Assembly (NCBI RefSeq): GCF_028736115.1
Contig: NZ_CP117877.1
Coordinates: 4,534,187 to 4,598,186 of the forward strand
Direction: 5' to 3'
DNA: 64,000 nucleotides
Origin: Mucilaginibacter sp. KACC 22063
GTDB taxonomy: Bacteria > Bacteroidota > Bacteroidia > Sphingobacteriales > Sphingobacteriaceae
Made by a program: the position numbers and the translations under genes. Below are positions 1-64,000 of this stretch, in pieces. The notes under the pieces were generated by a model that was given only the letters and a program-made list of their open reading frames with translations, ran no database searches and was not told the origin of the DNA. Each line of letters starts with the position of its first letter. Position 1 is the first letter of the stretch.

Positions 1-1
1 C

Positions 2-1723
2 TTATTTTCCCTGTTATTGTCTGTATCTGTGTACGCGCAGCTAACGCCGTTTGAATTAAGTAAAGACAAGAACTATACGGCAAATTATGCCGAGGTGATG
101 GCCTACTATAAACAACTGGCAGCGCATTACCCGCAAATGAAATTGATCAGTTACGGCATGACGGATATTGGCAAACCATTAACCTTGGTTGTACTGTCAA
201 AAGATAAAGTGTTTGATCCGGTGCTGATTAAAAAGCAAAACAAACGAGTGCTGCTCATCAACAACGGTATCCACCCCGGAGAGCCCGAAGGTATTGACGC
301 CAGCATGATGCTGACGCGCGACCTGCTTAAAAATAATAAGCTGCCTAATGATGTGGTGCTTTGCTTTATAGCTGTATATAATATTGATGGTTGCCTTAAC
401 CGGGGTGTATCACGCATTAGCCAGAACGGTCCGCGCGCTTATGGTTTTAGAGGTAACTCACGTAACCTTGATCTTAACCGCGATTTTATAAAAGCCGATA
501 GCCGCAATGCTTTGGCTTTTATGCAAATCCTGAATACCTGGCAGCCGGAAGTTTTCCTGGATAATCATACCAGCGATGGTGCCGACTACCAGTATGTAAT
601 GACATTGATTGAAACACAAAAAGATAAGCAAAACCCGATACTGGCAAAATATACGTCAGAGACATTATCGCCTGAACTGTACCGACGCATGAAGAAAAGC
701 GGTTACGAAATGATCCCTTATGTAGAAAGCGAGAAAGGTACGCCGGATTCGGGCATTGTGGCATTCCTGGAAACACCGCGCTTTTCAACAGGTTACACTG
801 TGCAGCATAACATCATTAGCTATGTAACCGAAACACATATGCTGAAACCTTATGACAAGCGCGTGTATGCTACCTATGATTTTATGCAGCACCTGGTTGA
901 CATTTGCCAGCGCGACCACCAGTTGATTGGCCAGCTTAAACAGCAGGCAGACGCGCAGGTGGCAAAACAGCAAACCTTTGCATTGAACTGGGAACTTGAC
1001 GAGAAGCACCCTGATACCATTACTTTTAAAGGATACGAGGCTGGGCACAAACCAAGCGAAGTAAGTGGTTTGCCACGCTTGTATTATGACCGTAGCAAGC
1101 CTTATACTAAAACCATTAAATACTATAACACTTACGTTGCAACGGCAAACGCCACAAAGCCGGTAGCTTATATTATTCCGCAGGCTTGGGGAAAGGTGAT
1201 TGATCTGTTTAAACTTAACAAAGTAGTGATGCATCAGTTAAAGCATGATACTACTCTAAAAGTTGAGATGTACAGTATTGCCGATTATAAAACTTCAACC
1301 CGCCCGTATGAAGGCCATTACCTGCACAGTAACGTGACATTATCAGCCAAAGAAGCACCTATTAAGTTTTACGCGGGAGACTATGTAGTTTATACCAATC
1401 AGCCTATCAACCGTTATATTGTAGAAACGCTTGAGCCGCAGGGCGTGGATTCATTTTTCGCATGGAACTTTTTTGATTCGATGCTTGGGCAAAAGGAGCA
1501 TTATTCAGATTATGTATTTGAAGACACTGCTGCCGAATACCTGAAAAACAACCCCGAATTGCAAAAGAAACTGGAGCAGGAAAAGGCAGCTAATCCGAAA
1601 CTGGCTGCAAGCGCTGCCATGCAGCTCGAATTTGTGTATCGCAACTCACCATGGTTCGAAAAAACTTATCTTCGCTATCCGGTAGGGCGTTTACTTACCA
1701 ATGTTAAACTTGATTTAAACTAA
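2..1723 (+). CDS. M14-family zinc carboxypeptidase, 5' partial (signal peptide begins upstream of window)
   Basis: Frame is open from base 2 (LFSLLLSVSVYAQ looks like the end of a signal peptide; ATG at 17 is internal). The zinc-binding HxxE motif is in NNGIHPGEPEG. Length and composition fit an M14 peptidase. Confidence 0.8.
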   Translation, partial: LFSLLLSVSVYAQLTPFELSKDKNYTANYAEVMAYYKQLAAHYPQMKLISYGMTDIGKPLTLVVLSKDKVFDPVLIKKQNKRVLLINNGIHPGEPEGIDASMMLTRDLLKNNKLPNDVVLCFIAVYNIDGCLNRGVSRISQNGPRAYGFRGNSRNLDLNRDFIKADSRNALAFMQILNTWQPEVFLDNHTSDGADYQYVMTLIETQKDKQNPILAKYTSETLSPELYRRMKKSGYEMIPYVESEKGTPDSGIVAFLETPRFSTGYTVQHNIISYVTETHMLKPYDKRVYATYDFMQHLVDICQRDHQLIGQLKQQADAQVAKQQTFALNWELDEKHPDTITFKGYEAGHKPSEVSGLPRLYYDRSKPYTKTIKYYNTYVATANATKPVAYIIPQAWGKVIDLFKLNKVVMHQLKHDTTLKVEMYSIADYKTSTRPYEGHYLHSNVTLSAKEAPIKFYAGDYVVYTNQPINRYIVETLEPQGVDSFFAWNFFDSMLGQKEHYSDYVFEDTAAEYLKNNPELQKKLEQEKAANPKLAASAAMQLEFVYRNSPWFEKTYLRYPVGRLLTNVKLDLN

Positions 1724-2343
1724 TGCTCGAAATTATAAATGCTGCGCCGGTTGCTTCGGCCATATTTGCTATAACGCTTGTGCTATCGCTATTGGCCTTT
1801 TATAATGAAGACCTGTATCACCGCATGCTGCTGCAACCTTATGATGTTTACCGCGGCAAGCGTGTGTATACCGTCATCACCAGCGGATTGATACACAAAG
1901 ATTGGGGGCACCTGTTCTTTAACATGCTGTCTTTTTTCTTTTTTGCCTTCCCGCTCGAGATCAACTACATAGGTCACTGGCAATTTGGAGTGTTGTATGT
2001 GGTAAGCTTAATCTTAAGCGACATGCCTTCAGTAGTGAAGCACAAGGACGATATATGGTATCGCAGCCTTGGTGCATCGGGTGCTATCAGTGCGGTTATC
2101 TTTAGTTTTATACTATTTAACCCGCTAACCAAGCTATATATCATGTTCATTCCTATAGGAATATATGCAATTATATTTGGTGTATTATACCTCATTTACA
2201 GCGCTTATGCTTCAAAGAATTCGCATGATGCCATTAATCATGATGCTCACTTTTTTGGGGCTATCAGCGGTATTGTAATTACGATTATCCTTAATCATCA
2301 GGCGATAAACATTTTTTTACAGCAGTTAGGTATTGGCGGTTAA
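1723..2343 (+). CDS. rhomboid-family intramembrane serine protease
   Basis: Polytopic membrane protein. GASGAISAV (rhomboid GxSG serine motif) and a downstream His in a TM helix (AHFFGAISG). Start overlaps the stop of the upstream gene (TAATG). Confidence 0.8.
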   Translation: MLEIINAAPVASAIFAITLVLSLLAFYNEDLYHRMLLQPYDVYRGKRVYTVITSGLIHKDWGHLFFNMLSFFFFAFPLEINYIGHWQFGVLYVVSLILSDMPSVVKHKDDIWYRSLGASGAISAVIFSFILFNPLTKLYIMFIPIGIYAIIFGVLYLIYSAYASKNSHDAINHDAHFFGAISGIVITIILNHQAINIFLQQLGIGG

Positions 2344-2347
2344 GCAA

Positions 2348-4453
2348 TTACGAAATCTTATCCCAGCTTAAGCCGGCATTCTTAACCTGCAGCAGTTGAT
2401 GTATGGGCAGGTTTTCGGGATGAGTTAGCTGCGGGTCTTTTTCAAATATGGATTCTACCAACTCGCGAACCTGCATCAGTAGTTGCTGGTCGGTAGCCAG
2501 GTTGGCAATTTTTAAATCCATCACACCGCTTTGCTGTGTGCCCTCAATATCACCAGGGCCGCGCAGTTCAAGATCGATTTCAGAAATTTTAAAGCCGTCG
2601 TTAGTTGATACCATCGTATCCAGCCTGATCCTGCCTTCGCGGCTTAATTTATGGCTGCTCATTAAAATACAGTAAGATTGCTCGGCACCCCGGCCAACCC
2701 TACCGCGAAGCTGATGCAGCTGAGAGAGCCCGAAGCGCTCGGCATTTTCAATGATCATGACCGAGGCATTTGGTACGTTAACGCCAACCTCAATCACAGT
2801 AGTAGCTACCATAATATGCGTTTCGCCTTTTACAAAGCGTTGCATCTCTTCTTCTTTGTCGGCGGCAGAAAGCTTACCATGTACAATGCTGATACGGTAC
2901 TGCGGTAACGGAAACTCGCGCGACATGATCTCTACACCATCTTCCAGGTTTTTCAGATCCAGTTTTTCACTTTCTTTAATCAGCGGGTAAACCACATACA
3001 CCTGGCGGCCTTTGGCAATCTCGCGCTTCATGAAACCAAACATCGGCAGCCGCTGATTTTCATAATAGTGGATAGTCTCTATCGGCTTACGCCCGGCAGG
3101 CAGTTCATTAATTACCGATACATCAAGATCGCCGTAAAGCGTCATAGCTAAAGTACGCGGTATGGGTGTAGCCGTCATGACCAGTACGTGTGGTGGTAAT
3201 ATATTTTTCTTCCAGAGCTTAGCGCGCTGCTCTACCCCGAAACGGTGCTGTTCGTCTATCACTACCAGCCCCAGGTTTTTAAACTGGACCTTATCTTCCA
3301 GTAGGGCGTGAGTACCAATGAGTAATTGCAGGCTGCCGTTTTCCAGTTTCTCGTGCAGCACTTTACGGGCTTTTGCCCTGGTTGAACCGGTAAGCAGTTC
3401 AACATCTAAAAAGTCATCGCCTACCAGGCTTTTAATAGAGTGGTAATGCTGCGTTGCTAAGATCTCGGTTGGTGCCATAATACAAGCCTGAAAGCCGTTG
3501 TCAATAGCCAGCAACACATTCATTAAAGCAACCACCGTTTTACCGCTGCCTACGTCGCCCTGTAACAGGCGGTTCATTTGCACGCCGCGCTGTGTATCTG
3601 TGCGTATCTCTTTCAGTACACGTTTCTGCGCATTGGTTAAATCAAACGGTAATTTCTCCTGGTAAAAGGTATTAAAATAATGGCCGACCTTCTCAAATAC
3701 AAATCCCTTAAACTTTTGGTTACGCAGCAGTTTATTCTTTAATAATTTGAGCTGTATCAGAAATAACTCATCAAATTTTAACCGCCGTTGTGCCTCATAC
3801 AGCATGTTGGCATCTTCGGGGAAGTGGATGCATTGAAAAGCCATCTTCCTGCCCATGAGGCCAAACTTATTAATGATGTACTGCGGCAGCGTTTCAGTGA
3901 TATGTTTGCTGTACCCTTTCAGCAGGGTTGCGGTCAGTTTTTGTATGCCTTTAGTATCAAGCGAAAACTGCTTTAGCCTTTCAGTAGAGTTGTAAGCTGG
4001 TTGTAGTGTAAGGTTTCCCTGACGCTTTAAAGCCTCCGGCGAATAAGGCTCAATCTCGGGGTGTGCCATTTGAGCCTTGCCATTGAACGTGCCAGGTTTG
4101 CCGAAAATGATATAAGCCCTGCCTGGTATTAGTGTTTTTTCTATCCACTTTACACCCTGAAACCAGGCCAGTTCCATCGAAGCGGTATCATCCTGTACAA
4201 TGGCTATCAGGCGCCGGGTATGCTTTTCACCAACAATTTCTTTGTGTTTAAGCCGGGCTATTACTTGCACATGTGGCAGTTCGGGGTTAATATCCCGAAT
4301 CTTATAAAAACGGGTGCGATCAATATACTTAAACGGGTAATAGCGCAGCAGGTCTTCAAACGTAAAAATACCGAGTTCTTTTTTTAAGATCTCGGCACGC
4401 GAAGTGCCTACTCCTTTTAAATAGTCGATAGATGTTTTAAATACCTCGTCCAA
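2348..4453 (-). CDS. recG: ATP-dependent DNA helicase RecG
   Basis: 701 aa. Walker A GDVGSGKT, DEQHRFGV (DEQH box), helicase C motifs QLHQLRGRVGRG, and an N-terminal wedge/OB region. Size is typical for RecG. Confidence 0.9.
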   Translation of the reverse strand: MDEVFKTSIDYLKGVGTSRAEILKKELGIFTFEDLLRYYPFKYIDRTRFYKIRDINPELPHVQVIARLKHKEIVGEKHTRRLIAIVQDDTASMELAWFQGVKWIEKTLIPGRAYIIFGKPGTFNGKAQMAHPEIEPYSPEALKRQGNLTLQPAYNSTERLKQFSLDTKGIQKLTATLLKGYSKHITETLPQYIINKFGLMGRKMAFQCIHFPEDANMLYEAQRRLKFDELFLIQLKLLKNKLLRNQKFKGFVFEKVGHYFNTFYQEKLPFDLTNAQKRVLKEIRTDTQRGVQMNRLLQGDVGSGKTVVALMNVLLAIDNGFQACIMAPTEILATQHYHSIKSLVGDDFLDVELLTGSTRAKARKVLHEKLENGSLQLLIGTHALLEDKVQFKNLGLVVIDEQHRFGVEQRAKLWKKNILPPHVLVMTATPIPRTLAMTLYGDLDVSVINELPAGRKPIETIHYYENQRLPMFGFMKREIAKGRQVYVVYPLIKESEKLDLKNLEDGVEIMSREFPLPQYRISIVHGKLSAADKEEEMQRFVKGETHIMVATTVIEVGVNVPNASVMIIENAERFGLSQLHQLRGRVGRGAEQSYCILMSSHKLSREGRIRLDTMVSTNDGFKISEIDLELRGPGDIEGTQQSGVMDLKIANLATDQQLLMQVRELVESIFEKDPQLTHPENLPIHQLLQVKNAGLSWDKIS

Positions 4454-4460
4454 AACCAGT

Positions 4461-5396
4461 TTAAGTAAGTTGACTGTTTAATCGGCTTCGTCTGCTAAAT
4501 AAGCTACCTATAATTTCCCAGTTAAATACAATTACCGAGAATAGCAAAAGCAAGTAGCCCGATAACTGCGAGCCTTCAAAGCCCTCGTTAAAATATACAA
4601 AAGCGACTACAAAGGCAATGATGGGATTTATATAAATGGTGATACCAAGCGTTGATGATGGGATACCCGTTAACGCATACAGGCTAAGCAATAACGGCAC
4701 AAGCGTAAACAGAACTGCCACAACAGTAATGTTGGCCCAAAATTCAAGCGATGTTGGGAACCCGTTATAATCATGTATGTAAAACGGCAGCAATAGCACC
4801 GCAGCAATAATCAGCTGCACGGCCAGCATATTGATTTTATCAAAGTGGGTAAGCACCCGTTGTATGACCAGGTAAATGGCATAAAATATAGCAACTACAA
4901 ATGCCCATGCTACGTTAATAACAGAACCGGTTGATAATATGCAGATACTGACCAACGCTATCATCAAGCCTGCTACCTTTAATTTAGTTACAGGCTCTTT
5001 TAATATCAGAAAACCGCCACATGCGGTTAGTAAAGGACAAATAAAATAGGCGGATGCCGCTACTTTAACGCTAATGTGATTAACTACATAGATGTATGTA
5101 AACCAATTGAGCATAATGGCTGCGCCCGTAAAAAATAGAAGCAATAAGGTTTTGTTTCTCTTTTTAGGTGATAAGCCCGAAAGGATGTTCAGGTCTGTCC
5201 TGATCGCCTTTCTGTGTAACGCCAGGTTGTAGATCCAGATAATGACCAGTGAAGCCAACACCCGGTAATATAATATCTGCTGCGAACTGTAATTGAGGTG
5301 ATGCAGCCGCTTTAAAGGTATAGTAAGAAAACCCCAGATAAATGCTGCGCCGATGGCAGCCAGCAGGTATATAGCTGAGGCTTTCTTTTGTGCCAT
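4461..5396 (-). CDS. EamA/DMT-family transporter
   Basis: About 10 TM segments with two EamA-like halves. Hydrophobic throughout. Confidence 0.7.
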   Translation of the reverse strand: MAQKKASAIYLLAAIGAAFIWGFLTIPLKRLHHLNYSSQQILYYRVLASLVIIWIYNLALHRKAIRTDLNILSGLSPKKRNKTLLLLFFTGAAIMLNWFTYIYVVNHISVKVAASAYFICPLLTACGGFLILKEPVTKLKVAGLMIALVSICILSTGSVINVAWAFVVAIFYAIYLVIQRVLTHFDKINMLAVQLIIAAVLLLPFYIHDYNGFPTSLEFWANITVVAVLFTLVPLLLSLYALTGIPSSTLGITIYINPIIAFVVAFVYFNEGFEGSQLSGYLLLLFSVIVFNWEIIGSLFSRRSRLNSQLT

Positions 5397-5777
5397 TTAA
5401 CCAAGTACGGCAATTACAGAAATTTCTACGTTTACGTTTTTAGGTAAAGCAGCGGCCTGTACGGTTTCGCGTGCCGGAAACTTCTCTGTAAAGTAAGATC
5501 CGTAAACTTCGTTTACAGTTGCAAAGTTACCCATGTCTTTCAGGAAAATGGTAGTTTTAACAATGCTGGTAAAGTCGGTTCCGGCTTCTGTTAAAATAGC
5601 TTTAAGGTTTTCCATTACCTTTTTTGTTTCTGTGGTAATGTCATCAAGCACAAGTTCACCGGTTTTGGCGTCAAGCGCAATCTGTCCCGAAACAAATAAT
5701 AAGTTACCTGCAACAACAGCCTGGCTGTACGGGCCTATAGGTGCAGGGGCGTTAGATGTATTGATAATAGTTTTCAT
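5397..5777 (-). CDS. RidA/YjgF-family reactive-intermediate deaminase
   Basis: 126 aa. YSQAVVAGNLLFVSGQIA and C-terminal NVEISVIA are typical RidA family. Abuts the EamA gene (operon). Confidence 0.85.
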   Translation of the reverse strand: MKTIINTSNAPAPIGPYSQAVVAGNLLFVSGQIALDAKTGELVLDDITTETKKVMENLKAILTEAGTDFTSIVKTTIFLKDMGNFATVNEVYGSYFTEKFPARETVQAAALPKNVNVEISVIAVLG

Positions 5778-5988
5778 TTCTTGATAATAAATACGTCAAT
5801 CAGTTTCCAGATGATCCCGCCAAGGAACATAATAATAGCCACTGCATTGATAATATGCATTACTTTAAGGTTAAAGCTTGTTGGCCTGTTCGGATCCTTT
5901 TTTCGAAAGAAGTACATAAAACAAAGTTAAACAAAAAAGGCGTCCCAATTGGAACGCCTTTTCTGGTATACTAATTTTGTTTAGAAAA

Positions 5989-7368
5989 TTATTGTTGGAA
6001 CTCAACACGACGGTTTTGTACACGTCCTTCTTCAGTTGAGTTATCAGCAATTGGGTGAGTTTCACCGTAAGCTTTAACTTTTAAGCGACGAGCTTCAACA
6101 CCAGAGTTAACTAAGTAAGTTTTTACTGAGTTAGCACGGTCTTTAGACAGACGCATGTTGTGAGCAGCAGTACCTTCAGAAGAAGCATAACCTTTTAAAG
6201 TTACAACTTTGCTTGTGTTAGCACGTAAGTCAGAAGAAACTGCATCAAGAGTTGGGTAAGATGAAGTTCTTAATACTGAGCTGTCAAAGTCAAATTGGAT
6301 GTTAGTGTAAGCAGCTGGAGTAGCAGCACCACCTACTTGTACTGTATCTTTTTTCAATGGGCAACCTGCACCATCAACTACAGTACCAGCTGGAGTGTTA
6401 GGGCATTTGTCAAATTGATCAGATACACCGTCACCGTCAGAATCTTTTTTCAGGTCGTTAACAGCGTTTTCAACGTTAGTAACACGGCCTTTTAAAGCTT
6501 CAACTTCTTGACGTAAAGCTGCATCATACAACTCATCATACATCATAGCAACTGGGTTCACCCAATCCAGGTTTGGTTTTGATTTTGAACCAATAGTCCA
6601 CTCTAAACCAGCATAACCGTAAGAGTATTTGTCTTTAGTAGGGTAGCCACGTTGTAAAGCATCTAACCAATCATCATCGGTGAAGTTTTCAGTGTAGCCT
6701 AAGTTAAGAGCCCAAGCATCAGATAGACGGAATTTAACACCTACGCCTACAGGGATTACTAAGCTTTTTACGTAATGGTTGCTACCATCAGAGTTTTGGA
6801 AAGCATAGCTGTTACCGTTAGCAGTTACATAAGTAGGGTTATACCATACTAAACCAGCACCTGCTTTAACGAAGAAGTTAATTGCGTTTTTACGACGTAA
6901 GTAGTCGATAGTAGCAACGTTAACAACGCCGCTGATAGTACCGCTGTAGAAATCGGTTTGGAAAGAGCGACGGTCGTCACGGAAACCACCTACTGCGTCT
7001 TGGTTGTTACCTTTCAAACGTCCACCATTGAAATCACCTTGGATACCAAATGAGTGTGCAAGTTGCCATCTTAACGAAGCACCGTAGCCATAGCTTGCTT
7101 TCCAGTTAGTGTAGTCATTGCTACCACCGGTTGCATTAACAGGAGCAGTTACGCCACCGTTGATACCGATGCTGAAAGTTTTGTACTGACCTCTGCCGCC
7201 AAATACCTTAGCGTTAGTGGTTTCAGAAGTTTTCATGGTAGAGTCGGTAGTGGAAGTAGTGGTGGTTGAAGTTTGCGCTTTCACCATCCCTACAGCCAAA
7301 ACAGATGCCACTGATAAAGCGACTGTTTTCTTTAATGTAGAATAGTTCATAGTTTTAAGATTAAACAA
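5989..7368 (-). CDS. OmpA-family outer-membrane protein with thrombospondin type-3 (calcium-binding) repeat
   Basis: Signal peptide plus Thr-rich linker, beta-barrel-like N-terminal half, DSDGDGVSDQFDKCPNTPAG (TSP3 repeat), and a C-terminal OmpA domain (NxxLSxxRAxxV, RRVEF). Confidence 0.8.
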   Translation of the reverse strand: MFNLKTMNYSTLKKTVALSVASVLAVGMVKAQTSTTTTSTTDSTMKTSETTNAKVFGGRGQYKTFSIGINGGVTAPVNATGGSNDYTNWKASYGYGASLRWQLAHSFGIQGDFNGGRLKGNNQDAVGGFRDDRRSFQTDFYSGTISGVVNVATIDYLRRKNAINFFVKAGAGLVWYNPTYVTANGNSYAFQNSDGSNHYVKSLVIPVGVGVKFRLSDAWALNLGYTENFTDDDWLDALQRGYPTKDKYSYGYAGLEWTIGSKSKPNLDWVNPVAMMYDELYDAALRQEVEALKGRVTNVENAVNDLKKDSDGDGVSDQFDKCPNTPAGTVVDGAGCPLKKDTVQVGGAATPAAYTNIQFDFDSSVLRTSSYPTLDAVSSDLRANTSKVVTLKGYASSEGTAAHNMRLSKDRANSVKTYLVNSGVEARRLKVKAYGETHPIADNSTEEGRVQNRRVEFQQ

Positions 7369-7501
7369 TTTTTAATTGTGATTTTTTTTCAAAATTAGTA
7401 ATTATGTTTGAAACGTTTACCAAACACCGTTCCAAACTTGACACTTTTTGAGACAAATAGAAGAATAATTTGTTTAAAAAATTGATAATAACTTTTCAAG
7501 C

Positions 7502-8791
7502 ATGAAATATCTACCCATCGATAAAGAATTATTTACTTATAATAGAAATAATTTCTTTTTGCGATTAAAGCCCCGCTCGCTGGCCATTTTCCATTCAAAT
7601 GACGAGTTTCCGCGAAGTGGCGACCAAAGCTTTATATTTAAACAAAATGCTGACTTTTTTTACCTGACAGGTATTGACCAGGAGCAAAGCATCCTGCTGT
7701 TATTTCCAGATTGTCCTAATCCGTTGTACAGAGAAGTACTTTTTTTAAGACAAACCAGCGAATTAATAGCCATTTGGGAAGGACATAAATATACTAAAGA
7801 AGAAGCACAGGCCGCATCAGGTATTAAAACCATATTCTGGCTGGATAATTTTGACAACATATTACATAGTATTATTCATTATGCAGAAAACATATATATT
7901 AATACGAATGAAAATGACCGCTATGTACCGGGAGTAGAATACCGAGATCTGCGAATGTTTAAACAGCTTAAGGAGCGTTACCCTTTACACAATTACCTGC
8001 GGGCTGCAACTATTATGCGCGACCTGCGCGTAGTAAAATCAGACATTGAAGTTGAACTGACCAAAAAAGCATGCAGTATTACCAGGGATGCCTTTGTACG
8101 TGTACTTAAATTTGTAAAGCCTGGTGTTGCAGAGTATGAAATTGAAGCCGAGATCATACACGAGTTTTTGCGCCAGCGTGCAACAGGCCATGCCTACAAC
8201 CCTATCATAGCATCGGGCAGTAATGCCAACGTATTACATTATATAGATAATAACCAGGTTTGTAAAGACGGCGATGTGATCCTTTTTGATTTTGGGGCCG
8301 AGTACGCAAATTATAATGCCGACATGAGCCGTTCTATACCGGTAAATGGCCGCTTTACGCCGCGCCAGAAGGCAGTATATAATGCTGTACTTAATGTTAT
8401 GCGCGAAGCGACTAAACTTTTACAGGCCGGTACCATCTGGAATGAATACCATGACGAAGTGGGTAAAATAATGACCAGCGAACTTATTGGACTTGGTTTG
8501 CTGGATAAAACAGATGTTAAAAACCAGGACCCTACGGCACCTTTATATAAGAAGTATTTTATGCATGGCACATCACACCATTTAGGTATTGATGTACATG
8601 ATTTTGCCAGCCGCTACAAACCATTTGAGGCTGGTAATATTTTAACCTGCGAACCTGGTATCTATATCCAGCAAGAAGGCTTAGGTATACGTATTGAAAA
8701 TAATATATTAATTACTGACGGCGGTAATATTGACTTGATGGCTGATATCCCTGTGGAGGCCGACCATATCGAAGATATTATGAATTCATAG
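7502..8791 (+). CDS. Xaa-Pro aminopeptidase (M24B)
   Basis: Creatinase-like N-terminal domain plus a pita-bread C-terminal domain. Metal ligands in DFGAEY..D and HGTSHHLGIDVHD, with E..E near the C-terminus. Confidence 0.8.
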   Translation: MKYLPIDKELFTYNRNNFFLRLKPRSLAIFHSNDEFPRSGDQSFIFKQNADFFYLTGIDQEQSILLLFPDCPNPLYREVLFLRQTSELIAIWEGHKYTKEEAQAASGIKTIFWLDNFDNILHSIIHYAENIYINTNENDRYVPGVEYRDLRMFKQLKERYPLHNYLRAATIMRDLRVVKSDIEVELTKKACSITRDAFVRVLKFVKPGVAEYEIEAEIIHEFLRQRATGHAYNPIIASGSNANVLHYIDNNQVCKDGDVILFDFGAEYANYNADMSRSIPVNGRFTPRQKAVYNAVLNVMREATKLLQAGTIWNEYHDEVGKIMTSELIGLGLLDKTDVKNQDPTAPLYKKYFMHGTSHHLGIDVHDFASRYKPFEAGNILTCEPGIYIQQEGLGIRIENNILITDGGNIDLMADIPVEADHIEDIMNS

Positions 8792-9033
8792 GGCGCCGTC
8801 CTTTTCACCTCTTTCTCTGCTCCAAAGGCTTCCTCCGGAGCAGAGAATTGTTGACTTACACCTTACTTAAATATCCCCCAACACAATTCCATATTTTAAC
8901 AATGCTCCTGCGCATCTGATAAGTATAGGCGGCAATAATCTTTACTGTCAACAGCGGTAACTTTTTCATATCCTTTATTGAATTTAAGGCTTAAAGCCCT
9001 AAATTGGGGCTGCAACATATCCCTGCTTTACAA

Positions 9034-10419
9034 ATGAACTTTAAATCCATATTTACTACTGTGGCTTTAGCTGCAACAACATTAGTTTCAAACGCTCAAA
9101 CCGATTCTGTAATGATGCGCCACATATTTGATGAGGCGCTGGTTAATGGCAAGTGCTACGAAAACCTGCATTATCTGTGTAAAAATATTGGCCAGCGTTT
9201 AAGCGGCTCAGCCAATGCGCAAAAAGCGGTGGACTGGAGCAAAAAGTTAATGCAGGATTATGGATTTGACAGGGTTTACCTGCAGGAAGTAATGGTACCG
9301 CATTGGGTACGCGGCGCAAAAGAGCAGGGTTATATCATTGATGGAAAAACTAAAACACCGGTAGCTTTATGTGCTTTGGGTATGTCGGTAGCTACACCTG
9401 CCAATGGTGTTACTGCTAATGTTATAGAAGTACATAGCCTTAAACAATTGGATACTTTAGGTGAAGCAGGCATAAAGGGAAAGATTGTGTTTTTCAATCG
9501 CCCGTTTGATGAGCGTTTTATTGAACAGGGCACGGCTTATGGAACCGCGGGTGACCAGCGCAATGCCGGTCCGGGAGCAGCATCTAAATACGGGGCAGTT
9601 GCTGTAATTGTGCGTTCGCTTACCAGCGCCTTAGACAATTACCCGCATACCGGGGCAACTAACTATGGTAAAAACAAGCCTATACCTGCCGCTGCTATCT
9701 CTACCATTGCGGCTAACCAATTAAGTGAGTTACTTAAAAAGAACAAGTCGGTACAGTTTTACCTTAAGGATAACTGCGAAATGCTGCCTGATGTATTATC
9801 CTACAATGTTGTTGGCGAGTTAACCGGCTCGGTGAATCCTAACCAGATTATTACCGTTGGTGGCCACCTCGACTCATGGGACCTGGCAGAAGGCGCGCAT
9901 GATGATGGTACAGGCGTAATGCAGTCAGCCGAAGTCCTACGTATATTTAAAGCATTAGACTATCGCCCTAAACATACTTTACGTGCCGTATTTTTTATGA
10001 ACGAAGAAAACGGCGACAGGGGCGGCTTAAAATATGCCGAGCTTGCTGCAAAAAACAAAGAAGAACATATTGCAGCTATAGAAACAGACGAAGGCGGCTT
10101 TACGCCGCGAGGTTTCAGTTTTGAGAAAGCATCACCGGCATTTTTAAAGAACATTAATGCACAGTGGAAAAGCCTGTTTGAAACTTATGAAGCCGGTCGT
10201 TTAGTGGAAGGCGGCAGCGGTACAGATATCGGCCCGCTGCGCGAAACTGTTCCGTCTGTTATGCTCATCGGCTTCCGCCCCGATTCACAACGGTACTTTA
10301 ATATACATCATACCCCTAATGATGTATTTGAGAACGTGAATAAACGCGAGTTAGAACTGGGTGCAGGTACCATCGCTTCGCTGGTGTATCTGATTGATCA
10401 GCACGGATTGAATTTTTAA
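9034..10419 (+). CDS. M28-family peptidase with PA domain (secreted)
   Basis: Signal peptide MNFKSIFTTVALAATTLVSNAQ (an alternative ATG lies at 9004). GGHLDSWD, EENGDRGG and a C-terminal His are typical M28 metal ligands. Confidence 0.75.
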   Translation: MNFKSIFTTVALAATTLVSNAQTDSVMMRHIFDEALVNGKCYENLHYLCKNIGQRLSGSANAQKAVDWSKKLMQDYGFDRVYLQEVMVPHWVRGAKEQGYIIDGKTKTPVALCALGMSVATPANGVTANVIEVHSLKQLDTLGEAGIKGKIVFFNRPFDERFIEQGTAYGTAGDQRNAGPGAASKYGAVAVIVRSLTSALDNYPHTGATNYGKNKPIPAAAISTIAANQLSELLKKNKSVQFYLKDNCEMLPDVLSYNVVGELTGSVNPNQIITVGGHLDSWDLAEGAHDDGTGVMQSAEVLRIFKALDYRPKHTLRAVFFMNEENGDRGGLKYAELAAKNKEEHIAAIETDEGGFTPRGFSFEKASPAFLKNINAQWKSLFETYEAGRLVEGGSGTDIGPLRETVPSVMLIGFRPDSQRYFNIHHTPNDVFENVNKRELELGAGTIASLVYLIDQHGLNF

Positions 10420-10481
10420 TTAATCTGAAGAATTTTAAACTATGGGTTGTAAATTTGCGGCTCATTATCTTATTGTAAAAC

Positions 10482-11795
10482 GTGTCAGACGACGGAAATA
10501 GTCAACCTCAAAAACCAGATTCGTTTGCAGCCCTGCGCTACAAAGACTTTCGCTCTTATATCGGTATGCGTTTCTTCTTTACGTTCGCGTACCAGATGCA
10601 AACCACCATACTTGGTTTTTACATTTACGAGCTTACGCACAGCAAAGTAGCTATTGCCTTTATCGGCCTCAGCGAAGCCATACCGGCAGTTGGTATAGCG
10701 CTTTATGGCGGCTACATTGCTGATAAGTATGAAAAGCGAAAAATGCTGCTGCTCATATTCGGCGGGGTATTTTTATCGTCGCTGGTAATGGGTACGGTTA
10801 CGCTCAATAGTATGGCCACTTATATGCACGGCTGGATACTGCCTGTTTTGTATGCCATGATATTTTGTAATGGTATTGCACGCGCCTTTTACGGGCCTGC
10901 AACTTTTACCATTTATGCACACAGTATCCCAAAAGAAATTTATCCTAATGGCAGCAGCTGGAGCAGTTCCAGCTGGCAGGTAGCCTCTATATTAGGCCCG
11001 CTTACCGGTGGTTTGCTATATGGTTATGCACATCATATCAACCCGGCACTAAGCGGTATCAGCACCACGTTTGCTGCTATCCTTATTTTCCTGTTTATAT
11101 CGCAGATCCTGGTTTACCGCCTGCGTAAATATCCGCCTGTATTTATACCAAAAGAAAGCATTTGGGTTAGCCTCAAAGAGGGGCTTAACTTTGTATTTAC
11201 TAATAAAATGATGTTCTATGCCATGAGCCTCGACCTGTTTTCAGTATTCTTTGGCGGCGTAGTAGCATTGTTGCCCGTTTATGCACTGGACATTTTAAAA
11301 GTAGGGTCAGAAGGATTAGGCCTTATGCGTATGGCTTCCTCATTAGGGGCAGCGCTGACCATGATCGCTATGGTGCGATTCTCACCTATGAACCGCCCAT
11401 GGCGTAACCTGCTGATCGCCGTTGCCGGGTTTGGCGCAGCCATTATTGGATTTGGCTTATCGCGCACGTTTTATTTGTCGCTGGTATTCCTGTTTCTGCA
11501 AGGCGCTTTTGATAGTGTCAGTGTTATTATCCGCGGTACCGTTATGCAGTTACTCACGCCCGACCGTATGCGCGGCAGGGTATCAGCCGTAAACTCTATG
11601 TTCATCGGTTCATCAAATGAGATCGGCGACTTTGAGTCGGGCATAGCGGCAAAAATATTAGGCACCGTGCCCGCCGTTCTTTTCGGCGGTTGCATGACCA
11701 TGTTCATCGTAACTTTTACCTTCTTTAAAACACGGAGCCTTTTACCAAGCAAATTAAGCGATATCCACGCGGCTGGTATTAAAGAGAATGAGTAA
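10482..11795 (+). CDS. MFS transporter
   Basis: 12-TM topology and MFS-like loop motifs. 437 aa. Confidence 0.8.
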   Translation: MSDDGNSQPQKPDSFAALRYKDFRSYIGMRFFFTFAYQMQTTILGFYIYELTHSKVAIAFIGLSEAIPAVGIALYGGYIADKYEKRKMLLLIFGGVFLSSLVMGTVTLNSMATYMHGWILPVLYAMIFCNGIARAFYGPATFTIYAHSIPKEIYPNGSSWSSSSWQVASILGPLTGGLLYGYAHHINPALSGISTTFAAILIFLFISQILVYRLRKYPPVFIPKESIWVSLKEGLNFVFTNKMMFYAMSLDLFSVFFGGVVALLPVYALDILKVGSEGLGLMRMASSLGAALTMIAMVRFSPMNRPWRNLLIAVAGFGAAIIGFGLSRTFYLSLVFLFLQGAFDSVSVIIRGTVMQLLTPDRMRGRVSAVNSMFIGSSNEIGDFESGIAAKILGTVPAVLFGGCMTMFIVTFTFFKTRSLLPSKLSDIHAAGIKENE

Positions 11796-11895
11796 TAGTA
11801 ATACAATCTTCATCTAACTTATCCAAGGGCATCCTTAACATAATATAGTAAAGTGGCTTAAATGTGCATGCAAATGTGGTTTATTGATTGATAGG

Positions 11896-12420
11896 CTATT
11901 TGTTTCCTAACTTTTCTACTAAATAGTCCGCTACATTTTTAATTGTAAACATTAGTTCTCTAAACGCTTTTTCGTTATAGGAATATCGTTCTGTTGCGTT
12001 TTTATATCTAAGAAAACCTATTTCACCTTCGAACTTAATACCCAAATCTGTGGTGTCTAAAACTAAATGTGCAAATTTGTTCCTCTCCTCAATTATCCAA
12101 ATAATATCATTATTCATAGGTACCGATTTCTTATAATCCTTAATTCTTATAGGAGCATAAGAGTTATACCAATCTGCATGGTGCTTAATAGCAATATAGT
12201 CGAATATCTGCCTTTTATTTTCAAGGTTAAGCCTGTTATCGCCGAACAATAATAGTTGCATTTCAATAATTTTCAACTCGTCAGTCGTAAAATGATATAT
12301 AATGAAGTTGTCAATAAGTTTTTCGAGCCATGCTACATCATGCAATACTGAGCCGCGATACCTGATAGAAGTTTCTATCATTTGTTCTGGTGTCATAATT
12401 ATTAGATTTAAGTTTCTCAA
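11896..12420 (-). CDS. hypothetical protein
   Basis: 174-aa ORF in a local AT-rich patch, same strand and adjacent to the DUF4407 gene. No recognisable motif. Confidence 0.5.
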   Translation of the reverse strand: MRNLNLIIMTPEQMIETSIRYRGSVLHDVAWLEKLIDNFIIYHFTTDELKIIEMQLLLFGDNRLNLENKRQIFDYIAIKHHADWYNSYAPIRIKDYKKSVPMNNDIIWIIEERNKFAHLVLDTTDLGIKFEGEIGFLRYKNATERYSYNEKAFRELMFTIKNVADYLVEKLGNK

Positions 12421-12523
12421 ACCTAATGAAAAAATTTCCTGCGAAAATTTATAATTGTTATCACAGAAAGATATAATTGGGTTTTTAATAGAGGCCGATC
12501 ATTTATGCCTTGACATGAATTAC

Positions 12524-13642
12524 TTACTCATATCTGTACCGGCCCATATCATACTCCGACTGCCCGGTAATAATCTTCTTTCGCTGCTGTACATCGTTAT
12601 CAACCTGGTAATCGTACACCTGGTCTGTAACGGCTATATCGCGGTCTTTATCCTTCTCGGCAAAGTGCATATTTGCTTCTGCTGTTTTGGCAAGTGCCAC
12701 ATCATAAGGCCCACGCGGCGACATCAGCTTTACAAATACCGGCAAGCATTCAAACAAAATGAACAAATAACCGATAAACGATTGCGCCAGATAAGTATCT
12801 AGGTCGCGGGTGCCATTGGTATTGTATGAGATCTGGCCAAGCGCCCAATTGCGGTCGGCAAACCCGGCTACGTTGGCAAGGCTGTCTAATTGCTGGTCGG
12901 TAAATAGTCGCAGGTTATTTAAGCCTTCGTAATTTTTACGCTGCCCCAGGTAGTTGTCCATCTTACCCAGGTCGTCAGTCACCGTTTTCAGCCGGGCTTC
13001 CTTTTCTTCTAATACAGCTGCCTTTTGCTTGGCATAAGTACCATAGCCTGATATGCCCGATGTCTGGTTGGTTTTATCGCCAAAAACCTCCTGATTAAGC
13101 TGGTAACGCGAACGGTTAATATCCCGTTCCAACGAATCTTTTTCCTTTTTCAGATCGTTATTTTTACCGAGCTCCATTGCATACTTCTGGTTATACGTTT
13201 TCTGCAAGGTATCTATCTTACTGTGCTGGCCTTTAAGGTAAGCGGTTTTCAGTTTCTGGCGAATCTCTTTGTCAAAGATCTTTAACTCCAGCGGTCGCGA
13301 GATAACAATACCGATCATGATAGCAAGCAAAATACGCGGCGAAGCCTGCAAGATCTGCTGGTTGGTACTCCCCTGCTTATTAATACTTGACACGATGTAA
13401 CGGTCCATATTAAAAATAGCTGTGCCCCACAAAAGGCCGAATAAAATGGCAAACACAACTGCCAGCGGGCTGCCCGAAAATACAAAGTACATGGCATAGC
13501 CGCCCGATAACGAGGCAAACAACGCCGTGAAAAATATAGTGGCCCCTATGCCCACATACTTGTTGTGTTCAATAGGGTATTTTTTTAAAGTACCTATATG
13601 TGCGCCCGAACAAAACCAAAAGAAACGGGTAACTTTTTCCAT
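12524..13642 (-). CDS. DUF4407 domain-containing membrane protein
   Basis: N-terminus MEKVTRFFWFCSGAHIGTLKKYP plus TM helices, then a long coiled-coil region. Matches my recollection of the DUF4407 family. Confidence 0.65.
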   Translation of the reverse strand: MEKVTRFFWFCSGAHIGTLKKYPIEHNKYVGIGATIFFTALFASLSGGYAMYFVFSGSPLAVVFAILFGLLWGTAIFNMDRYIVSSINKQGSTNQQILQASPRILLAIMIGIVISRPLELKIFDKEIRQKLKTAYLKGQHSKIDTLQKTYNQKYAMELGKNNDLKKEKDSLERDINRSRYQLNQEVFGDKTNQTSGISGYGTYAKQKAAVLEEKEARLKTVTDDLGKMDNYLGQRKNYEGLNNLRLFTDQQLDSLANVAGFADRNWALGQISYNTNGTRDLDTYLAQSFIGYLFILFECLPVFVKLMSPRGPYDVALAKTAEANMHFAEKDKDRDIAVTDQVYDYQVDNDVQQRKKIITGQSEYDMGRYRYE

Positions 13643-13753
13643 TTAAATGTATTGTTTTACACTTTGTTATACATATAAAACGCCTGAACCCTATGTTTGT
13701 TACAAACTTTTGTATAACATAAAAAGCTTACCTTTGAATTATAATTTACGGAT

Positions 13754-14068
13754 ATGAAAGAAATCACTGTAGAAGAACTAAAAAACATGAAAGATAACGG
13801 CGAAGATTTTCAACTGATCGACGTGCGTGAAGATTTCGAATACCAGATGTCGAACCTTGACGGTGAAAACATTCCGTTAGGCGGCATTTTAATTGAAACT
13901 GATAAAATAAGCAAAGATAAACCAGTGGTTATTATGTGCCGCAGCGGCAAACGCAGTGCGGTTGCCCTTCACCAGTTAGAGGCACAAGGTTACACCAACC
14001 TGGCTAACCTGCAAGGTGGTATACTGGCCTGGCAACAGCAAATTGACCCAACCATTAGCGTGTACTAA
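13754..14068 (+). CDS. rhodanese-like domain protein
   Basis: 104 aa. Active-site loop CRSGKRS (CX5R-type Cys loop). Confidence 0.8.
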   Translation: MKEITVEELKNMKDNGEDFQLIDVREDFEYQMSNLDGENIPLGGILIETDKISKDKPVVIMCRSGKRSAVALHQLEAQGYTNLANLQGGILAWQQQIDPTISVY

Positions 14069-14070
14069 TT

Positions 14071-14271
14071 ATGAAGGGTAAAATTGCACTAAATACCCTT
14101 TACACGCTTGGCATTTTTTTATGTGGCATAACTGTTATCTGGGGAATTCAGCATAGCAGGTACGAGTTTGTGGTGGGTGCTGTACTGGTAGGCGCTATGT
14201 TTGTATGGCTAAAAATCAGCATCATTAAAGAGGTAAAAACCATTATCAACAACAGCAATAAAAAGAAATAA
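14071..14271 (+). CDS. small membrane protein (hypothetical)
   Basis: 66-aa ORF with two predicted TM helices. ATG overlaps the rhodanese stop (TAATTATG), and a terminator hairpin follows. Confidence 0.4.
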   Translation: MKGKIALNTLYTLGIFLCGITVIWGIQHSRYEFVVGAVLVGAMFVWLKISIIKEVKTIINNSNKKK

Positions 14272-14330
14272 TCTTTTCATTTAAAAGATTGCCCTACCGT
14301 CAACCTTTTTCAGGACATGACAAACAAAAT

Positions 14331-14366
14331 AAAAGCCCCGAAGCAGATGGGGCTTTTATTTTTTAC
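14331..14366 (+). terminator. rho-independent terminator hairpin
   Basis: aaaagccccg-aagcagat-ggggctttt followed by a T-run (tatttttt). Confidence 0.6.
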
Positions 14367-14825
14367 TTAATTAAACAAGCTAATAAAGAACGCATGTCTG
14401 GAATATCTGCTTCGCTGTATTCCAGGGGTTATCTTTGATCATTGCAGCTACCTGCTAATGATGATCTTAAATTTTATGCAACAAGGTTTAAGAGACGCAT
14501 TTTAACTACCATATCATCAACGGCAATAGCGGCGTTTTCTTGCCATTAAGTGCTGTTAATAATCAAACTTCAGGGGGCGCAATTATACGGACAATCGTAA
14601 ATTGTTGTTATACTGATATTCGTAAAATCTCTGATACATTTTGCTTTAAGCAACGGTAGTTACATCTAAAAATTTTCATTTTTTAACACTGAATTTCAGT
14701 TATTTAACTATTGAGCAAAGGTAAAGCAGGCAACATTTTGGCTCATTTTCAGTTTTTTAAATACAAACAGGCTGCAATAGCCTTACATCTACATTAAATT
14801 TTAAAACTTTAAATAGGAGTAATTT

Positions 14826-15410
14826 ATGAGAAAGCCTCTTTTAATAGCCGTAGCTTCAGTATTCATTTTCGCGGCGGGTAAGGTGTCGGCTCAAACACAA
14901 GACACCACCAAAAAATCGACCACTACAACTACAACCACCAGTACAACTACAGCTCCGGCAGCTACACTTGATGTGGCATCATTGCTGGCAGCAAGTTCAG
15001 ATTATTCAACAGCCGCTACTGCTGTAAAAGCTGCCGGGTTGGACGCTGCCTTAAAAACTGGTGGCCCGTATACCATATTTGCACCTAATAATGCTGCTTT
15101 CAGCAAGCTGCCTCAAGGCAAACTGGACAGCTTAACTAAAGACCCTGCTAAACTGGCCACATTCTTAAAAGGCCATGTAGTTACAGGTTCATACACAAAA
15201 GCAGATATCATTAAAGCTTTAACAGCAGGAAAAGGTAAAGCAACGTTGAATACCTTAGACGGGCAAACCCTTACTTTATCAGTTAGCCCTACTAAAACTT
15301 TGTTGCTTACCAATTCGGCAGGTAGCTCAGCAGAAGTTACCCTGTATGACCTGATGGCTACCAATGGTGTAATTAATGGTATTAACGGTGTGTTGGCACC
15401 CAAACAATAA
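14826..15410 (+). CDS. fasciclin (FAS1) domain protein, secreted
   Basis: Signal peptide plus Thr-rich linker. FAS1 motifs TIFAPNNAAFSKLP and ATNGVINGINGVL. Confidence 0.8.
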   Translation: MRKPLLIAVASVFIFAAGKVSAQTQDTTKKSTTTTTTTSTTTAPAATLDVASLLAASSDYSTAATAVKAAGLDAALKTGGPYTIFAPNNAAFSKLPQGKLDSLTKDPAKLATFLKGHVVTGSYTKADIIKALTAGKGKATLNTLDGQTLTLSVSPTKTLLLTNSAGSSAEVTLYDLMATNGVINGINGVLAPKQ

Positions 15411-15427
15411 TTGATATTTCCTTTCAA

Positions 15428-15465
15428 AACAAACAAGCCCCGCAATTGCGGGGCTTGTTTGTTTA
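15428..15465. terminator. bidirectional terminator hairpin between convergent genes
   Basis: caaacaagccccgc-aatt-gcggggcttgtttg. Perfect ~14-bp stem flanked by A/T runs. Confidence 0.6.
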
Positions 15466-16170
15466 TACGGTTTGCGTACCGACGGCAAAATAATTTTCCA
15501 AGTCAGTAAGCGTAGATGAGTCTGTGGCGATATCTTTTATAATCCTGCCCTTCTCCATCAGCAAGATACGGCTGCTTACATCTGTAACGTGGTTTAAATC
15601 GTGGCTGGATACAATAGTTGTTACACCTTTTGCACTCAGTTCTTTCAGTAAGTTCTTTAACCTGATCTGGGTACTCGGGTCAATATTGGCAAATGGCTCG
15701 TCCAGCATTAACAGATCGGGGCTTTGCATCAGGCAGGCTGCAACGCCAACCTTACACTGGTTACCTTTTGACAGGTCGCGGATGTATTTACCCTTTTTCA
15801 GGATCTCGCCGTTGAAAAACTCAGACAAGCCTGCAAGATGTTCGTCAACCTGGGCACGGCTCAGCTTATGTAAACCGCCTATGAAATAAAAATACTCTTC
15901 GGGTGTAAGATAATCGATCAGGAACCCCTCATCCAGATATGCGGCGGTATAGCTTTTCCATTTCTCTTTTCCGGCAACAGGTTCGCCTTGCGACAGTACC
16001 TCTCCCTCGTCAGGGCGGATAAGGTCTAACACCATACGAAACAGGGTAGTTTTACCTGCACCATTATTACCAACAAGGCCAATGCTTTCGCCTTTATTAA
16101 TCAGCAACGAGTCGATGTTAACGACGGTAACACCGGCATATATTTTTTTTAAGTCTTTTACTTCAATCAT
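15463..16170 (-). CDS. ABC transporter ATP-binding protein
   Basis: Walker A GNNGAGKTT, signature LSKGNQCKVGVA, Walker B LLMLDEP, H-loop. Confidence 0.85.
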   Translation of the reverse strand: MIEVKDLKKIYAGVTVVNIDSLLINKGESIGLVGNNGAGKTTLFRMVLDLIRPDEGEVLSQGEPVAGKEKWKSYTAAYLDEGFLIDYLTPEEYFYFIGGLHKLSRAQVDEHLAGLSEFFNGEILKKGKYIRDLSKGNQCKVGVAACLMQSPDLLMLDEPFANIDPSTQIRLKNLLKELSAKGVTTIVSSHDLNHVTDVSSRILLMEKGRIIKDIATDSSTLTDLENYFAVGTQTV

Positions 16171-16171
16171 T

Positions 16172-17659
16172 TTATTTTGCTCTGAAGCCTTCGGCTATGG
16201 TATATCTTCTTTCGTAAAAATCCTTCTCTAACTGTTTGATCCAGAAACTGCGGCTTAACACAAACACTAATCCTATAATGCCAAGTGCAATCAATCCAGC
16301 ATATTTATGTCCTAATGCAGAAAACGGCAGATAGATGACATAAGGGCCAAGCAGCAGCGGCAATGACAACAGCCACTGCGTACCGCCGACGCCTTCCCAG
16401 TTAAATGAGGCACCTTTTGACAGATCAATGCGCCTGTAATTCCGGTTGGCAAAAAACAGCACAATAGTTGTGCTTACACCAATATTCCACAGATACATCA
16501 CAAAATGGTTGAGCAATATATCCCAGCCGTAATAGACGTAAGGTATGGTGAGAATAAACAATACGGTTGATATGGTAGTAAACATCAGGAACTTCGCTTT
16601 AATAAAGTCCTCATATTTTACGTGACTTACCAAGATACCATCAAAGTGGCTGCCCTGCCAGGCAAACATAAACTGGCCATAGTTAATGATGAAAATACCG
16701 GTCATTAATAACGCCGGAATAAGCTGTATACCCGAGTTGTGTTTCAATTGGGGATTGTTGTAAAATATCAAACCATATCCCACAAAAAACAAAGACATCA
16801 CAATGCTGGAACGGGGCCGCTTGTTACGTAAGATCAGCTTTACTTCATTAGCTACCAGGTCGCCCACGCTTCCAAAGTATCCGAGGAACGGAATTTCGGT
16901 ACTGCTTTTATAGGCTGAAGCTTTTTTAGAACCCAGCTCTTCGAGGTAAAGGTTTGATTTCAGATAACTGAACGTAACTATAAACATCACCCCGGCTAAC
17001 AGAACAGGCAGTATGGCCCACACCGGCTGACTGATGACATGACCAAAGAAATAGCCTGACCATGTACGGATAGAAAACAGGTGCCATGAGAAATCGGCAA
17101 GGCCAATTAAGATGAGCACTGCCGCTGCTACCAGGAAAATCCAGCCGTTAAGATTGGATTTACGCTTAATGTAAAGGGCCAGGTAATTATTGAATATGGT
17201 TAACCCGATGATGGCTACTATTACTGCCATTGCAGCGCCCGGGCCATTCTCATGTGCAATAATTTTACAGGTAAAAGGCACAAACAGGATAAGCGGCCAC
17301 AGATTAAATACCGTAAATAAACCCGTTGTAGTTAAGTAACCCACTACCGTATTGCGCTTTACAGGCAGCAACAGATAAGGCTGTACGCGTAAGGTAGGCA
17401 ATTCTTGCAATTGCAAACGTGTCAGCAAATCAAACAAATAGTAGTAAAGAATGATACCGCTGAAAGCCGGAATCATGTCCTGCTCGGGGAAAACCTCACT
17501 AAGTATCTTATCGAGAAAAAAGCCTACCACAAGCACATTGGCCAGAAGATATAAAATAAGCACGGCCATTACCACACGTACGGCAATGCTTTTGCCTGTG
17601 TTTTTCGACCGCCAGAAGGCTTTTAGCTCATGCTGTAAAAAAGTAGAGATCATATTCAA
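16172..17659 (-). CDS. polytopic membrane protein, putative permease partner of the ABC ATPase
   Basis: 495 aa, about 10-12 TM segments. Immediately upstream of and translationally abutting the ABC ATPase. Confidence 0.6.
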   Translation of the reverse strand: MNMISTFLQHELKAFWRSKNTGKSIAVRVVMAVLILYLLANVLVVGFFLDKILSEVFPEQDMIPAFSGIILYYYLFDLLTRLQLQELPTLRVQPYLLLPVKRNTVVGYLTTTGLFTVFNLWPLILFVPFTCKIIAHENGPGAAMAVIVAIIGLTIFNNYLALYIKRKSNLNGWIFLVAAAVLILIGLADFSWHLFSIRTWSGYFFGHVISQPVWAILPVLLAGVMFIVTFSYLKSNLYLEELGSKKASAYKSSTEIPFLGYFGSVGDLVANEVKLILRNKRPRSSIVMSLFFVGYGLIFYNNPQLKHNSGIQLIPALLMTGIFIINYGQFMFAWQGSHFDGILVSHVKYEDFIKAKFLMFTTISTVLFILTIPYVYYGWDILLNHFVMYLWNIGVSTTIVLFFANRNYRRIDLSKGASFNWEGVGGTQWLLSLPLLLGPYVIYLPFSALGHKYAGLIALGIIGLVFVLSRSFWIKQLEKDFYERRYTIAEGFRAK

Positions 17660-17868
17660 TAAGGCTGGTTTAACCTGGTTAAGTTTAAATTAAATACAGG
17701 TCAAGATAAATATAAAATTGCCTTTTTGCCAATTTTCACTGCTTTTTGGTAATTATTAGTTAAACAAGGGCTTCGGATATAAACCCATTATCAAAAAGTA
17801 AATATCCACAACAAACTAATTCCGAGTTGAAACTATTTATATTAGAATACGTTAACCATCACTCGCTA

Positions 17869-19599
17869 ATGTCCAGGAATTTAAAGTTATATTTTTCCGT
17901 TTTCATAAGCTTTTCGGCCTGGATGTTTTCTGCATGCCATAAGGCTGTTGAAGTTGACCCGGTTAACATCACCCATACGGATTCGCTTATCGTACGCGGT
18001 ACAGACCCTGACCCGGCAACCGCACAGGGATTTTTTCTTGATAGCTGGAAACCTAAGAAACTGATCGTACCTGCATTTACAGATGTACCTAAGCTGCCGG
18101 AAGAAGATGCTGATGTTACTGTAAGTATCGACCCAACCGCTATTATTACTAAGGTATCACCGTATATGTATGGCAATAACATCAATACGTATATGACACA
18201 GGTGGTTACCGAGCCTGTTCTCTTGAAACACATTGTTAACCTTTCCCCAGGCATACTACGTGCACCGGGTGGCAGCTTATCTGACCAGTTTTTCTGGAAT
18301 GCACTGAAAGACAAGCTTCCTGCTGATATTCCGGATAAGATCATTGATGCTACAGGTGCCATAGTTGACACCACCCGCTATTGGGTAGGTATGAACAATG
18401 AAAGCTGGACCTTAAGTATTGATAATTACTACAAGGTTTTACAAAGTACAGGCAGTGCAGGTATAGCTGTGATCAATTATGGTTACGCGCGCTATGGCAC
18501 AGGCAAAAACCCGGTGCAAACGGCGGCGCATTTAGCAGCAGATTGGGTACGATATGATAAAGGGCATATCAAGTACTGGGAAATAGGCAATGAGAATTAT
18601 GGAATATGGGAGCCGGGTTACCGCATTGATAAAACTAAGAATAAAGACGGACAGCCGGAGTTTTTAAACGGTACTTTATACGGAAAGCATTTTAAAATAT
18701 TTGCCGACTCGATGCGCAAGGCCGCAGCCGAAGTGCACACTACCATTAAAATAGGCGCGGTGATGACACCGAACGCTAACCTTGATGGCGTAATTATTCC
18801 CAACTGGAACGCCGACGTAATTGCGGCACTTGATGGGGCCGCCGATTTTTATGCATTGCACAGCTACTATACCAGATACAACGAAGATTCGGATATAAAA
18901 ACCATTATGGCCACGGCAGATCATGTTACAAACGATATGATGAGCTACATCGGCCGGTCCATGGCCCAGGCTCCGCGGCCAGTTGCACTTACCGAATGGA
19001 ATATACAGGCTACGGGCAGCAAGCAACAGGTATCAAACATTGCGGGCCTGCATGCCGCCATGACGCTTGGCGAATTGATACAGGCAAAATTTGGCCAGGC
19101 CATACGCTGGGATTTGGCCAATAGCTGGCAAAAAGGCGATGATATGGGTATGTTTAATGTTGGCGACGAACCGGATGGCGCTGTCAAATGGCAGCCACGA
19201 CCGGCATTTTACTACATGTATTACTTTCAAAAACTCTTCGGCGATCGCATGGTATCGTCAAAAGTTACAGGCAGTAACGATATTGTAAGCTATGCTTCAA
19301 CGTTTAGTAATGGCCCGGCAGGTACAGCATTAATTAACCGCAGTGCAAACAGCCACACAGTAACTATAAACATCAGCAACTTTAAATATGGTGTCCGCTA
19401 TTACTATTATACCATAACAGGCGGCACTGATGCTACTTTCTCAAGAAAGTGCTTTGTAAATGGCATCGGCCCTACGGGGGTTTCGGGCGGACCATCAAAT
19501 TATTCAACTATATTCCCCTATTCTGCCAATCCGGCAAAAGGCATTAAGCTTACCATACCGGCTTACAGTGCTGTTTATCTTACCGTTGAAGGAAAGTAG
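17869..19599 (+). CDS. glycoside hydrolase, clan GH-A (TIM-barrel) lipoprotein
   Basis: Lipoprotein signal ending ..WMFSAC (an alternative ATG lies at 17827). YWEIGNENYG (acid/base NEx motif) and ALTEWN (nucleophile Glu) are typical clan GH-A (GH5/30/39-like). Family not resolved. Confidence 0.65.
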   Translation: MSRNLKLYFSVFISFSAWMFSACHKAVEVDPVNITHTDSLIVRGTDPDPATAQGFFLDSWKPKKLIVPAFTDVPKLPEEDADVTVSIDPTAIITKVSPYMYGNNINTYMTQVVTEPVLLKHIVNLSPGILRAPGGSLSDQFFWNALKDKLPADIPDKIIDATGAIVDTTRYWVGMNNESWTLSIDNYYKVLQSTGSAGIAVINYGYARYGTGKNPVQTAAHLAADWVRYDKGHIKYWEIGNENYGIWEPGYRIDKTKNKDGQPEFLNGTLYGKHFKIFADSMRKAAAEVHTTIKIGAVMTPNANLDGVIIPNWNADVIAALDGAADFYALHSYYTRYNEDSDIKTIMATADHVTNDMMSYIGRSMAQAPRPVALTEWNIQATGSKQQVSNIAGLHAAMTLGELIQAKFGQAIRWDLANSWQKGDDMGMFNVGDEPDGAVKWQPRPAFYYMYYFQKLFGDRMVSSKVTGSNDIVSYASTFSNGPAGTALINRSANSHTVTINISNFKYGVRYYYYTITGGTDATFSRKCFVNGIGPTGVSGGPSNYSTIFPYSANPAKGIKLTIPAYSAVYLTVEGK

Positions 19600-19658
19600 G
19601 CCGCTTAATTTTTATTTCGCAGGATAAGCTTTAATTTAGGCTCATTACTTATCGTAGA

Positions 19659-21521
19659 ATGAAAAAACTTTTACTTGCATTTAGTGCATTGGGCTTATGC
19701 TTTGCAGCTGAGGCGCAAAACGCTGTTAATTATACATTTACTTTCCCGAACCTGGTGCACCATGAGGCCGAGGTAAGCATGGTGATACCACAGCTACCCG
19801 CAGGGCCGGTTAAGGTCCGCATGAGCCGTTCGTCGCCGGGGCGTTATGCCACGCACGAGTTTGGCAAAAACGTTTACAACGTTAAAGCCTTTGATGCCAA
19901 AGGAAAGCCGCTTGCTATTAACCAACTGGCCGGCGATGTTTACGAGATACCGCAGCATGGCAGCGAAATAAAGATTACCTATACCTTATTCGGTAACTGG
20001 ACTGATGGCACTTATGTAAGTATTGATGAAAGCCATGCCCACCTGAATATGCCGGGCAGCCTGATGTGGACCATAGGCATGGACAACCGCCCTATCCGTA
20101 TCTCGTTTCCGGACGTTAAAAAACATGGCTGGCGGGTGGCTACCCAATTAAAATCAGAAGGCAACAACACTTATTTTGGCCCGGGCCTGCAATATGTAAT
20201 GGACAGCCCGACAGAATTATCTGATTACAAGGAAACCAGCTGGGAAGTAACTAATACAGACGGCAAAAAGGAGCCTATCCATTTAACAATCCATTCTGAC
20301 GATAGCCAGGAAGTGATTGATAATTTCGGCAAAATGGTGCAGCGACTTGTGCTGGAAGAGAAAGCCGTATATGGAGAACTGCCTACTTATGATTATGGCA
20401 GTTATACTTTTCTTGACGATGTATATCCTACCAATAGCGGCGACGGTATGGAGCACCGCAACTCCACCTGCATTGTACAAACCACACCACGTGTAGCCGG
20501 GTATGAGAAACGCCTGCTGGGCACTTTTTCGCATGAGTATTTTCATAGCTGGAATGTAGAGCGCATTCGCCCCAAAACATTGGAGCCGTTTAATTTTGAG
20601 CATGCCAACATGAGTAACGAGCTTTGGTTTGCTGAAGGCTTTACTCAATACTATGGCGATCTGCTGCTGACCCGTGCTGGTTTTAACACAGATGAAGATT
20701 TTTATGACGATGCAGCGGGATTAATCAATTCTGTTTTAAACACGCCCGGCGCACGCGATTTTTCTGCCGTACAGGCCAGCCGTTATGCCGTATATGCCGA
20801 CGCAGGCGTAGCCATTGATGCGACCAACAAAGCCAATATTTTCAACAGCTACTACGTATATGGCGGTGCAATTGCCCTGGCGCTCGACCTGCACCTGCGT
20901 ACCGAGTTTAAGCTAACGCTCGATGATTATATGCGTGCAGTTTGGCTGGCACATGGCAAGGTTGAAAAAGCATATACCATTCCTGATCTGCAAAACATAT
21001 TGGCTAAACTTACAGGCAACCCGTCCTTTGCAGCCAACTTTTACAAAAAATATGTTTACGGATTGGATAAAAACGATTATGCGGCATTACTTGATAAAGC
21101 AGGTTTAGTATTGCGCCGCTGGCACCCGGGCAAGGCATGGGTCGGCCGCATAGGTGCGCAGGCTTTCCGCGGAAGCGAGGGTGCGGCACGTGGCAATAAT
21201 GCCGAGGGCGTGCTCATTGCATCTGCCATTGCTAAATATACCCCGGCTTATAAAGCCGGGCTTGATGCTGGCGATATTATCACCGCTGCAGACGGCAACA
21301 CCGTAAAAGATTATGCTGCGCTAACCGAGCTTATTAACAGCAAAAAGCCTGACGACAAACTTAAAATAGCTTATAAAAACCGCACAGGTGAGCACGAAAC
21401 AACACTGACCCTTGAAGAAGACCCGGCCTATGAAGTAGTCACCTACGAAAAGGCAGGCAAAACAGCTTCTGATGCACAACTGGCCATCCGTAAAGCATGG
21501 CTATCAACCAAAGTAAAATAA
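19659..21521 (+). CDS. M61-family glycyl aminopeptidase with C-terminal PDZ domain
   Basis: Signal peptide. FSHEYFHSWNVERIRP (M61 HExxH plus downstream E). C-terminal region GLDAGDIITAADGNTV is PDZ-like. Confidence 0.8.
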   Translation: MKKLLLAFSALGLCFAAEAQNAVNYTFTFPNLVHHEAEVSMVIPQLPAGPVKVRMSRSSPGRYATHEFGKNVYNVKAFDAKGKPLAINQLAGDVYEIPQHGSEIKITYTLFGNWTDGTYVSIDESHAHLNMPGSLMWTIGMDNRPIRISFPDVKKHGWRVATQLKSEGNNTYFGPGLQYVMDSPTELSDYKETSWEVTNTDGKKEPIHLTIHSDDSQEVIDNFGKMVQRLVLEEKAVYGELPTYDYGSYTFLDDVYPTNSGDGMEHRNSTCIVQTTPRVAGYEKRLLGTFSHEYFHSWNVERIRPKTLEPFNFEHANMSNELWFAEGFTQYYGDLLLTRAGFNTDEDFYDDAAGLINSVLNTPGARDFSAVQASRYAVYADAGVAIDATNKANIFNSYYVYGGAIALALDLHLRTEFKLTLDDYMRAVWLAHGKVEKAYTIPDLQNILAKLTGNPSFAANFYKKYVYGLDKNDYAALLDKAGLVLRRWHPGKAWVGRIGAQAFRGSEGAARGNNAEGVLIASAIAKYTPAYKAGLDAGDIITAADGNTVKDYAALTELINSKKPDDKLKIAYKNRTGEHETTLTLEEDPAYEVVTYEKAGKTASDAQLAIRKAWLSTKVK

Positions 21522-21522
21522 A

Positions 21523-22824
21523 ATGAAAAAGATATTTATCACCGCAGCACTTGTTGCCTGCACAGTAGGCCTGTTTGCACAGGATGTAAACAAACTGATT
21601 GACGCAAACGACGTTGACCGCATTATTAAAACTCTTACCGCTGATGATATGCAGGGCCGTGCAACCTTTACACCCGGTATTGAAAAAGCGGCACAGTTTA
21701 TAGAAAGCGAGTATAAAAAGGCAGGCTTACAGCCATTGCCCGGCAATAAAGACTTTCGCCAGAACTTTGCCATGACGCGGATTACACCTTCAAAAGTGCA
21801 ATTGACACTTAACGGCACCAACGTTGCAGGCGATCATGTATTAGCTTACACAAGCAGTGCTGTTAACTGGAATAATAACAGCGATGTTAAAATAGTTAAG
21901 ATTGGCGCAGATCAGAACATCCAGACAGAATTCAGGACTATACGCCGCAGCAATCAGAAAACCATTGTATTGATTGATCCGCATTTTGAGAGTTGGTTTA
22001 ACCTTGTACGCGGACAGCTTAGCAAAGGCATGACCACCTTAAAGCCAACCGAAGGGCCCCAGCCGGTGATTTTTGCCTTAGGAAACTTTGATAACGTAAC
22101 TTCTTTTCAAGCCAGTGTAGAAGTTGAAACAAAGCAACTACCGCTGTTTAACATTGCAGGAATGATCAAGGGCAAAACAAAGCCTGATGAGTATGTGATC
22201 TTCTCCGGCCATTATGATCACTTAGGCATCATTAAACCAATGGAAGGCGATAGTATTGCTAACGGTGCTGATGATGATGCCTCAGGCACTACAGCTGTGA
22301 TTACATTGGCAAAATATTTTAAAAAATTAAACAATAATGCCCGCAGTATCATATTTGTAGCGTTTACTGCCGAGGAGATCGGCGAATATGGCTCTGCTTA
22401 TTTTGCCACCCAGGTTGATCCTGCAAAAGTTTCGGCAATGTTCAATATCGAAATGATCGGCAAGGCTTCTAAATTCGGAGAGAACTCTGCCTTTATTACC
22501 GGTTATGAGCGTTCTGATTTTGGCAAGATCCTGCAAAAGAACCTGGAAGGCACAGCCTTTAAATTCTACCCGGATCCCTACACCGAACAGAACTTGTTCT
22601 ACCGCAGCGACAACGCTTCTTTAGCTAAGGTAGGTGTGCCTGCGCATACCATATCAACCGACCAGATTGATATCGACAAATATTACCATACCGTAAAAGA
22701 CGAATACAGTACGCTTGATGTGAAGAACATTGTGGCAACCATCCGTGCTATTGCGCTAAGCTGCAAAACCATTGTTGCCGGTACCGATACGCCAACACGT
22801 ATCCCGCCGCTTGAGCAGCGTTAA
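21523..22824 (+). CDS. M28-family peptidase
   Basis: Signal peptide. HYDHLG, GADDDASGTTAV and TAEEIGEYGS are M28 metal ligands. 1-bp gap from the M61 gene (operon). Confidence 0.8.
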   Translation: MKKIFITAALVACTVGLFAQDVNKLIDANDVDRIIKTLTADDMQGRATFTPGIEKAAQFIESEYKKAGLQPLPGNKDFRQNFAMTRITPSKVQLTLNGTNVAGDHVLAYTSSAVNWNNNSDVKIVKIGADQNIQTEFRTIRRSNQKTIVLIDPHFESWFNLVRGQLSKGMTTLKPTEGPQPVIFALGNFDNVTSFQASVEVETKQLPLFNIAGMIKGKTKPDEYVIFSGHYDHLGIIKPMEGDSIANGADDDASGTTAVITLAKYFKKLNNNARSIIFVAFTAEEIGEYGSAYFATQVDPAKVSAMFNIEMIGKASKFGENSAFITGYERSDFGKILQKNLEGTAFKFYPDPYTEQNLFYRSDNASLAKVGVPAHTISTDQIDIDKYYHTVKDEYSTLDVKNIVATIRAIALSCKTIVAGTDTPTRIPPLEQR

Positions 22825-22826
22825 CC

Positions 22827-23318
22827 TTACAACGGTTTTTGCATAATATAATCATTCATCCAAAATGGGCCGATGGCAATATCTTCTTCGCGAAGTATAC
22901 TGAAGCCCATTTTTTCGTAGAAGCTTTTTGCCTTGTTATAACGGTTTACATTGAGCAGCAGGTTTTGAGCGCCTGCCTTTTTAGCAATATCGGCAACCGT
23001 ATTAATTAATAGCTTACCATAACCTTTACCCTGCGTTTGTGGCAGGCAATATAATTTATGCAGCTTGTAATCATTGTCGCCATAAGCCGAGTACCCTGCA
23101 AAACCGACAGGGTTATCGTCTTCTTTGAGTATCAGGAAAGTCTGCTCGCCGGTAATTATTTGCTGCCTGAGTACTTCAACATCATAAATCTTATCCAGCA
23201 TAAACCTTATTTGCTCTTCGGTTAGTATAGGCGAATAAGTCGGCCACCAGGTATCCTCTGCTAACTGTTTAATAACATCGGCATATTGTTCGGTTGCTGT
23301 AACAATGGTTGTTTGCAT
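22827..23318 (-). CDS. GNAT-family N-acetyltransferase
   Basis: 163 aa with acetyl-CoA motif QGKGYGKLLI. Confidence 0.8.
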   Translation of the reverse strand: MQTTIVTATEQYADVIKQLAEDTWWPTYSPILTEEQIRFMLDKIYDVEVLRQQIITGEQTFLILKEDDNPVGFAGYSAYGDNDYKLHKLYCLPQTQGKGYGKLLINTVADIAKKAGAQNLLLNVNRYNKAKSFYEKMGFSILREEDIAIGPFWMNDYIMQKPL

Positions 23319-23485
23319 AGTGCAAAGGTAATATTATCAAGCCTCACCCCAACCCCTCTCCAGAAGAGAGGGGCTTATCCTTGCTCGTTAAAGTCCTCCC
23401 TACTGGGAAGGATTGACAATTACTAAATATAATAAGCACTCGATTAAGTAATTACTTACAACAATCTCTCCTTATCTTCGTCGCA

Positions 23486-24166
23486 ATGCTTGATATTCTT
23501 TACCGCGATGATGTGCTGATTGCTATTAACAAGCCGCACGGACTAATGGTACACCGTTCTAAAATTGCGGATGACACCGATGTGTTTGCCTTACAGTTGT
23601 TGCGTGATCAAATCGGTCAGACGGTTTACCCTGTGCATCGCCTCGACCGTAAAACAGGTGGCGCATTGCTGTTTGCCCTAAACAAGGAAACGGAGAAAAC
23701 CATGCAGCAACAGTTTATGAACAAAGAGGTAACTAAAAAATACCTGGCTATTGTGCGTGGTTATACAGAACCACAAGGCGAAATAGATTATCCTTTGCGT
23801 AAAGAGAATGGCACTTTGCAGGATGCCTTTACGGCTTACACTACACTAAAGCAGGCTGAGCTACCCATAGCATTCGGCAAATTTGAAACCTCAAGATATT
23901 CGCTTATAGAGGCTATGCCTACCACAGGGCGTATGCACCAGTTACGCAAGCACTTTAAACATATCTTCCACCCTATTATAGGCGACCGCACCCACGGCTG
24001 CAATAAGCAGAACAAACTTTGGTGGGAACAATGGCAAATGGACACCATGTTGCTTCATGCATCGGAGCTGACATTCAGCCATCCGGCAAGCCGGGAAAAT
24101 ATTAGTATAACCGCCCCGCTAAGGCCAGAGTTTGAGCATGTAATGCGCCTACTCAGCTGGTTGTAG
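23486..24166 (+). CDS. RluA-family pseudouridine synthase (TruC-like)
   Basis: Catalytic Asp motif HRLDRKTGGALLFA. No S4 domain, 226 aa. Confidence 0.85.
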   Translation: MLDILYRDDVLIAINKPHGLMVHRSKIADDTDVFALQLLRDQIGQTVYPVHRLDRKTGGALLFALNKETEKTMQQQFMNKEVTKKYLAIVRGYTEPQGEIDYPLRKENGTLQDAFTAYTTLKQAELPIAFGKFETSRYSLIEAMPTTGRMHQLRKHFKHIFHPIIGDRTHGCNKQNKLWWEQWQMDTMLLHASELTFSHPASRENISITAPLRPEFEHVMRLLSWL

Positions 24167-25036
24167 CCGGGCTTGCACCTGTTCTAAAATATCAGCAATT
24201 GCCTGCTCGTTCTTTAATACCCTTTCGTGCCCTGCACCATTATAAGGCACAGCTTCTACAGACGGATGGGCAGCTATAAATTCTTTCAGATAACTAAACG
24301 GCGCTATGGCATCGTCTTCATCGTAGATCAGATAATGCGGTAATTCGTTATTGTACTTATAAAGTGTAGTGAGATTAAAATAAGAAAAGCGGTTACTGAA
24401 CTTCACCCTGAACTGCTGAAAAAATTCCTCCTGTACAGCTTTATCAATACCGATGCCGTCCATTGTGGCAATAAAGTTTTCTTTCAGTTTTACTAAAGGC
24501 GTCAAACTGATCAGCTTGCCGGGAAGTACGCCCGAATCATTTATGGCCATCACATTAGCCATTACACCCAAAGAATGACCAATCAGCACATCAGGTGCTC
24601 CATATTCGGCAAATATTGCTTTAAGAGCCTCTACATACAGCAACAGGTTTGACAGGTCACCTTCAGAACTGCCATTACCTGGCGCGTCAAACGCTATAAT
24701 CTGCACATCGGGCAGGTTACGCAAGGCATTAATCAAATCCACAAAATCTAAGGCCTTTGAACTCCAACCGTGTGTAAGCACAATCTTTTTGCTGCCGGTT
24801 CCCCAGGTAAAAATGTTAACGTTAAGTTGCCCACCACTAAAGTATTGATCCTTTACCATTAATGATGATTTTGCAGCATCGGCTAATAATTCTTTTTGCG
24901 GCAGCCACAAAGGCATCTTGGGCGAATAACAAATCAGTTCCCACAACAATGGCTTTATATCCGTTTCGGCTGTTGCCTCTTTAATATTCTTAACAATGCC
25001 GCGCATTCTTTTCATAAGACAGATAGATTGTAACAC
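24149..25036 (-). CDS. alpha/beta-fold hydrolase
   Basis: Nucleophile elbow GHSLG plus a downstream Asp/His. 295 aa. Confidence 0.7.
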   Translation of the reverse strand: MLQSICLMKRMRGIVKNIKEATAETDIKPLLWELICYSPKMPLWLPQKELLADAAKSSLMVKDQYFSGGQLNVNIFTWGTGSKKIVLTHGWSSKALDFVDLINALRNLPDVQIIAFDAPGNGSSEGDLSNLLLYVEALKAIFAEYGAPDVLIGHSLGVMANVMAINDSGVLPGKLISLTPLVKLKENFIATMDGIGIDKAVQEEFFQQFRVKFSNRFSYFNLTTLYKYNNELPHYLIYDEDDAIAPFSYLKEFIAAHPSVEAVPYNGAGHERVLKNEQAIADILEQVQARLQPAE

Positions 25037-25131
25037 AAAGCTAAAACATTAGCCCGCCTTTAGTCACTATCCAAACTTTTCTTACAAACTACTGAGATTG
25101 AAGTCCTCCCCTCGGGAGGATTTAGGAGGGT

Positions 25132-25341
25132 TTAATCCAATAGCTTAATCATAAAGCCTTTTTCAGTAACAATCTGCATGATCTTATGAGGGCAAAAGTT
25201 GCTGCCCTGTATGCGCAGTATTTTATCACAATCTTCCAGGTCGAAGTTGATGCGGCTTTCCGGGAAATGTTTGCTTAGCAAGGCTAACAAGCTCCGCGCC
25301 TGCGACCGTCGCTTTACATCTGTTTTAAACACCTCGACCAT
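25132..25341 (-). CDS. hypothetical small protein
   Basis: 69-aa ORF 5 bp downstream of the DoxX gene on the same strand. No motif. Confidence 0.4.
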   Translation of the reverse strand: MVEVFKTDVKRRSQARSLLALLSKHFPESRINFDLEDCDKILRIQGSNFCPHKIMQIVTEKGFMIKLLD

Positions 25342-25346
25342 AGTGG

Positions 25347-25799
25347 TTAAATCTTTTCAGCTTTTATTTTGTGGAAATAGACGTATGAGATCAGTAAAAT
25401 AGCAAAGGCTACAACCGGGAACAGCAACATTGGCGAAATTCCATCAACCGCTGCGTTTGCGATAAATGCGGAGATAATAGATATGCCATAGCCTACATAA
25501 GCCCATTCTTTGTAACGCGGCGGAATAAATGGAATGATTAACAATAGTCCGCCAATGATTTTTCCGTAAGACAACTCAAGCCTGAACCATTCGGGTAAAC
25601 CTGTGTGCCTTATCCCTTGCTTTGCCATTTCAGAATTGAAAGTCAGTGCGGGTATTAAACCATCGAGCAGAAAGAAGATAGTGGTGAAGATCCAGTAAAT
25701 GATCTTGTCTTTTTTAGCGGCAGTTGCGCTGATAAATGTTGTCATAAATGTAAAGTGATTGAGTGAGTGATGTTTAAATTTAGTTATTCTGCAGCACAC
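25347..25799 (-). CDS. DoxX-family membrane protein
   Basis: 150 aa, 4 TM helices, DoxX-like composition. Confidence 0.65.
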   Translation of the reverse strand: MCCRITKFKHHSLNHFTFMTTFISATAAKKDKIIYWIFTTIFFLLDGLIPALTFNSEMAKQGIRHTGLPEWFRLELSYGKIIGGLLLIIPFIPPRYKEWAYVGYGISIISAFIANAAVDGISPMLLFPVVAFAILLISYVYFHKIKAEKI

Positions 25800-26166
25800 T
25801 TAAAATATTGCCTGCCGAGTCTTTAAACCAGGCAATCAAAGGCCCGCCTTGCCGCATTATACCTTTTTCATCTGTTTTAAACTCAGGGAAATCATAATGC
25901 TCCATTTGTACACCTTTATCGTTAAGCTGCTGTACGGCATCGTCTATATCATCAACAATGATATTAAGCACCGTGAATGTGGCAGGAACAAAATCAGGTT
26001 TAGGATAAATAATAGTATGACTGCCATTTGCAAATTGCAGGGTGAGAATGCCGCCCATGTCATTATCCTGGCTTACACTTAAGCCTAATGTTTCGGCATA
26101 AAAGCTTTTCGCTTTTTCAACATCATTAGTAGCAAAGCTGCTGAATACTTTATTGTCTTTAAACAT
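25780..26166 (-). CDS. VOC/glyoxalase-family protein
   Basis: 128 aa with a paired beta-alpha-beta-beta-beta module (FYAETLGL). Overlaps the DoxX start by 20 bp. Confidence 0.7.
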   Translation of the reverse strand: MFKDNKVFSSFATNDVEKAKSFYAETLGLSVSQDNDMGGILTLQFANGSHTIIYPKPDFVPATFTVLNIIVDDIDDAVQQLNDKGVQMEHYDFPEFKTDEKGIMRQGGPLIAWFKDSAGNILSVLQNN

Positions 26167-26284
26167 ATTGGTTTTATTTTATTGGTTTAACAAACTTAAC
26201 ACTCTGCATTAAAACCTGCAGGGTGTAAATACGACAACTTGAGGGGTTGTTTACGCCACCAGCTTTACTTACCTTTATTATACC

Positions 26285-27271
26285 ATGAAACATATCTCTA
26301 TCCTTATCCCACAGGGCACCAGTAGTTTAAGCAACATTGAAGGGGCCTATCAGATACTTAACGAGGTAAATAACATCCTGATGGATATGGATAAGCCGCC
26401 GGTGTTTGAAGTGCAGCTGGTAGGCATTGCACCCGAGGCTCGTCAGCGCAATGGCTTGTTCACTGTTAGGTCGGGAGTATTGTTTAATGAGGTAGAGGAA
26501 ACAGACCTGATCATTATTCCTGCCATGCAGGATAACCCGTTAAAGGCCCTTGATCTTAATCATGATTTTATCCCCTGGGTGATTAAGCAATACCAGAACG
26601 GCGCCGAAGTAGCCAGCTTTTGCGTTGGTGCATTCTTTTTGGCGGCTACCGGGTTGCTTAAAGGTAAACAATGCGCAACTCATTGGCGACTGGCAGGCGA
26701 GTTCAGGCAGATGTACCCTGATGTAAACCTGGTAGATGATAAGATAATGACGGCCGAAGATGGTATCTATACCAGCGGCGGTGCATACTCTTACCTAAAC
26801 CTTGTGTTGTATCTGGTTGAGAAATATGCGGGCAGGGATATGGCTATCCTGATTGCAAAAACCTTCATGATTGATATTGACCGCAACACACAATCGCCGT
26901 TTATCATATTCAAAGGACAGAAAACGCACGACGACGAGCAGATTATCCGTGCGCAGGAATACATTGAAGAAAATTACCAGGAAAAGATCACAGTAGACCA
27001 GTTGGCAGACCTGCTTGCACTTGGCCGCCGCAACCTGGAACGCCGCTTTAAAAAAGCCACATCGAATACTGTCATAGAATACATACAACGTGTAAAAATT
27101 GAGGCCGCTAAAAAAAGGTTTGAAAGCAGCCGCAAAAACATAAACGAGGTAATGTATGAGATCGGCTATTCAGATACAAAGGCCTTCCGTACTATTTTCC
27201 GCAAGGTTACTGGACTTTCCCCTGTTGAGTACCGCAATAAATATAATAAAGAAGGAGCCTTGTTAAATTAA
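26285..27271 (+). CDS. AraC-family transcriptional regulator with N-terminal DJ-1/PfpI (GlxA-like) domain
   Basis: N-terminal DJ-1/PfpI fold (FCVGAFFLAATGLL around the Cys elbow). C-terminal dual HTH (ITVDQLADLLALGRRNLERRFKK...GYSDTKAFRTIFRKVTGLSP). Confidence 0.8.
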   Translation: MKHISILIPQGTSSLSNIEGAYQILNEVNNILMDMDKPPVFEVQLVGIAPEARQRNGLFTVRSGVLFNEVEETDLIIIPAMQDNPLKALDLNHDFIPWVIKQYQNGAEVASFCVGAFFLAATGLLKGKQCATHWRLAGEFRQMYPDVNLVDDKIMTAEDGIYTSGGAYSYLNLVLYLVEKYAGRDMAILIAKTFMIDIDRNTQSPFIIFKGQKTHDDEQIIRAQEYIEENYQEKITVDQLADLLALGRRNLERRFKKATSNTVIEYIQRVKIEAAKKRFESSRKNINEVMYEIGYSDTKAFRTIFRKVTGLSPVEYRNKYNKEGALLN

Positions 27272-27384
27272 CACATCGCATTAGTCGTTGACTGATATGA
27301 TTGTAAGTACAGTAACATTTGTATTTCTTACTTGCTAATATCAAATTTAGCCTATACCTTAACCCCATATTGCGTACCTAAATT

Positions 27385-28086
27385 ATGAATATGAAAAACG
27401 TTTTATCACTATGTGCAGCATTGCTTATTACAGCAACTGTTTTTGCACAAAACACCTTAACCAAACAAGAGCAAAAACAAGGCTGGCACTTACTGTTCGA
27501 CGGAAAAACTACCAATGGCTGGCACACTTACCTTAAACCGCAGGCCGGCAGTGCTTGGGTGGTAACCAATGGCGTGTTAGAACTTGACCCTAAAGGACAA
27601 GGCCGCGGCGATCTGGTTACCGATAAAGAATACGAGAATTATGAGTTGAGTGTAGACTGGAACATTTCGCCAGAAGGCAACAGCGGTATTATTTTCGGTG
27701 TGCATGAGGATAGTACCTACAGGCAAACCTATTTAACCGGTGTAGAAATGCAGGTACTTGATGATAAACAAGCCGAGGATAATAAAAAGGCTAATCACCT
27801 TGCCGGTTCTTTATATGATATGAAGGCACCGTCAGCAAATGTGGCTAAACCAGCCGGCGAATGGAACACTGCCAAAATCATGAAAAATAATGGCCATTTA
27901 ACTTTTTGGCTTAATGGCACTAAAGTTATTGATGTTCAAATGGGCAGCCCCGAGTGGCAGGAGCTGATCAACAACAGTAAGTTTAAAACCTGGCCGGGGT
28001 TTGCTAAATATGCTAAAGGCAAAATAGCGCTTCAAGATCATGGCCATAAAGTATCCTTCCGCAACGTTAAGATAAAAGAATTGTAA
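27385..28086 (+). CDS. DUF1080 (3-keto-disaccharide hydrolase-like) secreted protein
   Basis: Signal peptide. GWHLLFDGKTTNGW...FRNVKIKEL is typical DUF1080/LamG-like. Confidence 0.8.
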   Translation: MNMKNVLSLCAALLITATVFAQNTLTKQEQKQGWHLLFDGKTTNGWHTYLKPQAGSAWVVTNGVLELDPKGQGRGDLVTDKEYENYELSVDWNISPEGNSGIIFGVHEDSTYRQTYLTGVEMQVLDDKQAEDNKKANHLAGSLYDMKAPSANVAKPAGEWNTAKIMKNNGHLTFWLNGTKVIDVQMGSPEWQELINNSKFKTWPGFAKYAKGKIALQDHGHKVSFRNVKIKEL

Positions 28087-28155
28087 GCAGGAATATCAGC
28101 TGATTAAACCTTTTCATTCCTTTCATGGTCATATCCTAAAACTAAGAAACGACTT

Positions 28156-28449
28156 ATGAAAAGAATGTTCAAAGCATTAATAATTGCGGCCATGCTGGCA
28201 TTCACCGCCGCAGAAAGTCACGCACAAGTTATAGTACGTGTACGCCCTGTACCTCAAAGAGTGGTTGTAGTTCCGCGCCCGGGACCAAGGCATGTTTGGG
28301 TACGAGAAGAATGGGTCCCTGTTAACGGACGCTATGTTTGGCATGGTGGTTACTGGGCAGCCCCTCCGCGCCCAAGAGCGATATATGTACAGGGGCACTG
28401 GCGCCATGGATACCGCGGCTGGGTTTGGGTACCTGGCTACTGGAGATAA
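28156..28449 (+). CDS. small secreted YXWGXW-repeat protein
   Basis: Signal peptide, then W/Y/R/G/P-rich repeats (GGYWAAPP, GHWRHGYRGWVWVPGYW). Confidence 0.6.
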   Translation: MKRMFKALIIAAMLAFTAAESHAQVIVRVRPVPQRVVVVPRPGPRHVWVREEWVPVNGRYVWHGGYWAAPPRPRAIYVQGHWRHGYRGWVWVPGYWR

Positions 28450-28504
28450 ACAAAAAAGCATCGGTTTTTGCCGATGCTTTTTTGTTTATGATATAATTGT
28501 ATCG

Positions 28505-28906
28505 CTAATTAACATTCATTTCGTCAAGTATTTCTACCAGGTTTTGGCGTGTTACGGGTTTCACATAAAAATGTGATACCTCTTTGTAAGTTGCAGCCCG
28601 GTCATGGTCGGCTTGGTCAATAGAAGAGCTTACAATGTAAACCGTAACTTTTTTACTGATATTAAACTTGGTAAACTCGTCCAAAAACTGCCATCCATCC
28701 ATTACAGGCATATTTAGATCAAGCAAAATTACGTCGGGCAAGATATCCGGTGATTCCAGTATAGGTTTAAGGTACTTTAAGGCTTCAAGTCCATTGTGAA
28801 ATACAAGAAGGGTCTCACAAAAATCAATTACCTTCATCTGGCGTGATAAAATGTAGGTGTACATTGGATCATCATCAATGATGCAGGCAATGTCAAGTTT
28901 TTTCAT
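28505..28906 (-). CDS. response regulator receiver (single-domain)
   Basis: 133 aa. DD...D (phospho-acceptor in ILLDLNMP)...K. CheY-like fold. Confidence 0.8.
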   Translation of the reverse strand: MKKLDIACIIDDDPMYTYILSRQMKVIDFCETLLVFHNGLEALKYLKPILESPDILPDVILLDLNMPVMDGWQFLDEFTKFNISKKVTVYIVSSSIDQADHDRAATYKEVSHFYVKPVTRQNLVEILDEMNVN

Positions 28907-28917
28907 AGTGCGGCTTT

Positions 28918-30786
28918 TTAAATAATTTCAACTTTAAATGTAGTACCCGCACCCGGCTTGCTATTAGCTGTTATTTTACCGCCCATGGCCTCTACCTGAT
29001 TTTTTACCATAAACAGGCCAATACCACGGGCATCACTGTTACCATGAAATGTTTTATACATACCAAATAGCTTATGCCCATACATTTTCATGTCAAGGCC
29101 TAAACCATTATCGCTTATTTCGAGTACCAAATTCCCTGAAATATACGAAGCCGCAATTGAAATTTTCAATTGCCTGTCGTGCTGGCGGTATTTTATACTA
29201 TTACTGATAAGGTTAAGCAGAATACTTTCGAGATAAGCTGCATTGTAATTAACTGTGATACCGACATTTATGTCAATAGCTACATCAGCATCAACGTTAC
29301 GTAACGATTCTGATAGAATTTCAAGGGTACGGACTACTTCGTTGTGCAAATTTAACGACTTTTTGTTCTGCTGCCCATTTTCCTGAACTTTTACTATCTC
29401 ATTTAAATGAGTAAGGGTTTGTTGCAGGTTTGCGGCATTAACAACCAGCATGTTTATAATCTTGTCTTTCTCCTTATCATCATCCTCCTCAATCATCAAA
29501 TCAAGCAGCATTTGTATGTTGCCTGTATGTGAACGCAGGTTATGCGACACGATGTGTGCAAAGTTGAGTAAACGGCTGTTTTGCGCACTGATAATCTCTA
29601 ATGTTCGCCTGCGTTCCTGGTCAGCAAGCTTACGTTCATTGATATCTGCAATGGTACCAAACATCAATAGTGGCTGCCCCTCGGCAGACCATTCAACCAC
29701 TTTACCTCTCGACTCTATCCACATCCACTTGCCGCTCTTATGTTTCATGCGGTACTCGCATGCATAAAACTTAGATTGCCGGGTAAAGCAGATATTCAAT
29801 TGCCGCTCATTCTCCTCCTGGTCTTCCGGCTTCCGCAGGCTTTGCCATGACTGATAAAAATCGGGACCTAATTCGTCCAATTCATACCCAATGATACGCC
29901 CTGCCTTGGCGTTAAAAATCATATTGTTAGTATCTATATGCCACTCCCAGGTACCAACCCCAGTACTTTTAATAATATTATCAAGCCTTTGGCGCTCGCG
30001 GATTAAAATTTCTGCCTGTTGCTTTCTTTCTGTAATATTCTTGATCTGCGACACAAAATATTGAGGCACTCCAACATCATTCCTTACTAAGGATACGGCC
30101 AGTAACACCCATATAATGTGGCCATTTTTATGGAAATAGCGCTTCTCCATGGTATAACTATTGGTTTCCCCGTTCATTAGCTGCTGCATTTGCATCAGGT
30201 CTAAGTCCAGGTCATCCGGGTGCGTTATAGTTTGGAAATCTATTTTTAACAGGTCTGCCGCATCATAGCCAACAATATTGCACAGGCTTTTATTCACCTT
30301 TAACCAATGCCCGTTAAGCGAAACCAGGGCCATGCCGATAGGGGCATTATCAAATGCCTGGTGAAAGCGTTCTTCCTGGTGTTGTAAGCTATCAAGTGTT
30401 TCTTTTTTTACAGTGATATCCTGTAAAATGCCATATAGGTAACCTTTTTTATCCCCTTCAAAACTTGATTGTACAATGATGTGTATCCACTTTACATTTC
30501 CGCGTTCAGTAGTAATCTGAAAATCTCCGCTGCCAGCCTCGCCCGTTTCCCTGCATCTGCAAAAAAGCTGCGAAAGACCTTCTTTATCATGGTAATAGCT
30601 TAATGATTTATCGTCAGATGGTACATAATCTTCATCTACTTCATATATCTCCCGCATCACGGGGTTCCAGAAAATCTCGCCAGTAACCAGGTTACGTTCC
30701 CATATTCCTAACTGTGCCAGTGGGGCTACCTTCTGGTATAATTCGAGCTTGGTATGCATTAATGGTTGTGATAGTTCAGCAATCAA
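28918..30786 (-). CDS. PAS-domain sensor histidine kinase
   Basis: Multiple PAS/PAC segments. H-box IVSHNLRSHTGNI. HATPase_c (N, G1 DNGLGLD, G2 GIGLF). Confidence 0.85.
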   Translation of the reverse strand: MIAELSQPLMHTKLELYQKVAPLAQLGIWERNLVTGEIFWNPVMREIYEVDEDYVPSDDKSLSYYHDKEGLSQLFCRCRETGEAGSGDFQITTERGNVKWIHIIVQSSFEGDKKGYLYGILQDITVKKETLDSLQHQEERFHQAFDNAPIGMALVSLNGHWLKVNKSLCNIVGYDAADLLKIDFQTITHPDDLDLDLMQMQQLMNGETNSYTMEKRYFHKNGHIIWVLLAVSLVRNDVGVPQYFVSQIKNITERKQQAEILIRERQRLDNIIKSTGVGTWEWHIDTNNMIFNAKAGRIIGYELDELGPDFYQSWQSLRKPEDQEENERQLNICFTRQSKFYACEYRMKHKSGKWMWIESRGKVVEWSAEGQPLLMFGTIADINERKLADQERRRTLEIISAQNSRLLNFAHIVSHNLRSHTGNIQMLLDLMIEEDDDKEKDKIINMLVVNAANLQQTLTHLNEIVKVQENGQQNKKSLNLHNEVVRTLEILSESLRNVDADVAIDINVGITVNYNAAYLESILLNLISNSIKYRQHDRQLKISIAASYISGNLVLEISDNGLGLDMKMYGHKLFGMYKTFHGNSDARGIGLFMVKNQVEAMGGKITANSKPGAGTTFKVEII

Positions 30787-31055
30787 TCGTTTAGTAAGTT
30801 AATAGTAATCAATACATTCACTTGAGATGTTACCAACATCCGTTTATAAAAATGGTGTTGCCACGAAGCGGGATTTTTTATACCTTAAGGGAGTAATTTC
30901 TAAACCTTAAAAAAATTGCTGCATGTATTGTAACAAACTTATGATGTTGTCATCTAATATAACGTTAATAGCTAAGGTACTACAAAAAAGCTATTCAATT
31001 TTGTGAGGAGCCCGCACCTTAAGGACTCCGTTAAAGCAAAAAATCCAACAACAAA

Positions 31056-32945
31056 ATGGCTGATTTAATTTTTAAACTCTGGTGGGTGCTGCCTGTGCTT
31101 GCAGCTCTGCTGATGTACAAATTTGTACTTCGTGTATTTTTTGGTATGATCATCGTTCCTGACGACCGTATCGGGCTTGTGGTTAAAAAGTTTTCGCTTT
31201 ACGGCGGCGACCGCCGCCTGCCTGACGGGCGTATTATTGCTACCAAAGGCGAGGCTGGTATGCAGGCCAAACCCCTTGCACCGGGCTTGTACTGGCGCAT
31301 GTGGCCATGGCAATATGCCATTACTATGGAACCTTTTACCATTATTGAACAAGGCAAGCTGGGGCTTGTAAAAGCTAAAGACGGCGCTGCGCTTGATACC
31401 GGGCGGGTGTTGGGCAAACCTGTAGAGTGCGACAAGTTTCAGGATGCACAGGCATTTTTAGACAGCAATGGTCAAAAAGGCCCGCAGGCTGCATTTTTAA
31501 CGCCAGGTAGCTATCGTATCAATACCTTTTTGTTCGAAATAGAAAAGGTGCCGGTAACGCAGATCCATGAAAACAAAGTGGGTATTATCACCACGTTAGA
31601 TGGTGAACCGCTTGATAAAGGAGAAATTGCCGGCGGCTCGGTTGCCGGGCACCGTAACTACCAGGACCCGATGGCATTTATAAGCGCAGGCGGTAAAAAG
31701 GGGTTACAGGAAGATGTTATACTGGCAGGTACCTATTACCTTAACCCCTGGTTTGTAATTGTTGAACAGGTTGAAATGATTCACATCCCTATCGGTTATG
31801 TGGGTGTAGTAAACTCGTTTGTTGGCCCTGAAGGTAAAGACACCAGCGGCGAAAGCTTTAAACATGGTAACATTGTTAAGAAAAACGAGAAAGGTGTTTG
31901 GGAAGAACCATTAGACCCAGGCAAGCATCCGGTAAACATTTATACCCATGCGGTTGAAGTTGTACCAACAACCAACATCGTTTTAAACTGGGCTAACAGC
32001 CGCAGCGAAGCGCATGAACTTGACAAGAACCTGTGTACCATCAGTGTACGTTCTTCTGACGGTTTTACATTTAACCTCGACGTTTCCCAGATCATACATA
32101 TCCCAAGGAACGAAGCACCTAAAGTAATTGCCCGCTTTGGTAACATGAAAAACCTGGTATCCCAGGTGTTGGAGCCTACCATTGCCAACTACTTCCGCAA
32201 CTCGGCACAAAAAAGCGACGTGATCGAATTTTTGAGTAACCGTTCACAACGCCAGGATGATGCTAAGGGACACATCAGTAAAGTACTTGGCGACTATAAC
32301 GTAGTAGGTGTGGATACGCTGATTGGCGACATTGTGCCGCCAGAGGCATTGATGAAAACCCTTACCGACCGTAAGATTGCCGAGCAGGAACGTGTAACCT
32401 ACGAAATTCAAAAAAGCGCACAGATTGAGCGTAAAGAGTTTGAAAGTGCAAAAGCCGGTGCCGATATGCAGCCCGAGATTGTTAAATCAACCCGCCAGGT
32501 AGAGATCAACACGCAAATGGCTGCTGCAAAAGTTGCCGCTGCTAAGGGTGATGCAGAATCAAGGGTGATTAACGCAAAAGCCGATGCAGAAAACCGCACC
32601 ATCAATGCAAAAGCAGATGCCGAAGCAAAAACAATTATTGCCAAAGCAGATGCCTCTGCAACCGAGGTCAATGGTACTGCAGAAGCCGGTAAAATAAAAG
32701 CCATCGGTTTGGCTGAAGCCGAAGTAACCAAACAAAAAACCGAAGCAATGGGTACCGAGCAATATGCGATAGTGCGTGTAGCTGAAGCATTAGCCAGCAA
32801 CGGTATTAAACTGGTGCCTGAGATTTTGGTTAGCGGTAAAGACGGCGGCAACAGCGGGATTGTGGATGCGCTGATCGGCACCGAGTTGTTTAAAAAACTA
32901 CAACAGGACAATAACAACAAACCCGGCAGCGAAAACTTGAATTAA
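31056..32945 (+). CDS. SPFH/band-7 (flotillin-like) membrane protein with C-terminal coiled-coil repeats
   Basis: N-terminal TM helices, an SPFH-like core, and a C-terminal Ala/Lys/Glu-rich coiled coil with tandem INAKADAE repeats. Confidence 0.7.
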   Translation: MADLIFKLWWVLPVLAALLMYKFVLRVFFGMIIVPDDRIGLVVKKFSLYGGDRRLPDGRIIATKGEAGMQAKPLAPGLYWRMWPWQYAITMEPFTIIEQGKLGLVKAKDGAALDTGRVLGKPVECDKFQDAQAFLDSNGQKGPQAAFLTPGSYRINTFLFEIEKVPVTQIHENKVGIITTLDGEPLDKGEIAGGSVAGHRNYQDPMAFISAGGKKGLQEDVILAGTYYLNPWFVIVEQVEMIHIPIGYVGVVNSFVGPEGKDTSGESFKHGNIVKKNEKGVWEEPLDPGKHPVNIYTHAVEVVPTTNIVLNWANSRSEAHELDKNLCTISVRSSDGFTFNLDVSQIIHIPRNEAPKVIARFGNMKNLVSQVLEPTIANYFRNSAQKSDVIEFLSNRSQRQDDAKGHISKVLGDYNVVGVDTLIGDIVPPEALMKTLTDRKIAEQERVTYEIQKSAQIERKEFESAKAGADMQPEIVKSTRQVEINTQMAAAKVAAAKGDAESRVINAKADAENRTINAKADAEAKTIIAKADASATEVNGTAEAGKIKAIGLAEAEVTKQKTEAMGTEQYAIVRVAEALASNGIKLVPEILVSGKDGGNSGIVDALIGTELFKKLQQDNNNKPGSENLN

Positions 32946-32952
32946 GGATTAT

Positions 32953-33066
32953 TACGCTTAAATCAAACGTCATTGCGATCCGCTTTATGGCGGAGAAGCA
33001 ATCCCAAACTTTGCAAACGATAATGCATTTTAGTGATTGCTTCGTGCCTCGCAATGACGTTTTGTA
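32953..33066. repeat. nested inverted-repeat (palindromic) intergenic element
   Basis: Outer arms AAACGTCATTGCGA (32965-32978) and TCGCAATGACGTTT (33049-33062). Inner arms GAAGCAATC and GATTGCTTC. A further hairpin TCCGC-tttatg-GCGGA sits in the left half. Confidence 0.5.
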
Positions 33067-33173
33067 TCTTAGATCAACCAGGGTGAGGCTCATCTTGTAA
33101 CAATCGGCATATAATTCAAATTATACTATCTGCAATTCATCAGCGTTTTTTATGTTTACACAAACATTTCAAC

Positions 33174-33704
33174 ATGACTACTAAAACCTATTTTTATCCA
33201 GTTTTAATTGCGGCTGTAATTATTTCCATGACGGCTTGTAAAAGCAAAAAGATGGTTGCCAAACCACAGGAACCAACCCCAGTAGCGACCACACCTCCGC
33301 CAACCGAAACAAAACCGGTAGAACAACCTACTTCTAAAGAAGAAGAACCGGCACCCGCGCCAAAACCATCGTTAAAGTTCAGCAATATCCAGTTTGAATT
33401 TAACTCTGGAGTGCTGCGCACAGATGCTTATCCTGTTTTAGATCAGGCTGCCGCTGCCATTAAGCAGTATCCTGATGTTAAATTTATGATCAACGGCCAC
33501 TCAAGTGCCGAGGGCAGTACTGAGCATAATCAGCAGTTATCAGAAGAACGTGCAAATGCCGTAAAAACTTATTTGGTAAATGCAGGTGTAAGCGGTGATG
33601 CGCTTACCACCAAAGGCTATGGCGAAAGCAAACCCATTGCACCAAATGATACCGAAGCTGGCCGTGCGCTTAACCGCCGGGTAGAAATAAAACCAATACA
33701 ATAA
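33174..33704 (+). CDS. OmpA-family lipoprotein
   Basis: Lipobox ISMTAC. Pro/Thr-rich linker. C-terminal OmpA domain (FEFNSGVL...NRRVEIK). Confidence 0.8.
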   Translation: MTTKTYFYPVLIAAVIISMTACKSKKMVAKPQEPTPVATTPPPTETKPVEQPTSKEEEPAPAPKPSLKFSNIQFEFNSGVLRTDAYPVLDQAAAAIKQYPDVKFMINGHSSAEGSTEHNQQLSEERANAVKTYLVNAGVSGDALTTKGYGESKPIAPNDTEAGRALNRRVEIKPIQ

Positions 33705-33720
33705 TATTATTGCAAACATA

Positions 33721-33750
33721 CAGCCCCGGTTTATCCGGGGTTTTTTGTTT
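33721..33750 (+). terminator. rho-independent terminator
   Basis: cagccccgg-ttta-tccgggg followed by tttttt. Confidence 0.6.
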
Positions 33751-33760
33751 ACTTTAAATT

Positions 33761-34645
33761 GTGTCTGCGCAATCCACATATCAGCTAACGCGTATTGCCC
33801 CTACTCCGAGTGGGTATTTACATATCGGCAATGTATTGTCGTTTGCTATTACTGCTGCATTGGCCGAACGCTCTGGCGCGAAAATCTTATTGCGCATTGA
33901 CGATCTTGACCAGCAGCGGGTAATGCCCCAATATGTTCAGGATATTTTTGACACGCTTAATTTCTTAGAAATCCAGTGGCATATGGGGCCTCGAAATTAC
34001 CAGGAATACAAAAGCGATTGGTCGCAACTGCACAGGCTCGATAGCTACCAGAAAGCATTGCAACAACTGAAAGATGAAGGCCATGTATTTGCATGTACCT
34101 GCTCACGGTCGCTGATTAAAAAGCTGACTGCAGACGAAACCTATCCCGGCATTTGCCTTGATAAAAATATTCCGTTTGATACCGGGGGTGCGTGCTGGCG
34201 AATAAAAACTGATGAAAGGCAACTAAGTGTAAATACATTTAACGGTGTAGTACAGGCGCATCTCACGGCAGACGCTAATTATTTTATAGTACGCAAGAAA
34301 GATGGCTTCGCGGCTTACCAGTTAGCTTCGGTGATTGACGATATAAACTTTGGCGTCGATCTTATTGTTCGCGGTCAGGATTTATGGTCATCCACACTGG
34401 CGCAGCTTTTCCTGGCTGAAAAGCTAAAAAAGCAGGGCTTATTAAATAACGTTTTCCATCACCATGCCCTGCTTACCAATTTGAACGGCGATAAGCTTTC
34501 TAAGTCGGCAGGCGACACTTCCATACAAAGCCTTCGTAAGCAAGGCAAAACGGCTGCCGATATTTATACGGCTATAGCAACTGCGATGGGTTTTAATGAT
34601 CCGGTCAATAGTTGGCAGCAGCTTGCTCAGTTGATTAATGTCTAA
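33761..34645 (+). CDS. gluQ: tRNA glutamyl-Q(34) synthetase GluQRS
   Basis: 294 aa, truncated GluRS catalytic domain without an anticodon-binding domain. HIGN motif PSGYLHIGNVLS. KLSKS-like motif present. Confidence 0.85.
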   Translation: MSAQSTYQLTRIAPTPSGYLHIGNVLSFAITAALAERSGAKILLRIDDLDQQRVMPQYVQDIFDTLNFLEIQWHMGPRNYQEYKSDWSQLHRLDSYQKALQQLKDEGHVFACTCSRSLIKKLTADETYPGICLDKNIPFDTGGACWRIKTDERQLSVNTFNGVVQAHLTADANYFIVRKKDGFAAYQLASVIDDINFGVDLIVRGQDLWSSTLAQLFLAEKLKKQGLLNNVFHHHALLTNLNGDKLSKSAGDTSIQSLRKQGKTAADIYTAIATAMGFNDPVNSWQQLAQLINV

Positions 34646-34677
34646 AACATTTTTGAAGCGTAGCATATTTTAATTGT

Positions 34678-35436
34678 ATGCTTGATGAACAAAAAGGCCA
34701 ATTTTACTCCGGAACCAGCGGTTTGCTAACGCCCATACCTAAACGAGATTTCCCGGAAGAGTTTAAAGATAAAAGCCGCCTTTGCTTCTATAGCAGCCTG
34801 TTCAACAGCATCGAGATCAACAGCTCGTTTTATAAACTCCCCCTGGCCAAAACACTTTCAAAATGGGCAGGCGAGGTAAACGATAATTTTCGCTTTACCT
34901 TCAAACTGTGGAAAGAGATCACCCACAACAAAGGGCTTGAGTTTAAGCCTGATGACGTAAAGCTCTTTATGGATGCCATTAACAGCGTAGGGCATAAGAA
35001 AGGAAGCCTGCTGGTGCAGTTTCCACCAAGCTTACAGGTAAGCCATAAACAACAGTTAAATGTATTACTTGATGTTTTGCGCGAAACCGACCATGAGCAG
35101 CAATGGGACATTGCCATTGAATTCAGGCACAAATCATGGTACCGCGACGATGTTTATGAGCTTCTTGAAAATAACAAGATGGCTCTGGTCCTTCAAGACA
35201 TCCCTGCTTCTGCCACGCCGATGCTTGATCAATCTTTAAACTTCGTTTACGTACGCTATCATGGGCCTAATGGTGGCTATCGTGGTAGCTATGAAGATGA
35301 CTTCCTTTCAGAATACGCCTACTACATTAACGACTGGTGCAACGAAGGCAAAACTGTTTATGCCTACTTCAATAATACCATAGGCTCGGCTTTAGCCAAT
35401 CTCCAATCGCTTAATGGCTATCTGCTAAATTTCTAA
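34678..35436 (+). CDS. DUF72-family protein
   Basis: 252 aa. YSGTSGLL...F...ELN(I)SFY pattern is typical of DUF72. Confidence 0.75.
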   Translation: MLDEQKGQFYSGTSGLLTPIPKRDFPEEFKDKSRLCFYSSLFNSIEINSSFYKLPLAKTLSKWAGEVNDNFRFTFKLWKEITHNKGLEFKPDDVKLFMDAINSVGHKKGSLLVQFPPSLQVSHKQQLNVLLDVLRETDHEQQWDIAIEFRHKSWYRDDVYELLENNKMALVLQDIPASATPMLDQSLNFVYVRYHGPNGGYRGSYEDDFLSEYAYYINDWCNEGKTVYAYFNNTIGSALANLQSLNGYLLNF

Positions 35437-35588
35437 TCAAATTTTTAAAGTCGATGAAGTTAATCGACAATTAAAAATCTTGTCACATTTACGTTACTCG
35501 GTTTAATTTGTTAATCTTTCATTAACAGAGCGTCATTTTTCTATATATTTAGTTTTTTAAACGCTTTTAATAAACTATTGAATTGCTT

Positions 35589-38500
35589 ATGAGGAAAACT
35601 CTACTCTTTTTCTTCACGCTAACTTGCTGCTGGGTGTTCAACGCAAATGCCCAGTCAATAAGAGTTACCGGCAAGGTAACTGCAGCAGAAGACGGTAGCC
35701 CAATGCCCGGCGTAACCGTAAAAATCAAGGGAACAACATCTGGCACACAAACCGACCTGGAAGGCGGTTACACTATTTCGGCAACTCCCGGCCAGGTGAT
35801 TACCTTCTCGTTTATTGGCACAGTGCCGCAAGAACGTACGGTAGGTGCAGCAACAACCATTAATGTGCAGCTTAAAGCTGATGCCAAAAGCTTGCAGGAA
35901 GTTGTGGTAACCGGCTTTAACGTAAAACAAGACAAACGCGACCTTACATCGTCAACCCAAACCATCAGTGGTTCGGTGCTTGCACAAACACAGCGCGAAA
36001 ACCTTGTAAACTCATTACAGGGCCGCATTGCCGGTGCTACCGTTACCAGTACCAGTGGTACACCGGGTGCTTCGGCATCCATTGTTTTACGTGGTATTAC
36101 TTCCATTGGCGGCAGCAACCAGCCGCTGTTTGTGGTGGACGGTATCCGTGTAAATAATGATGCTATGAGTCAAAGCGCATTGGCATCAAACGGCGATAAC
36201 CGCCGTCAGGATTTTACCAACCGTATTGCGGATATTAACCCTGACGATATTGAAACCCTAACCGTTTTAAAAGGTGCCGATGCAGCTGCGGTTTATGGTT
36301 CTGATGCCGCAGGTGGCGCCATTGTGATTACCACCAAAAAAGGTAAAAGCGGTGCAGGGTCAATCACTTACAATAATAACTTCAGTTTTTCTAACGAATA
36401 CCGTTTCCCTAAGATTCAAACCACCTTTGGCCCGGGTACCTCTGGTTATAATGATCCTACCACAAGGCTGGCTTACGGCCCCGCTTATGCACCGGGTACG
36501 CAAACCTTTAATAACCTGAAAAACTTTTTTCAGACTGGTTTTTCGCAATCGCATGACCTGGCTTTTCAGGGTGGTAATGACGAAGCAAGTTACCGTATTT
36601 CGGGCGAATACCGTCATACCGGCGGTGTAATCCCTGTGGTGTATAACAATAAGCTATCGTTGCGCATGGCGGGTCAGGCTAAGCTAACGCCTAAGTTAAC
36701 CAGCAGCGCTACATTCAACTATTTTAATATAGATAACCGCAAAACCAACAAAGGCGACGGCGGTACATACATCAACGCCTTATCATGGCCCACCAATGAT
36801 GATGTGCGCAACTATTTAAACCCGGATGGCAGCCGCAGAACCCTTTTGCCTGCTACTACCTCTGTTGCTGATGCTTCCATTGATTTTGATAATCCGTTAT
36901 GGGATGTGAACAACAATATCAGTCGCGACAAAACCAATCGCGTAATCGCTAACTTCGATCTGAATTATGATGCGACTAAGTGGTTAAATTTCCAGGGATT
37001 ATTTGGTGTTGATTATTATACTACTCAGGGTAATAACTTAGTTAGCCAGTATAGTAACTCTTATCAAAATGCTATATCATCCAGCTTTCAACCAGCAAGC
37101 GGTTTAAGCAAAGGCGGTATCATTGATAATTATGATGATAACAACCTGCTGCTAAACGGGTCTTTATTTGCTACTGTAAAGAAAAATTTTGGCGATTTCA
37201 GGACAACTCTTGCCGTAGGTGCCGAAATTTATGATGGTAAAGACATTACCAACGGCCAGTATGGCGAAGCGTTTTTACAGCCGGATTTCAACACCATCAA
37301 CAATACTACACCAACTACCCAACGTGCTACAACTGCCTATGCAGAAACCCGCCGTATTGGTGAAATTGCCCGTTTAAGTGTAGTTTACAAGGAGTTAATT
37401 ACTTTAAACGCCACTGCCCGGAACGATTATTCATCACGTTTAGCCGGCACTACCAAAAACTCCTATTTCTATCCATCAGCAGGTGTCGGGTTTAACTTCA
37501 GCGAATTACCTGCCTTAAAAGGCAACAAGGTTTTATCATTCGGTAAAATCCGCTTCTCTTATGCAGGTGTTGGTAAAGACCCATTTGCACCTTACAAAAT
37601 CCTGTCAAGCGTAATTCAGCAATCAACCACCGGTGGTGGCTATGCGTATGACGTTACCGGTAACAACCCATCTCTTAAACCTGAGAAAGACTACCAGATG
37701 GAGTTAGGTACCGAGCTGCAATTTTTTAACGGCCGCTTAGGTGCAGAGATCAATGTTTATAAATACCGTGCAACCAACCAGATCTTTGATCCGCGTATCA
37801 GCTATGCATCTGGTTATATCCTGGAGCTTGTTAATGGCGGCGAAATTCAGAATAAAGGTTTGGAGATTGAGCTGAACGGCACCCCGGTAAGAACAAAAGA
37901 TTTCAGCTGGAAACCATTCGTAAACTTCTTCCTGAACCGTGGCAAGGTGATTAACCTTGGCGACCTGCCAGAATATTATAATTCTGACACCTGGATTTAT
38001 GCCAATGCCAGATCAAGCATTTTCCCGGGCAGCAGTTTAATGAACATTGCTTCTTTCAGCTATGCACGTAACAACAAAGGCCAAATACTGGTTGACCCAA
38101 CAACAGGTTTGCCTATCTCAAATTCGACATTTGTAACCGTGGGCGACCGCCAGCCTAAATTTACAATTGGCTTTGGCAACAGCTTTACTTATAAATCTTT
38201 AGCGTTATCATTCCTGCTCGATTTCCGCAAGGGTGGCGACGTATTTAACGGCAACGAGCTGTTCCTTACCCGTTATGGCTTAAGCCAGCGTACCGTTAAC
38301 AGGCAAACTCCTATTGTTGTACCGGGCGTTTTGAAAGACGGTAACGAAAACTCGGCTAATCCTACGGTTAATACCATACAGGTAACACCTTATTATCAAA
38401 ACGATTATTACAAAAACGCCATCGAGTCTGACTTTGTGGAGCATAATATTAATGTGCTAAGGATGAGAGACATCACTCTTAGCTACAATCTGCCACAATC

Positions 38501-38705
38501 TATACTTGCCAAACAAAAGGTGTTTAAATCTGCAGGCGTATATGTAACCGCGACAGATCTGTTCATGATTACCAACTACACCGGCGCCGATCCCGAAGTT
38601 AACGGCACCAACTCCTCTACCAGGGGTTCTGGCGCTGCCGGATTTGACTATGGCACATTAGCCAGGCCACGCACGTTCTCATTTGGTATAAGTGTAAAAT
38701 TATAA
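35589..38705 (+). CDS. SusC/RagA-family TonB-dependent outer-membrane transporter
   Basis: Signal peptide. N-terminal carboxypeptidase-regulatory-like domain (IRVTGKVTAAEDGSPMPGVTVKIKGTT). Plug domain. ~1000-aa barrel ending in a C-terminal aromatic (an alternative ATG lies at 35583). Followed by a SusD gene. Confidence 0.9.
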   Translation: MRKTLLFFFTLTCCWVFNANAQSIRVTGKVTAAEDGSPMPGVTVKIKGTTSGTQTDLEGGYTISATPGQVITFSFIGTVPQERTVGAATTINVQLKADAKSLQEVVVTGFNVKQDKRDLTSSTQTISGSVLAQTQRENLVNSLQGRIAGATVTSTSGTPGASASIVLRGITSIGGSNQPLFVVDGIRVNNDAMSQSALASNGDNRRQDFTNRIADINPDDIETLTVLKGADAAAVYGSDAAGGAIVITTKKGKSGAGSITYNNNFSFSNEYRFPKIQTTFGPGTSGYNDPTTRLAYGPAYAPGTQTFNNLKNFFQTGFSQSHDLAFQGGNDEASYRISGEYRHTGGVIPVVYNNKLSLRMAGQAKLTPKLTSSATFNYFNIDNRKTNKGDGGTYINALSWPTNDDVRNYLNPDGSRRTLLPATTSVADASIDFDNPLWDVNNNISRDKTNRVIANFDLNYDATKWLNFQGLFGVDYYTTQGNNLVSQYSNSYQNAISSSFQPASGLSKGGIIDNYDDNNLLLNGSLFATVKKNFGDFRTTLAVGAEIYDGKDITNGQYGEAFLQPDFNTINNTTPTTQRATTAYAETRRIGEIARLSVVYKELITLNATARNDYSSRLAGTTKNSYFYPSAGVGFNFSELPALKGNKVLSFGKIRFSYAGVGKDPFAPYKILSSVIQQSTTGGGYAYDVTGNNPSLKPEKDYQMELGTELQFFNGRLGAEINVYKYRATNQIFDPRISYASGYILELVNGGEIQNKGLEIELNGTPVRTKDFSWKPFVNFFLNRGKVINLGDLPEYYNSDTWIYANARSSIFPGSSLMNIASFSYARNNKGQILVDPTTGLPISNSTFVTVGDRQPKFTIGFGNSFTYKSLALSFLLDFRKGGDVFNGNELFLTRYGLSQRTVNRQTPIVVPGVLKDGNENSANPTVNTIQVTPYYQNDYYKNAIESDFVEHNINVLRMRDITLSYNLPQSILAKQKVFKSAGVYVTATDLFMITNYTGADPEVNGTNSSTRGSGAAGFDYGTLARPRTFSFGISVKL

Positions 38706-38718
38706 GAGAGAAACCGAT

Positions 38719-40296
38719 ATGAAAAAACTCATATATACGATAACAGCACTGTTAGCCATTGGCACGGTAAGCAGCTGCAAAAAATTTGTTGATATTAACA
38801 CCAATCCTAACGCACCTACCAGTGTAGATGCTGCCAGTTTATTACCGCCAATGCTGGCCGGTATGGAAAGAGGGGTTTGGTATGACAGCCGATATATTGG
38901 CCAATATGCCCAGATCTGGGGATCAACTGCTGCAAACAATGTTTGGGACCAGGAAGGATATGCACCAGGCTCAGACTCAAACGGCGAAATGTGGCGTACC
39001 ATTTACTTTAGCCTTGGGCAAAATATTAACCTGATGATTGCCGATGCTACAGCTCATAACAAATATGAATATTTAGGCGTTGCACATGCACTGCGCGCTT
39101 GGGGATGGCAGTATGGTGGCGACATTTATAACTACATGATTGTTAAAGAAGCTTATGACCCCACTAAGCTGACCTTCAATTATGATGACCCGCAAACGGT
39201 TTATGCCGCAGCAGTATCAGAATGCCGCCTGGCATTGCAATATTTTAACCAGGCAATTAAAGCTGATGGAAATTCGGGCGTATCTACAACACTGCAGAAA
39301 GGCGACTACCTGTACAATGGTAACCGCAGCCAGTGGATCAAATTCGTTTATTCGATACTTGCGCAAAATGCAATGCACATGAGCAACAAGTCGACTTTTC
39401 AGCCCGATTCTGTGGCTAAGTTTGTTGACCTTTCTTTTGCCGGTAATCAAGACAATGCAAGCGTTCAAAACACAGCGTCTAACTCTACCGATGCTAACTT
39501 CTGGGGACCTACACGCGGTAACCTGAATAGCTATCGCCAGTCTGATTTTATTGTACGTTTGCTTGATGGCCGTATTTTAGCCGGAGCTGCAAATCAGGAT
39601 ACCCTTGCCGACCCTCGCTTACCTTTGTTTCTTAATATTAGTAAAGACAGAGTGTATCGTGGTGTGATTGCTCCGCTGGGCGACCCTAACACGGCTGATC
39701 CCAATACTGCAATACCCGCATGGGCTGGTTTTAATAACGTTAAACAAACCGGTACAGCTAAATATCTTTTCAATGATAACGCACGTGGCGTACTGATGAC
39801 CTATCCGGTACTTCAATTTATGAAGGCTGAAGCTTTGTACAAAAAAGGCGATATAGCTGGTGCGTATAACTCGTTTAAAACCGGCGTTTCAGCTGCGCTT
39901 GATTTTGCAAGCAATCCGCCGGTAGGTACAACCATTGTTGGTCCGCAAAACTATATATCTGCAACAGCCAAGGCTAAATATCTTGCCGGTCCAAGTGTTC
40001 CGCAATCGGCAGCAGCATTAAAACTAAGCGACATCTTGCAGCAAAAATTCATCGCCCTGTATTTATGGAACCCAATAGAGGCATGGACAGACGAGCGCCG
40101 TTACAGCTACGATGCTACAATTTTTCAGGGTTTTACCAAACCAGGCACATTATATCCGGATAATGCCGGCAAACAGGTTTATGTTGTACGCCCGCGCTAT
40201 AATTCAGAGTACATCTGGAACATTCCGGCATTGCAAAAAATTGGTGCAACAGCTCCGGATTATCATACCACAAAACCATGGTTTGTTTTACCATAA
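38719..40296 (+). CDS. SusD/RagB-family nutrient-binding outer-membrane lipoprotein
   Basis: Lipobox VSSC. TPR-like SusD architecture. 525 aa immediately after SusC. Confidence 0.85.
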   Translation: MKKLIYTITALLAIGTVSSCKKFVDINTNPNAPTSVDAASLLPPMLAGMERGVWYDSRYIGQYAQIWGSTAANNVWDQEGYAPGSDSNGEMWRTIYFSLGQNINLMIADATAHNKYEYLGVAHALRAWGWQYGGDIYNYMIVKEAYDPTKLTFNYDDPQTVYAAAVSECRLALQYFNQAIKADGNSGVSTTLQKGDYLYNGNRSQWIKFVYSILAQNAMHMSNKSTFQPDSVAKFVDLSFAGNQDNASVQNTASNSTDANFWGPTRGNLNSYRQSDFIVRLLDGRILAGAANQDTLADPRLPLFLNISKDRVYRGVIAPLGDPNTADPNTAIPAWAGFNNVKQTGTAKYLFNDNARGVLMTYPVLQFMKAEALYKKGDIAGAYNSFKTGVSAALDFASNPPVGTTIVGPQNYISATAKAKYLAGPSVPQSAAALKLSDILQQKFIALYLWNPIEAWTDERRYSYDATIFQGFTKPGTLYPDNAGKQVYVVRPRYNSEYIWNIPALQKIGATAPDYHTTKPWFVLP

Positions 40297-40310
40297 TTTA
40301 AAAGATTAGC

Positions 40311-41255
40311 ATGAAGAAGATATCTCCATTCATATTTGCCTTACTGCTGTCTGCAGCCGTAGGGTGCAAAAAAGATACGCCCACACAGGAGGGCGACCCG
40401 GCAAACGGAGCATTAGTTAAATTTTTGCATACTGCTCCCGGTACCCCTGCTATCGATGGTTACATCAATACAACCAAAATTACCCCGCAAGCGTCTGTTT
40501 CTGTAACAGATAATGCACTGGTTACCTCGATAACTACCGGCATCACTTATAACTATCTGGGTTCTGTTACATCTTACCTTGGTCAGTTTCCGGGTAATAA
40601 CTATGCTGTAGTACCTGCAGGCAATACTACTATTAAAGTTGTCGCATCAACTCCTGCACCTGCATTAATTAGCCAGCAAACAAGTACCCCTGGTGCAATT
40701 ATCGGCAGTGTTACGCAAAACACTACCAGCGGGACAGCATATTCTGTATTTACGATGGGATTACCCGGCTCTACAACTACGCCTTTAAGTGTAAAAGTGG
40801 TTGAAGACAAGTTTCCGGCTGCGGCAAGTGGCAAGGCTTATATCCGCTTTGCCCATATGATACCCAATGGCGCCCCGGTTGATGTAACAGGCACATACAC
40901 CCCTACCGGCGGAGCAGCCACAACCAGTCCATTGGTTACAGGCACCGCTTATGGTACAGTAACCGACTTTGTAGCGGTACCTGTAAATGCTGTCAGTACC
41001 TCATCTTATACATTCCAGATGTACCTGGCCGGCACGCAAACTAAATTGGGCGCAGTTTCCGGAACGGTAACTGTAGCCCCGGGAAGATACTACACCATAA
41101 TTGGCCGTGGATTAGCTGCTAATTACGTTGTGCCCGGAATTAATGTTACGCTACGGTCGACCGCAAGGCCTTCCCTACCGGTAACTGACCCCACTACCAA
41201 ATTACCTGAGATTTATTTTAATCCGCCGGGTATTGTATTTTATACCAACAAATAA
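40311..41255 (+). CDS. DUF4397-domain lipoprotein (third gene of the SusCD locus)
   Basis: Lipobox AVGC. Two Thr/Gly-rich beta-sandwich-like repeats (KFLHTAPGTPAIDGY.. / IRFAHMIPNGAPVDV..). Confidence 0.7.
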   Translation: MKKISPFIFALLLSAAVGCKKDTPTQEGDPANGALVKFLHTAPGTPAIDGYINTTKITPQASVSVTDNALVTSITTGITYNYLGSVTSYLGQFPGNNYAVVPAGNTTIKVVASTPAPALISQQTSTPGAIIGSVTQNTTSGTAYSVFTMGLPGSTTTPLSVKVVEDKFPAAASGKAYIRFAHMIPNGAPVDVTGTYTPTGGAATTSPLVTGTAYGTVTDFVAVPVNAVSTSSYTFQMYLAGTQTKLGAVSGTVTVAPGRYYTIIGRGLAANYVVPGINVTLRSTARPSLPVTDPTTKLPEIYFNPPGIVFYTNK

Positions 41256-41262
41256 TTTTGTA

Positions 41263-41297
41263 ACAAAGAAGCCTGCAAATTGCAGGCTTCTTTGTTT
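41263..41297. terminator. bidirectional terminator hairpin
   Basis: aaagaagcctgca-aat-tgcaggcttcttt. Perfect 13-bp stem between convergent genes. Confidence 0.6.
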
Positions 41298-41298
41298 A

Positions 41299-42202
41299 TC
41301 AGGCTCTGAAAGCAAGCGGCGTAAAGCTGGTTTGCTTTTTAAAGTAATTAGAAAAATGCGCCACATCATCAAACCCTAAAGTATAAGCAACATCTGCCAC
41401 GCTCCAATCGGTTTGTTTGAGCAGGATACGGGCTTCCTGTATAACCCGGTTACTGATCAGTTCAGTAGTGGTATGCCCCGTTGCTTCTTTTAAAACTTTA
41501 TTAAGATGATTTACATGCAGCCAGCCTGTCGGCGTAATCTTTTGCTGATCGCAAGCTCAACCGCTGGTCCGCCGATGCTAAAGGAAACTGCCTTTCGAGC
41601 AACTCGATAAACAATGATGATATCCGCTGCGATGCATTTTGCGTTGTGCTTAATGCCGACATGGGTTGCAGTTTCTGCCCGTAATGAATCAACTCGAGCA
41701 CCAGGTTGCGCAACAAATCATATTTGTATTTATAATCGGAACTCAGTTCTTTCAGCATTTTCCTGAAGATATACTCTATCTCGGTAACTTCTTCATCAGA
41801 AAGCTGGAAGGCGGGTATTTGCCCCGGCTGAAATATCGGCAAGTCATCGAGCACTACGCCAGACTTACTTTGTGCCAAAAAATCTGGCGTAAATATGCAG
41901 AACATACCGGTTTGATCGTCTTCCGGGATCCAGTGATATGGGATTTTTGGAGTTGCAAAAAGCAAAGCATTAGCTGCCAGATCAATTACCTTGTCTGCAT
42001 ATTCTGCCCTGCTTTTTCCCTTTATCCAACTGATCTTATAATAGTCGCGGCGGCTGTAAGGCATGGTACGTTTACCCGTAGCTTTATCGAAAAGCTTTTC
42101 CGCTTCAAAAACATTAAAATGCCCTATTTCCTTAGCGATACCATTGGGCAGCGCAGCGGCAGTTTGTTTGTAAAAATCTTCGAGCGATGTGTGGGAAAAC
42201 AT
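41299..42202 (-). pseudogene. AraC-family transcriptional regulator, frameshifted
   Basis: The 233-aa N-terminal ORF (41501-42202) stops at 41501-41503. The canonical AraC HTH (WLHVNHLNKVLKEATGHTTTELISNRVIQEARILLKQTDWSVADVAYTLGFDDVAHFSNYFKKQTSFTPLAFRA) continues in a different frame down to stop 41299-41301. The two frames overlap only in 41504-41556, so an indel lies there. Confidence 0.7.
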
Positions 42203-42217
42203 ACCTTAATTTATTAA

Positions 42218-42982
42218 TTATAATGCCATACCACCGGCAGCTTCAATACGCTGTCCGTTTACCCAGCGGGCATCCTCTGTACACAAAAATGCTACTACGC
42301 CACCAATATCCTCGGCAACACCAGGTCTGCCCAAAGCTGTAAAACTGCTTACCATTTTTTGTAATTGCTCATCATTTCTTAAATGACCGCCGCCAAAGTC
42401 AGTCATGATGGCACCCGGCGCAACCACATTAGCCCTGATCTTTCTTTCGCCAAGTTCTTTTGCCAGATAACGTGTAAATGTTTCTACCGCAGTTTTCAAT
42501 GAAGCATATACCGAAGAACCGGGTATAGCTACACGTGTAAGTCCGGATGATATATTTACGATACCGCCGCCTTCGTTAATTAAAGGCAAAACTTTCTGCG
42601 TTAAAAAGTACACACCTTTAAAGTGGACATTCAGCAATTCGTCAAAAAATGCTTCTGTAACATCTGTAATTGGCGAATAACCACCTATGCCCGCATTATT
42701 AACCAGGAAGTCGATGTGATCAGTTCCGAATTTAGCATGAAGTACATCTTTAAGCTGATTAATAAAATTATCAAAGCTACTAACTGCTCCTGTATTCAGT
42801 TGTAATGCTGCAGCCTGCAACCCTTTCTGCTCTATTTCATTAATCACGTTTTGTGCATCATCAGCTTTGCTGTTGTAAGTGATGATGACGTTAATACCTT
42901 TATCAGCAAGGCGCAATGCCATGTCTTTACCCAGTCCGCGGCTGCCGCCGGTTACAAGGGCTATCTTCTTAGTGTTTTCCAT
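42218..42982 (-). CDS. SDR-family oxidoreductase
   Basis: TGGSRGLGK (TGxxxGxG), NNAG, S...YxxxK catalytic triad. Confidence 0.85.
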   Translation of the reverse strand: MENTKKIALVTGGSRGLGKDMALRLADKGINVIITYNSKADDAQNVINEIEQKGLQAAALQLNTGAVSSFDNFINQLKDVLHAKFGTDHIDFLVNNAGIGGYSPITDVTEAFFDELLNVHFKGVYFLTQKVLPLINEGGGIVNISSGLTRVAIPGSSVYASLKTAVETFTRYLAKELGERKIRANVVAPGAIMTDFGGGHLRNDEQLQKMVSSFTALGRPGVAEDIGGVVAFLCTEDARWVNGQRIEAAGGMAL

Positions 42983-43079
42983 TGCTCTATTTTATGATAC
43001 AAAGTTTGTACATAAAACAGTGCCAGCGTTAGCTGCAATCAATCCATTATTTGTAAAATTCAAATAATTAGCATCATCT

Positions 43080-43655
43080 TTACACTTTTAACACACCCCT
43101 GAAACCCCGTGCAGCATAATAAGATTCGGCACCGTTGTGGTAAACAAATACGGTATCATAACGGCGGTCGCAAAATATAGCACCGCCAAGCTTGCGGATA
43201 TGATCTGGCGTTTTCACCCAGTTTGATGTTTTTAAATCAAACTCCCCTAATTGTTGCAATTGCCGGTATTGTTCTTCTGTTAGTAATTCTACCCCCATAG
43301 CTGAAGCAGATTCTACAACATTATTTCTTGGCTTATTTTCTTTTCTCGAATCCAGGGCTTTACGATCATAGCAGAAACTCCTGCGGCCTTTAGGGCTTTC
43401 GGGCGAGCAATCATAAAATACGAATTCACCGGTGTTAGCATCGTACCCCACCACATCGGGCTCGCCTTCGGTTATTTCCATTTGATTTAACGACCAAAGC
43501 TTTTCCGGGTTAGCTTCAAGCCTTGCCTGCACATCTGCCCATTTAAGGCCTCCGTGTCGACTCATGTTCTTCCCGAATCTTTCTTTTAATACGCTTAGCA
43601 GTTGCTCAGTTTCTTGTATGGATAATTGTTTGCTCATTGCTTTAGGTTCTACCAT
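43080..43655 (-). CDS. DUF4256-family protein
   Basis: 191 aa. N-terminus MSKQLSIQETEQLLSVLKERF...HGGLKWADVQARLEANPEKLWSLNQME matches the DUF4256 pattern as I recall it. Confidence 0.65.
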   Translation of the reverse strand: MVEPKAMSKQLSIQETEQLLSVLKERFGKNMSRHGGLKWADVQARLEANPEKLWSLNQMEITEGEPDVVGYDANTGEFVFYDCSPESPKGRRSFCYDRKALDSRKENKPRNNVVESASAMGVELLTEEQYRQLQQLGEFDLKTSNWVKTPDHIRKLGGAIFCDRRYDTVFVYHNGAESYYAARGFRGVLKV

Positions 43656-43794
43656 AAATCTAAGATATTTTATTGGTTGTTATTGCCCAAAAACCTGTCG
43701 GAGGCATTTAAAATGACCAACAAGACTATAAATTTAAAGCTTATTAAAGATAGCTTAATAAAGACCGGTTAGCTTTACATTTTCAACCCACTTT

Positions 43795-44610
43795 ATGAAA
43801 ATTACGCTGCTACTTTCTTTTATATGCTTTTCAACTGGAGTTACGCTTGCACAGCCCAATCCGCTTCCTAAACCCCGGCATGCGTTCACCGTAGTTGCAC
43901 ACAGGGGCGACCACGTTAAATACCCCGAAAACTCTTTAGCGGCTTATGCGGAGGGTATAAAAAATGGCGTAGATTATGTAGAGATTGATCTGCGCACAAC
44001 CAAAGACAGTGTGCTGGTAAGCATGCATGACGGATCTGTAACCCGCATGACGGGTGCAACCGGAAACATCAGAGACCTGACGCTTGCCCAGGTTAAACAA
44101 CTGCGTTTAAAAAGCCGCGACACCAGCGACACCACTGTTTATCACGTACCGACATTCGAAGAAATCCTGAATTTGTGCAAGGATAAAATTTACATCTATC
44201 TTGATTTTAAGGAGGCATCGGTTGCTGCTACCTATGCCATGTTGCGCAAACATCACATGGAAAAGCAGGTGATTGTTTACATTAACAGCGAACAGCAATT
44301 AACCGATTGGAAACATGTGGCACCGCATATGCCCTTAATGCTGAGCCTGCCCGAGAATGAAAAAGACCTTGCCGCTATCAAAGCCTTTATTGACCTGCAC
44401 CACCCCGACTTATTAGATGGCAACTGGAAGGACTACAATAAAGAAATATTGACATATTTACAGGAAAAGCACTTATTAGCCTGGCCGGATATACAAAGCG
44501 CCGACGAAGACAAAAACTGGAAAGCTGCACTGGGCTTAGGATTTCACGGCTTGCAGACCGACCACCCGGCAGCACTGATTAATTATTTGGAAGAAAAGAG
44601 GATCAGATAG
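43795..44610 (+). CDS. glycerophosphodiester phosphodiesterase family protein (secreted)
   Basis: Signal peptide. VVAHRGD (HR(G) catalytic His) and EIDLRTTKD (E..D). Confidence 0.8.
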   Translation: MKITLLLSFICFSTGVTLAQPNPLPKPRHAFTVVAHRGDHVKYPENSLAAYAEGIKNGVDYVEIDLRTTKDSVLVSMHDGSVTRMTGATGNIRDLTLAQVKQLRLKSRDTSDTTVYHVPTFEEILNLCKDKIYIYLDFKEASVAATYAMLRKHHMEKQVIVYINSEQQLTDWKHVAPHMPLMLSLPENEKDLAAIKAFIDLHHPDLLDGNWKDYNKEILTYLQEKHLLAWPDIQSADEDKNWKAALGLGFHGLQTDHPAALINYLEEKRIR

Positions 44611-44632
44611 CGATTGAAAATTTGTGTTTGAC

Positions 44633-44824
44633 TTAAAAATCCTCAATTTTAAGACCATCAGAACTCAATACAGCTTTTATATTTTCCCTACCCAACTCTA
44701 CATATTCAAGAATTAAAGCAGCCTTATTTATATCTTTCTCTTTAATAGCCTCACGATACTTATCCATCAACCCACTTACATACAGACGCTCATTAACTGT
44801 CATTCCCAAGTACTTATTTGCCAT
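44633..44824 (-). CDS. hypothetical small protein
   Basis: 63-aa ORF at the island edge. No motif. Confidence 0.35.
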   Translation of the reverse strand: MANKYLGMTVNERLYVSGLMDKYREAIKEKDINKAALILEYVELGRENIKAVLSSDGLKIEDF

Positions 44825-45139
44825 GTTAATTATTACATAATAAGTTTAATTGCAGTTATCTTGTTGAGCCACCCAAATGATCTATAAATATAATTTCACC
44901 CATATACCTACTATAATTAAAATTATAATATACTCAGTCCACATATTCCTATTGTCCTACTTAGAATTAATTTGTCTTCGCAATCCCCCTCTGAATCCAT
45001 GTAGCACCCAATAAAAAAATGCTCCTATCCACAAGCATGTTAGCCTTGCTGCAAACGGTTCCTTTGCCATTATTTAAATTTCTTTCCCTTCAGACCTGCC
45101 TAGTAGTATCATTAAAACAATATATTTAATTACATGCTT

Positions 45140-45634
45140 CTAATTAACAACTTTATGCTCTTTGTTAAAATCATCCCAGCTCATTACCTGGTGATCATCA
45201 AAATAGCTTGCTACAAGTTCAATATTAAAAAGTTTAGGCTCTTCTCTAATGTTTAGCTTATTCAAGTACTTTTTATAATCTTGGTACTTACTAAATCCTT
45301 TTTCCAAACGCTTAGATGGTATAATTATGTGCCATGATTGTTTTTCATCTTTACCATCGAGAATAGTATTTATATTATAAAGAAAAATCGCATCATCTTT
45401 TACTGCTACCTTAACCGTATTTGGAAGGCCAGTATCCCCGTTTCCGAATAGATTCACACACCATCCAAATTCTTTAGAGGTTAGTATTGCTTCATAGGGC
45501 TTTAACAACGGTATTCGTGCTGAATCCCATTCTCCTTTCTCGGTATAAAACGAATCTGTTGTCGATTGTTTATTAGAATACTGTAAACAAGAAGTTAATA
45601 TCAATGATAATATAAAAAGGTACAGTTTTTTCAT
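45140..45634 (-). CDS. hypothetical lipoprotein
   Basis: Lipobox LILTSC. 164 aa. Confidence 0.5.
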   Translation of the reverse strand: MKKLYLFILSLILTSCLQYSNKQSTTDSFYTEKGEWDSARIPLLKPYEAILTSKEFGWCVNLFGNGDTGLPNTVKVAVKDDAIFLYNINTILDGKDEKQSWHIIIPSKRLEKGFSKYQDYKKYLNKLNIREEPKLFNIELVASYFDDHQVMSWDDFNKEHKVVN

Positions 45635-45720
45635 CGTTTTATATTTTTCACGTCAACTTTCATAAAGTCCCGATAATCTATTATTCACTTACGACTTAGA
45701 AAGGACTTAAAACAGTATTA

Positions 45721-46077
45721 TTAAGCCTGTCCCGGTTCTTTGATTCGACTTCTTTTAAAATTACTAAATAACATTAATCCATAACTTAGTATAATAAAGC
45801 TTTTAACTATCAATTTTTTTGTAAAGTCAGCTTGATTAAAGTACACGTCAATTTTAGAAATGGACTTACCTAATATTGTCACATTAAATAAAAAAAAGAG
45901 CAGTATAGGAATACCGACAGGAGTGTTCGTTCTGAACTCAATAAAAGGAAACACATAAGCAACTATTAAAAGCAATCCCATTTCAAGGACAGGCAAATAA
46001 TACGATTCATTGTAAATGAAATGTAAAATCAGCCAAATGATTAATATTATCGCTGTGCTATAAAATCTGAATTTCAT
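45721..46077 (-). CDS. hypothetical membrane protein
   Basis: 118 aa, 3-4 TM helices. Confidence 0.45.
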   Translation of the reverse strand: MKFRFYSTAIILIIWLILHFIYNESYYLPVLEMGLLLIVAYVFPFIEFRTNTPVGIPILLFFLFNVTILGKSISKIDVYFNQADFTKKLIVKSFIILSYGLMLFSNFKRSRIKEPGQA

Positions 46078-46223
46078 TGTAGTAACTGCATTCTAAAATT
46101 GACTAAAAATTTAATAAATACCCCGTCAGTTCTCGTTCCACTTGAGTATTGATCATCGATGGATTGTTTATAACCAGATGTTCAGAATATACTAGTATCG
46201 TGAGAGCGACTCTGAAAATCTTC

Positions 46224-46670
46224 TCAGTTTGTAATACCTAAAAAAGTTTTCAAATCATCTACATTATATAGTTCCAATGCCTTAAAAAAATAAACAGCAT
46301 GTTGTTTTCCCCTATAGTTAAATTTCATTTTATAAGAGAATCTTGCTGGTTTTCGCGCTAAGCTAAAAGCCTTTTTTAAATCAATGATTTCTGAAAGAGG
46401 CACTGTTATTTCATCTTTAGAAAAATAAGTTTTTATAGTAAGGCTCTTTGAGCTATACGACACCTTTCTATATTTCAATTGCTTGTAAGACTGCACTAAT
46501 ACAAGTATTATTAACAGAAAGTAAATAATTATAATGATGTTATCCGTGAAACTTTGAGCCCAGAAAATTCTAACAAAGATTATTATCAATATAGGTCCTA
46601 TAAATAATCCCACTAATGACCTATAGTATAAAACATCTGACGATAATTTTTTCATCTCCTTAGCTAACAC
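46224..46670 (-). CDS. hypothetical membrane protein
   Basis: 148 aa, 2 N-terminal TM helices. Confidence 0.45.
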   Translation of the reverse strand: MLAKEMKKLSSDVLYYRSLVGLFIGPILIIIFVRIFWAQSFTDNIIIIIYFLLIILVLVQSYKQLKYRKVSYSSKSLTIKTYFSKDEITVPLSEIIDLKKAFSLARKPARFSYKMKFNYRGKQHAVYFFKALELYNVDDLKTFLGITN

Positions 46671-46771
46671 TAATAGCTATATAATCCATCTTGTAAAGAC
46701 AACAGGCAATATTGATCTAAAATGCGAGATTGAGTGATCTTTAGTTAGATTAAATGTAAGAAAAATAAATC

Positions 46772-47179
46772 CTAGTGGATACCTGTAATTTGCTCCATTA
46801 TATGAAAAGCAAGCGCAAGGCTACCAATAACAAATGCTATCAAGGCTATTACTAAAAATGTACCTGCCAAATTTATATTTGGTTGCATCTTGTCAAATTC
46901 ACGTATATATTTTTTCCAATTTGAATTATGAATAAATGCAAAGTAATTAATTAAGAATACCACTAAAAGTGATATTAAAGTTTGAAATGAAAAAAAGGTA
47001 AACGCATCTTCTTGATCAATGAATTCGATGTAGTAAAATTTTAAAGATATTAAAAACAATACTTCTAAACACGAAATCGAAAATGCAGCTGTAAAATCAC
47101 TTGGAAAAATGGACGGCGACCATTCACCGAACTTATAAAATTTATAAAATAAATAATAGTATGCCCTTTTCATACTCAC
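46772..47179 (-). CDS. hypothetical membrane protein
   Basis: 135 aa, 3-4 TM helices. Confidence 0.45.
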   Translation of the reverse strand: MSMKRAYYYLFYKFYKFGEWSPSIFPSDFTAAFSISCLEVLFLISLKFYYIEFIDQEDAFTFFSFQTLISLLVVFLINYFAFIHNSNWKKYIREFDKMQPNINLAGTFLVIALIAFVIGSLALAFHIMEQITGIH

Positions 47180-47346
47180 TTTTTAATAATGATTTATAAA
47201 TCAAAAACAGGCCATAACACCCGCTATTAAAGCTACCAATCCAATTAAGAATTGGATAAGACTATCTATTTTCACTTTGACATGTAAAATAATAAGTTTT
47301 CAATTTAATTGATATAGAATAAAAAACGCAGCTCCGTTTACGCCGG

Positions 47347-47853
47347 TTATTTCATCATTATCCTTTTACGATAAACATGCCGTGATACAAGCACATTTAT
47401 AGTCTCAAAACTGATTATGATGTTGCTTTCGGAGGTGTTAAAGTACACGTTCACAAATACAGGCGTATCTATTCTGCAGGTCTTGCAAGTAATTCTATGA
47501 GATGCAGACCATCTGTACTTTTTAAAAGTAGTGTTAAAATACTTACACAGGGAGTTGAATATAGATTGATTAGGCGTTTTCATTGCATTTATGATACCAG
47601 TCCTCTTCACATCAAACCAACCTCTGTAAATCATCTCAGAATTACTGGCTTTTAGATTGAAATATATCCTATCTAGAATCTTGGATTTGATCAAATCTTT
47701 TTCAAAAGCCGCGCTATCTAAAAAAATCGTGCTTGTAAATTTAATTTTAGGTTTTAAGGCAGGAGCAGCACAGCAATCGTTTTGTGCATGGAGTTCCTTA
47801 CTTATGGTTACAAAAAATCCAATAAGCAGCAAAAGTATAAGCTTGTTCATCAC
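47347..47853 (-). CDS. hypothetical secreted protein
   Basis: Signal peptide MMNKLILLLLIGFFVTISKELHA. Cys-containing. 168 aa. Confidence 0.5.
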   Translation of the reverse strand: MMNKLILLLLIGFFVTISKELHAQNDCCAAPALKPKIKFTSTIFLDSAAFEKDLIKSKILDRIYFNLKASNSEMIYRGWFDVKRTGIINAMKTPNQSIFNSLCKYFNTTFKKYRWSASHRITCKTCRIDTPVFVNVYFNTSESNIIISFETINVLVSRHVYRKRIMMK

Positions 47854-48291
47854 TTTACTATGTTTATAGCAATTAATAAATATTAAATGAATTCTGGTTC
47901 AAACTTTATCCATTCAGCATCACTTAGATTTTACCTACTGCTCGCCCCTTAACAAAAAAACGCAGTCCTTATATGTAAGAGCTGCGTTTTTAGTACCCCC
48001 GACGAGAATATTAATACAGGCTTTTTACAGCGTTTCTGGCTCATTTTGGCTCAAATCGACTCATTTAAAATGCAAAAAAGTCCATTTGTATTTTACCTAT
48101 TATACGACTTGTAAGTGAATATGAGACGGTGGTTTATAATAGCACATAATAAGCTTTGTATTCCTCTAAGCTAATAATGTCAAATAACAACATTAAAATT
48201 AATCTAAACTTTTTCTTTTCTTGCTATGATACAATTGTCGATTATTTGAAAATACAAAAGGTATTTTATACATTAACAACAAATCTTTCAC

Positions 48292-49254
48292 ATGCCTAAG
48301 CTTAATACAAATACATTTAAAACTCTTGACGATTTACTTACGGCGGTTTATCAAGACTTAATGGAACGACCGAGTTCTATTCCAACTACAAGAAGCAAGA
48401 AAGGGGGAGACACTTGTGAAATTATTGGAGTAAGTTTGACTTTAGCCAACCCTCGTGCCCGCTTAAGTCGCTCTGAAGTTAAAGGCAAAGCATTTAGTCC
48501 TGTAGGCGAACTACTTTGGTATTTGTCTGGAAGTAATACATTAGAATTTATACAACCCTATATTTCGCATTACAAAGATGAGACAGATGATGGCAACACA
48601 ATTTATGGCGCATATGGCCCAAGGCTATTAAACATGCATAATAAATATAACCAGGTCAATAATATCATAAAATTATTAGGGCAAAAGCCCACATCTCGAC
48701 GTGCAGTTATACAACTTTTTGATGCATCAGACTTAGTTGGAACACATAAAGAAATTCCTTGTACTTGCACCTTACAATTTCTTTTGCGAGACAATCAATT
48801 AAATCTACATGTATCGATGCGCTCTAATGATGCATACATGGGCTTACCACATGACGTATTTGCCTTCACAATGTTGCAAGAAATAATGGCAAATATACTC
48901 GGTGTGGATATGGGGGCTTATCACCATTCAGTTGGGAGTCTACACCTTTATGATAATGATAGGAATCTTGTCGAACAATATTTATATGAAGGTTACCAAC
49001 CAACGAAATTTTATATGCCAGCTATGCCGAAAGTTGATCCTCGGCCAGCGATTAAGCAAATAATTAAACTTGAAGAGCTTATCCGAACGGATCAATCCTT
49101 TTGTCTTGATGGCCTTGATCCATATTGGGTTGATATCATAAAAATGGTACATATTCATTTTCTGAGTAAGAAAAAAGATATCACTGGCATCAGAAATGTT
49201 ATGGCTGGCATGAATGACATTTACAAAATGTATATTGAAAAAAAGATTTGTTAA
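48292..49254 (+). CDS. thymidylate-synthase-family enzyme (ThyA fold), predicted deoxycytidylate-type pyrimidine C5 hydroxymethylase/methylase
   Basis: Aligned from memory with E. coli ThyA: ELLWYLSGSNTL vs ELLWFLQGDTNI; TSRRAVIQLFD vs DSRRIIVSAWN; catalytic Cys in IPCTCTLQF vs APCHAFFQF; MRSNDAYMGLPHDVFAF vs QRSCDVFLGLPFNIASY; GSLHLYDN vs GDTHLYSN. The specificity Asn (ThyA N177) is replaced by Asp (PHD), as in dCMP hydroxymethylase. Confidence 0.8.
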   Translation: MPKLNTNTFKTLDDLLTAVYQDLMERPSSIPTTRSKKGGDTCEIIGVSLTLANPRARLSRSEVKGKAFSPVGELLWYLSGSNTLEFIQPYISHYKDETDDGNTIYGAYGPRLLNMHNKYNQVNNIIKLLGQKPTSRRAVIQLFDASDLVGTHKEIPCTCTLQFLLRDNQLNLHVSMRSNDAYMGLPHDVFAFTMLQEIMANILGVDMGAYHHSVGSLHLYDNDRNLVEQYLYEGYQPTKFYMPAMPKVDPRPAIKQIIKLEELIRTDQSFCLDGLDPYWVDIIKMVHIHFLSKKKDITGIRNVMAGMNDIYKMYIEKKIC

Positions 49255-49272
49255 TTCGCGCTTTTAAATATT

Positions 49273-50070
49273 ATGGTCGACGAAATAACAGAATTAGTTG
49301 AACGACTTTCAAATCCAAATCTCGCGGAATTAGATGTAATTACATGGGGAGCTCCTGTGCCTACATTTGGTAACTTAGAAGGCGCTAAAATTGCTACACT
49401 GGGTTTAAATCCAAGTAACAAAGAATTTGTAGACAATTCTGGTAATGAATTAATAGGTAACGCAAGACGCTTTCATACCTTAAGCTCATTAGGATTGGAG
49501 GCTTGGGAAGACGTACAACCTTGTCATCTCAACTCAATTGTTGAGTTATGTAATGAGTATTTTTTAAGAAATCCTTATGATGGTTGGTTTAAACGATTAG
49601 ACTATCTAATATCAGGTACATCTTTATCATATTATTTCCCCTCATCAGGGGCTTGTCATTTGGATTTAATACCTTACGCAACAACCACTAAATGGGGAGA
49701 ATTGACTAATTGGCAAAGAAATACGCTACTGAAAGAATATGGAGACATACTTGGTGAATTATTACGGAAGTCATCCATAAGATTATTAGTTCTTAATGGT
49801 AAAAGTGTCTTGGATAACTTCAATAAAATTTCAGATGTTAATTATGAAATTACATTGATGGAAGATTGGTGTTTACCAAGAAAAGACAGTACAGGAGTTC
49901 CTGGGTTTTCTTATGAAGGCATTTGCAGAAATATTGGAGGTGTATCTTTAGATGAACCTCTTTGTGTACTTGGATTTAATCATAATATTCAAAGTAGCTA
50001 CGGTATAACAACTGCAATTCAAGAATCAATTAGAAAATGGATAGCCACCAAATCGGCCAGCTTTTTATGA
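49273..50070 (+). CDS. hypothetical protein co-operonic with the TS-like enzyme (weak UDG-superfamily-like motif)
   Basis: 265 aa, 19 bp after the TS-like gene. GLNPS resembles uracil-DNA-glycosylase superfamily motif A (GxNPG/GINPG). No P-loop. Assignment is tentative. Confidence 0.5.
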   Translation: MVDEITELVERLSNPNLAELDVITWGAPVPTFGNLEGAKIATLGLNPSNKEFVDNSGNELIGNARRFHTLSSLGLEAWEDVQPCHLNSIVELCNEYFLRNPYDGWFKRLDYLISGTSLSYYFPSSGACHLDLIPYATTTKWGELTNWQRNTLLKEYGDILGELLRKSSIRLLVLNGKSVLDNFNKISDVNYEITLMEDWCLPRKDSTGVPGFSYEGICRNIGGVSLDEPLCVLGFNHNIQSSYGITTAIQESIRKWIATKSASFL

Positions 50071-50993
50071 GACTTTCAAGGGATATAGAGTTAGAAACTT
50101 CGTTAGTAAGTAGTCTTAAAGCTTTTCAAAACACAACCCCCTTATTAGGAATTGCGAATCAGCCAGAGCTTGACTGCTTTGTAAAACAGCTTGTGGATAG
50201 TGTACGTAGGATACAATATGTAACAACTATACGTGATAAAATAAATACACCGAGTTGTGTTAATCCTAACCTTGGCGGATTTAACCCCATTAAAGCGGCT
50301 GCGTTTCATCATGCTAATGGAAATTCGGAAGAAGCTTCTTGGCTTGTATTTTTAGCCACACATTTTGGCAAAAATAAAGCATCGGGATGGCAATTACTAC
50401 AAGATGTCTACGGTACTTTGGGAATGGGCATATTCGATTGGCAACAAGCATGTCAGTCTCCTCGAGGACTCGGAATATGGATTGATAATAATAAGAATCA
50501 GTTAAAAGCAAATGGTGGCAACTTTGGTAACCATCGAAAATATCAAAGCCTTAAAGTAAATAATACCGGCCAAACTATTTCGAGCTATATTGATTGGATT
50601 GGCAAAACCAAATCTCATTTAGTTAAATTTTTACAACTTGAACCAAACCAAGCTAATCCCAAAATACGATTTAGGGCATTTTATAATTCAATGTTACAAG
50701 TATATGGATTTGGAAGAACTGCTGTATTTGACTATTTAACCATGATGGGCAAATTGCAGCTTATTGATGTAGAACCCGACTCTGTATACATGATCGGCGC
50801 CACGGGGCCATTTAAAGGAGGACGGCTCCTTTTTACTGGAAGTTGTAATGCCTCAATTACACGCCGCCAAATGGATCGAATGCTGTCTTCACTTAACCAA
50901 CATTTAGGTATACCATTTGGGATGCAAGTATTAGAGGATGCTTTATGTAATTGGCAGAAATCTCCTAATCAGTATATTTATTTTAGCGGTTAA
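50037..50993 (+). CDS. hypothetical protein, third gene of the TS-like operon
   Basis: 318 aa. Start overlaps the previous gene by 34 nt (translational coupling). No motif I can assign with confidence. Confidence 0.55.
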   Translation: MDSHQIGQLFMRLSRDIELETSLVSSLKAFQNTTPLLGIANQPELDCFVKQLVDSVRRIQYVTTIRDKINTPSCVNPNLGGFNPIKAAAFHHANGNSEEASWLVFLATHFGKNKASGWQLLQDVYGTLGMGIFDWQQACQSPRGLGIWIDNNKNQLKANGGNFGNHRKYQSLKVNNTGQTISSYIDWIGKTKSHLVKFLQLEPNQANPKIRFRAFYNSMLQVYGFGRTAVFDYLTMMGKLQLIDVEPDSVYMIGATGPFKGGRLLFTGSCNASITRRQMDRMLSSLNQHLGIPFGMQVLEDALCNWQKSPNQYIYFSG

Positions 50994-52080
50994 AATCAGG
51001 TATTGCCTCCCAAGTATATTTCCTTTTATAAGAATTGAATCTATTATATTCGATTTTTCCGAAATGCTGCATCTGACCAATCAAAATACCTGCAGAAACA
51101 CCAATTTTTGAGGCAAAACCGATAATAAGCCTTTTATTGCTCACTGGCAATTTCATCATATTTTCGCGATAAATAGAGGGTATTAATTGTTCAGCAGCAA
51201 ATTCATTGGCTTCCTTTTCTTCTTCGCTTGTAAGCCTGTTTCTGCTAATTTCTTCAACAAACACAGAGTTTTGCCCATGCAATAACAAGTGGCCAGCCTC
51301 ATGAAAAAAAGTAAACCAAAAGTGATCATCAGTCAGATAACGAAAGCTGAGCATTAATAAAGCTCTATTTGGACTCAAAAATTTAGTTACACCACTCGCC
51401 TGACAACCATTAGGAGTTCGAACAATCGCAATAGCAACTCCACATTTAGCACAAATCGCCTTTAGCTTAGGCAAGAAAATCTCAGGTTCTTTAATTTTTG
51501 TTAGTGAACGTATTTCTGTTAGTGATGCTGCAAACAGTGCGGCATTCCAGTCTTTACATTCTATCGATTGACTTTGTATTTCTCCCTGTCTAAGCCATGC
51601 CGCGACAGCAGCTGGCTGTTGTTTGAAACTGGAAGATGTCCGAAATGACACTTGCGCCATTTCTGCTTGATATTTATTATGCCACTCATTGATATCAGAG
51701 ACTCCGAAATAAAGTAGCAATGCGTCAACACTTTTAGCTACCTCTTCCTTTATCCACCCGAAGTTTATCATATCACGTATTGGCAAAAGCTTAAGCCATG
51801 ATTGTTCCGCAACCTTTTTCAACCTCACAAGCCCTTCTCTGTATTGAAATTCTCTTCTTAACCAAAAGTCGACAGATGCACCAAGTATTTCTGAGAGCTT
51901 TTGAGACGTTTCCTCTGTAATTACCGCAGTACCATTCAAAAGCTCATTTATAAAACCTATGGAACTATTCATTTGAGCTGCGAAATGATGTACAGATATC
52001 TTCTTTTCTTCCAGTAATTCAACAATTGTGTCTCCTGGTACTGAAATCCAATTAGGTTTAAATGTTTCTGTGGTTAACAT
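50983..52080 (-). CDS. XRE-family HTH fused to ImmA/IrrE (COG2856) zinc metallopeptidase domain; HigA-like antitoxin/regulator
   Basis: N-terminal HTH (ISVHHFAAQMNSSIGFINELLNGTAVITEETSQKLSEILGASVDFW). C-terminal FTFFHEAGHLLLHG (HExxH of ImmA/IrrE). Starts 2 nt after the HigB-like ORF. Confidence 0.8.
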   Translation of the reverse strand: MLTTETFKPNWISVPGDTIVELLEEKKISVHHFAAQMNSSIGFINELLNGTAVITEETSQKLSEILGASVDFWLRREFQYREGLVRLKKVAEQSWLKLLPIRDMINFGWIKEEVAKSVDALLLYFGVSDINEWHNKYQAEMAQVSFRTSSSFKQQPAAVAAWLRQGEIQSQSIECKDWNAALFAASLTEIRSLTKIKEPEIFLPKLKAICAKCGVAIAIVRTPNGCQASGVTKFLSPNRALLMLSFRYLTDDHFWFTFFHEAGHLLLHGQNSVFVEEISRNRLTSEEEKEANEFAAEQLIPSIYRENMMKLPVSNKRLIIGFASKIGVSAGILIGQMQHFGKIEYNRFNSYKRKYTWEAIPDFNR

Positions 52081-52082
52081 AA

Positions 52083-52400
52083 TTATTGGATTTTTACAAT
52101 TTTAATACGATTAACTTTATTCCAATCTAACTGATCTTCCTTATTTAACGGCTGATGTTGATGAACAGAAAGAAAAATAAGAAAATGTGACGGCAATATT
52201 TCAATTTGGTAAGCAGGCCGACCTTCCAAAACTACTTCCTTTGGAGAACCCGTAGGAATATCCATTACACAATTTGCAGCCATAATATCAGCTAATCGTG
52301 TTTTAAGCTTTTTAGCAAAAACACTACCCAGTTGATCCTGAGCAAATTCCTCATTTTCACAAATCATGCGCAATGTTGGATCTGAAAAAGAGATGTGCAA
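52083..52400 (-). CDS. HigB-like (RelE/ParE superfamily, plasmid-maintenance killer-type) toxin
   Basis: 105 aa. Resembles HigB from memory (KKLKTRLADIMAANCVMDI vs HVKKLRMRLDVLDAAECLHDL; PAYQIEILPSHFLIF vs HSIRINDQWRICFVW). Toxin-first order with an HTH partner downstream. Confidence 0.6.
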   Translation of the reverse strand: MHISFSDPTLRMICENEEFAQDQLGSVFAKKLKTRLADIMAANCVMDIPTGSPKEVVLEGRPAYQIEILPSHFLIFLSVHQHQPLNKEDQLDWNKVNRIKIVKIQ

Positions 52401-52595
52401 CGCTTATTATATACTTAAAAGTCAATGATAAAGTTTGGGATCTCTGAATGAAATCATCGACAAAACTATTAAAAAATACTTTATTTAGAATTGATTAAAG
52501 GGTTTAATGTATGAATTGTTGATAAAATTAACAGTTGTTGAAAGTATAAAACGCATGATATATATTAAGCCCGTTAAAAAGCCTATTTTGTATCA

Positions 52596-52976
52596 ATGAT
52601 CATCCCAGTTGCTGCTGCCATAATAATAAAGGACAATAAGATTATGATTGCCAAACGATCACAACATAAGCATTTGGGTGGCTTTTGGGAGTTTCCTGGC
52701 GGTAAAATAGAGGCTAACGAGACTGCTGAAAACTGTTTGTTACGCGAACTAAATGAAGAGCTCAAAATAAAAATAAAAGTAATTAGCTATTTGGCTGAAA
52801 ATACATACGATTATGGCTCAATAAAAATTTTGCTTAAGGCATTTATATGTCATTTTATAAGTGGGCAATTTACACTAATTGACCACGATGAAGTAAGATG
52901 GGTGACTACTAAACAACTGCAAGATTACAATATGGCTCCTGCGGACATTCCATTCCTGAAATTACTTACCAACTAA
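52596..52976 (+). CDS. Nudix hydrolase, MutT/NudG-like (8-oxo-dGTP / (d)CTP pyrophosphohydrolase family)
   Basis: 126 aa. Nudix box GGFWEFPGGKIEANETAENCLLRELNEELKI. Confidence 0.85.
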   Translation: MIIPVAAAIIIKDNKIMIAKRSQHKHLGGFWEFPGGKIEANETAENCLLRELNEELKIKIKVISYLAENTYDYGSIKILLKAFICHFISGQFTLIDHDEVRWVTTKQLQDYNMAPADIPFLKLLTN

Positions 52977-53291
52977 TAGAATGAGCAATGTAAGATTCTT
53001 GATATATCCTTCTAACTACGTTTCTTAACCTATGTAATAAATCGATCTTATTTAATCGATACCATATTTAGTTGAAATCAGGTACAAGTGTTCGCTTTAG
53101 TGGAATTCCCCAAAAAATAGGCATTAAAAACACAGGTTCGATTCCTATCCGAAATAATATAAAAATGTCAACCTTACAGAAATTCGTCAATTACTAGCCT
53201 CTTATCGTTGCTTAGGTAAAGCAGTAGGTAAAATTTTAGATGTTTTTAGTATAATAAATATTAAAAACATCTCTCTAAATTGTGGCGACGA

Positions 53292-55286
53292 TTAGATTAC
53301 TACTAACAACCGTCGTTTTAGCAATTCTACAACTTGTTGTGTAAACAGATTTTTTAATTTATGATTTTCTTGTGCGCCATTTTGCTGAAATAAATCACAA
53401 AATTTTCTGAATCCCTCATTCATATTATTTCTGCCGTCAAACACCATTATAATGTAATAGGCTAGAGAGCTTATCTCAAAATGAATGACTTCATAAACTG
53501 AATGTATCTCAAAAAGAAAATGAGATTTGCCTTTCAAGTTTTTTGATGGCAAATGCAACGGGACATCTATCTGGTTAATATTCCAATTTGACTTGTAAAT
53601 TTTACAATATGGATTTAATCTAAGTATGACATTTTCATCGATACAATCATTCAAAATCTTGTTACCTAAAAAACTTAAATTTCTTCTTTCAACGTAGCGT
53701 TGATATTCAAAAATAAAATTATTATAGTCATTGCAATCACTCAAAAATTGGTGTTTACTCAATTCAAAGTCAAAAACTGCCTTTATAAGTTTATTTTTCA
53801 AATCGTGAGATTTCAGTCTATATAGGTCTTTAATCATTTTCTTGACAAAGAAAGACGGATGCTTATTGACTTGTTCGATTTCAAGGGATCTCAATGCGTA
53901 AATATGATTACCTACATGTTTTATTAAAGCAATAGTTTTTGGAAAGGCTTTTGAAAACATCTTATCTCGGATGTTCGAAAGTTCTAAATTAAATCTTTTA
54001 ACAGGCGAAGGGCTTTCGGGAATTAATATGTCCATCATCTTACTTTCTTTACGAAGTGATATCAAATAAAAATAACCAACACCGGCAAGGCCATTAAATA
54101 AACCTAAATTATTCTCAGGGAGTGCGGTTGGAGCAACTAGTCCTAAGACTCCTATTCTCTTTGCCTGCGATGATGCAGCTATTGCTATATTTTCGATCAA
54201 TTCTTCTTGGTAAGTATTGGGAAACATTTCTACGAATTGACGCAGCAAGTAGGCATTTCCTCCTACAGCATGGCATAAAGTATAATTACTATAATTATTT
54301 TTTATTTTACTTATTGAAGCGATTGTTGCATTTAATGCAATCGTCGCATCTTTAAGATATTTCTTGTCTCTAAAAAACTCATACATCTTCAATCTACACA
54401 TTCCAATTCCTGCTGCACCATGGCACCATGCGATCATCAATCCAGGTTCATTAAGTTTACTCATCTGAGCGCGATAACCGCTTTCACTCAAACTTTCGCT
54501 GTATTCAGAAGTGTCCTCAGAACGAAAATCAGGCCAGTTATCATGTGACTTATCAAATAGTTGATCTTCATACAAGTAGGCTTTGTCGATTAGGTATTTA
54601 ATATCAGGGTTTCCAAAAAACTTATAAAGTTCCGTTAATACCCATAACATGCCGGATACTCCATGTGCAAAACCACATAGACCAGCCATATAAATTTTTG
54701 ATTTCTCCCAATAAATTGATCCATTGGCTGACAGACAATGATTTTCAATTAGATCATTTGTAAAAAATTCAATTTGTTTTACAATTTTGATATCTTCTGT
54801 GATCGAGTATAAATTTAAAAGTGCCAAAATAGCACCGCCCGTTCCAGAAATCACATCTTTATTTTCCATCCAGTGAAACTGATTGTCAGTATCACAGTCC
54901 TTCATTACCCTTCTAGCTTGCGCTAAGAGATAGTTATCACCTGTGATCTTGTAAACCTTAGTAAGTACATAGGATACCCCCCCTCTCCCAGAATAAAAAC
55001 CGTAATTATTTGCTGAGTTATTTTCGCAAAAATGAATTAACCAGTTAGCGGCTTTTAAAATTACGTCTAAAATTTCCTGATGCTTGAAGAATAAATAAGC
55101 CTCAGACAAAAACAATATTATCCCAGCATTACCTGCATAAATACTATCGCCAACAATCTTATCATAACATTTTGTCAACCTATTATAGTTAATTGTCTCC
55201 CAATAATAGCCTTGCTCATCTTTTAACTTACTAGCAATTATTAGGTTTAATATTTCATTAAGCGTGTAATGTGTCTCGGAATCCAT
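53292..55286 (-). CDS. LanC-like lanthipeptide cyclase with ~240-aa C-terminal extension of unknown function
   Basis: LanC motifs SGTGGAI, GFAHGVSG (GxAHGxxG), AWCHGAAGIG (WCxG) and LCHAVGG (CH Zn ligands) in residues ~30-430. Residues ~430-664 unassigned. Confidence 0.8.
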   Translation of the reverse strand: MDSETHYTLNEILNLIIASKLKDEQGYYWETINYNRLTKCYDKIVGDSIYAGNAGIILFLSEAYLFFKHQEILDVILKAANWLIHFCENNSANNYGFYSGRGGVSYVLTKVYKITGDNYLLAQARRVMKDCDTDNQFHWMENKDVISGTGGAILALLNLYSITEDIKIVKQIEFFTNDLIENHCLSANGSIYWEKSKIYMAGLCGFAHGVSGMLWVLTELYKFFGNPDIKYLIDKAYLYEDQLFDKSHDNWPDFRSEDTSEYSESLSESGYRAQMSKLNEPGLMIAWCHGAAGIGMCRLKMYEFFRDKKYLKDATIALNATIASISKIKNNYSNYTLCHAVGGNAYLLRQFVEMFPNTYQEELIENIAIAASSQAKRIGVLGLVAPTALPENNLGLFNGLAGVGYFYLISLRKESKMMDILIPESPSPVKRFNLELSNIRDKMFSKAFPKTIALIKHVGNHIYALRSLEIEQVNKHPSFFVKKMIKDLYRLKSHDLKNKLIKAVFDFELSKHQFLSDCNDYNNFIFEYQRYVERRNLSFLGNKILNDCIDENVILRLNPYCKIYKSNWNINQIDVPLHLPSKNLKGKSHFLFEIHSVYEVIHFEISSLAYYIIMVFDGRNNMNEGFRKFCDLFQQNGAQENHKLKNLFTQQVVELLKRRLLVVI

Positions 55287-55494
55287 TATAAAATTTGATG
55301 TTTAGCTTCCTGTTCAATATTTCATTAACTTCCAATATAGTAAACTTGGCAAACTAACAACTACAGGCCTTAAATTTTGACATTTTCAGTTCCATGTCTA
55401 AAAAATTCATTAAATAAAATTCATATAAAACCTACTTTGAATATGAAAAAAATTTATCTTAGAGAAGATTTATAACCTGTAAATAAATTTTATC

Positions 55495-55785
55495 ATGAAA
55501 AAAAAATTAGACCTAAGTGAACTCAAAGTTCAGTCCTTTATCACATCTCTCGACGAAGCTCAAACAAAATCTGTCAAAGGCATGAGTACAGGTACCGACC
55601 CAACATCTCAAACAAACTATGTGGAATGTTGCAATACCACATTTGATCCGTGGAATACTTCTGCTACGTGTTCGGTTGCATATTGTGCCACGACAGTTCC
55701 AAGAGAATGTGATGCAACAGGAATGTACTACGCAACTTGTGACGGAAGTTGTCCAACTCAAACTCCTGGCTATGGCGATTGCTAA
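55495..55785 (+). CDS. lanthipeptide precursor peptide (LanA-like)
   Basis: 96 aa. Leader MKKKLDLSELKVQSFITSLDEAQTKSVKG carries an LDL box like the class I FNLD motif. The C-terminal ~66-aa core has 8 Cys, 14 Thr and 5 Ser. Sits between the LanC and LanB-C genes. Confidence 0.75.
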   Translation: MKKKLDLSELKVQSFITSLDEAQTKSVKGMSTGTDPTSQTNYVECCNTTFDPWNTSATCSVAYCATTVPRECDATGMYYATCDGSCPTQTPGYGDC

Positions 55786-55850
55786 TTGATAAACGGGTCA
55801 TTCCGACTTTACAGAATGACCCGTTTATCAATCAGCGATTTTAAGCATAA

Positions 55851-56768
55851 TTAAAAACCACCTATCCCTATCAGTAACATATAATAAAGATAGCTTTCAT
55901 CATGATTACTTATTCCCAGCCGGTTGTTTGTCATGTGCAATAAACTTCCAAGTATTCTCCACGTATCTGGCACTTTTGTCTTTTCCAAGCTAGTATCTAT
56001 GATAGAATTAAAGTTTGTTTTGAGTGCGATATAATCATTGTAAAAATTCTTTGCGTGATTATTCCAAGATTTTATGAGCTCATCATCAAACATTCCCGAT
56101 ATGCACTGATCCCAAATTAACTTTAATTTTAATTTTAAAAGTTCTTTATTTGCTTGTATAGCTTCACTAAATTTACTTTTGCATACCTCTACTACAGTGT
56201 CCTTTTGTAATTGTAGATTTTCATTTTTATTTATAATACGCCACGCATGTAAAATCCAAGATTCTATTTGAAAATTCAGAAACTGTCTCAACGATTCTTT
56301 ATCCAAGTTCATATTAACCAGAAAAATCAAATGCATTTCAAAACCACACATCATCTTTTGGTTATAATTATCTAATCTTTCCTTTTTGAATAGAGACAAT
56401 ATTATCTTTGAAGATTCGAAGAAATTTTTTTCGGCCAATCTAATTACTTTGTCTCCACCATATCGCTCTATCTCTGGAACGTATGGAACGGCCTGAACCA
56501 TTTCACCTGGTCTCTCAGTTATACCAAATTCACTTTTTAAAAATTCACTGTATTTGCTTTTTAAAACCTCATTAAAATCGAATTGAGACTTACTGCCAGA
56601 TAAAAACCGCAATCTGACATGTGGTCCCCCCTCAAAATATCGAATGAAAAAAAATTCCCCGTTTGTAGTCAGGTTCAGGTCATTAACTAACGGTTCTACA
56701 AACTTATGTATCAAAAAGTCAAGCGGCTTCAATGTAAAATATATATATACCGATTTCCAGTTTCTCAT
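55851..56768 (-). CDS. lanthipeptide dehydratase C-terminal (glutamate-elimination) domain protein, split LanB
   Basis: 305 aa. FFIRYFEGGPHVRLRF matches the hallmark of the Lant_dehydr_C / thiopeptide-type bacteriocin biosynthesis domain. Stand-alone size is typical of split LanB. Confidence 0.75.
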   Translation of the reverse strand: MRNWKSVYIYFTLKPLDFLIHKFVEPLVNDLNLTTNGEFFFIRYFEGGPHVRLRFLSGSKSQFDFNEVLKSKYSEFLKSEFGITERPGEMVQAVPYVPEIERYGGDKVIRLAEKNFFESSKIILSLFKKERLDNYNQKMMCGFEMHLIFLVNMNLDKESLRQFLNFQIESWILHAWRIINKNENLQLQKDTVVEVCKSKFSEAIQANKELLKLKLKLIWDQCISGMFDDELIKSWNNHAKNFYNDYIALKTNFNSIIDTSLEKTKVPDTWRILGSLLHMTNNRLGISNHDESYLYYMLLIGIGGF

Positions 56769-56903
56769 ACTGTAAAAATACTTTTTAAATTAATTCTAGG
56801 GCACATTCAAATGTGCTTGTAGACTATATTTGTATTAGATTAAAATATTGACTTATTTGCTTAAAAAGTTAGATATACGTCTAATGACCTATTAAACTTT
56901 ATC

Positions 56904-58208
56904 ATGACATATTGCCTTACCATTTTTAAATTAAAAAGCCTGCCGTTAGCGCTAGCTTTAGGATTCATCTCATTTTCTTTGCCAGGAAAACATAGAATAA
57001 TGTCAAATCGCTTTATTTCTTTTGAAGTTTATTCCTTATTAATTCAAGATCAAAGTGGCAGTCCGATACCATTTGCCACATTAACCAACACATCGCAGAA
57101 TTATTCACGTCCATTTGATAATACCGGGAAAATGGAACTGGAATCGAAAGATTTAAAAGCTGATGATAACATTATAATAAGTTGTCTAGGCTATCAGACA
57201 AAAAATCTTAAAGGGCTAGACATTATGTCTGTAAAATCACTTGCTGTAACACTAAAAGATGATATCGTCTCCTTACATGAGGTAAAGATTATACCTAGTA
57301 AATACGACTTAATATTTAAAAACATTCAAGCTCTACCGTTTCCACTCTATTATCAAGCTTACGCAACCGATGGTCGGTATGCTTACACTATTGGCGGGGA
57401 ATCCGGTGCTACAGTATGTACACAAGCACTAAAGTTTGACCCGCATTCTAATACGTGGAGCCTGTTAGCTAACCATTTAAAACCTACAATTCAATCAACT
57501 GCTACTTATTTACCGATTTCAAATAAAATTTATGTTTTTGGAGGAATAACCTCGCTTGTCAATTTTACATATTTTGAAAACGTTGAAACAATTGATGTCA
57601 ACACAGGGAAAGTAGAGATATTAAATGTAAAAAATCCGATGCCATCAGCATATGGTGGATCGGATACTTGGGCTAATAAAATTTATCTATTTGGAGGCTG
57701 CAGTGATATTAACAACTATACATCCAGCAAAGCAACCAACGATTTTTATGAATATGATCCCGTGACCAATGTGTTTACAAGGCTCCCGAACATGCCAGAA
57801 AAATTACAGACAAGTGGTCGAATTATAAATGGCATTTTATATATATTAGGTGGATTTAACCCGCAGAATGCACATATAAGTAGAAATATCTACAGTTACA
57901 ACATTAGAGAAAAATACTGGAAATTATTAGGAAAATTACCAGAAGAAGTTTCAGGAAACGGTCTTTCTGCTATAGGTAATTTGATATTTGTTTCGGGAGG
58001 TTATGAAAAAGAAACATTCTTAGGCTTCCTAAATACGCAAACTGGAGAGTTCACAAAGCTCAAGTCTAACATGACGGGTCGAAGACACTCAGCTTCTGTC
58101 ATTTTATATAATCATTTAATGATAATTGGGGGGAAAGGTGACGGTAATATTACCGGACTAAACAATGTCCAGGTTGCAAACTTGGAAAGTTTGATAACTA
58201 ATCAGTAA
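56904..58208 (+). CDS. Kelch-repeat beta-propeller protein
   Basis: Six repeats with xGG ends (YAYTIGG, KIYVFGG, KIYLFGG, ILYILGG, LIFVSGG, LMIIGG). N-terminal hydrophobic segment. Confidence 0.7.
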   Translation: MTYCLTIFKLKSLPLALALGFISFSLPGKHRIMSNRFISFEVYSLLIQDQSGSPIPFATLTNTSQNYSRPFDNTGKMELESKDLKADDNIIISCLGYQTKNLKGLDIMSVKSLAVTLKDDIVSLHEVKIIPSKYDLIFKNIQALPFPLYYQAYATDGRYAYTIGGESGATVCTQALKFDPHSNTWSLLANHLKPTIQSTATYLPISNKIYVFGGITSLVNFTYFENVETIDVNTGKVEILNVKNPMPSAYGGSDTWANKIYLFGGCSDINNYTSSKATNDFYEYDPVTNVFTRLPNMPEKLQTSGRIINGILYILGGFNPQNAHISRNIYSYNIREKYWKLLGKLPEEVSGNGLSAIGNLIFVSGGYEKETFLGFLNTQTGEFTKLKSNMTGRRHSASVILYNHLMIIGGKGDGNITGLNNVQVANLESLITNQ

Positions 58209-58225
58209 AAGTATAAAGTCTACTT

Positions 58226-59284
58226 GTGAATATCAGAATTACACTTTGCAGTCGTCCAGACGATCAAGAAGTCATAGATTTAAGGAAAAGAATTAAGGAT
58301 ACAAGCGGATACTCCACTTTTAGAAGCGAAGATTCTAAAAGGGAATTTACATACATTACCATTTCAAATATTGAAGAAGTCATAAATGACTCTGCCATTA
58401 AGATTTTAAGTAATCGATTTTATCACTTATTATTGAGACCCAATACTTCGAAAAGTATCCAAACCAATCAGTCGAAAATTTTTAACTGGCTAATTGAAAT
58501 TCCAATTTATGAATCAATTATTGACAAAAGAATCAAACTTACACTTGATATGTTTACGAACTATCATAAGATAAATTTCACAGTTCTTAAATCATCAAGT
58601 AGTAAAATATTATCAATAAGTCTTCTCAATCAAATACCTGAATTTTTAAGTAATTTATACACTTTACTGCTTTCTTTAACCGGCCCAGTAGATGCGCATC
58701 AAGCAAGGCACGAGATCGTATTGCAAGAGATTATTGCAAAAAAATCACGATTTGTACTTGAATTAGGATGTGGAAAAGGCAACTTTATTACACGTTTAAA
58801 TCGTGCATTGCCTGACATTCAAATCTGTGGTATTGAAATAAATCTTGATGATTTTCAACATGCGACAGCATATTTCGAACGACAAATTCATTCAGGACTA
58901 ATTTCTATGGTCAATGATTCGATATGCTGTTTTGAAAAATGGCCGCCGGGAGTTGACTGCATCACTTTAAATGAAGTAATCGAACATCTTACAGAACAAG
59001 AACTAAACCAGACCATCAAGCATATTTTTAACAACGTAAAACCGGAAGTAGTTATTATCACAACTCCCAATAAGAACTATAATAAATATCTCAAGCTTAC
59101 AGAAGAAGGGTTCCGACATCCCGATCATCGTTTTGAGCTCAGTCGCGAAGAATTTTCCAGGTTCGCAGCTAGAGTGATCAATGATCATGAATATGGATTT
59201 GAAATACTTCCTCATTGGTGGATTCGGGATGGTTTGGAATCATTGTCAACTATAGCCATTTTCACAAAATATTCTTGCACTTGA
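58226..59284 (+). CDS. class I SAM-dependent methyltransferase (C-terminal half) with unassigned N-terminal domain
   Basis: Motif I VLELGCGKGNF, acidic residue after beta-2 (GIEIN), motif IV-like DCITLNEVIEHL. Confidence 0.65.
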   Translation: MNIRITLCSRPDDQEVIDLRKRIKDTSGYSTFRSEDSKREFTYITISNIEEVINDSAIKILSNRFYHLLLRPNTSKSIQTNQSKIFNWLIEIPIYESIIDKRIKLTLDMFTNYHKINFTVLKSSSSKILSISLLNQIPEFLSNLYTLLLSLTGPVDAHQARHEIVLQEIIAKKSRFVLELGCGKGNFITRLNRALPDIQICGIEINLDDFQHATAYFERQIHSGLISMVNDSICCFEKWPPGVDCITLNEVIEHLTEQELNQTIKHIFNNVKPEVVIITTPNKNYNKYLKLTEEGFRHPDHRFELSREEFSRFAARVINDHEYGFEILPHWWIRDGLESLSTIAIFTKYSCT

Positions 59285-59307
59285 TATCTATTGGTAATTA
59301 TCTAAAG

Positions 59308-59835
59308 TCACTGAGGGTATAAGGTTTTTAATCTCATACCCACAGAGTCGACTATTTTTTCTAAAACTGAGGTTCTCTTTACAACAACCGACAAATGTAA
59401 TTTTAAGTGTGGATTTTGTCTTAGAAGTCTTTTTATTGAGGAATCGATTTTGAATTTTACAAGCGTTTCGGTTTCGGTTATAGGCGTTACGTTTAACAGC
59501 TTCAAACTTAAGGCAGCATTGCGCTTTAATTTAACATCGTAGGCTTTAATGATGATATCTTTCTCGAGCCTGTCGTCTATCGGTTTCCTTATAGGAATAA
59601 TTATAGATGAATAATAATAGCAATTATTACCTTCAGAACAATTGATTAATGTATTTGATTCAATTGTCTTTATAACCGGATAATCGATTAGAGATAACAA
59701 TAATAGTGTGAAAAATAAGAATAAAGATGATAGAAAAATTCCCCACCGTATCGCCCATGGCGGGCTGGAAAGAATTATATTATCGATTTCAACTGTATGC
59801 TTTTTAGCGTACTTTTTAGAATTTAAGTTTTTCAT
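59308..59835 (-). CDS. short HlyD-like membrane-anchored accessory protein
   Basis: N-terminal TM then IDYPVIKTIESN, like the HlyD N-terminus. Only 175 aa. Overlaps the ABC exporter stop by 4 nt. Confidence 0.45.
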   Translation of the reverse strand: MKNLNSKKYAKKHTVEIDNIILSSPPWAIRWGIFLSSLFLFFTLLLLSLIDYPVIKTIESNTLINCSEGNNCYYYSSIIIPIRKPIDDRLEKDIIIKAYDVKLKRNAALSLKLLNVTPITETETLVKFKIDSSIKRLLRQNPHLKLHLSVVVKRTSVLEKIVDSVGMRLKTLYPQ

Positions 59836-62012
59836 GTACCTAGTTCCAATTGATTTTGCACAAGCGCGTAGTATTGGCCTTTTGAGGCTACTAACTGGGA
59901 ATGCGTACCTTGTTCAACGATACAACCGTTCTCTAAAACAATAATATTATTAGCATTTTTTACTGTACTCAACCGATGAGCTACTATAACTACCGTTTTC
60001 CCGCGAAAAAAATCGTTTAAGTTTTCGATGATAATTTTTTCATTCGTACTGTCAAGCGCATTTGTCGCCTCATCAAAGAAAATGTAAGATGGATTTTTGT
60101 AAATAGCTCTTGCAATTAATATTCTTTGACGCTGTCCCTGACTAAGACCAGTGCCCTCGGCACCTATTTTTGTATCAATTCCAATGGGCAATGAGGATAC
60201 AAAATCTTCTATGTTGGCCATTATCAATGCTCTTTTTATCTTTGCATCATCGGGATCAGGATCTGCTAATGTTATATTTTTCCTGATTGTATCTGAGAAG
60301 ATGAAGCCGTCCTGCATAACAACGCCACATTCCGCTCTCCAAGTTTCAAAAGATATTGATGACAGCGAATGATCTCCAATTTTGATTACTCCAAGATTGA
60401 CTTCATAAAATCTTAGTAGAAGTTTTAATATTGTCGTCTTCCCACTACCGCTCATACCTACGATAGCAGTAACCTTACCCTCTGGAATCGACAGATTCAG
60501 ATTTTTAAATAAAAAATTTTCAGAACTGCCTTGATATCTAAAACTTACATCTTCAAATTTGATGCTCTTTTCGGTAGGCAATTCAGATGAAAGATCTGAC
60601 CCCAGAGATTCTTCATCGTCAAGTTCAAATATCTCGTTGAGTCTTTCTAGACTTATCTTTGCATCTTGGAAAGATTGAGCAAAAGAAATAAACTGCTGAA
60701 TTGGCATATTTAACTGCCCAATTATGTACTGTATTGCAACCATAGTACCCAGCGTAATTTCATTGTTAATTACTGCCTGCGCACTCAAAAATGTAATCAG
60801 CAAACCGGTTGATTCATTAATTAATATGGAACCACCTTGCTGAAATTGATTTAATGACAGAGCTTTTATACTAAACTTAAAAGTTCTTGCCTGCAAAGTT
60901 TCCCACTCCCACCTCTTTTCATTTTCATAATTATTTAACTTAATTTCTTGCATACCGTTTACGATTTGAATCATCGTACTTTGATTAGTAGATGAAATAT
61001 CAAATCTTTGATAATCAATAGTCCTTCTGCGCTTCAAAAAACTAATTATCCATATTGTGTATAGAAAATTTCCTATCATAAATACGATAAAAACTTTAAC
61101 GCTATACATAATAAGGACTACTGTGAATACAATTAAGTTAAATACAGAAAAAATAGTTGTTAATGTTGACCCTGTCAAAAAGCTTTCGATTCTTCTTTGA
61201 TCAGTTGTCCTTTGTAGTATGTCCCCGACCTTTTTCGAGTCAAAGAAATTTATGGGTAACCTCATCAGTTTAATTAGAAAATCTGTCAGTATAGAAATAT
61301 TTATCCGCGTACTTATATGCAGTAATATCCAAGACCTTATAAAATTAATACTAGACCTGCCTATTATTAACGTTGCCTGTGCCAGAATGACGAGATAAAT
61401 AAATGTAAAATTTCCAGTTCCGATACCCACATCAATAATAGATTGGGTTAAAAAGGGAATAATTAATTGTATAAGGCTTCCCACAAGCAGGCCAAGAATT
61501 AGCTGCGAAAAAAGCTTTTTATAAGGCGTAAGATACTTGCTTAGTAAACGCCAGTTGATCTTATCGCTCTCTTCACCGCTATCTGCACAAAATTCTGGTA
61601 AAGGATTAAAAAACAAGGCCAATCCCTTATCTGATGAAAATTTCTTTGACTGCCAAGAAACAAGAAAATCAGATTCTTTCATTTTAACTAAGCCATTTAA
61701 TGGGTCAGCCAAAAAGAAGTTATTTTTTTTTATTTTATATAAAACGATAAAATGATTTCCACGCCAATGCAATATGCAGGGAAGTTTAACCTGATACAAC
61801 CCTTCAAGTGAAATTTGACAACTAAATCCATCGAGTCCTATCTTTTTAGCACCTTTCAAGATATTGTTAAATGAGACGCCCTCAGGTCCTATTTCTGTGA
61901 TTTGCCTCATTGTGTTGAGGCTGTAGCTGCGTCCATAAAATTTTGCAATCATACGCAAGCAGGTTGGGCCGCAGTCTGTCTGGTCGTGCTGCTTATAGAA
62001 TGGGAATTTCAT
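59832..62012 (-). CDS. bacteriocin/lanthipeptide-processing ABC transporter with N-terminal C39 peptidase domain (LanT/SunT-type)
   Basis: C39 catalytic Cys in QHDQTDCGPTCLRMIAKFYG. 6-TM domain. Walker A GMSGSGKTT, signature LSQGQRQRILIARA, Walker B FFDEAT. Confidence 0.9.
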   Translation of the reverse strand: MKFPFYKQHDQTDCGPTCLRMIAKFYGRSYSLNTMRQITEIGPEGVSFNNILKGAKKIGLDGFSCQISLEGLYQVKLPCILHWRGNHFIVLYKIKKNNFFLADPLNGLVKMKESDFLVSWQSKKFSSDKGLALFFNPLPEFCADSGEESDKINWRLLSKYLTPYKKLFSQLILGLLVGSLIQLIIPFLTQSIIDVGIGTGNFTFIYLVILAQATLIIGRSSINFIRSWILLHISTRINISILTDFLIKLMRLPINFFDSKKVGDILQRTTDQRRIESFLTGSTLTTIFSVFNLIVFTVVLIMYSVKVFIVFMIGNFLYTIWIISFLKRRRTIDYQRFDISSTNQSTMIQIVNGMQEIKLNNYENEKRWEWETLQARTFKFSIKALSLNQFQQGGSILINESTGLLITFLSAQAVINNEITLGTMVAIQYIIGQLNMPIQQFISFAQSFQDAKISLERLNEIFELDDEESLGSDLSSELPTEKSIKFEDVSFRYQGSSENFLFKNLNLSIPEGKVTAIVGMSGSGKTTILKLLLRFYEVNLGVIKIGDHSLSSISFETWRAECGVVMQDGFIFSDTIRKNITLADPDPDDAKIKRALIMANIEDFVSSLPIGIDTKIGAEGTGLSQGQRQRILIARAIYKNPSYIFFDEATNALDSTNEKIIIENLNDFFRGKTVVIVAHRLSTVKNANNIIVLENGCIVEQGTHSQLVASKGQYYALVQNQLELGT

Positions 62013-62096
62013 ATTTACGATGTTCTTAAAGTAATTAAATAGCGCTGTAAAACGAAAAAAAAGTTTTATTTTACCGGAAATATAATTACCTCAACC

Positions 62097-64000
62097 TTGA
62101 AATTATTTAATCATGTACTTACCAGAACTTGTGGTCTTTCATTTGAAACGGCATGTCAGAGTTCGGAACTATTACTGGCCGCAGCCATAAAGTATATCAA
62201 TATTAAAGATGAGCTCACAAAAATTAAAATAATTCTTCTTGAAGAATTACACGACCACAACCAAGCACTTACAAACCATGGCTTACAACAGAAAATTCAA
62301 AACATAAGAAGAAAGATTTTTCAGGATAAGGACTTAAATGAAAGTGACAAGAATTTAATATTGGAAGCTTCTCCTCAAATAGCTTTTACTTATAAGAGAT
62401 TTCAGTCCATTTTTTTAACTCTGGAAGATGAAAATCAAAAAGGCCAATACATCTTTTCCAAAACAATTCTACATGAACGACAATCGCTGCGTATACAAGT
62501 TCAAAATGATACTTTTAAAAATGCTGTAGCGCAGTCAAGTCACCTATTATTAAGTCAAATCGAGAAGATAGGCAAACAACAATCTATAACAATTGATAAG
62601 AAATATTCACAAGCAGAAAAAAGCTTAATTAAATATTTATCTAGAGCAAGTACAAAAACATCACCATTCAGCACCTTCACCAATCTTACAATTTCGAAGT
62701 TAGTACAGAGTGATGATGCAAATCCTTATGTCAAAGTTGAAAAAAAACCAATAAAAATAATAAAATATACAAAAGTTAACAATTTACTTCAGTTAATTTT
62801 CATTGAGGTCTTGCTTACTTATGAGGAAGTTTTTATCGACTTAAATTTAAAGTTGAATTCTACTTTTCGAAAAGACAGTAAGGGGTACAGTTTTTTGGTA
62901 AACTTAAAGAATATTGATCATTTCCAGACTGTTGACTCAAACGCATTATGTGAACTGATAATTTCCCTTTTGATTTATGGTAACTTGAAATTTATTGATA
63001 TAATTAACAAAATTACAGAAGAATTTGATATTGAGAAGAACTATCTGATTGACTTTTTAAAGAACTGCATAAAAATTGGACTATTGGAAATTGATTTAGG
63101 ATACTCTCCCCTAGACGCACAATGGCTGGTTAGCATGTTAAATGTCATAAACAAGGTCAACTCATCCAAATTAGATAAGTTTGGTGAAATCCTCAAAAAA
63201 CTAGCATATGAACAATCAAGATATCATCTAGTCTCACTATCCCAAAAAATCATTATTCAAAGTGAATGCTATCAGCAAATAGAAAATTTCTTAACCAATG
63301 ATTATGCACAACCATTAACCGTTGATACCGAATATTATTTAAAATTTTTCCAAAATGCCATCAAAAAAGAAAGCTTGTTTTTTGAAGATGTTAAATCCAA
63401 CATTGAAATAGAAATAGGCGGCGCTGGAATTGAGGAGGATTTTCAATTATTACTAAAAGCGATACGTAAATTAAGCTTCTTAGATGGCAGGAGGCACGAC
63501 AAAATCAAAACATTCAACTTTTATAAAAATTTCTACCCTCATAAGACAACGGTTCCTCTTATCGAGTATTATCAGGATTATTATAAATTTTTGAAAAGGA
63601 CTTCGAAATCTCAAGCAACACCCGAGGAAGATCAAAATAAGGATTTAAAAGATGCTTATCAAAACCATTTATTAAAATATGACAGATGGAAAGATAAACT
63701 AATATCCTTATTAGATTTAGATTATTTCAACGACGATAAAAATGAAATTAGAATCACTTCAGAAATTTTAGATGCTTGTAATAATGAAGTCGAATTTTAT
63801 CCTGAAAATGTAGGAAACAAGTCTTACGCTGGTTTTTTTCAAATGACACTAGCGCCTAAAAACGAGAAGTACATCTGCGAAAAATTGATAGTCAACTCAT
63901 TCTATTCTGGATATGGCAAAATGTTCTCACGTTTTCTACATATGTTTGATGATGAAGTTACAACTGAGATTAAAAAACAAAATGATAATTTAAGACCGGT
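62097..64000 (+). CDS. lanthipeptide dehydratase N-terminal (glutamylation) domain protein, split LanB, 3' partial; start codon uncertain
   Basis: Frame open from 62040 to the window end. Hallmark KYLSRASTKTSPFSTFTNL (LanB RxTPFG motif) and later VNSFYSGYGKMFSRFL. No in-frame ATG in the first ~230 codons. Candidate TTG start at 62097. An ATG at 62113 is in the +1 frame. Confidence 0.7.
   Translation, partial: MKLFNHVLTRTCGLSFETACQSSELLLAAAIKYINIKDELTKIKIILLEELHDHNQALTNHGLQQKIQNIRRKIFQDKDLNESDKNLILEASPQIAFTYKRFQSIFLTLEDENQKGQYIFSKTILHERQSLRIQVQNDTFKNAVAQSSHLLLSQIEKIGKQQSITIDKKYSQAEKSLIKYLSRASTKTSPFSTFTNLTISKLVQSDDANPYVKVEKKPIKIIKYTKVNNLLQLIFIEVLLTYEEVFIDLNLKLNSTFRKDSKGYSFLVNLKNIDHFQTVDSNALCELIISLLIYGNLKFIDIINKITEEFDIEKNYLIDFLKNCIKIGLLEIDLGYSPLDAQWLVSMLNVINKVNSSKLDKFGEILKKLAYEQSRYHLVSLSQKIIIQSECYQQIENFLTNDYAQPLTVDTEYYLKFFQNAIKKESLFFEDVKSNIEIEIGGAGIEEDFQLLLKAIRKLSFLDGRRHDKIKTFNFYKNFYPHKTTVPLIEYYQDYYKFLKRTSKSQATPEEDQNKDLKDAYQNHLLKYDRWKDKLISLLDLDYFNDDKNEIRITSEILDACNNEVEFYPENVGNKSYAGFFQMTLAPKNEKYICEKLIVNSFYSGYGKMFSRFLHMFDDEVTTEIKKQNDNLRP

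Follow-up and report, generated by a model that had tools for sequence, protein, structure and literature searches.

The window analyzed here, a 64-kb stretch of the chromosome of Mucilaginibacter sp. KACC 22063, carries a small open reading frame (ORF) that lies between a LanC gene on one side and a LanB-elimination gene on the other. The features of this region are as follows.

53292..55286, minus strand: LanC-type cyclase of 664 aa (PF05147, E 8.9e-61), upstream of and divergent from the precursor gene, with its LanC cyclase domain at residues ~45-413
53295-54035, minus strand: C-terminal extension of the LanC protein (residues 418-664, 247 aa), which models as an RRE-like domain
55495..55785, plus strand: probable precursor gene, LanA (96 aa plus stop), recognized from the ORF and its translation, the NF038180 match, and identity to an NCBI protein
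55495-55584, plus strand: leader (residues 1-30), its boundary set by family alignments
55585-55782, plus strand: predicted core (residues 31-96), its boundary set by family alignments
55780..55837, no strand assigned: near-perfect 23-bp hairpin directly 3′ of the precursor stop, between the convergent precursor and elimination genes
55851..56768, minus strand: stand-alone LanB elimination domain (PinB2-like) of 305 aa (PF14028, E 1.2e-39; TIGR03891, 95 bits), downstream of and convergent with the precursor gene
56904-58208, plus strand: Kelch-repeat protein of 434 aa (Pfam/NCBIfam), inside the cluster
58226-59284, plus strand: Hen1-like SAM methyltransferase of 352 aa (Pfam/NCBIfam), inside the cluster
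59308..59835, minus strand: membrane-anchored protein of 175 aa whose start overlaps the PCAT stop, with a TM segment at residues ~27-58
59832..62012, minus strand: peptidase-containing ABC exporter (PCAT, PinT-like) of 726 aa (PF03412, PF00664, PF00005)
62097..64000, plus strand: LanB glutamylation-domain gene (PinB1-like) with a TTG start, represented by its first 634 codons because the window end cuts the gene (PF04738, E 8.4e-10)

The 96-aa ORF begins with ATG, and its translation is exactly that of the original prediction, which took it for the precursor of a class I lanthipeptide encoded beside LanB and LanC genes and a C39 transporter. Both the neighboring genes and the leader bear out this assignment. 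An NCBI/UniRef entry for Mucilaginibacter sp. KACC 22063 with exactly this sequence already bears the name 'pinensin family lanthipeptide', and the protein scores 40.5 bits (E 1.9e-10) against NCBIfam NF038180 (leader_pinensin), for which the curated cutoff is 24, with residues 3-29 aligned onto profile positions 1-27 of 28. A custom leader HMM matches it as well (E 6.7e-17). Because its leader is matched by both models, the ORF is not a chance frame. Furthermore, the identical named entry and the NF038180 match mean that the NCBI pipeline already recognizes this feature. No Pfam model matched the precursor, and a search of the 64-kb window with the leader HMM revealed no second precursor gene.

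With the precursor as the only query, a word-indexed protein search returned the identical NCBI protein as its sole match, and an exhaustive HMMER search returned eight weak relatives, which have in common the leader MKKxLxLxxLKVxSFVTxLxxxxxxxVKGG followed by Cys/Thr-rich cores. A profile built from 18 precursors was needed to reach 535 family members, the best 125 of which were leader-trimmed with an HMM for statistical purposes. We also gathered 80 loci via LanC homologs, and gene conservation was assessed across 81 related loci in total. A lack of conserved-leader homologs beside LanB and LanC genes had been named at the outset as grounds for abandoning the lanthipeptide reading. Instead, of the 80 loci gathered via LanC homologs, at least 9 have leader-bearing, Cys/Thr-rich small ORFs next to LanC (leader HMM, E < 1e-2), and another such precursor is present in the closest cluster, L081. 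Thus, the reading survives on its own terms.

Cluster L081 has the same divergent LanC/precursor layout, a 914-aa LanB glutamylation protein (LanB-N), a 308-aa elimination protein, and the closest LanC (31% identity). Its precursor, P0151, is 33% identical to the KACC 22063 precursor over 99% of its length, and the two cores have in common a DxTSQT motif close to the N-terminus and a C-terminal TPGxYxC motif. When the 12 best loci were annotated, each was found to encode a LanB-N of 896-1083 aa and, as a protein of its own, an elimination domain (279-353 aa). Seven of the 12 carry a PCAT-type transporter, and in five of these it is 47-54% identical to the KACC 22063 PCAT.

Two observations made in passing illustrate the breadth of this family. 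In a Weeksellaceae MAG (L012:11916-17522), approximately 20 pinensin-family precursor genes stand in tandem and encode varied Cys-rich cores; beside them are genes for a single LanC, a single LanB-N, and two elimination-domain proteins. In addition, distant leader relatives in Longimicrobium and Gemmatimonadales MAGs (L016, L018, L021, and L030) end in G-H or similar pairs, not GG. The transporters of L016 and L021 align solely from residue ~155 of the KACC 22063 PCAT and thus are without the C39 domain, which suggests that another leader protease serves this branch.

The LanC protein, the split LanB parts, and the C39-ABC transporter of KACC 22063 are all encoded within 7 kb, the LanB-N gene being the one cut by the window end. 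The features by which class I is recognized are present, namely PF04738 and PF14028 domains, a LanC with zinc-site residues, and a core with spaced Cys and Ser/Thr residues. In the 664-aa LanC, the H...WCHG...CHG zinc site is represented by H208, C288-H289, and C338-H339, which are invariant in a 35-sequence alignment. We take these residues to play the roles of His212, Cys284, Cys330, and His331 of NisC. Among NCBIfam models, this LanC best matches the one for the cyclase portion of LanM. Three motifs, FFIRY..RLRF, PExERYGG, and LLHMTxNRL, occur both in the 305-aa elimination protein and in the elimination domain of MibB. Although the LanB-N gene is cut, its residues 1-634 are collinear with residues 2-645 of the 914-aa LanB-N from L081 (E 2e-61). 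The C39 domain of the 726-aa PCAT is intact, with its Gln, DCGP Cys, His, and Asp positions conserved in the alignment. These components correspond to what has been described for Bacteroidetes class I clusters, which have split PinB1/B2 proteins, PinC, PinT, LanM-like LanCs, and GG-type leaders with C39 transporters (PMC7268733, PMC10112250).

The hairpin that follows the precursor stop has a predicted RNA folding energy of -33.5 kcal/mol (z -9.2), and none of 200 shuffled sequences was equally stable. It is without a T-run, and a scan for consensus terminators made no call, at this hairpin or elsewhere. The hairpin is probably a transcript-end or stabilizing structure. A sigma-70 promoter scan gave hits at chance level, and the sigma-70 model does not cover Bacteroidota promoters.

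Within the family, the leader never varies at S14, F15, and T17 and hardly at V12. The 'LDL box' that had been pointed out earlier is present as L5-D6-L7, but it occupies the L-x-L-[D/S] position of a Bacteroidota leader and is not an FNLD box. The leader is of the Bacteroidota type (LxLxxLKVxSFVT), and its L-x-L-[D/S] element is related to the class I FxLD box, for which LxLD variants have been noted (PMC12710340). The observation that there is no obvious GG or GA at the leader end also stands. GG, GA, and GS are all absent there, and G29-M30 takes the place of the family GG. Among the best 125 of the 535 family members, the pair at this position is GG in 104, GA in 9, and GM solely in the KACC 22063 precursor; most of the other pairs in this set stem from an NGG subgroup in which the register slipped.

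The original prediction had left the cleavage site open, with cuts after VKG or at an internal GS or GT as candidates. Alignment of leader and core with the homologs argues for a single site, after G29-M30. C39 peptidases read hydrophobic residues at -4, -12, and -15, and the rule for PCAT substrates is GG, GA, or GS at -2/-1 combined with hydrophobic residues at -4, -7, and -12 (PMC6363468, PMC10885120). A cut after Met30 would place V27 at -4, L19 at -12, I16 at -15, and Gly at -2, although Met at -1 falls outside the canonical set and -7 is occupied by Thr rather than a hydrophobic residue. A cut after G29 would instead place Ser and Gln at those positions. For this reason, cleavage is predicted between Met30 and Ser31, such that the leader would end after Met30 and the core would comprise 66 aa with an N-terminal Ser. 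Met at -1 (P1) is the one real anomaly of the peptide: either the transporter tolerates Met or processing is impaired. We sought substitutions peculiar to the C39 domain of the 726-aa transporter that might fit Met at P1, but none was interpretable from sequence alone.

The core was first described as having 66 residues with 8 Cys and 19 Ser/Thr. These counts are correct, although the M30-C96 string quoted for it comprises 67 aa; the length becomes 66 aa if the cut is after Met30, and S31-C96 retains the same Cys and Ser/Thr counts. The eight Cys residues are at positions 45, 46, 59, 64, 72, 82, 86, and 96, the last being the C-terminal residue, and the 19 Ser/Thr residues after the leader comprise 5 Ser and 14 Thr. 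The net charge of the core is -6.

The description of the product as unusually large and highly cross-linked applies when the comparison is with characterized lanthipeptides such as pinensin A, but not within the family. Among the best 125 of the 535 members, core length has a median of 49 and a maximum of 77 (15 of 125 at 66 or more), and the Cys count has a median of 6 and a maximum of 15 (34 of 125 at eight or more). In the same set, the sum of Ser and Thr has a median of 8 and a maximum of 19 (4 of 125 at 19 or more). By these three distributions, the KACC 22063 precursor, with values of 66, 8, and 19, stands high in the family range yet is no outlier. Net charge in this set has a median of -2 and runs from -12 to +3, with 22 of 125 at -6 or below.

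From these components, a maturation pathway can be proposed. The 30-residue leader (MKKKLDLSELKVQSFITSLDEAQTKSVKGM) would dock the peptide on its enzymes, probably via RRE-type domains, one of which is apparently fused to the C-terminus of LanC. The split LanB, comprising the glutamylation protein encoded from 62097 and the 305-aa elimination protein encoded at 55851-56768, would dehydrate Ser and Thr residues of the core. The zinc-dependent LanC would then add Cys thiols to the dehydro residues to form up to eight (methyl)lanthionine rings. The C39-ABC exporter would cut the leader at the family double-glycine position, here G29-M30, and export the product. The new N-terminal Ser31, if dehydrated, would hydrolyze to a pyruvyl group as in pinensin. 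Within this scheme, we infer expression, the number of dehydrations and rings, ring topology, the cut after Met30, the role of the RRE-like domain, and bioactivity.

The proposal that LanC engages the leader arises from its C-terminal 247 residues, which are conserved in more than 100 homologs of 620-700 aa and for which no match was found in Pfam or among PDB sequences. An AlphaFold model of this domain, computed with 21 sequences, reached a pLDDT of 79.7 and a pTM of 0.74 and consists of a helical bundle followed by a beta-sheet and three helices. In a fold comparison, TglI ranked at the top, followed by the RRE-bearing proteins MccB, MibB, MadB, TbiB1, NisB, TfuB1, PbtF, and PqqD. An independent Foldseek search likewise placed TglHI, PqqD, TbiB1, and MibB at the top. 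Because this conserved domain is modeled with an RRE-like fold, leader recognition by LanC can be inferred, and the ~660-aa LanCs of pinensin-type clusters may bear their own leader-recognition element. No mention of an RRE fusion to LanC was found in the literature searched, although this search was far from exhaustive, and LanC fusions are not mentioned in the supplement text searched from a 2025 RRE survey.

Taken together, the evidence makes it very probable that the 55495-55785 ORF is the LanA of a pinensin-family class I lanthipeptide that would be matured along the pathway proposed above. The support for this reading is gene content, family membership, conserved catalytic motifs, and the occurrence of homologous precursors in homologous clusters. 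It is another matter how far the core would be cross-linked. The claim of up to eight rings holds as a steric possibility, because Ser or Thr residues are found 3-9 residues upstream of each of the eight Cys residues. By this measure, eight N-to-C thioether rings could form, and a product with eight (methyl)lanthionine rings is possible.

The precursor could also be genuine while its product is partly thioether-linked. Some Cys residues would then form disulfides or stay free, many Ser and Thr residues would remain unmodified or dehydro, and eight rings would be an overstatement. We regard this as a serious contender, if somewhat short of an even bet. Pinensin, the only characterized member of the family, has two MeLan rings and an N-terminal pyruvyl group (PMC10125368). 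With 19 Ser/Thr residues for 8 Cys residues, at least 11 of the former must lie outside rings, as unmodified or dehydro residues. Moreover, C45 and C46 are direct neighbors, and neither S85 with C86 nor T81 with C82 could pair, the two residues being too near each other. Nevertheless, each Cys has a suitably spaced upstream Ser or Thr, and the active-site motifs of LanC are intact.

A different concern is raised by the genes that accompany the biosynthetic set. In related clusters, a HlyD-type adaptor of 427-445 aa occupies the slot that is filled in KACC 22063 by the 175-aa membrane-anchored protein. This protein resembles solely the N-terminal TM segment of the adaptor, with weak matches to adaptor N-termini in L027, L008, L009, L002, L081, and L001. 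No remnant of the rest of a full-length HlyD-type adaptor was found in a search across the 64-kb window. Because the adaptor is represented by the 175-aa protein alone, export may be impaired or the cluster incomplete.

The Kelch-repeat protein and the methyltransferase, which are also inside the cluster, had no homologs across the 81 related loci. The former is hydrophobic near its N-terminus and contains a CarboxypepD_reg-like domain, and the C-terminal half of the latter resembles the bacterial Hen1 RNA 2′-O-methyltransferase domain (TIGR04074, E 7.7e-37, below cutoff). It is doubtful that these two proteins belong to the lanthipeptide pathway; they may be passengers with no link to it or tailoring enzymes peculiar to this strain.

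GC content is 0.30-0.38 from ~44 kb to the window end, compared to 0.39-0.46 over the first 44 kb, and the low-GC region at ~44000-64000, including the lanthipeptide cluster, was probably acquired horizontally. No tRNA genes were found at the edges of this island. Several small ORFs of no known family lie at 45-48 kb, and genes at 44-53 kb look mobile or defense-related. Among the latter, a co-directional set at 48292-50993 on the plus strand encodes a thymidylate-synthase-like protein, a 265-aa protein of unknown function, and a protein with matches to aGPT-Pplase3 (E 1e-90) and to an amino acid:DNA transferase (ADDT). Gene sets of this kind are linked to the hypermodification of thymidine in DNA, most often that of phages; this one resides in a bacterial chromosome. 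At 50983-52976, directly beside the biosynthetic cluster, is a defense-island-like group that encodes an HTH and M78 (ImmA/IrrE-type) protein like PD-Lambda-2_B (E 2.3e-24), a 105-aa protein of unknown function, and a NUDIX protein that matches candidate defense family PDC-S07 (E 3.9e-50).

Perhaps, then, the cluster is decaying or non-productive in KACC 22063, such that no mature peptide is released. The change from GG to GM, unique among the best 125 of the 535 relatives, would fit this view, as would the truncated adaptor with no remnant elsewhere in the window and the insertion of the Kelch and methyltransferase genes, which occur in none of the related loci. Gene order is scrambled relative to L002, L003, L009, and L081, and the cluster is located within a low-GC island beside defense-like, mobile-looking genes. 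However, every visible ORF is intact and full length with its catalytic motifs kept, and the precursor ORF is uninterrupted and retains the invariant leader residues S14, F15, and T17. Furthermore, a GGN codon becomes ATG only through two or more base substitutions, and therefore GM is not a simple recent lesion. On balance, we consider decay unlikely.

It is very improbable that the 305-aa Lant_dehydr_C protein is not, or not only, a glutamate eliminase but a thiopeptide-type [4+2] cyclase or another tailoring enzyme that leads to a pyridine-containing or other non-lanthipeptide product, a possibility that has been raised for extra elimination-like proteins (PMC7268733) and that would accord with the match to TIGR03891 ('thiopeptide-type bacteriocin biosynthesis') and with a weak hit of its N-terminal part to the TbtD/PbtD pyridine synthase model (E 4.9e-5, 22.7 bits versus a cutoff of 325). 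In the loci examined, a stand-alone elimination protein pairs with a LanB-N of 896-1083 aa, two copies being present in L012 only, and thus a plain split dehydratase fits. The elimination motifs are common to MibB, and a LanC that is functional to judge by its sequence motifs is present. A scan of the ORFs around the cluster revealed no YcaO, azoline-forming, or dehydrogenase genes, and the thiopeptide reading was rejected because there are no azoline genes nearby.

The reading of the ORF as a pinensin-family LanA can also be placed against known systems. The pin cluster of Chitinophaga pinensis (MIBiG BGC0001392; PinA, PinB1/PinB2, PinC, and PinT) has the same leader family, NF038180, and the same set of a split LanB, a LanM-cyclase-related LanC, and a C39-ABC transporter (PMC7268733, PMC10112250). 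Ser is the first residue of the predicted core of the KACC 22063 precursor, and with it a pyruvyl group like that of pinensin could form at the N-terminus (PMC10125368). In contrast, the KACC 22063 core has 66 aa and 8 Cys, whereas pinensin A is a 22-aa peptide that carries two MeLan rings and a pyruvyl group at its N-terminus (PMC10125368, PMC10112250). The KACC 22063 system also differs from the pin cluster in having G-M rather than a GG-type leader end, a strongly anionic core (-6), another gene order, and the Kelch/methyltransferase pair. Similarity of the core to any characterized peptide was not detectable. For pinensin itself, the link from PinB1/B2/C to the product lacks experimental confirmation (PMC9680876).

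Closer in size are the uncharacterized precursors P0151, P0140, P0138, and P0133 from L081 and the Chitinophagales MAG locus L001, whose cores have 71-77 aa, 10 Cys, and 16-19 Ser/Thr. Unlike the KACC 22063 precursor, these have leaders that end in G-A, and their loci encode a full 433-437-aa HlyD-type adaptor and are without the Kelch or methyltransferase genes. There are three precursor copies in L001 compared to one in the KACC 22063 cluster.

With the nisin system (NisA, NisB, NisC, NisT, and NisP), the KACC 22063 cluster is predicted to share tRNA-Glu-dependent LanB dehydration (PF04738 and PF14028) followed by zinc-site LanC cyclization. In E. coli hosts, class I systems often require tRNA-Glu and GluRS to be supplied (PMC9576775). 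The differences from nisin are a LanB that is split in two, a leader with LxL[S/D]xLKVxSFVT rather than FNLD, a C39-ABC transporter rather than a subtilisin, an additional ~250-aa RRE-like domain in LanC, and a core about twice as long. The exporter resembles the PCAT/AMS proteins ComA, LahT, and LctT in its conserved C39 catalytic residues, and the leader presents Gly at -2 and hydrophobic residues at -4, -12, and -15 (PMC6363468, PMC10885120). Relative to the substrates of those proteins, it differs by Met at -1 and Thr at -7.

Thus, the precursor is an uncharacterized member of a known and already-annotated family, the pinensins, and nothing in it breaks with known biosynthetic logic. Class I lanthipeptides of Bacteroidota are a large and almost unexplored group, from which only pinensin has been isolated natively and a few others have been obtained heterologously (PMC7268733, PMC9680876). 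In the fullest form of our reading, the mature product would have 66 residues with all eight Cys in thioethers, it would be released by C39 cleavage at the non-canonical Gly-Met, and the cyclase would read the leader via its own fused TglI/DUF2063-like RRE domain. We hold this complete combination to be unlikely, but if it were true, the product would be larger and more cross-linked than any characterized class I lanthipeptide. Of some general interest are whether a C39 transporter can cut after Gly-Met, and whether ~660-aa LanCs bind the leader via a fused RRE-like domain. The precursor belongs to a long-core, Cys-rich, anionic subgroup without a characterized member, and therefore one solved structure would open the whole subfamily.
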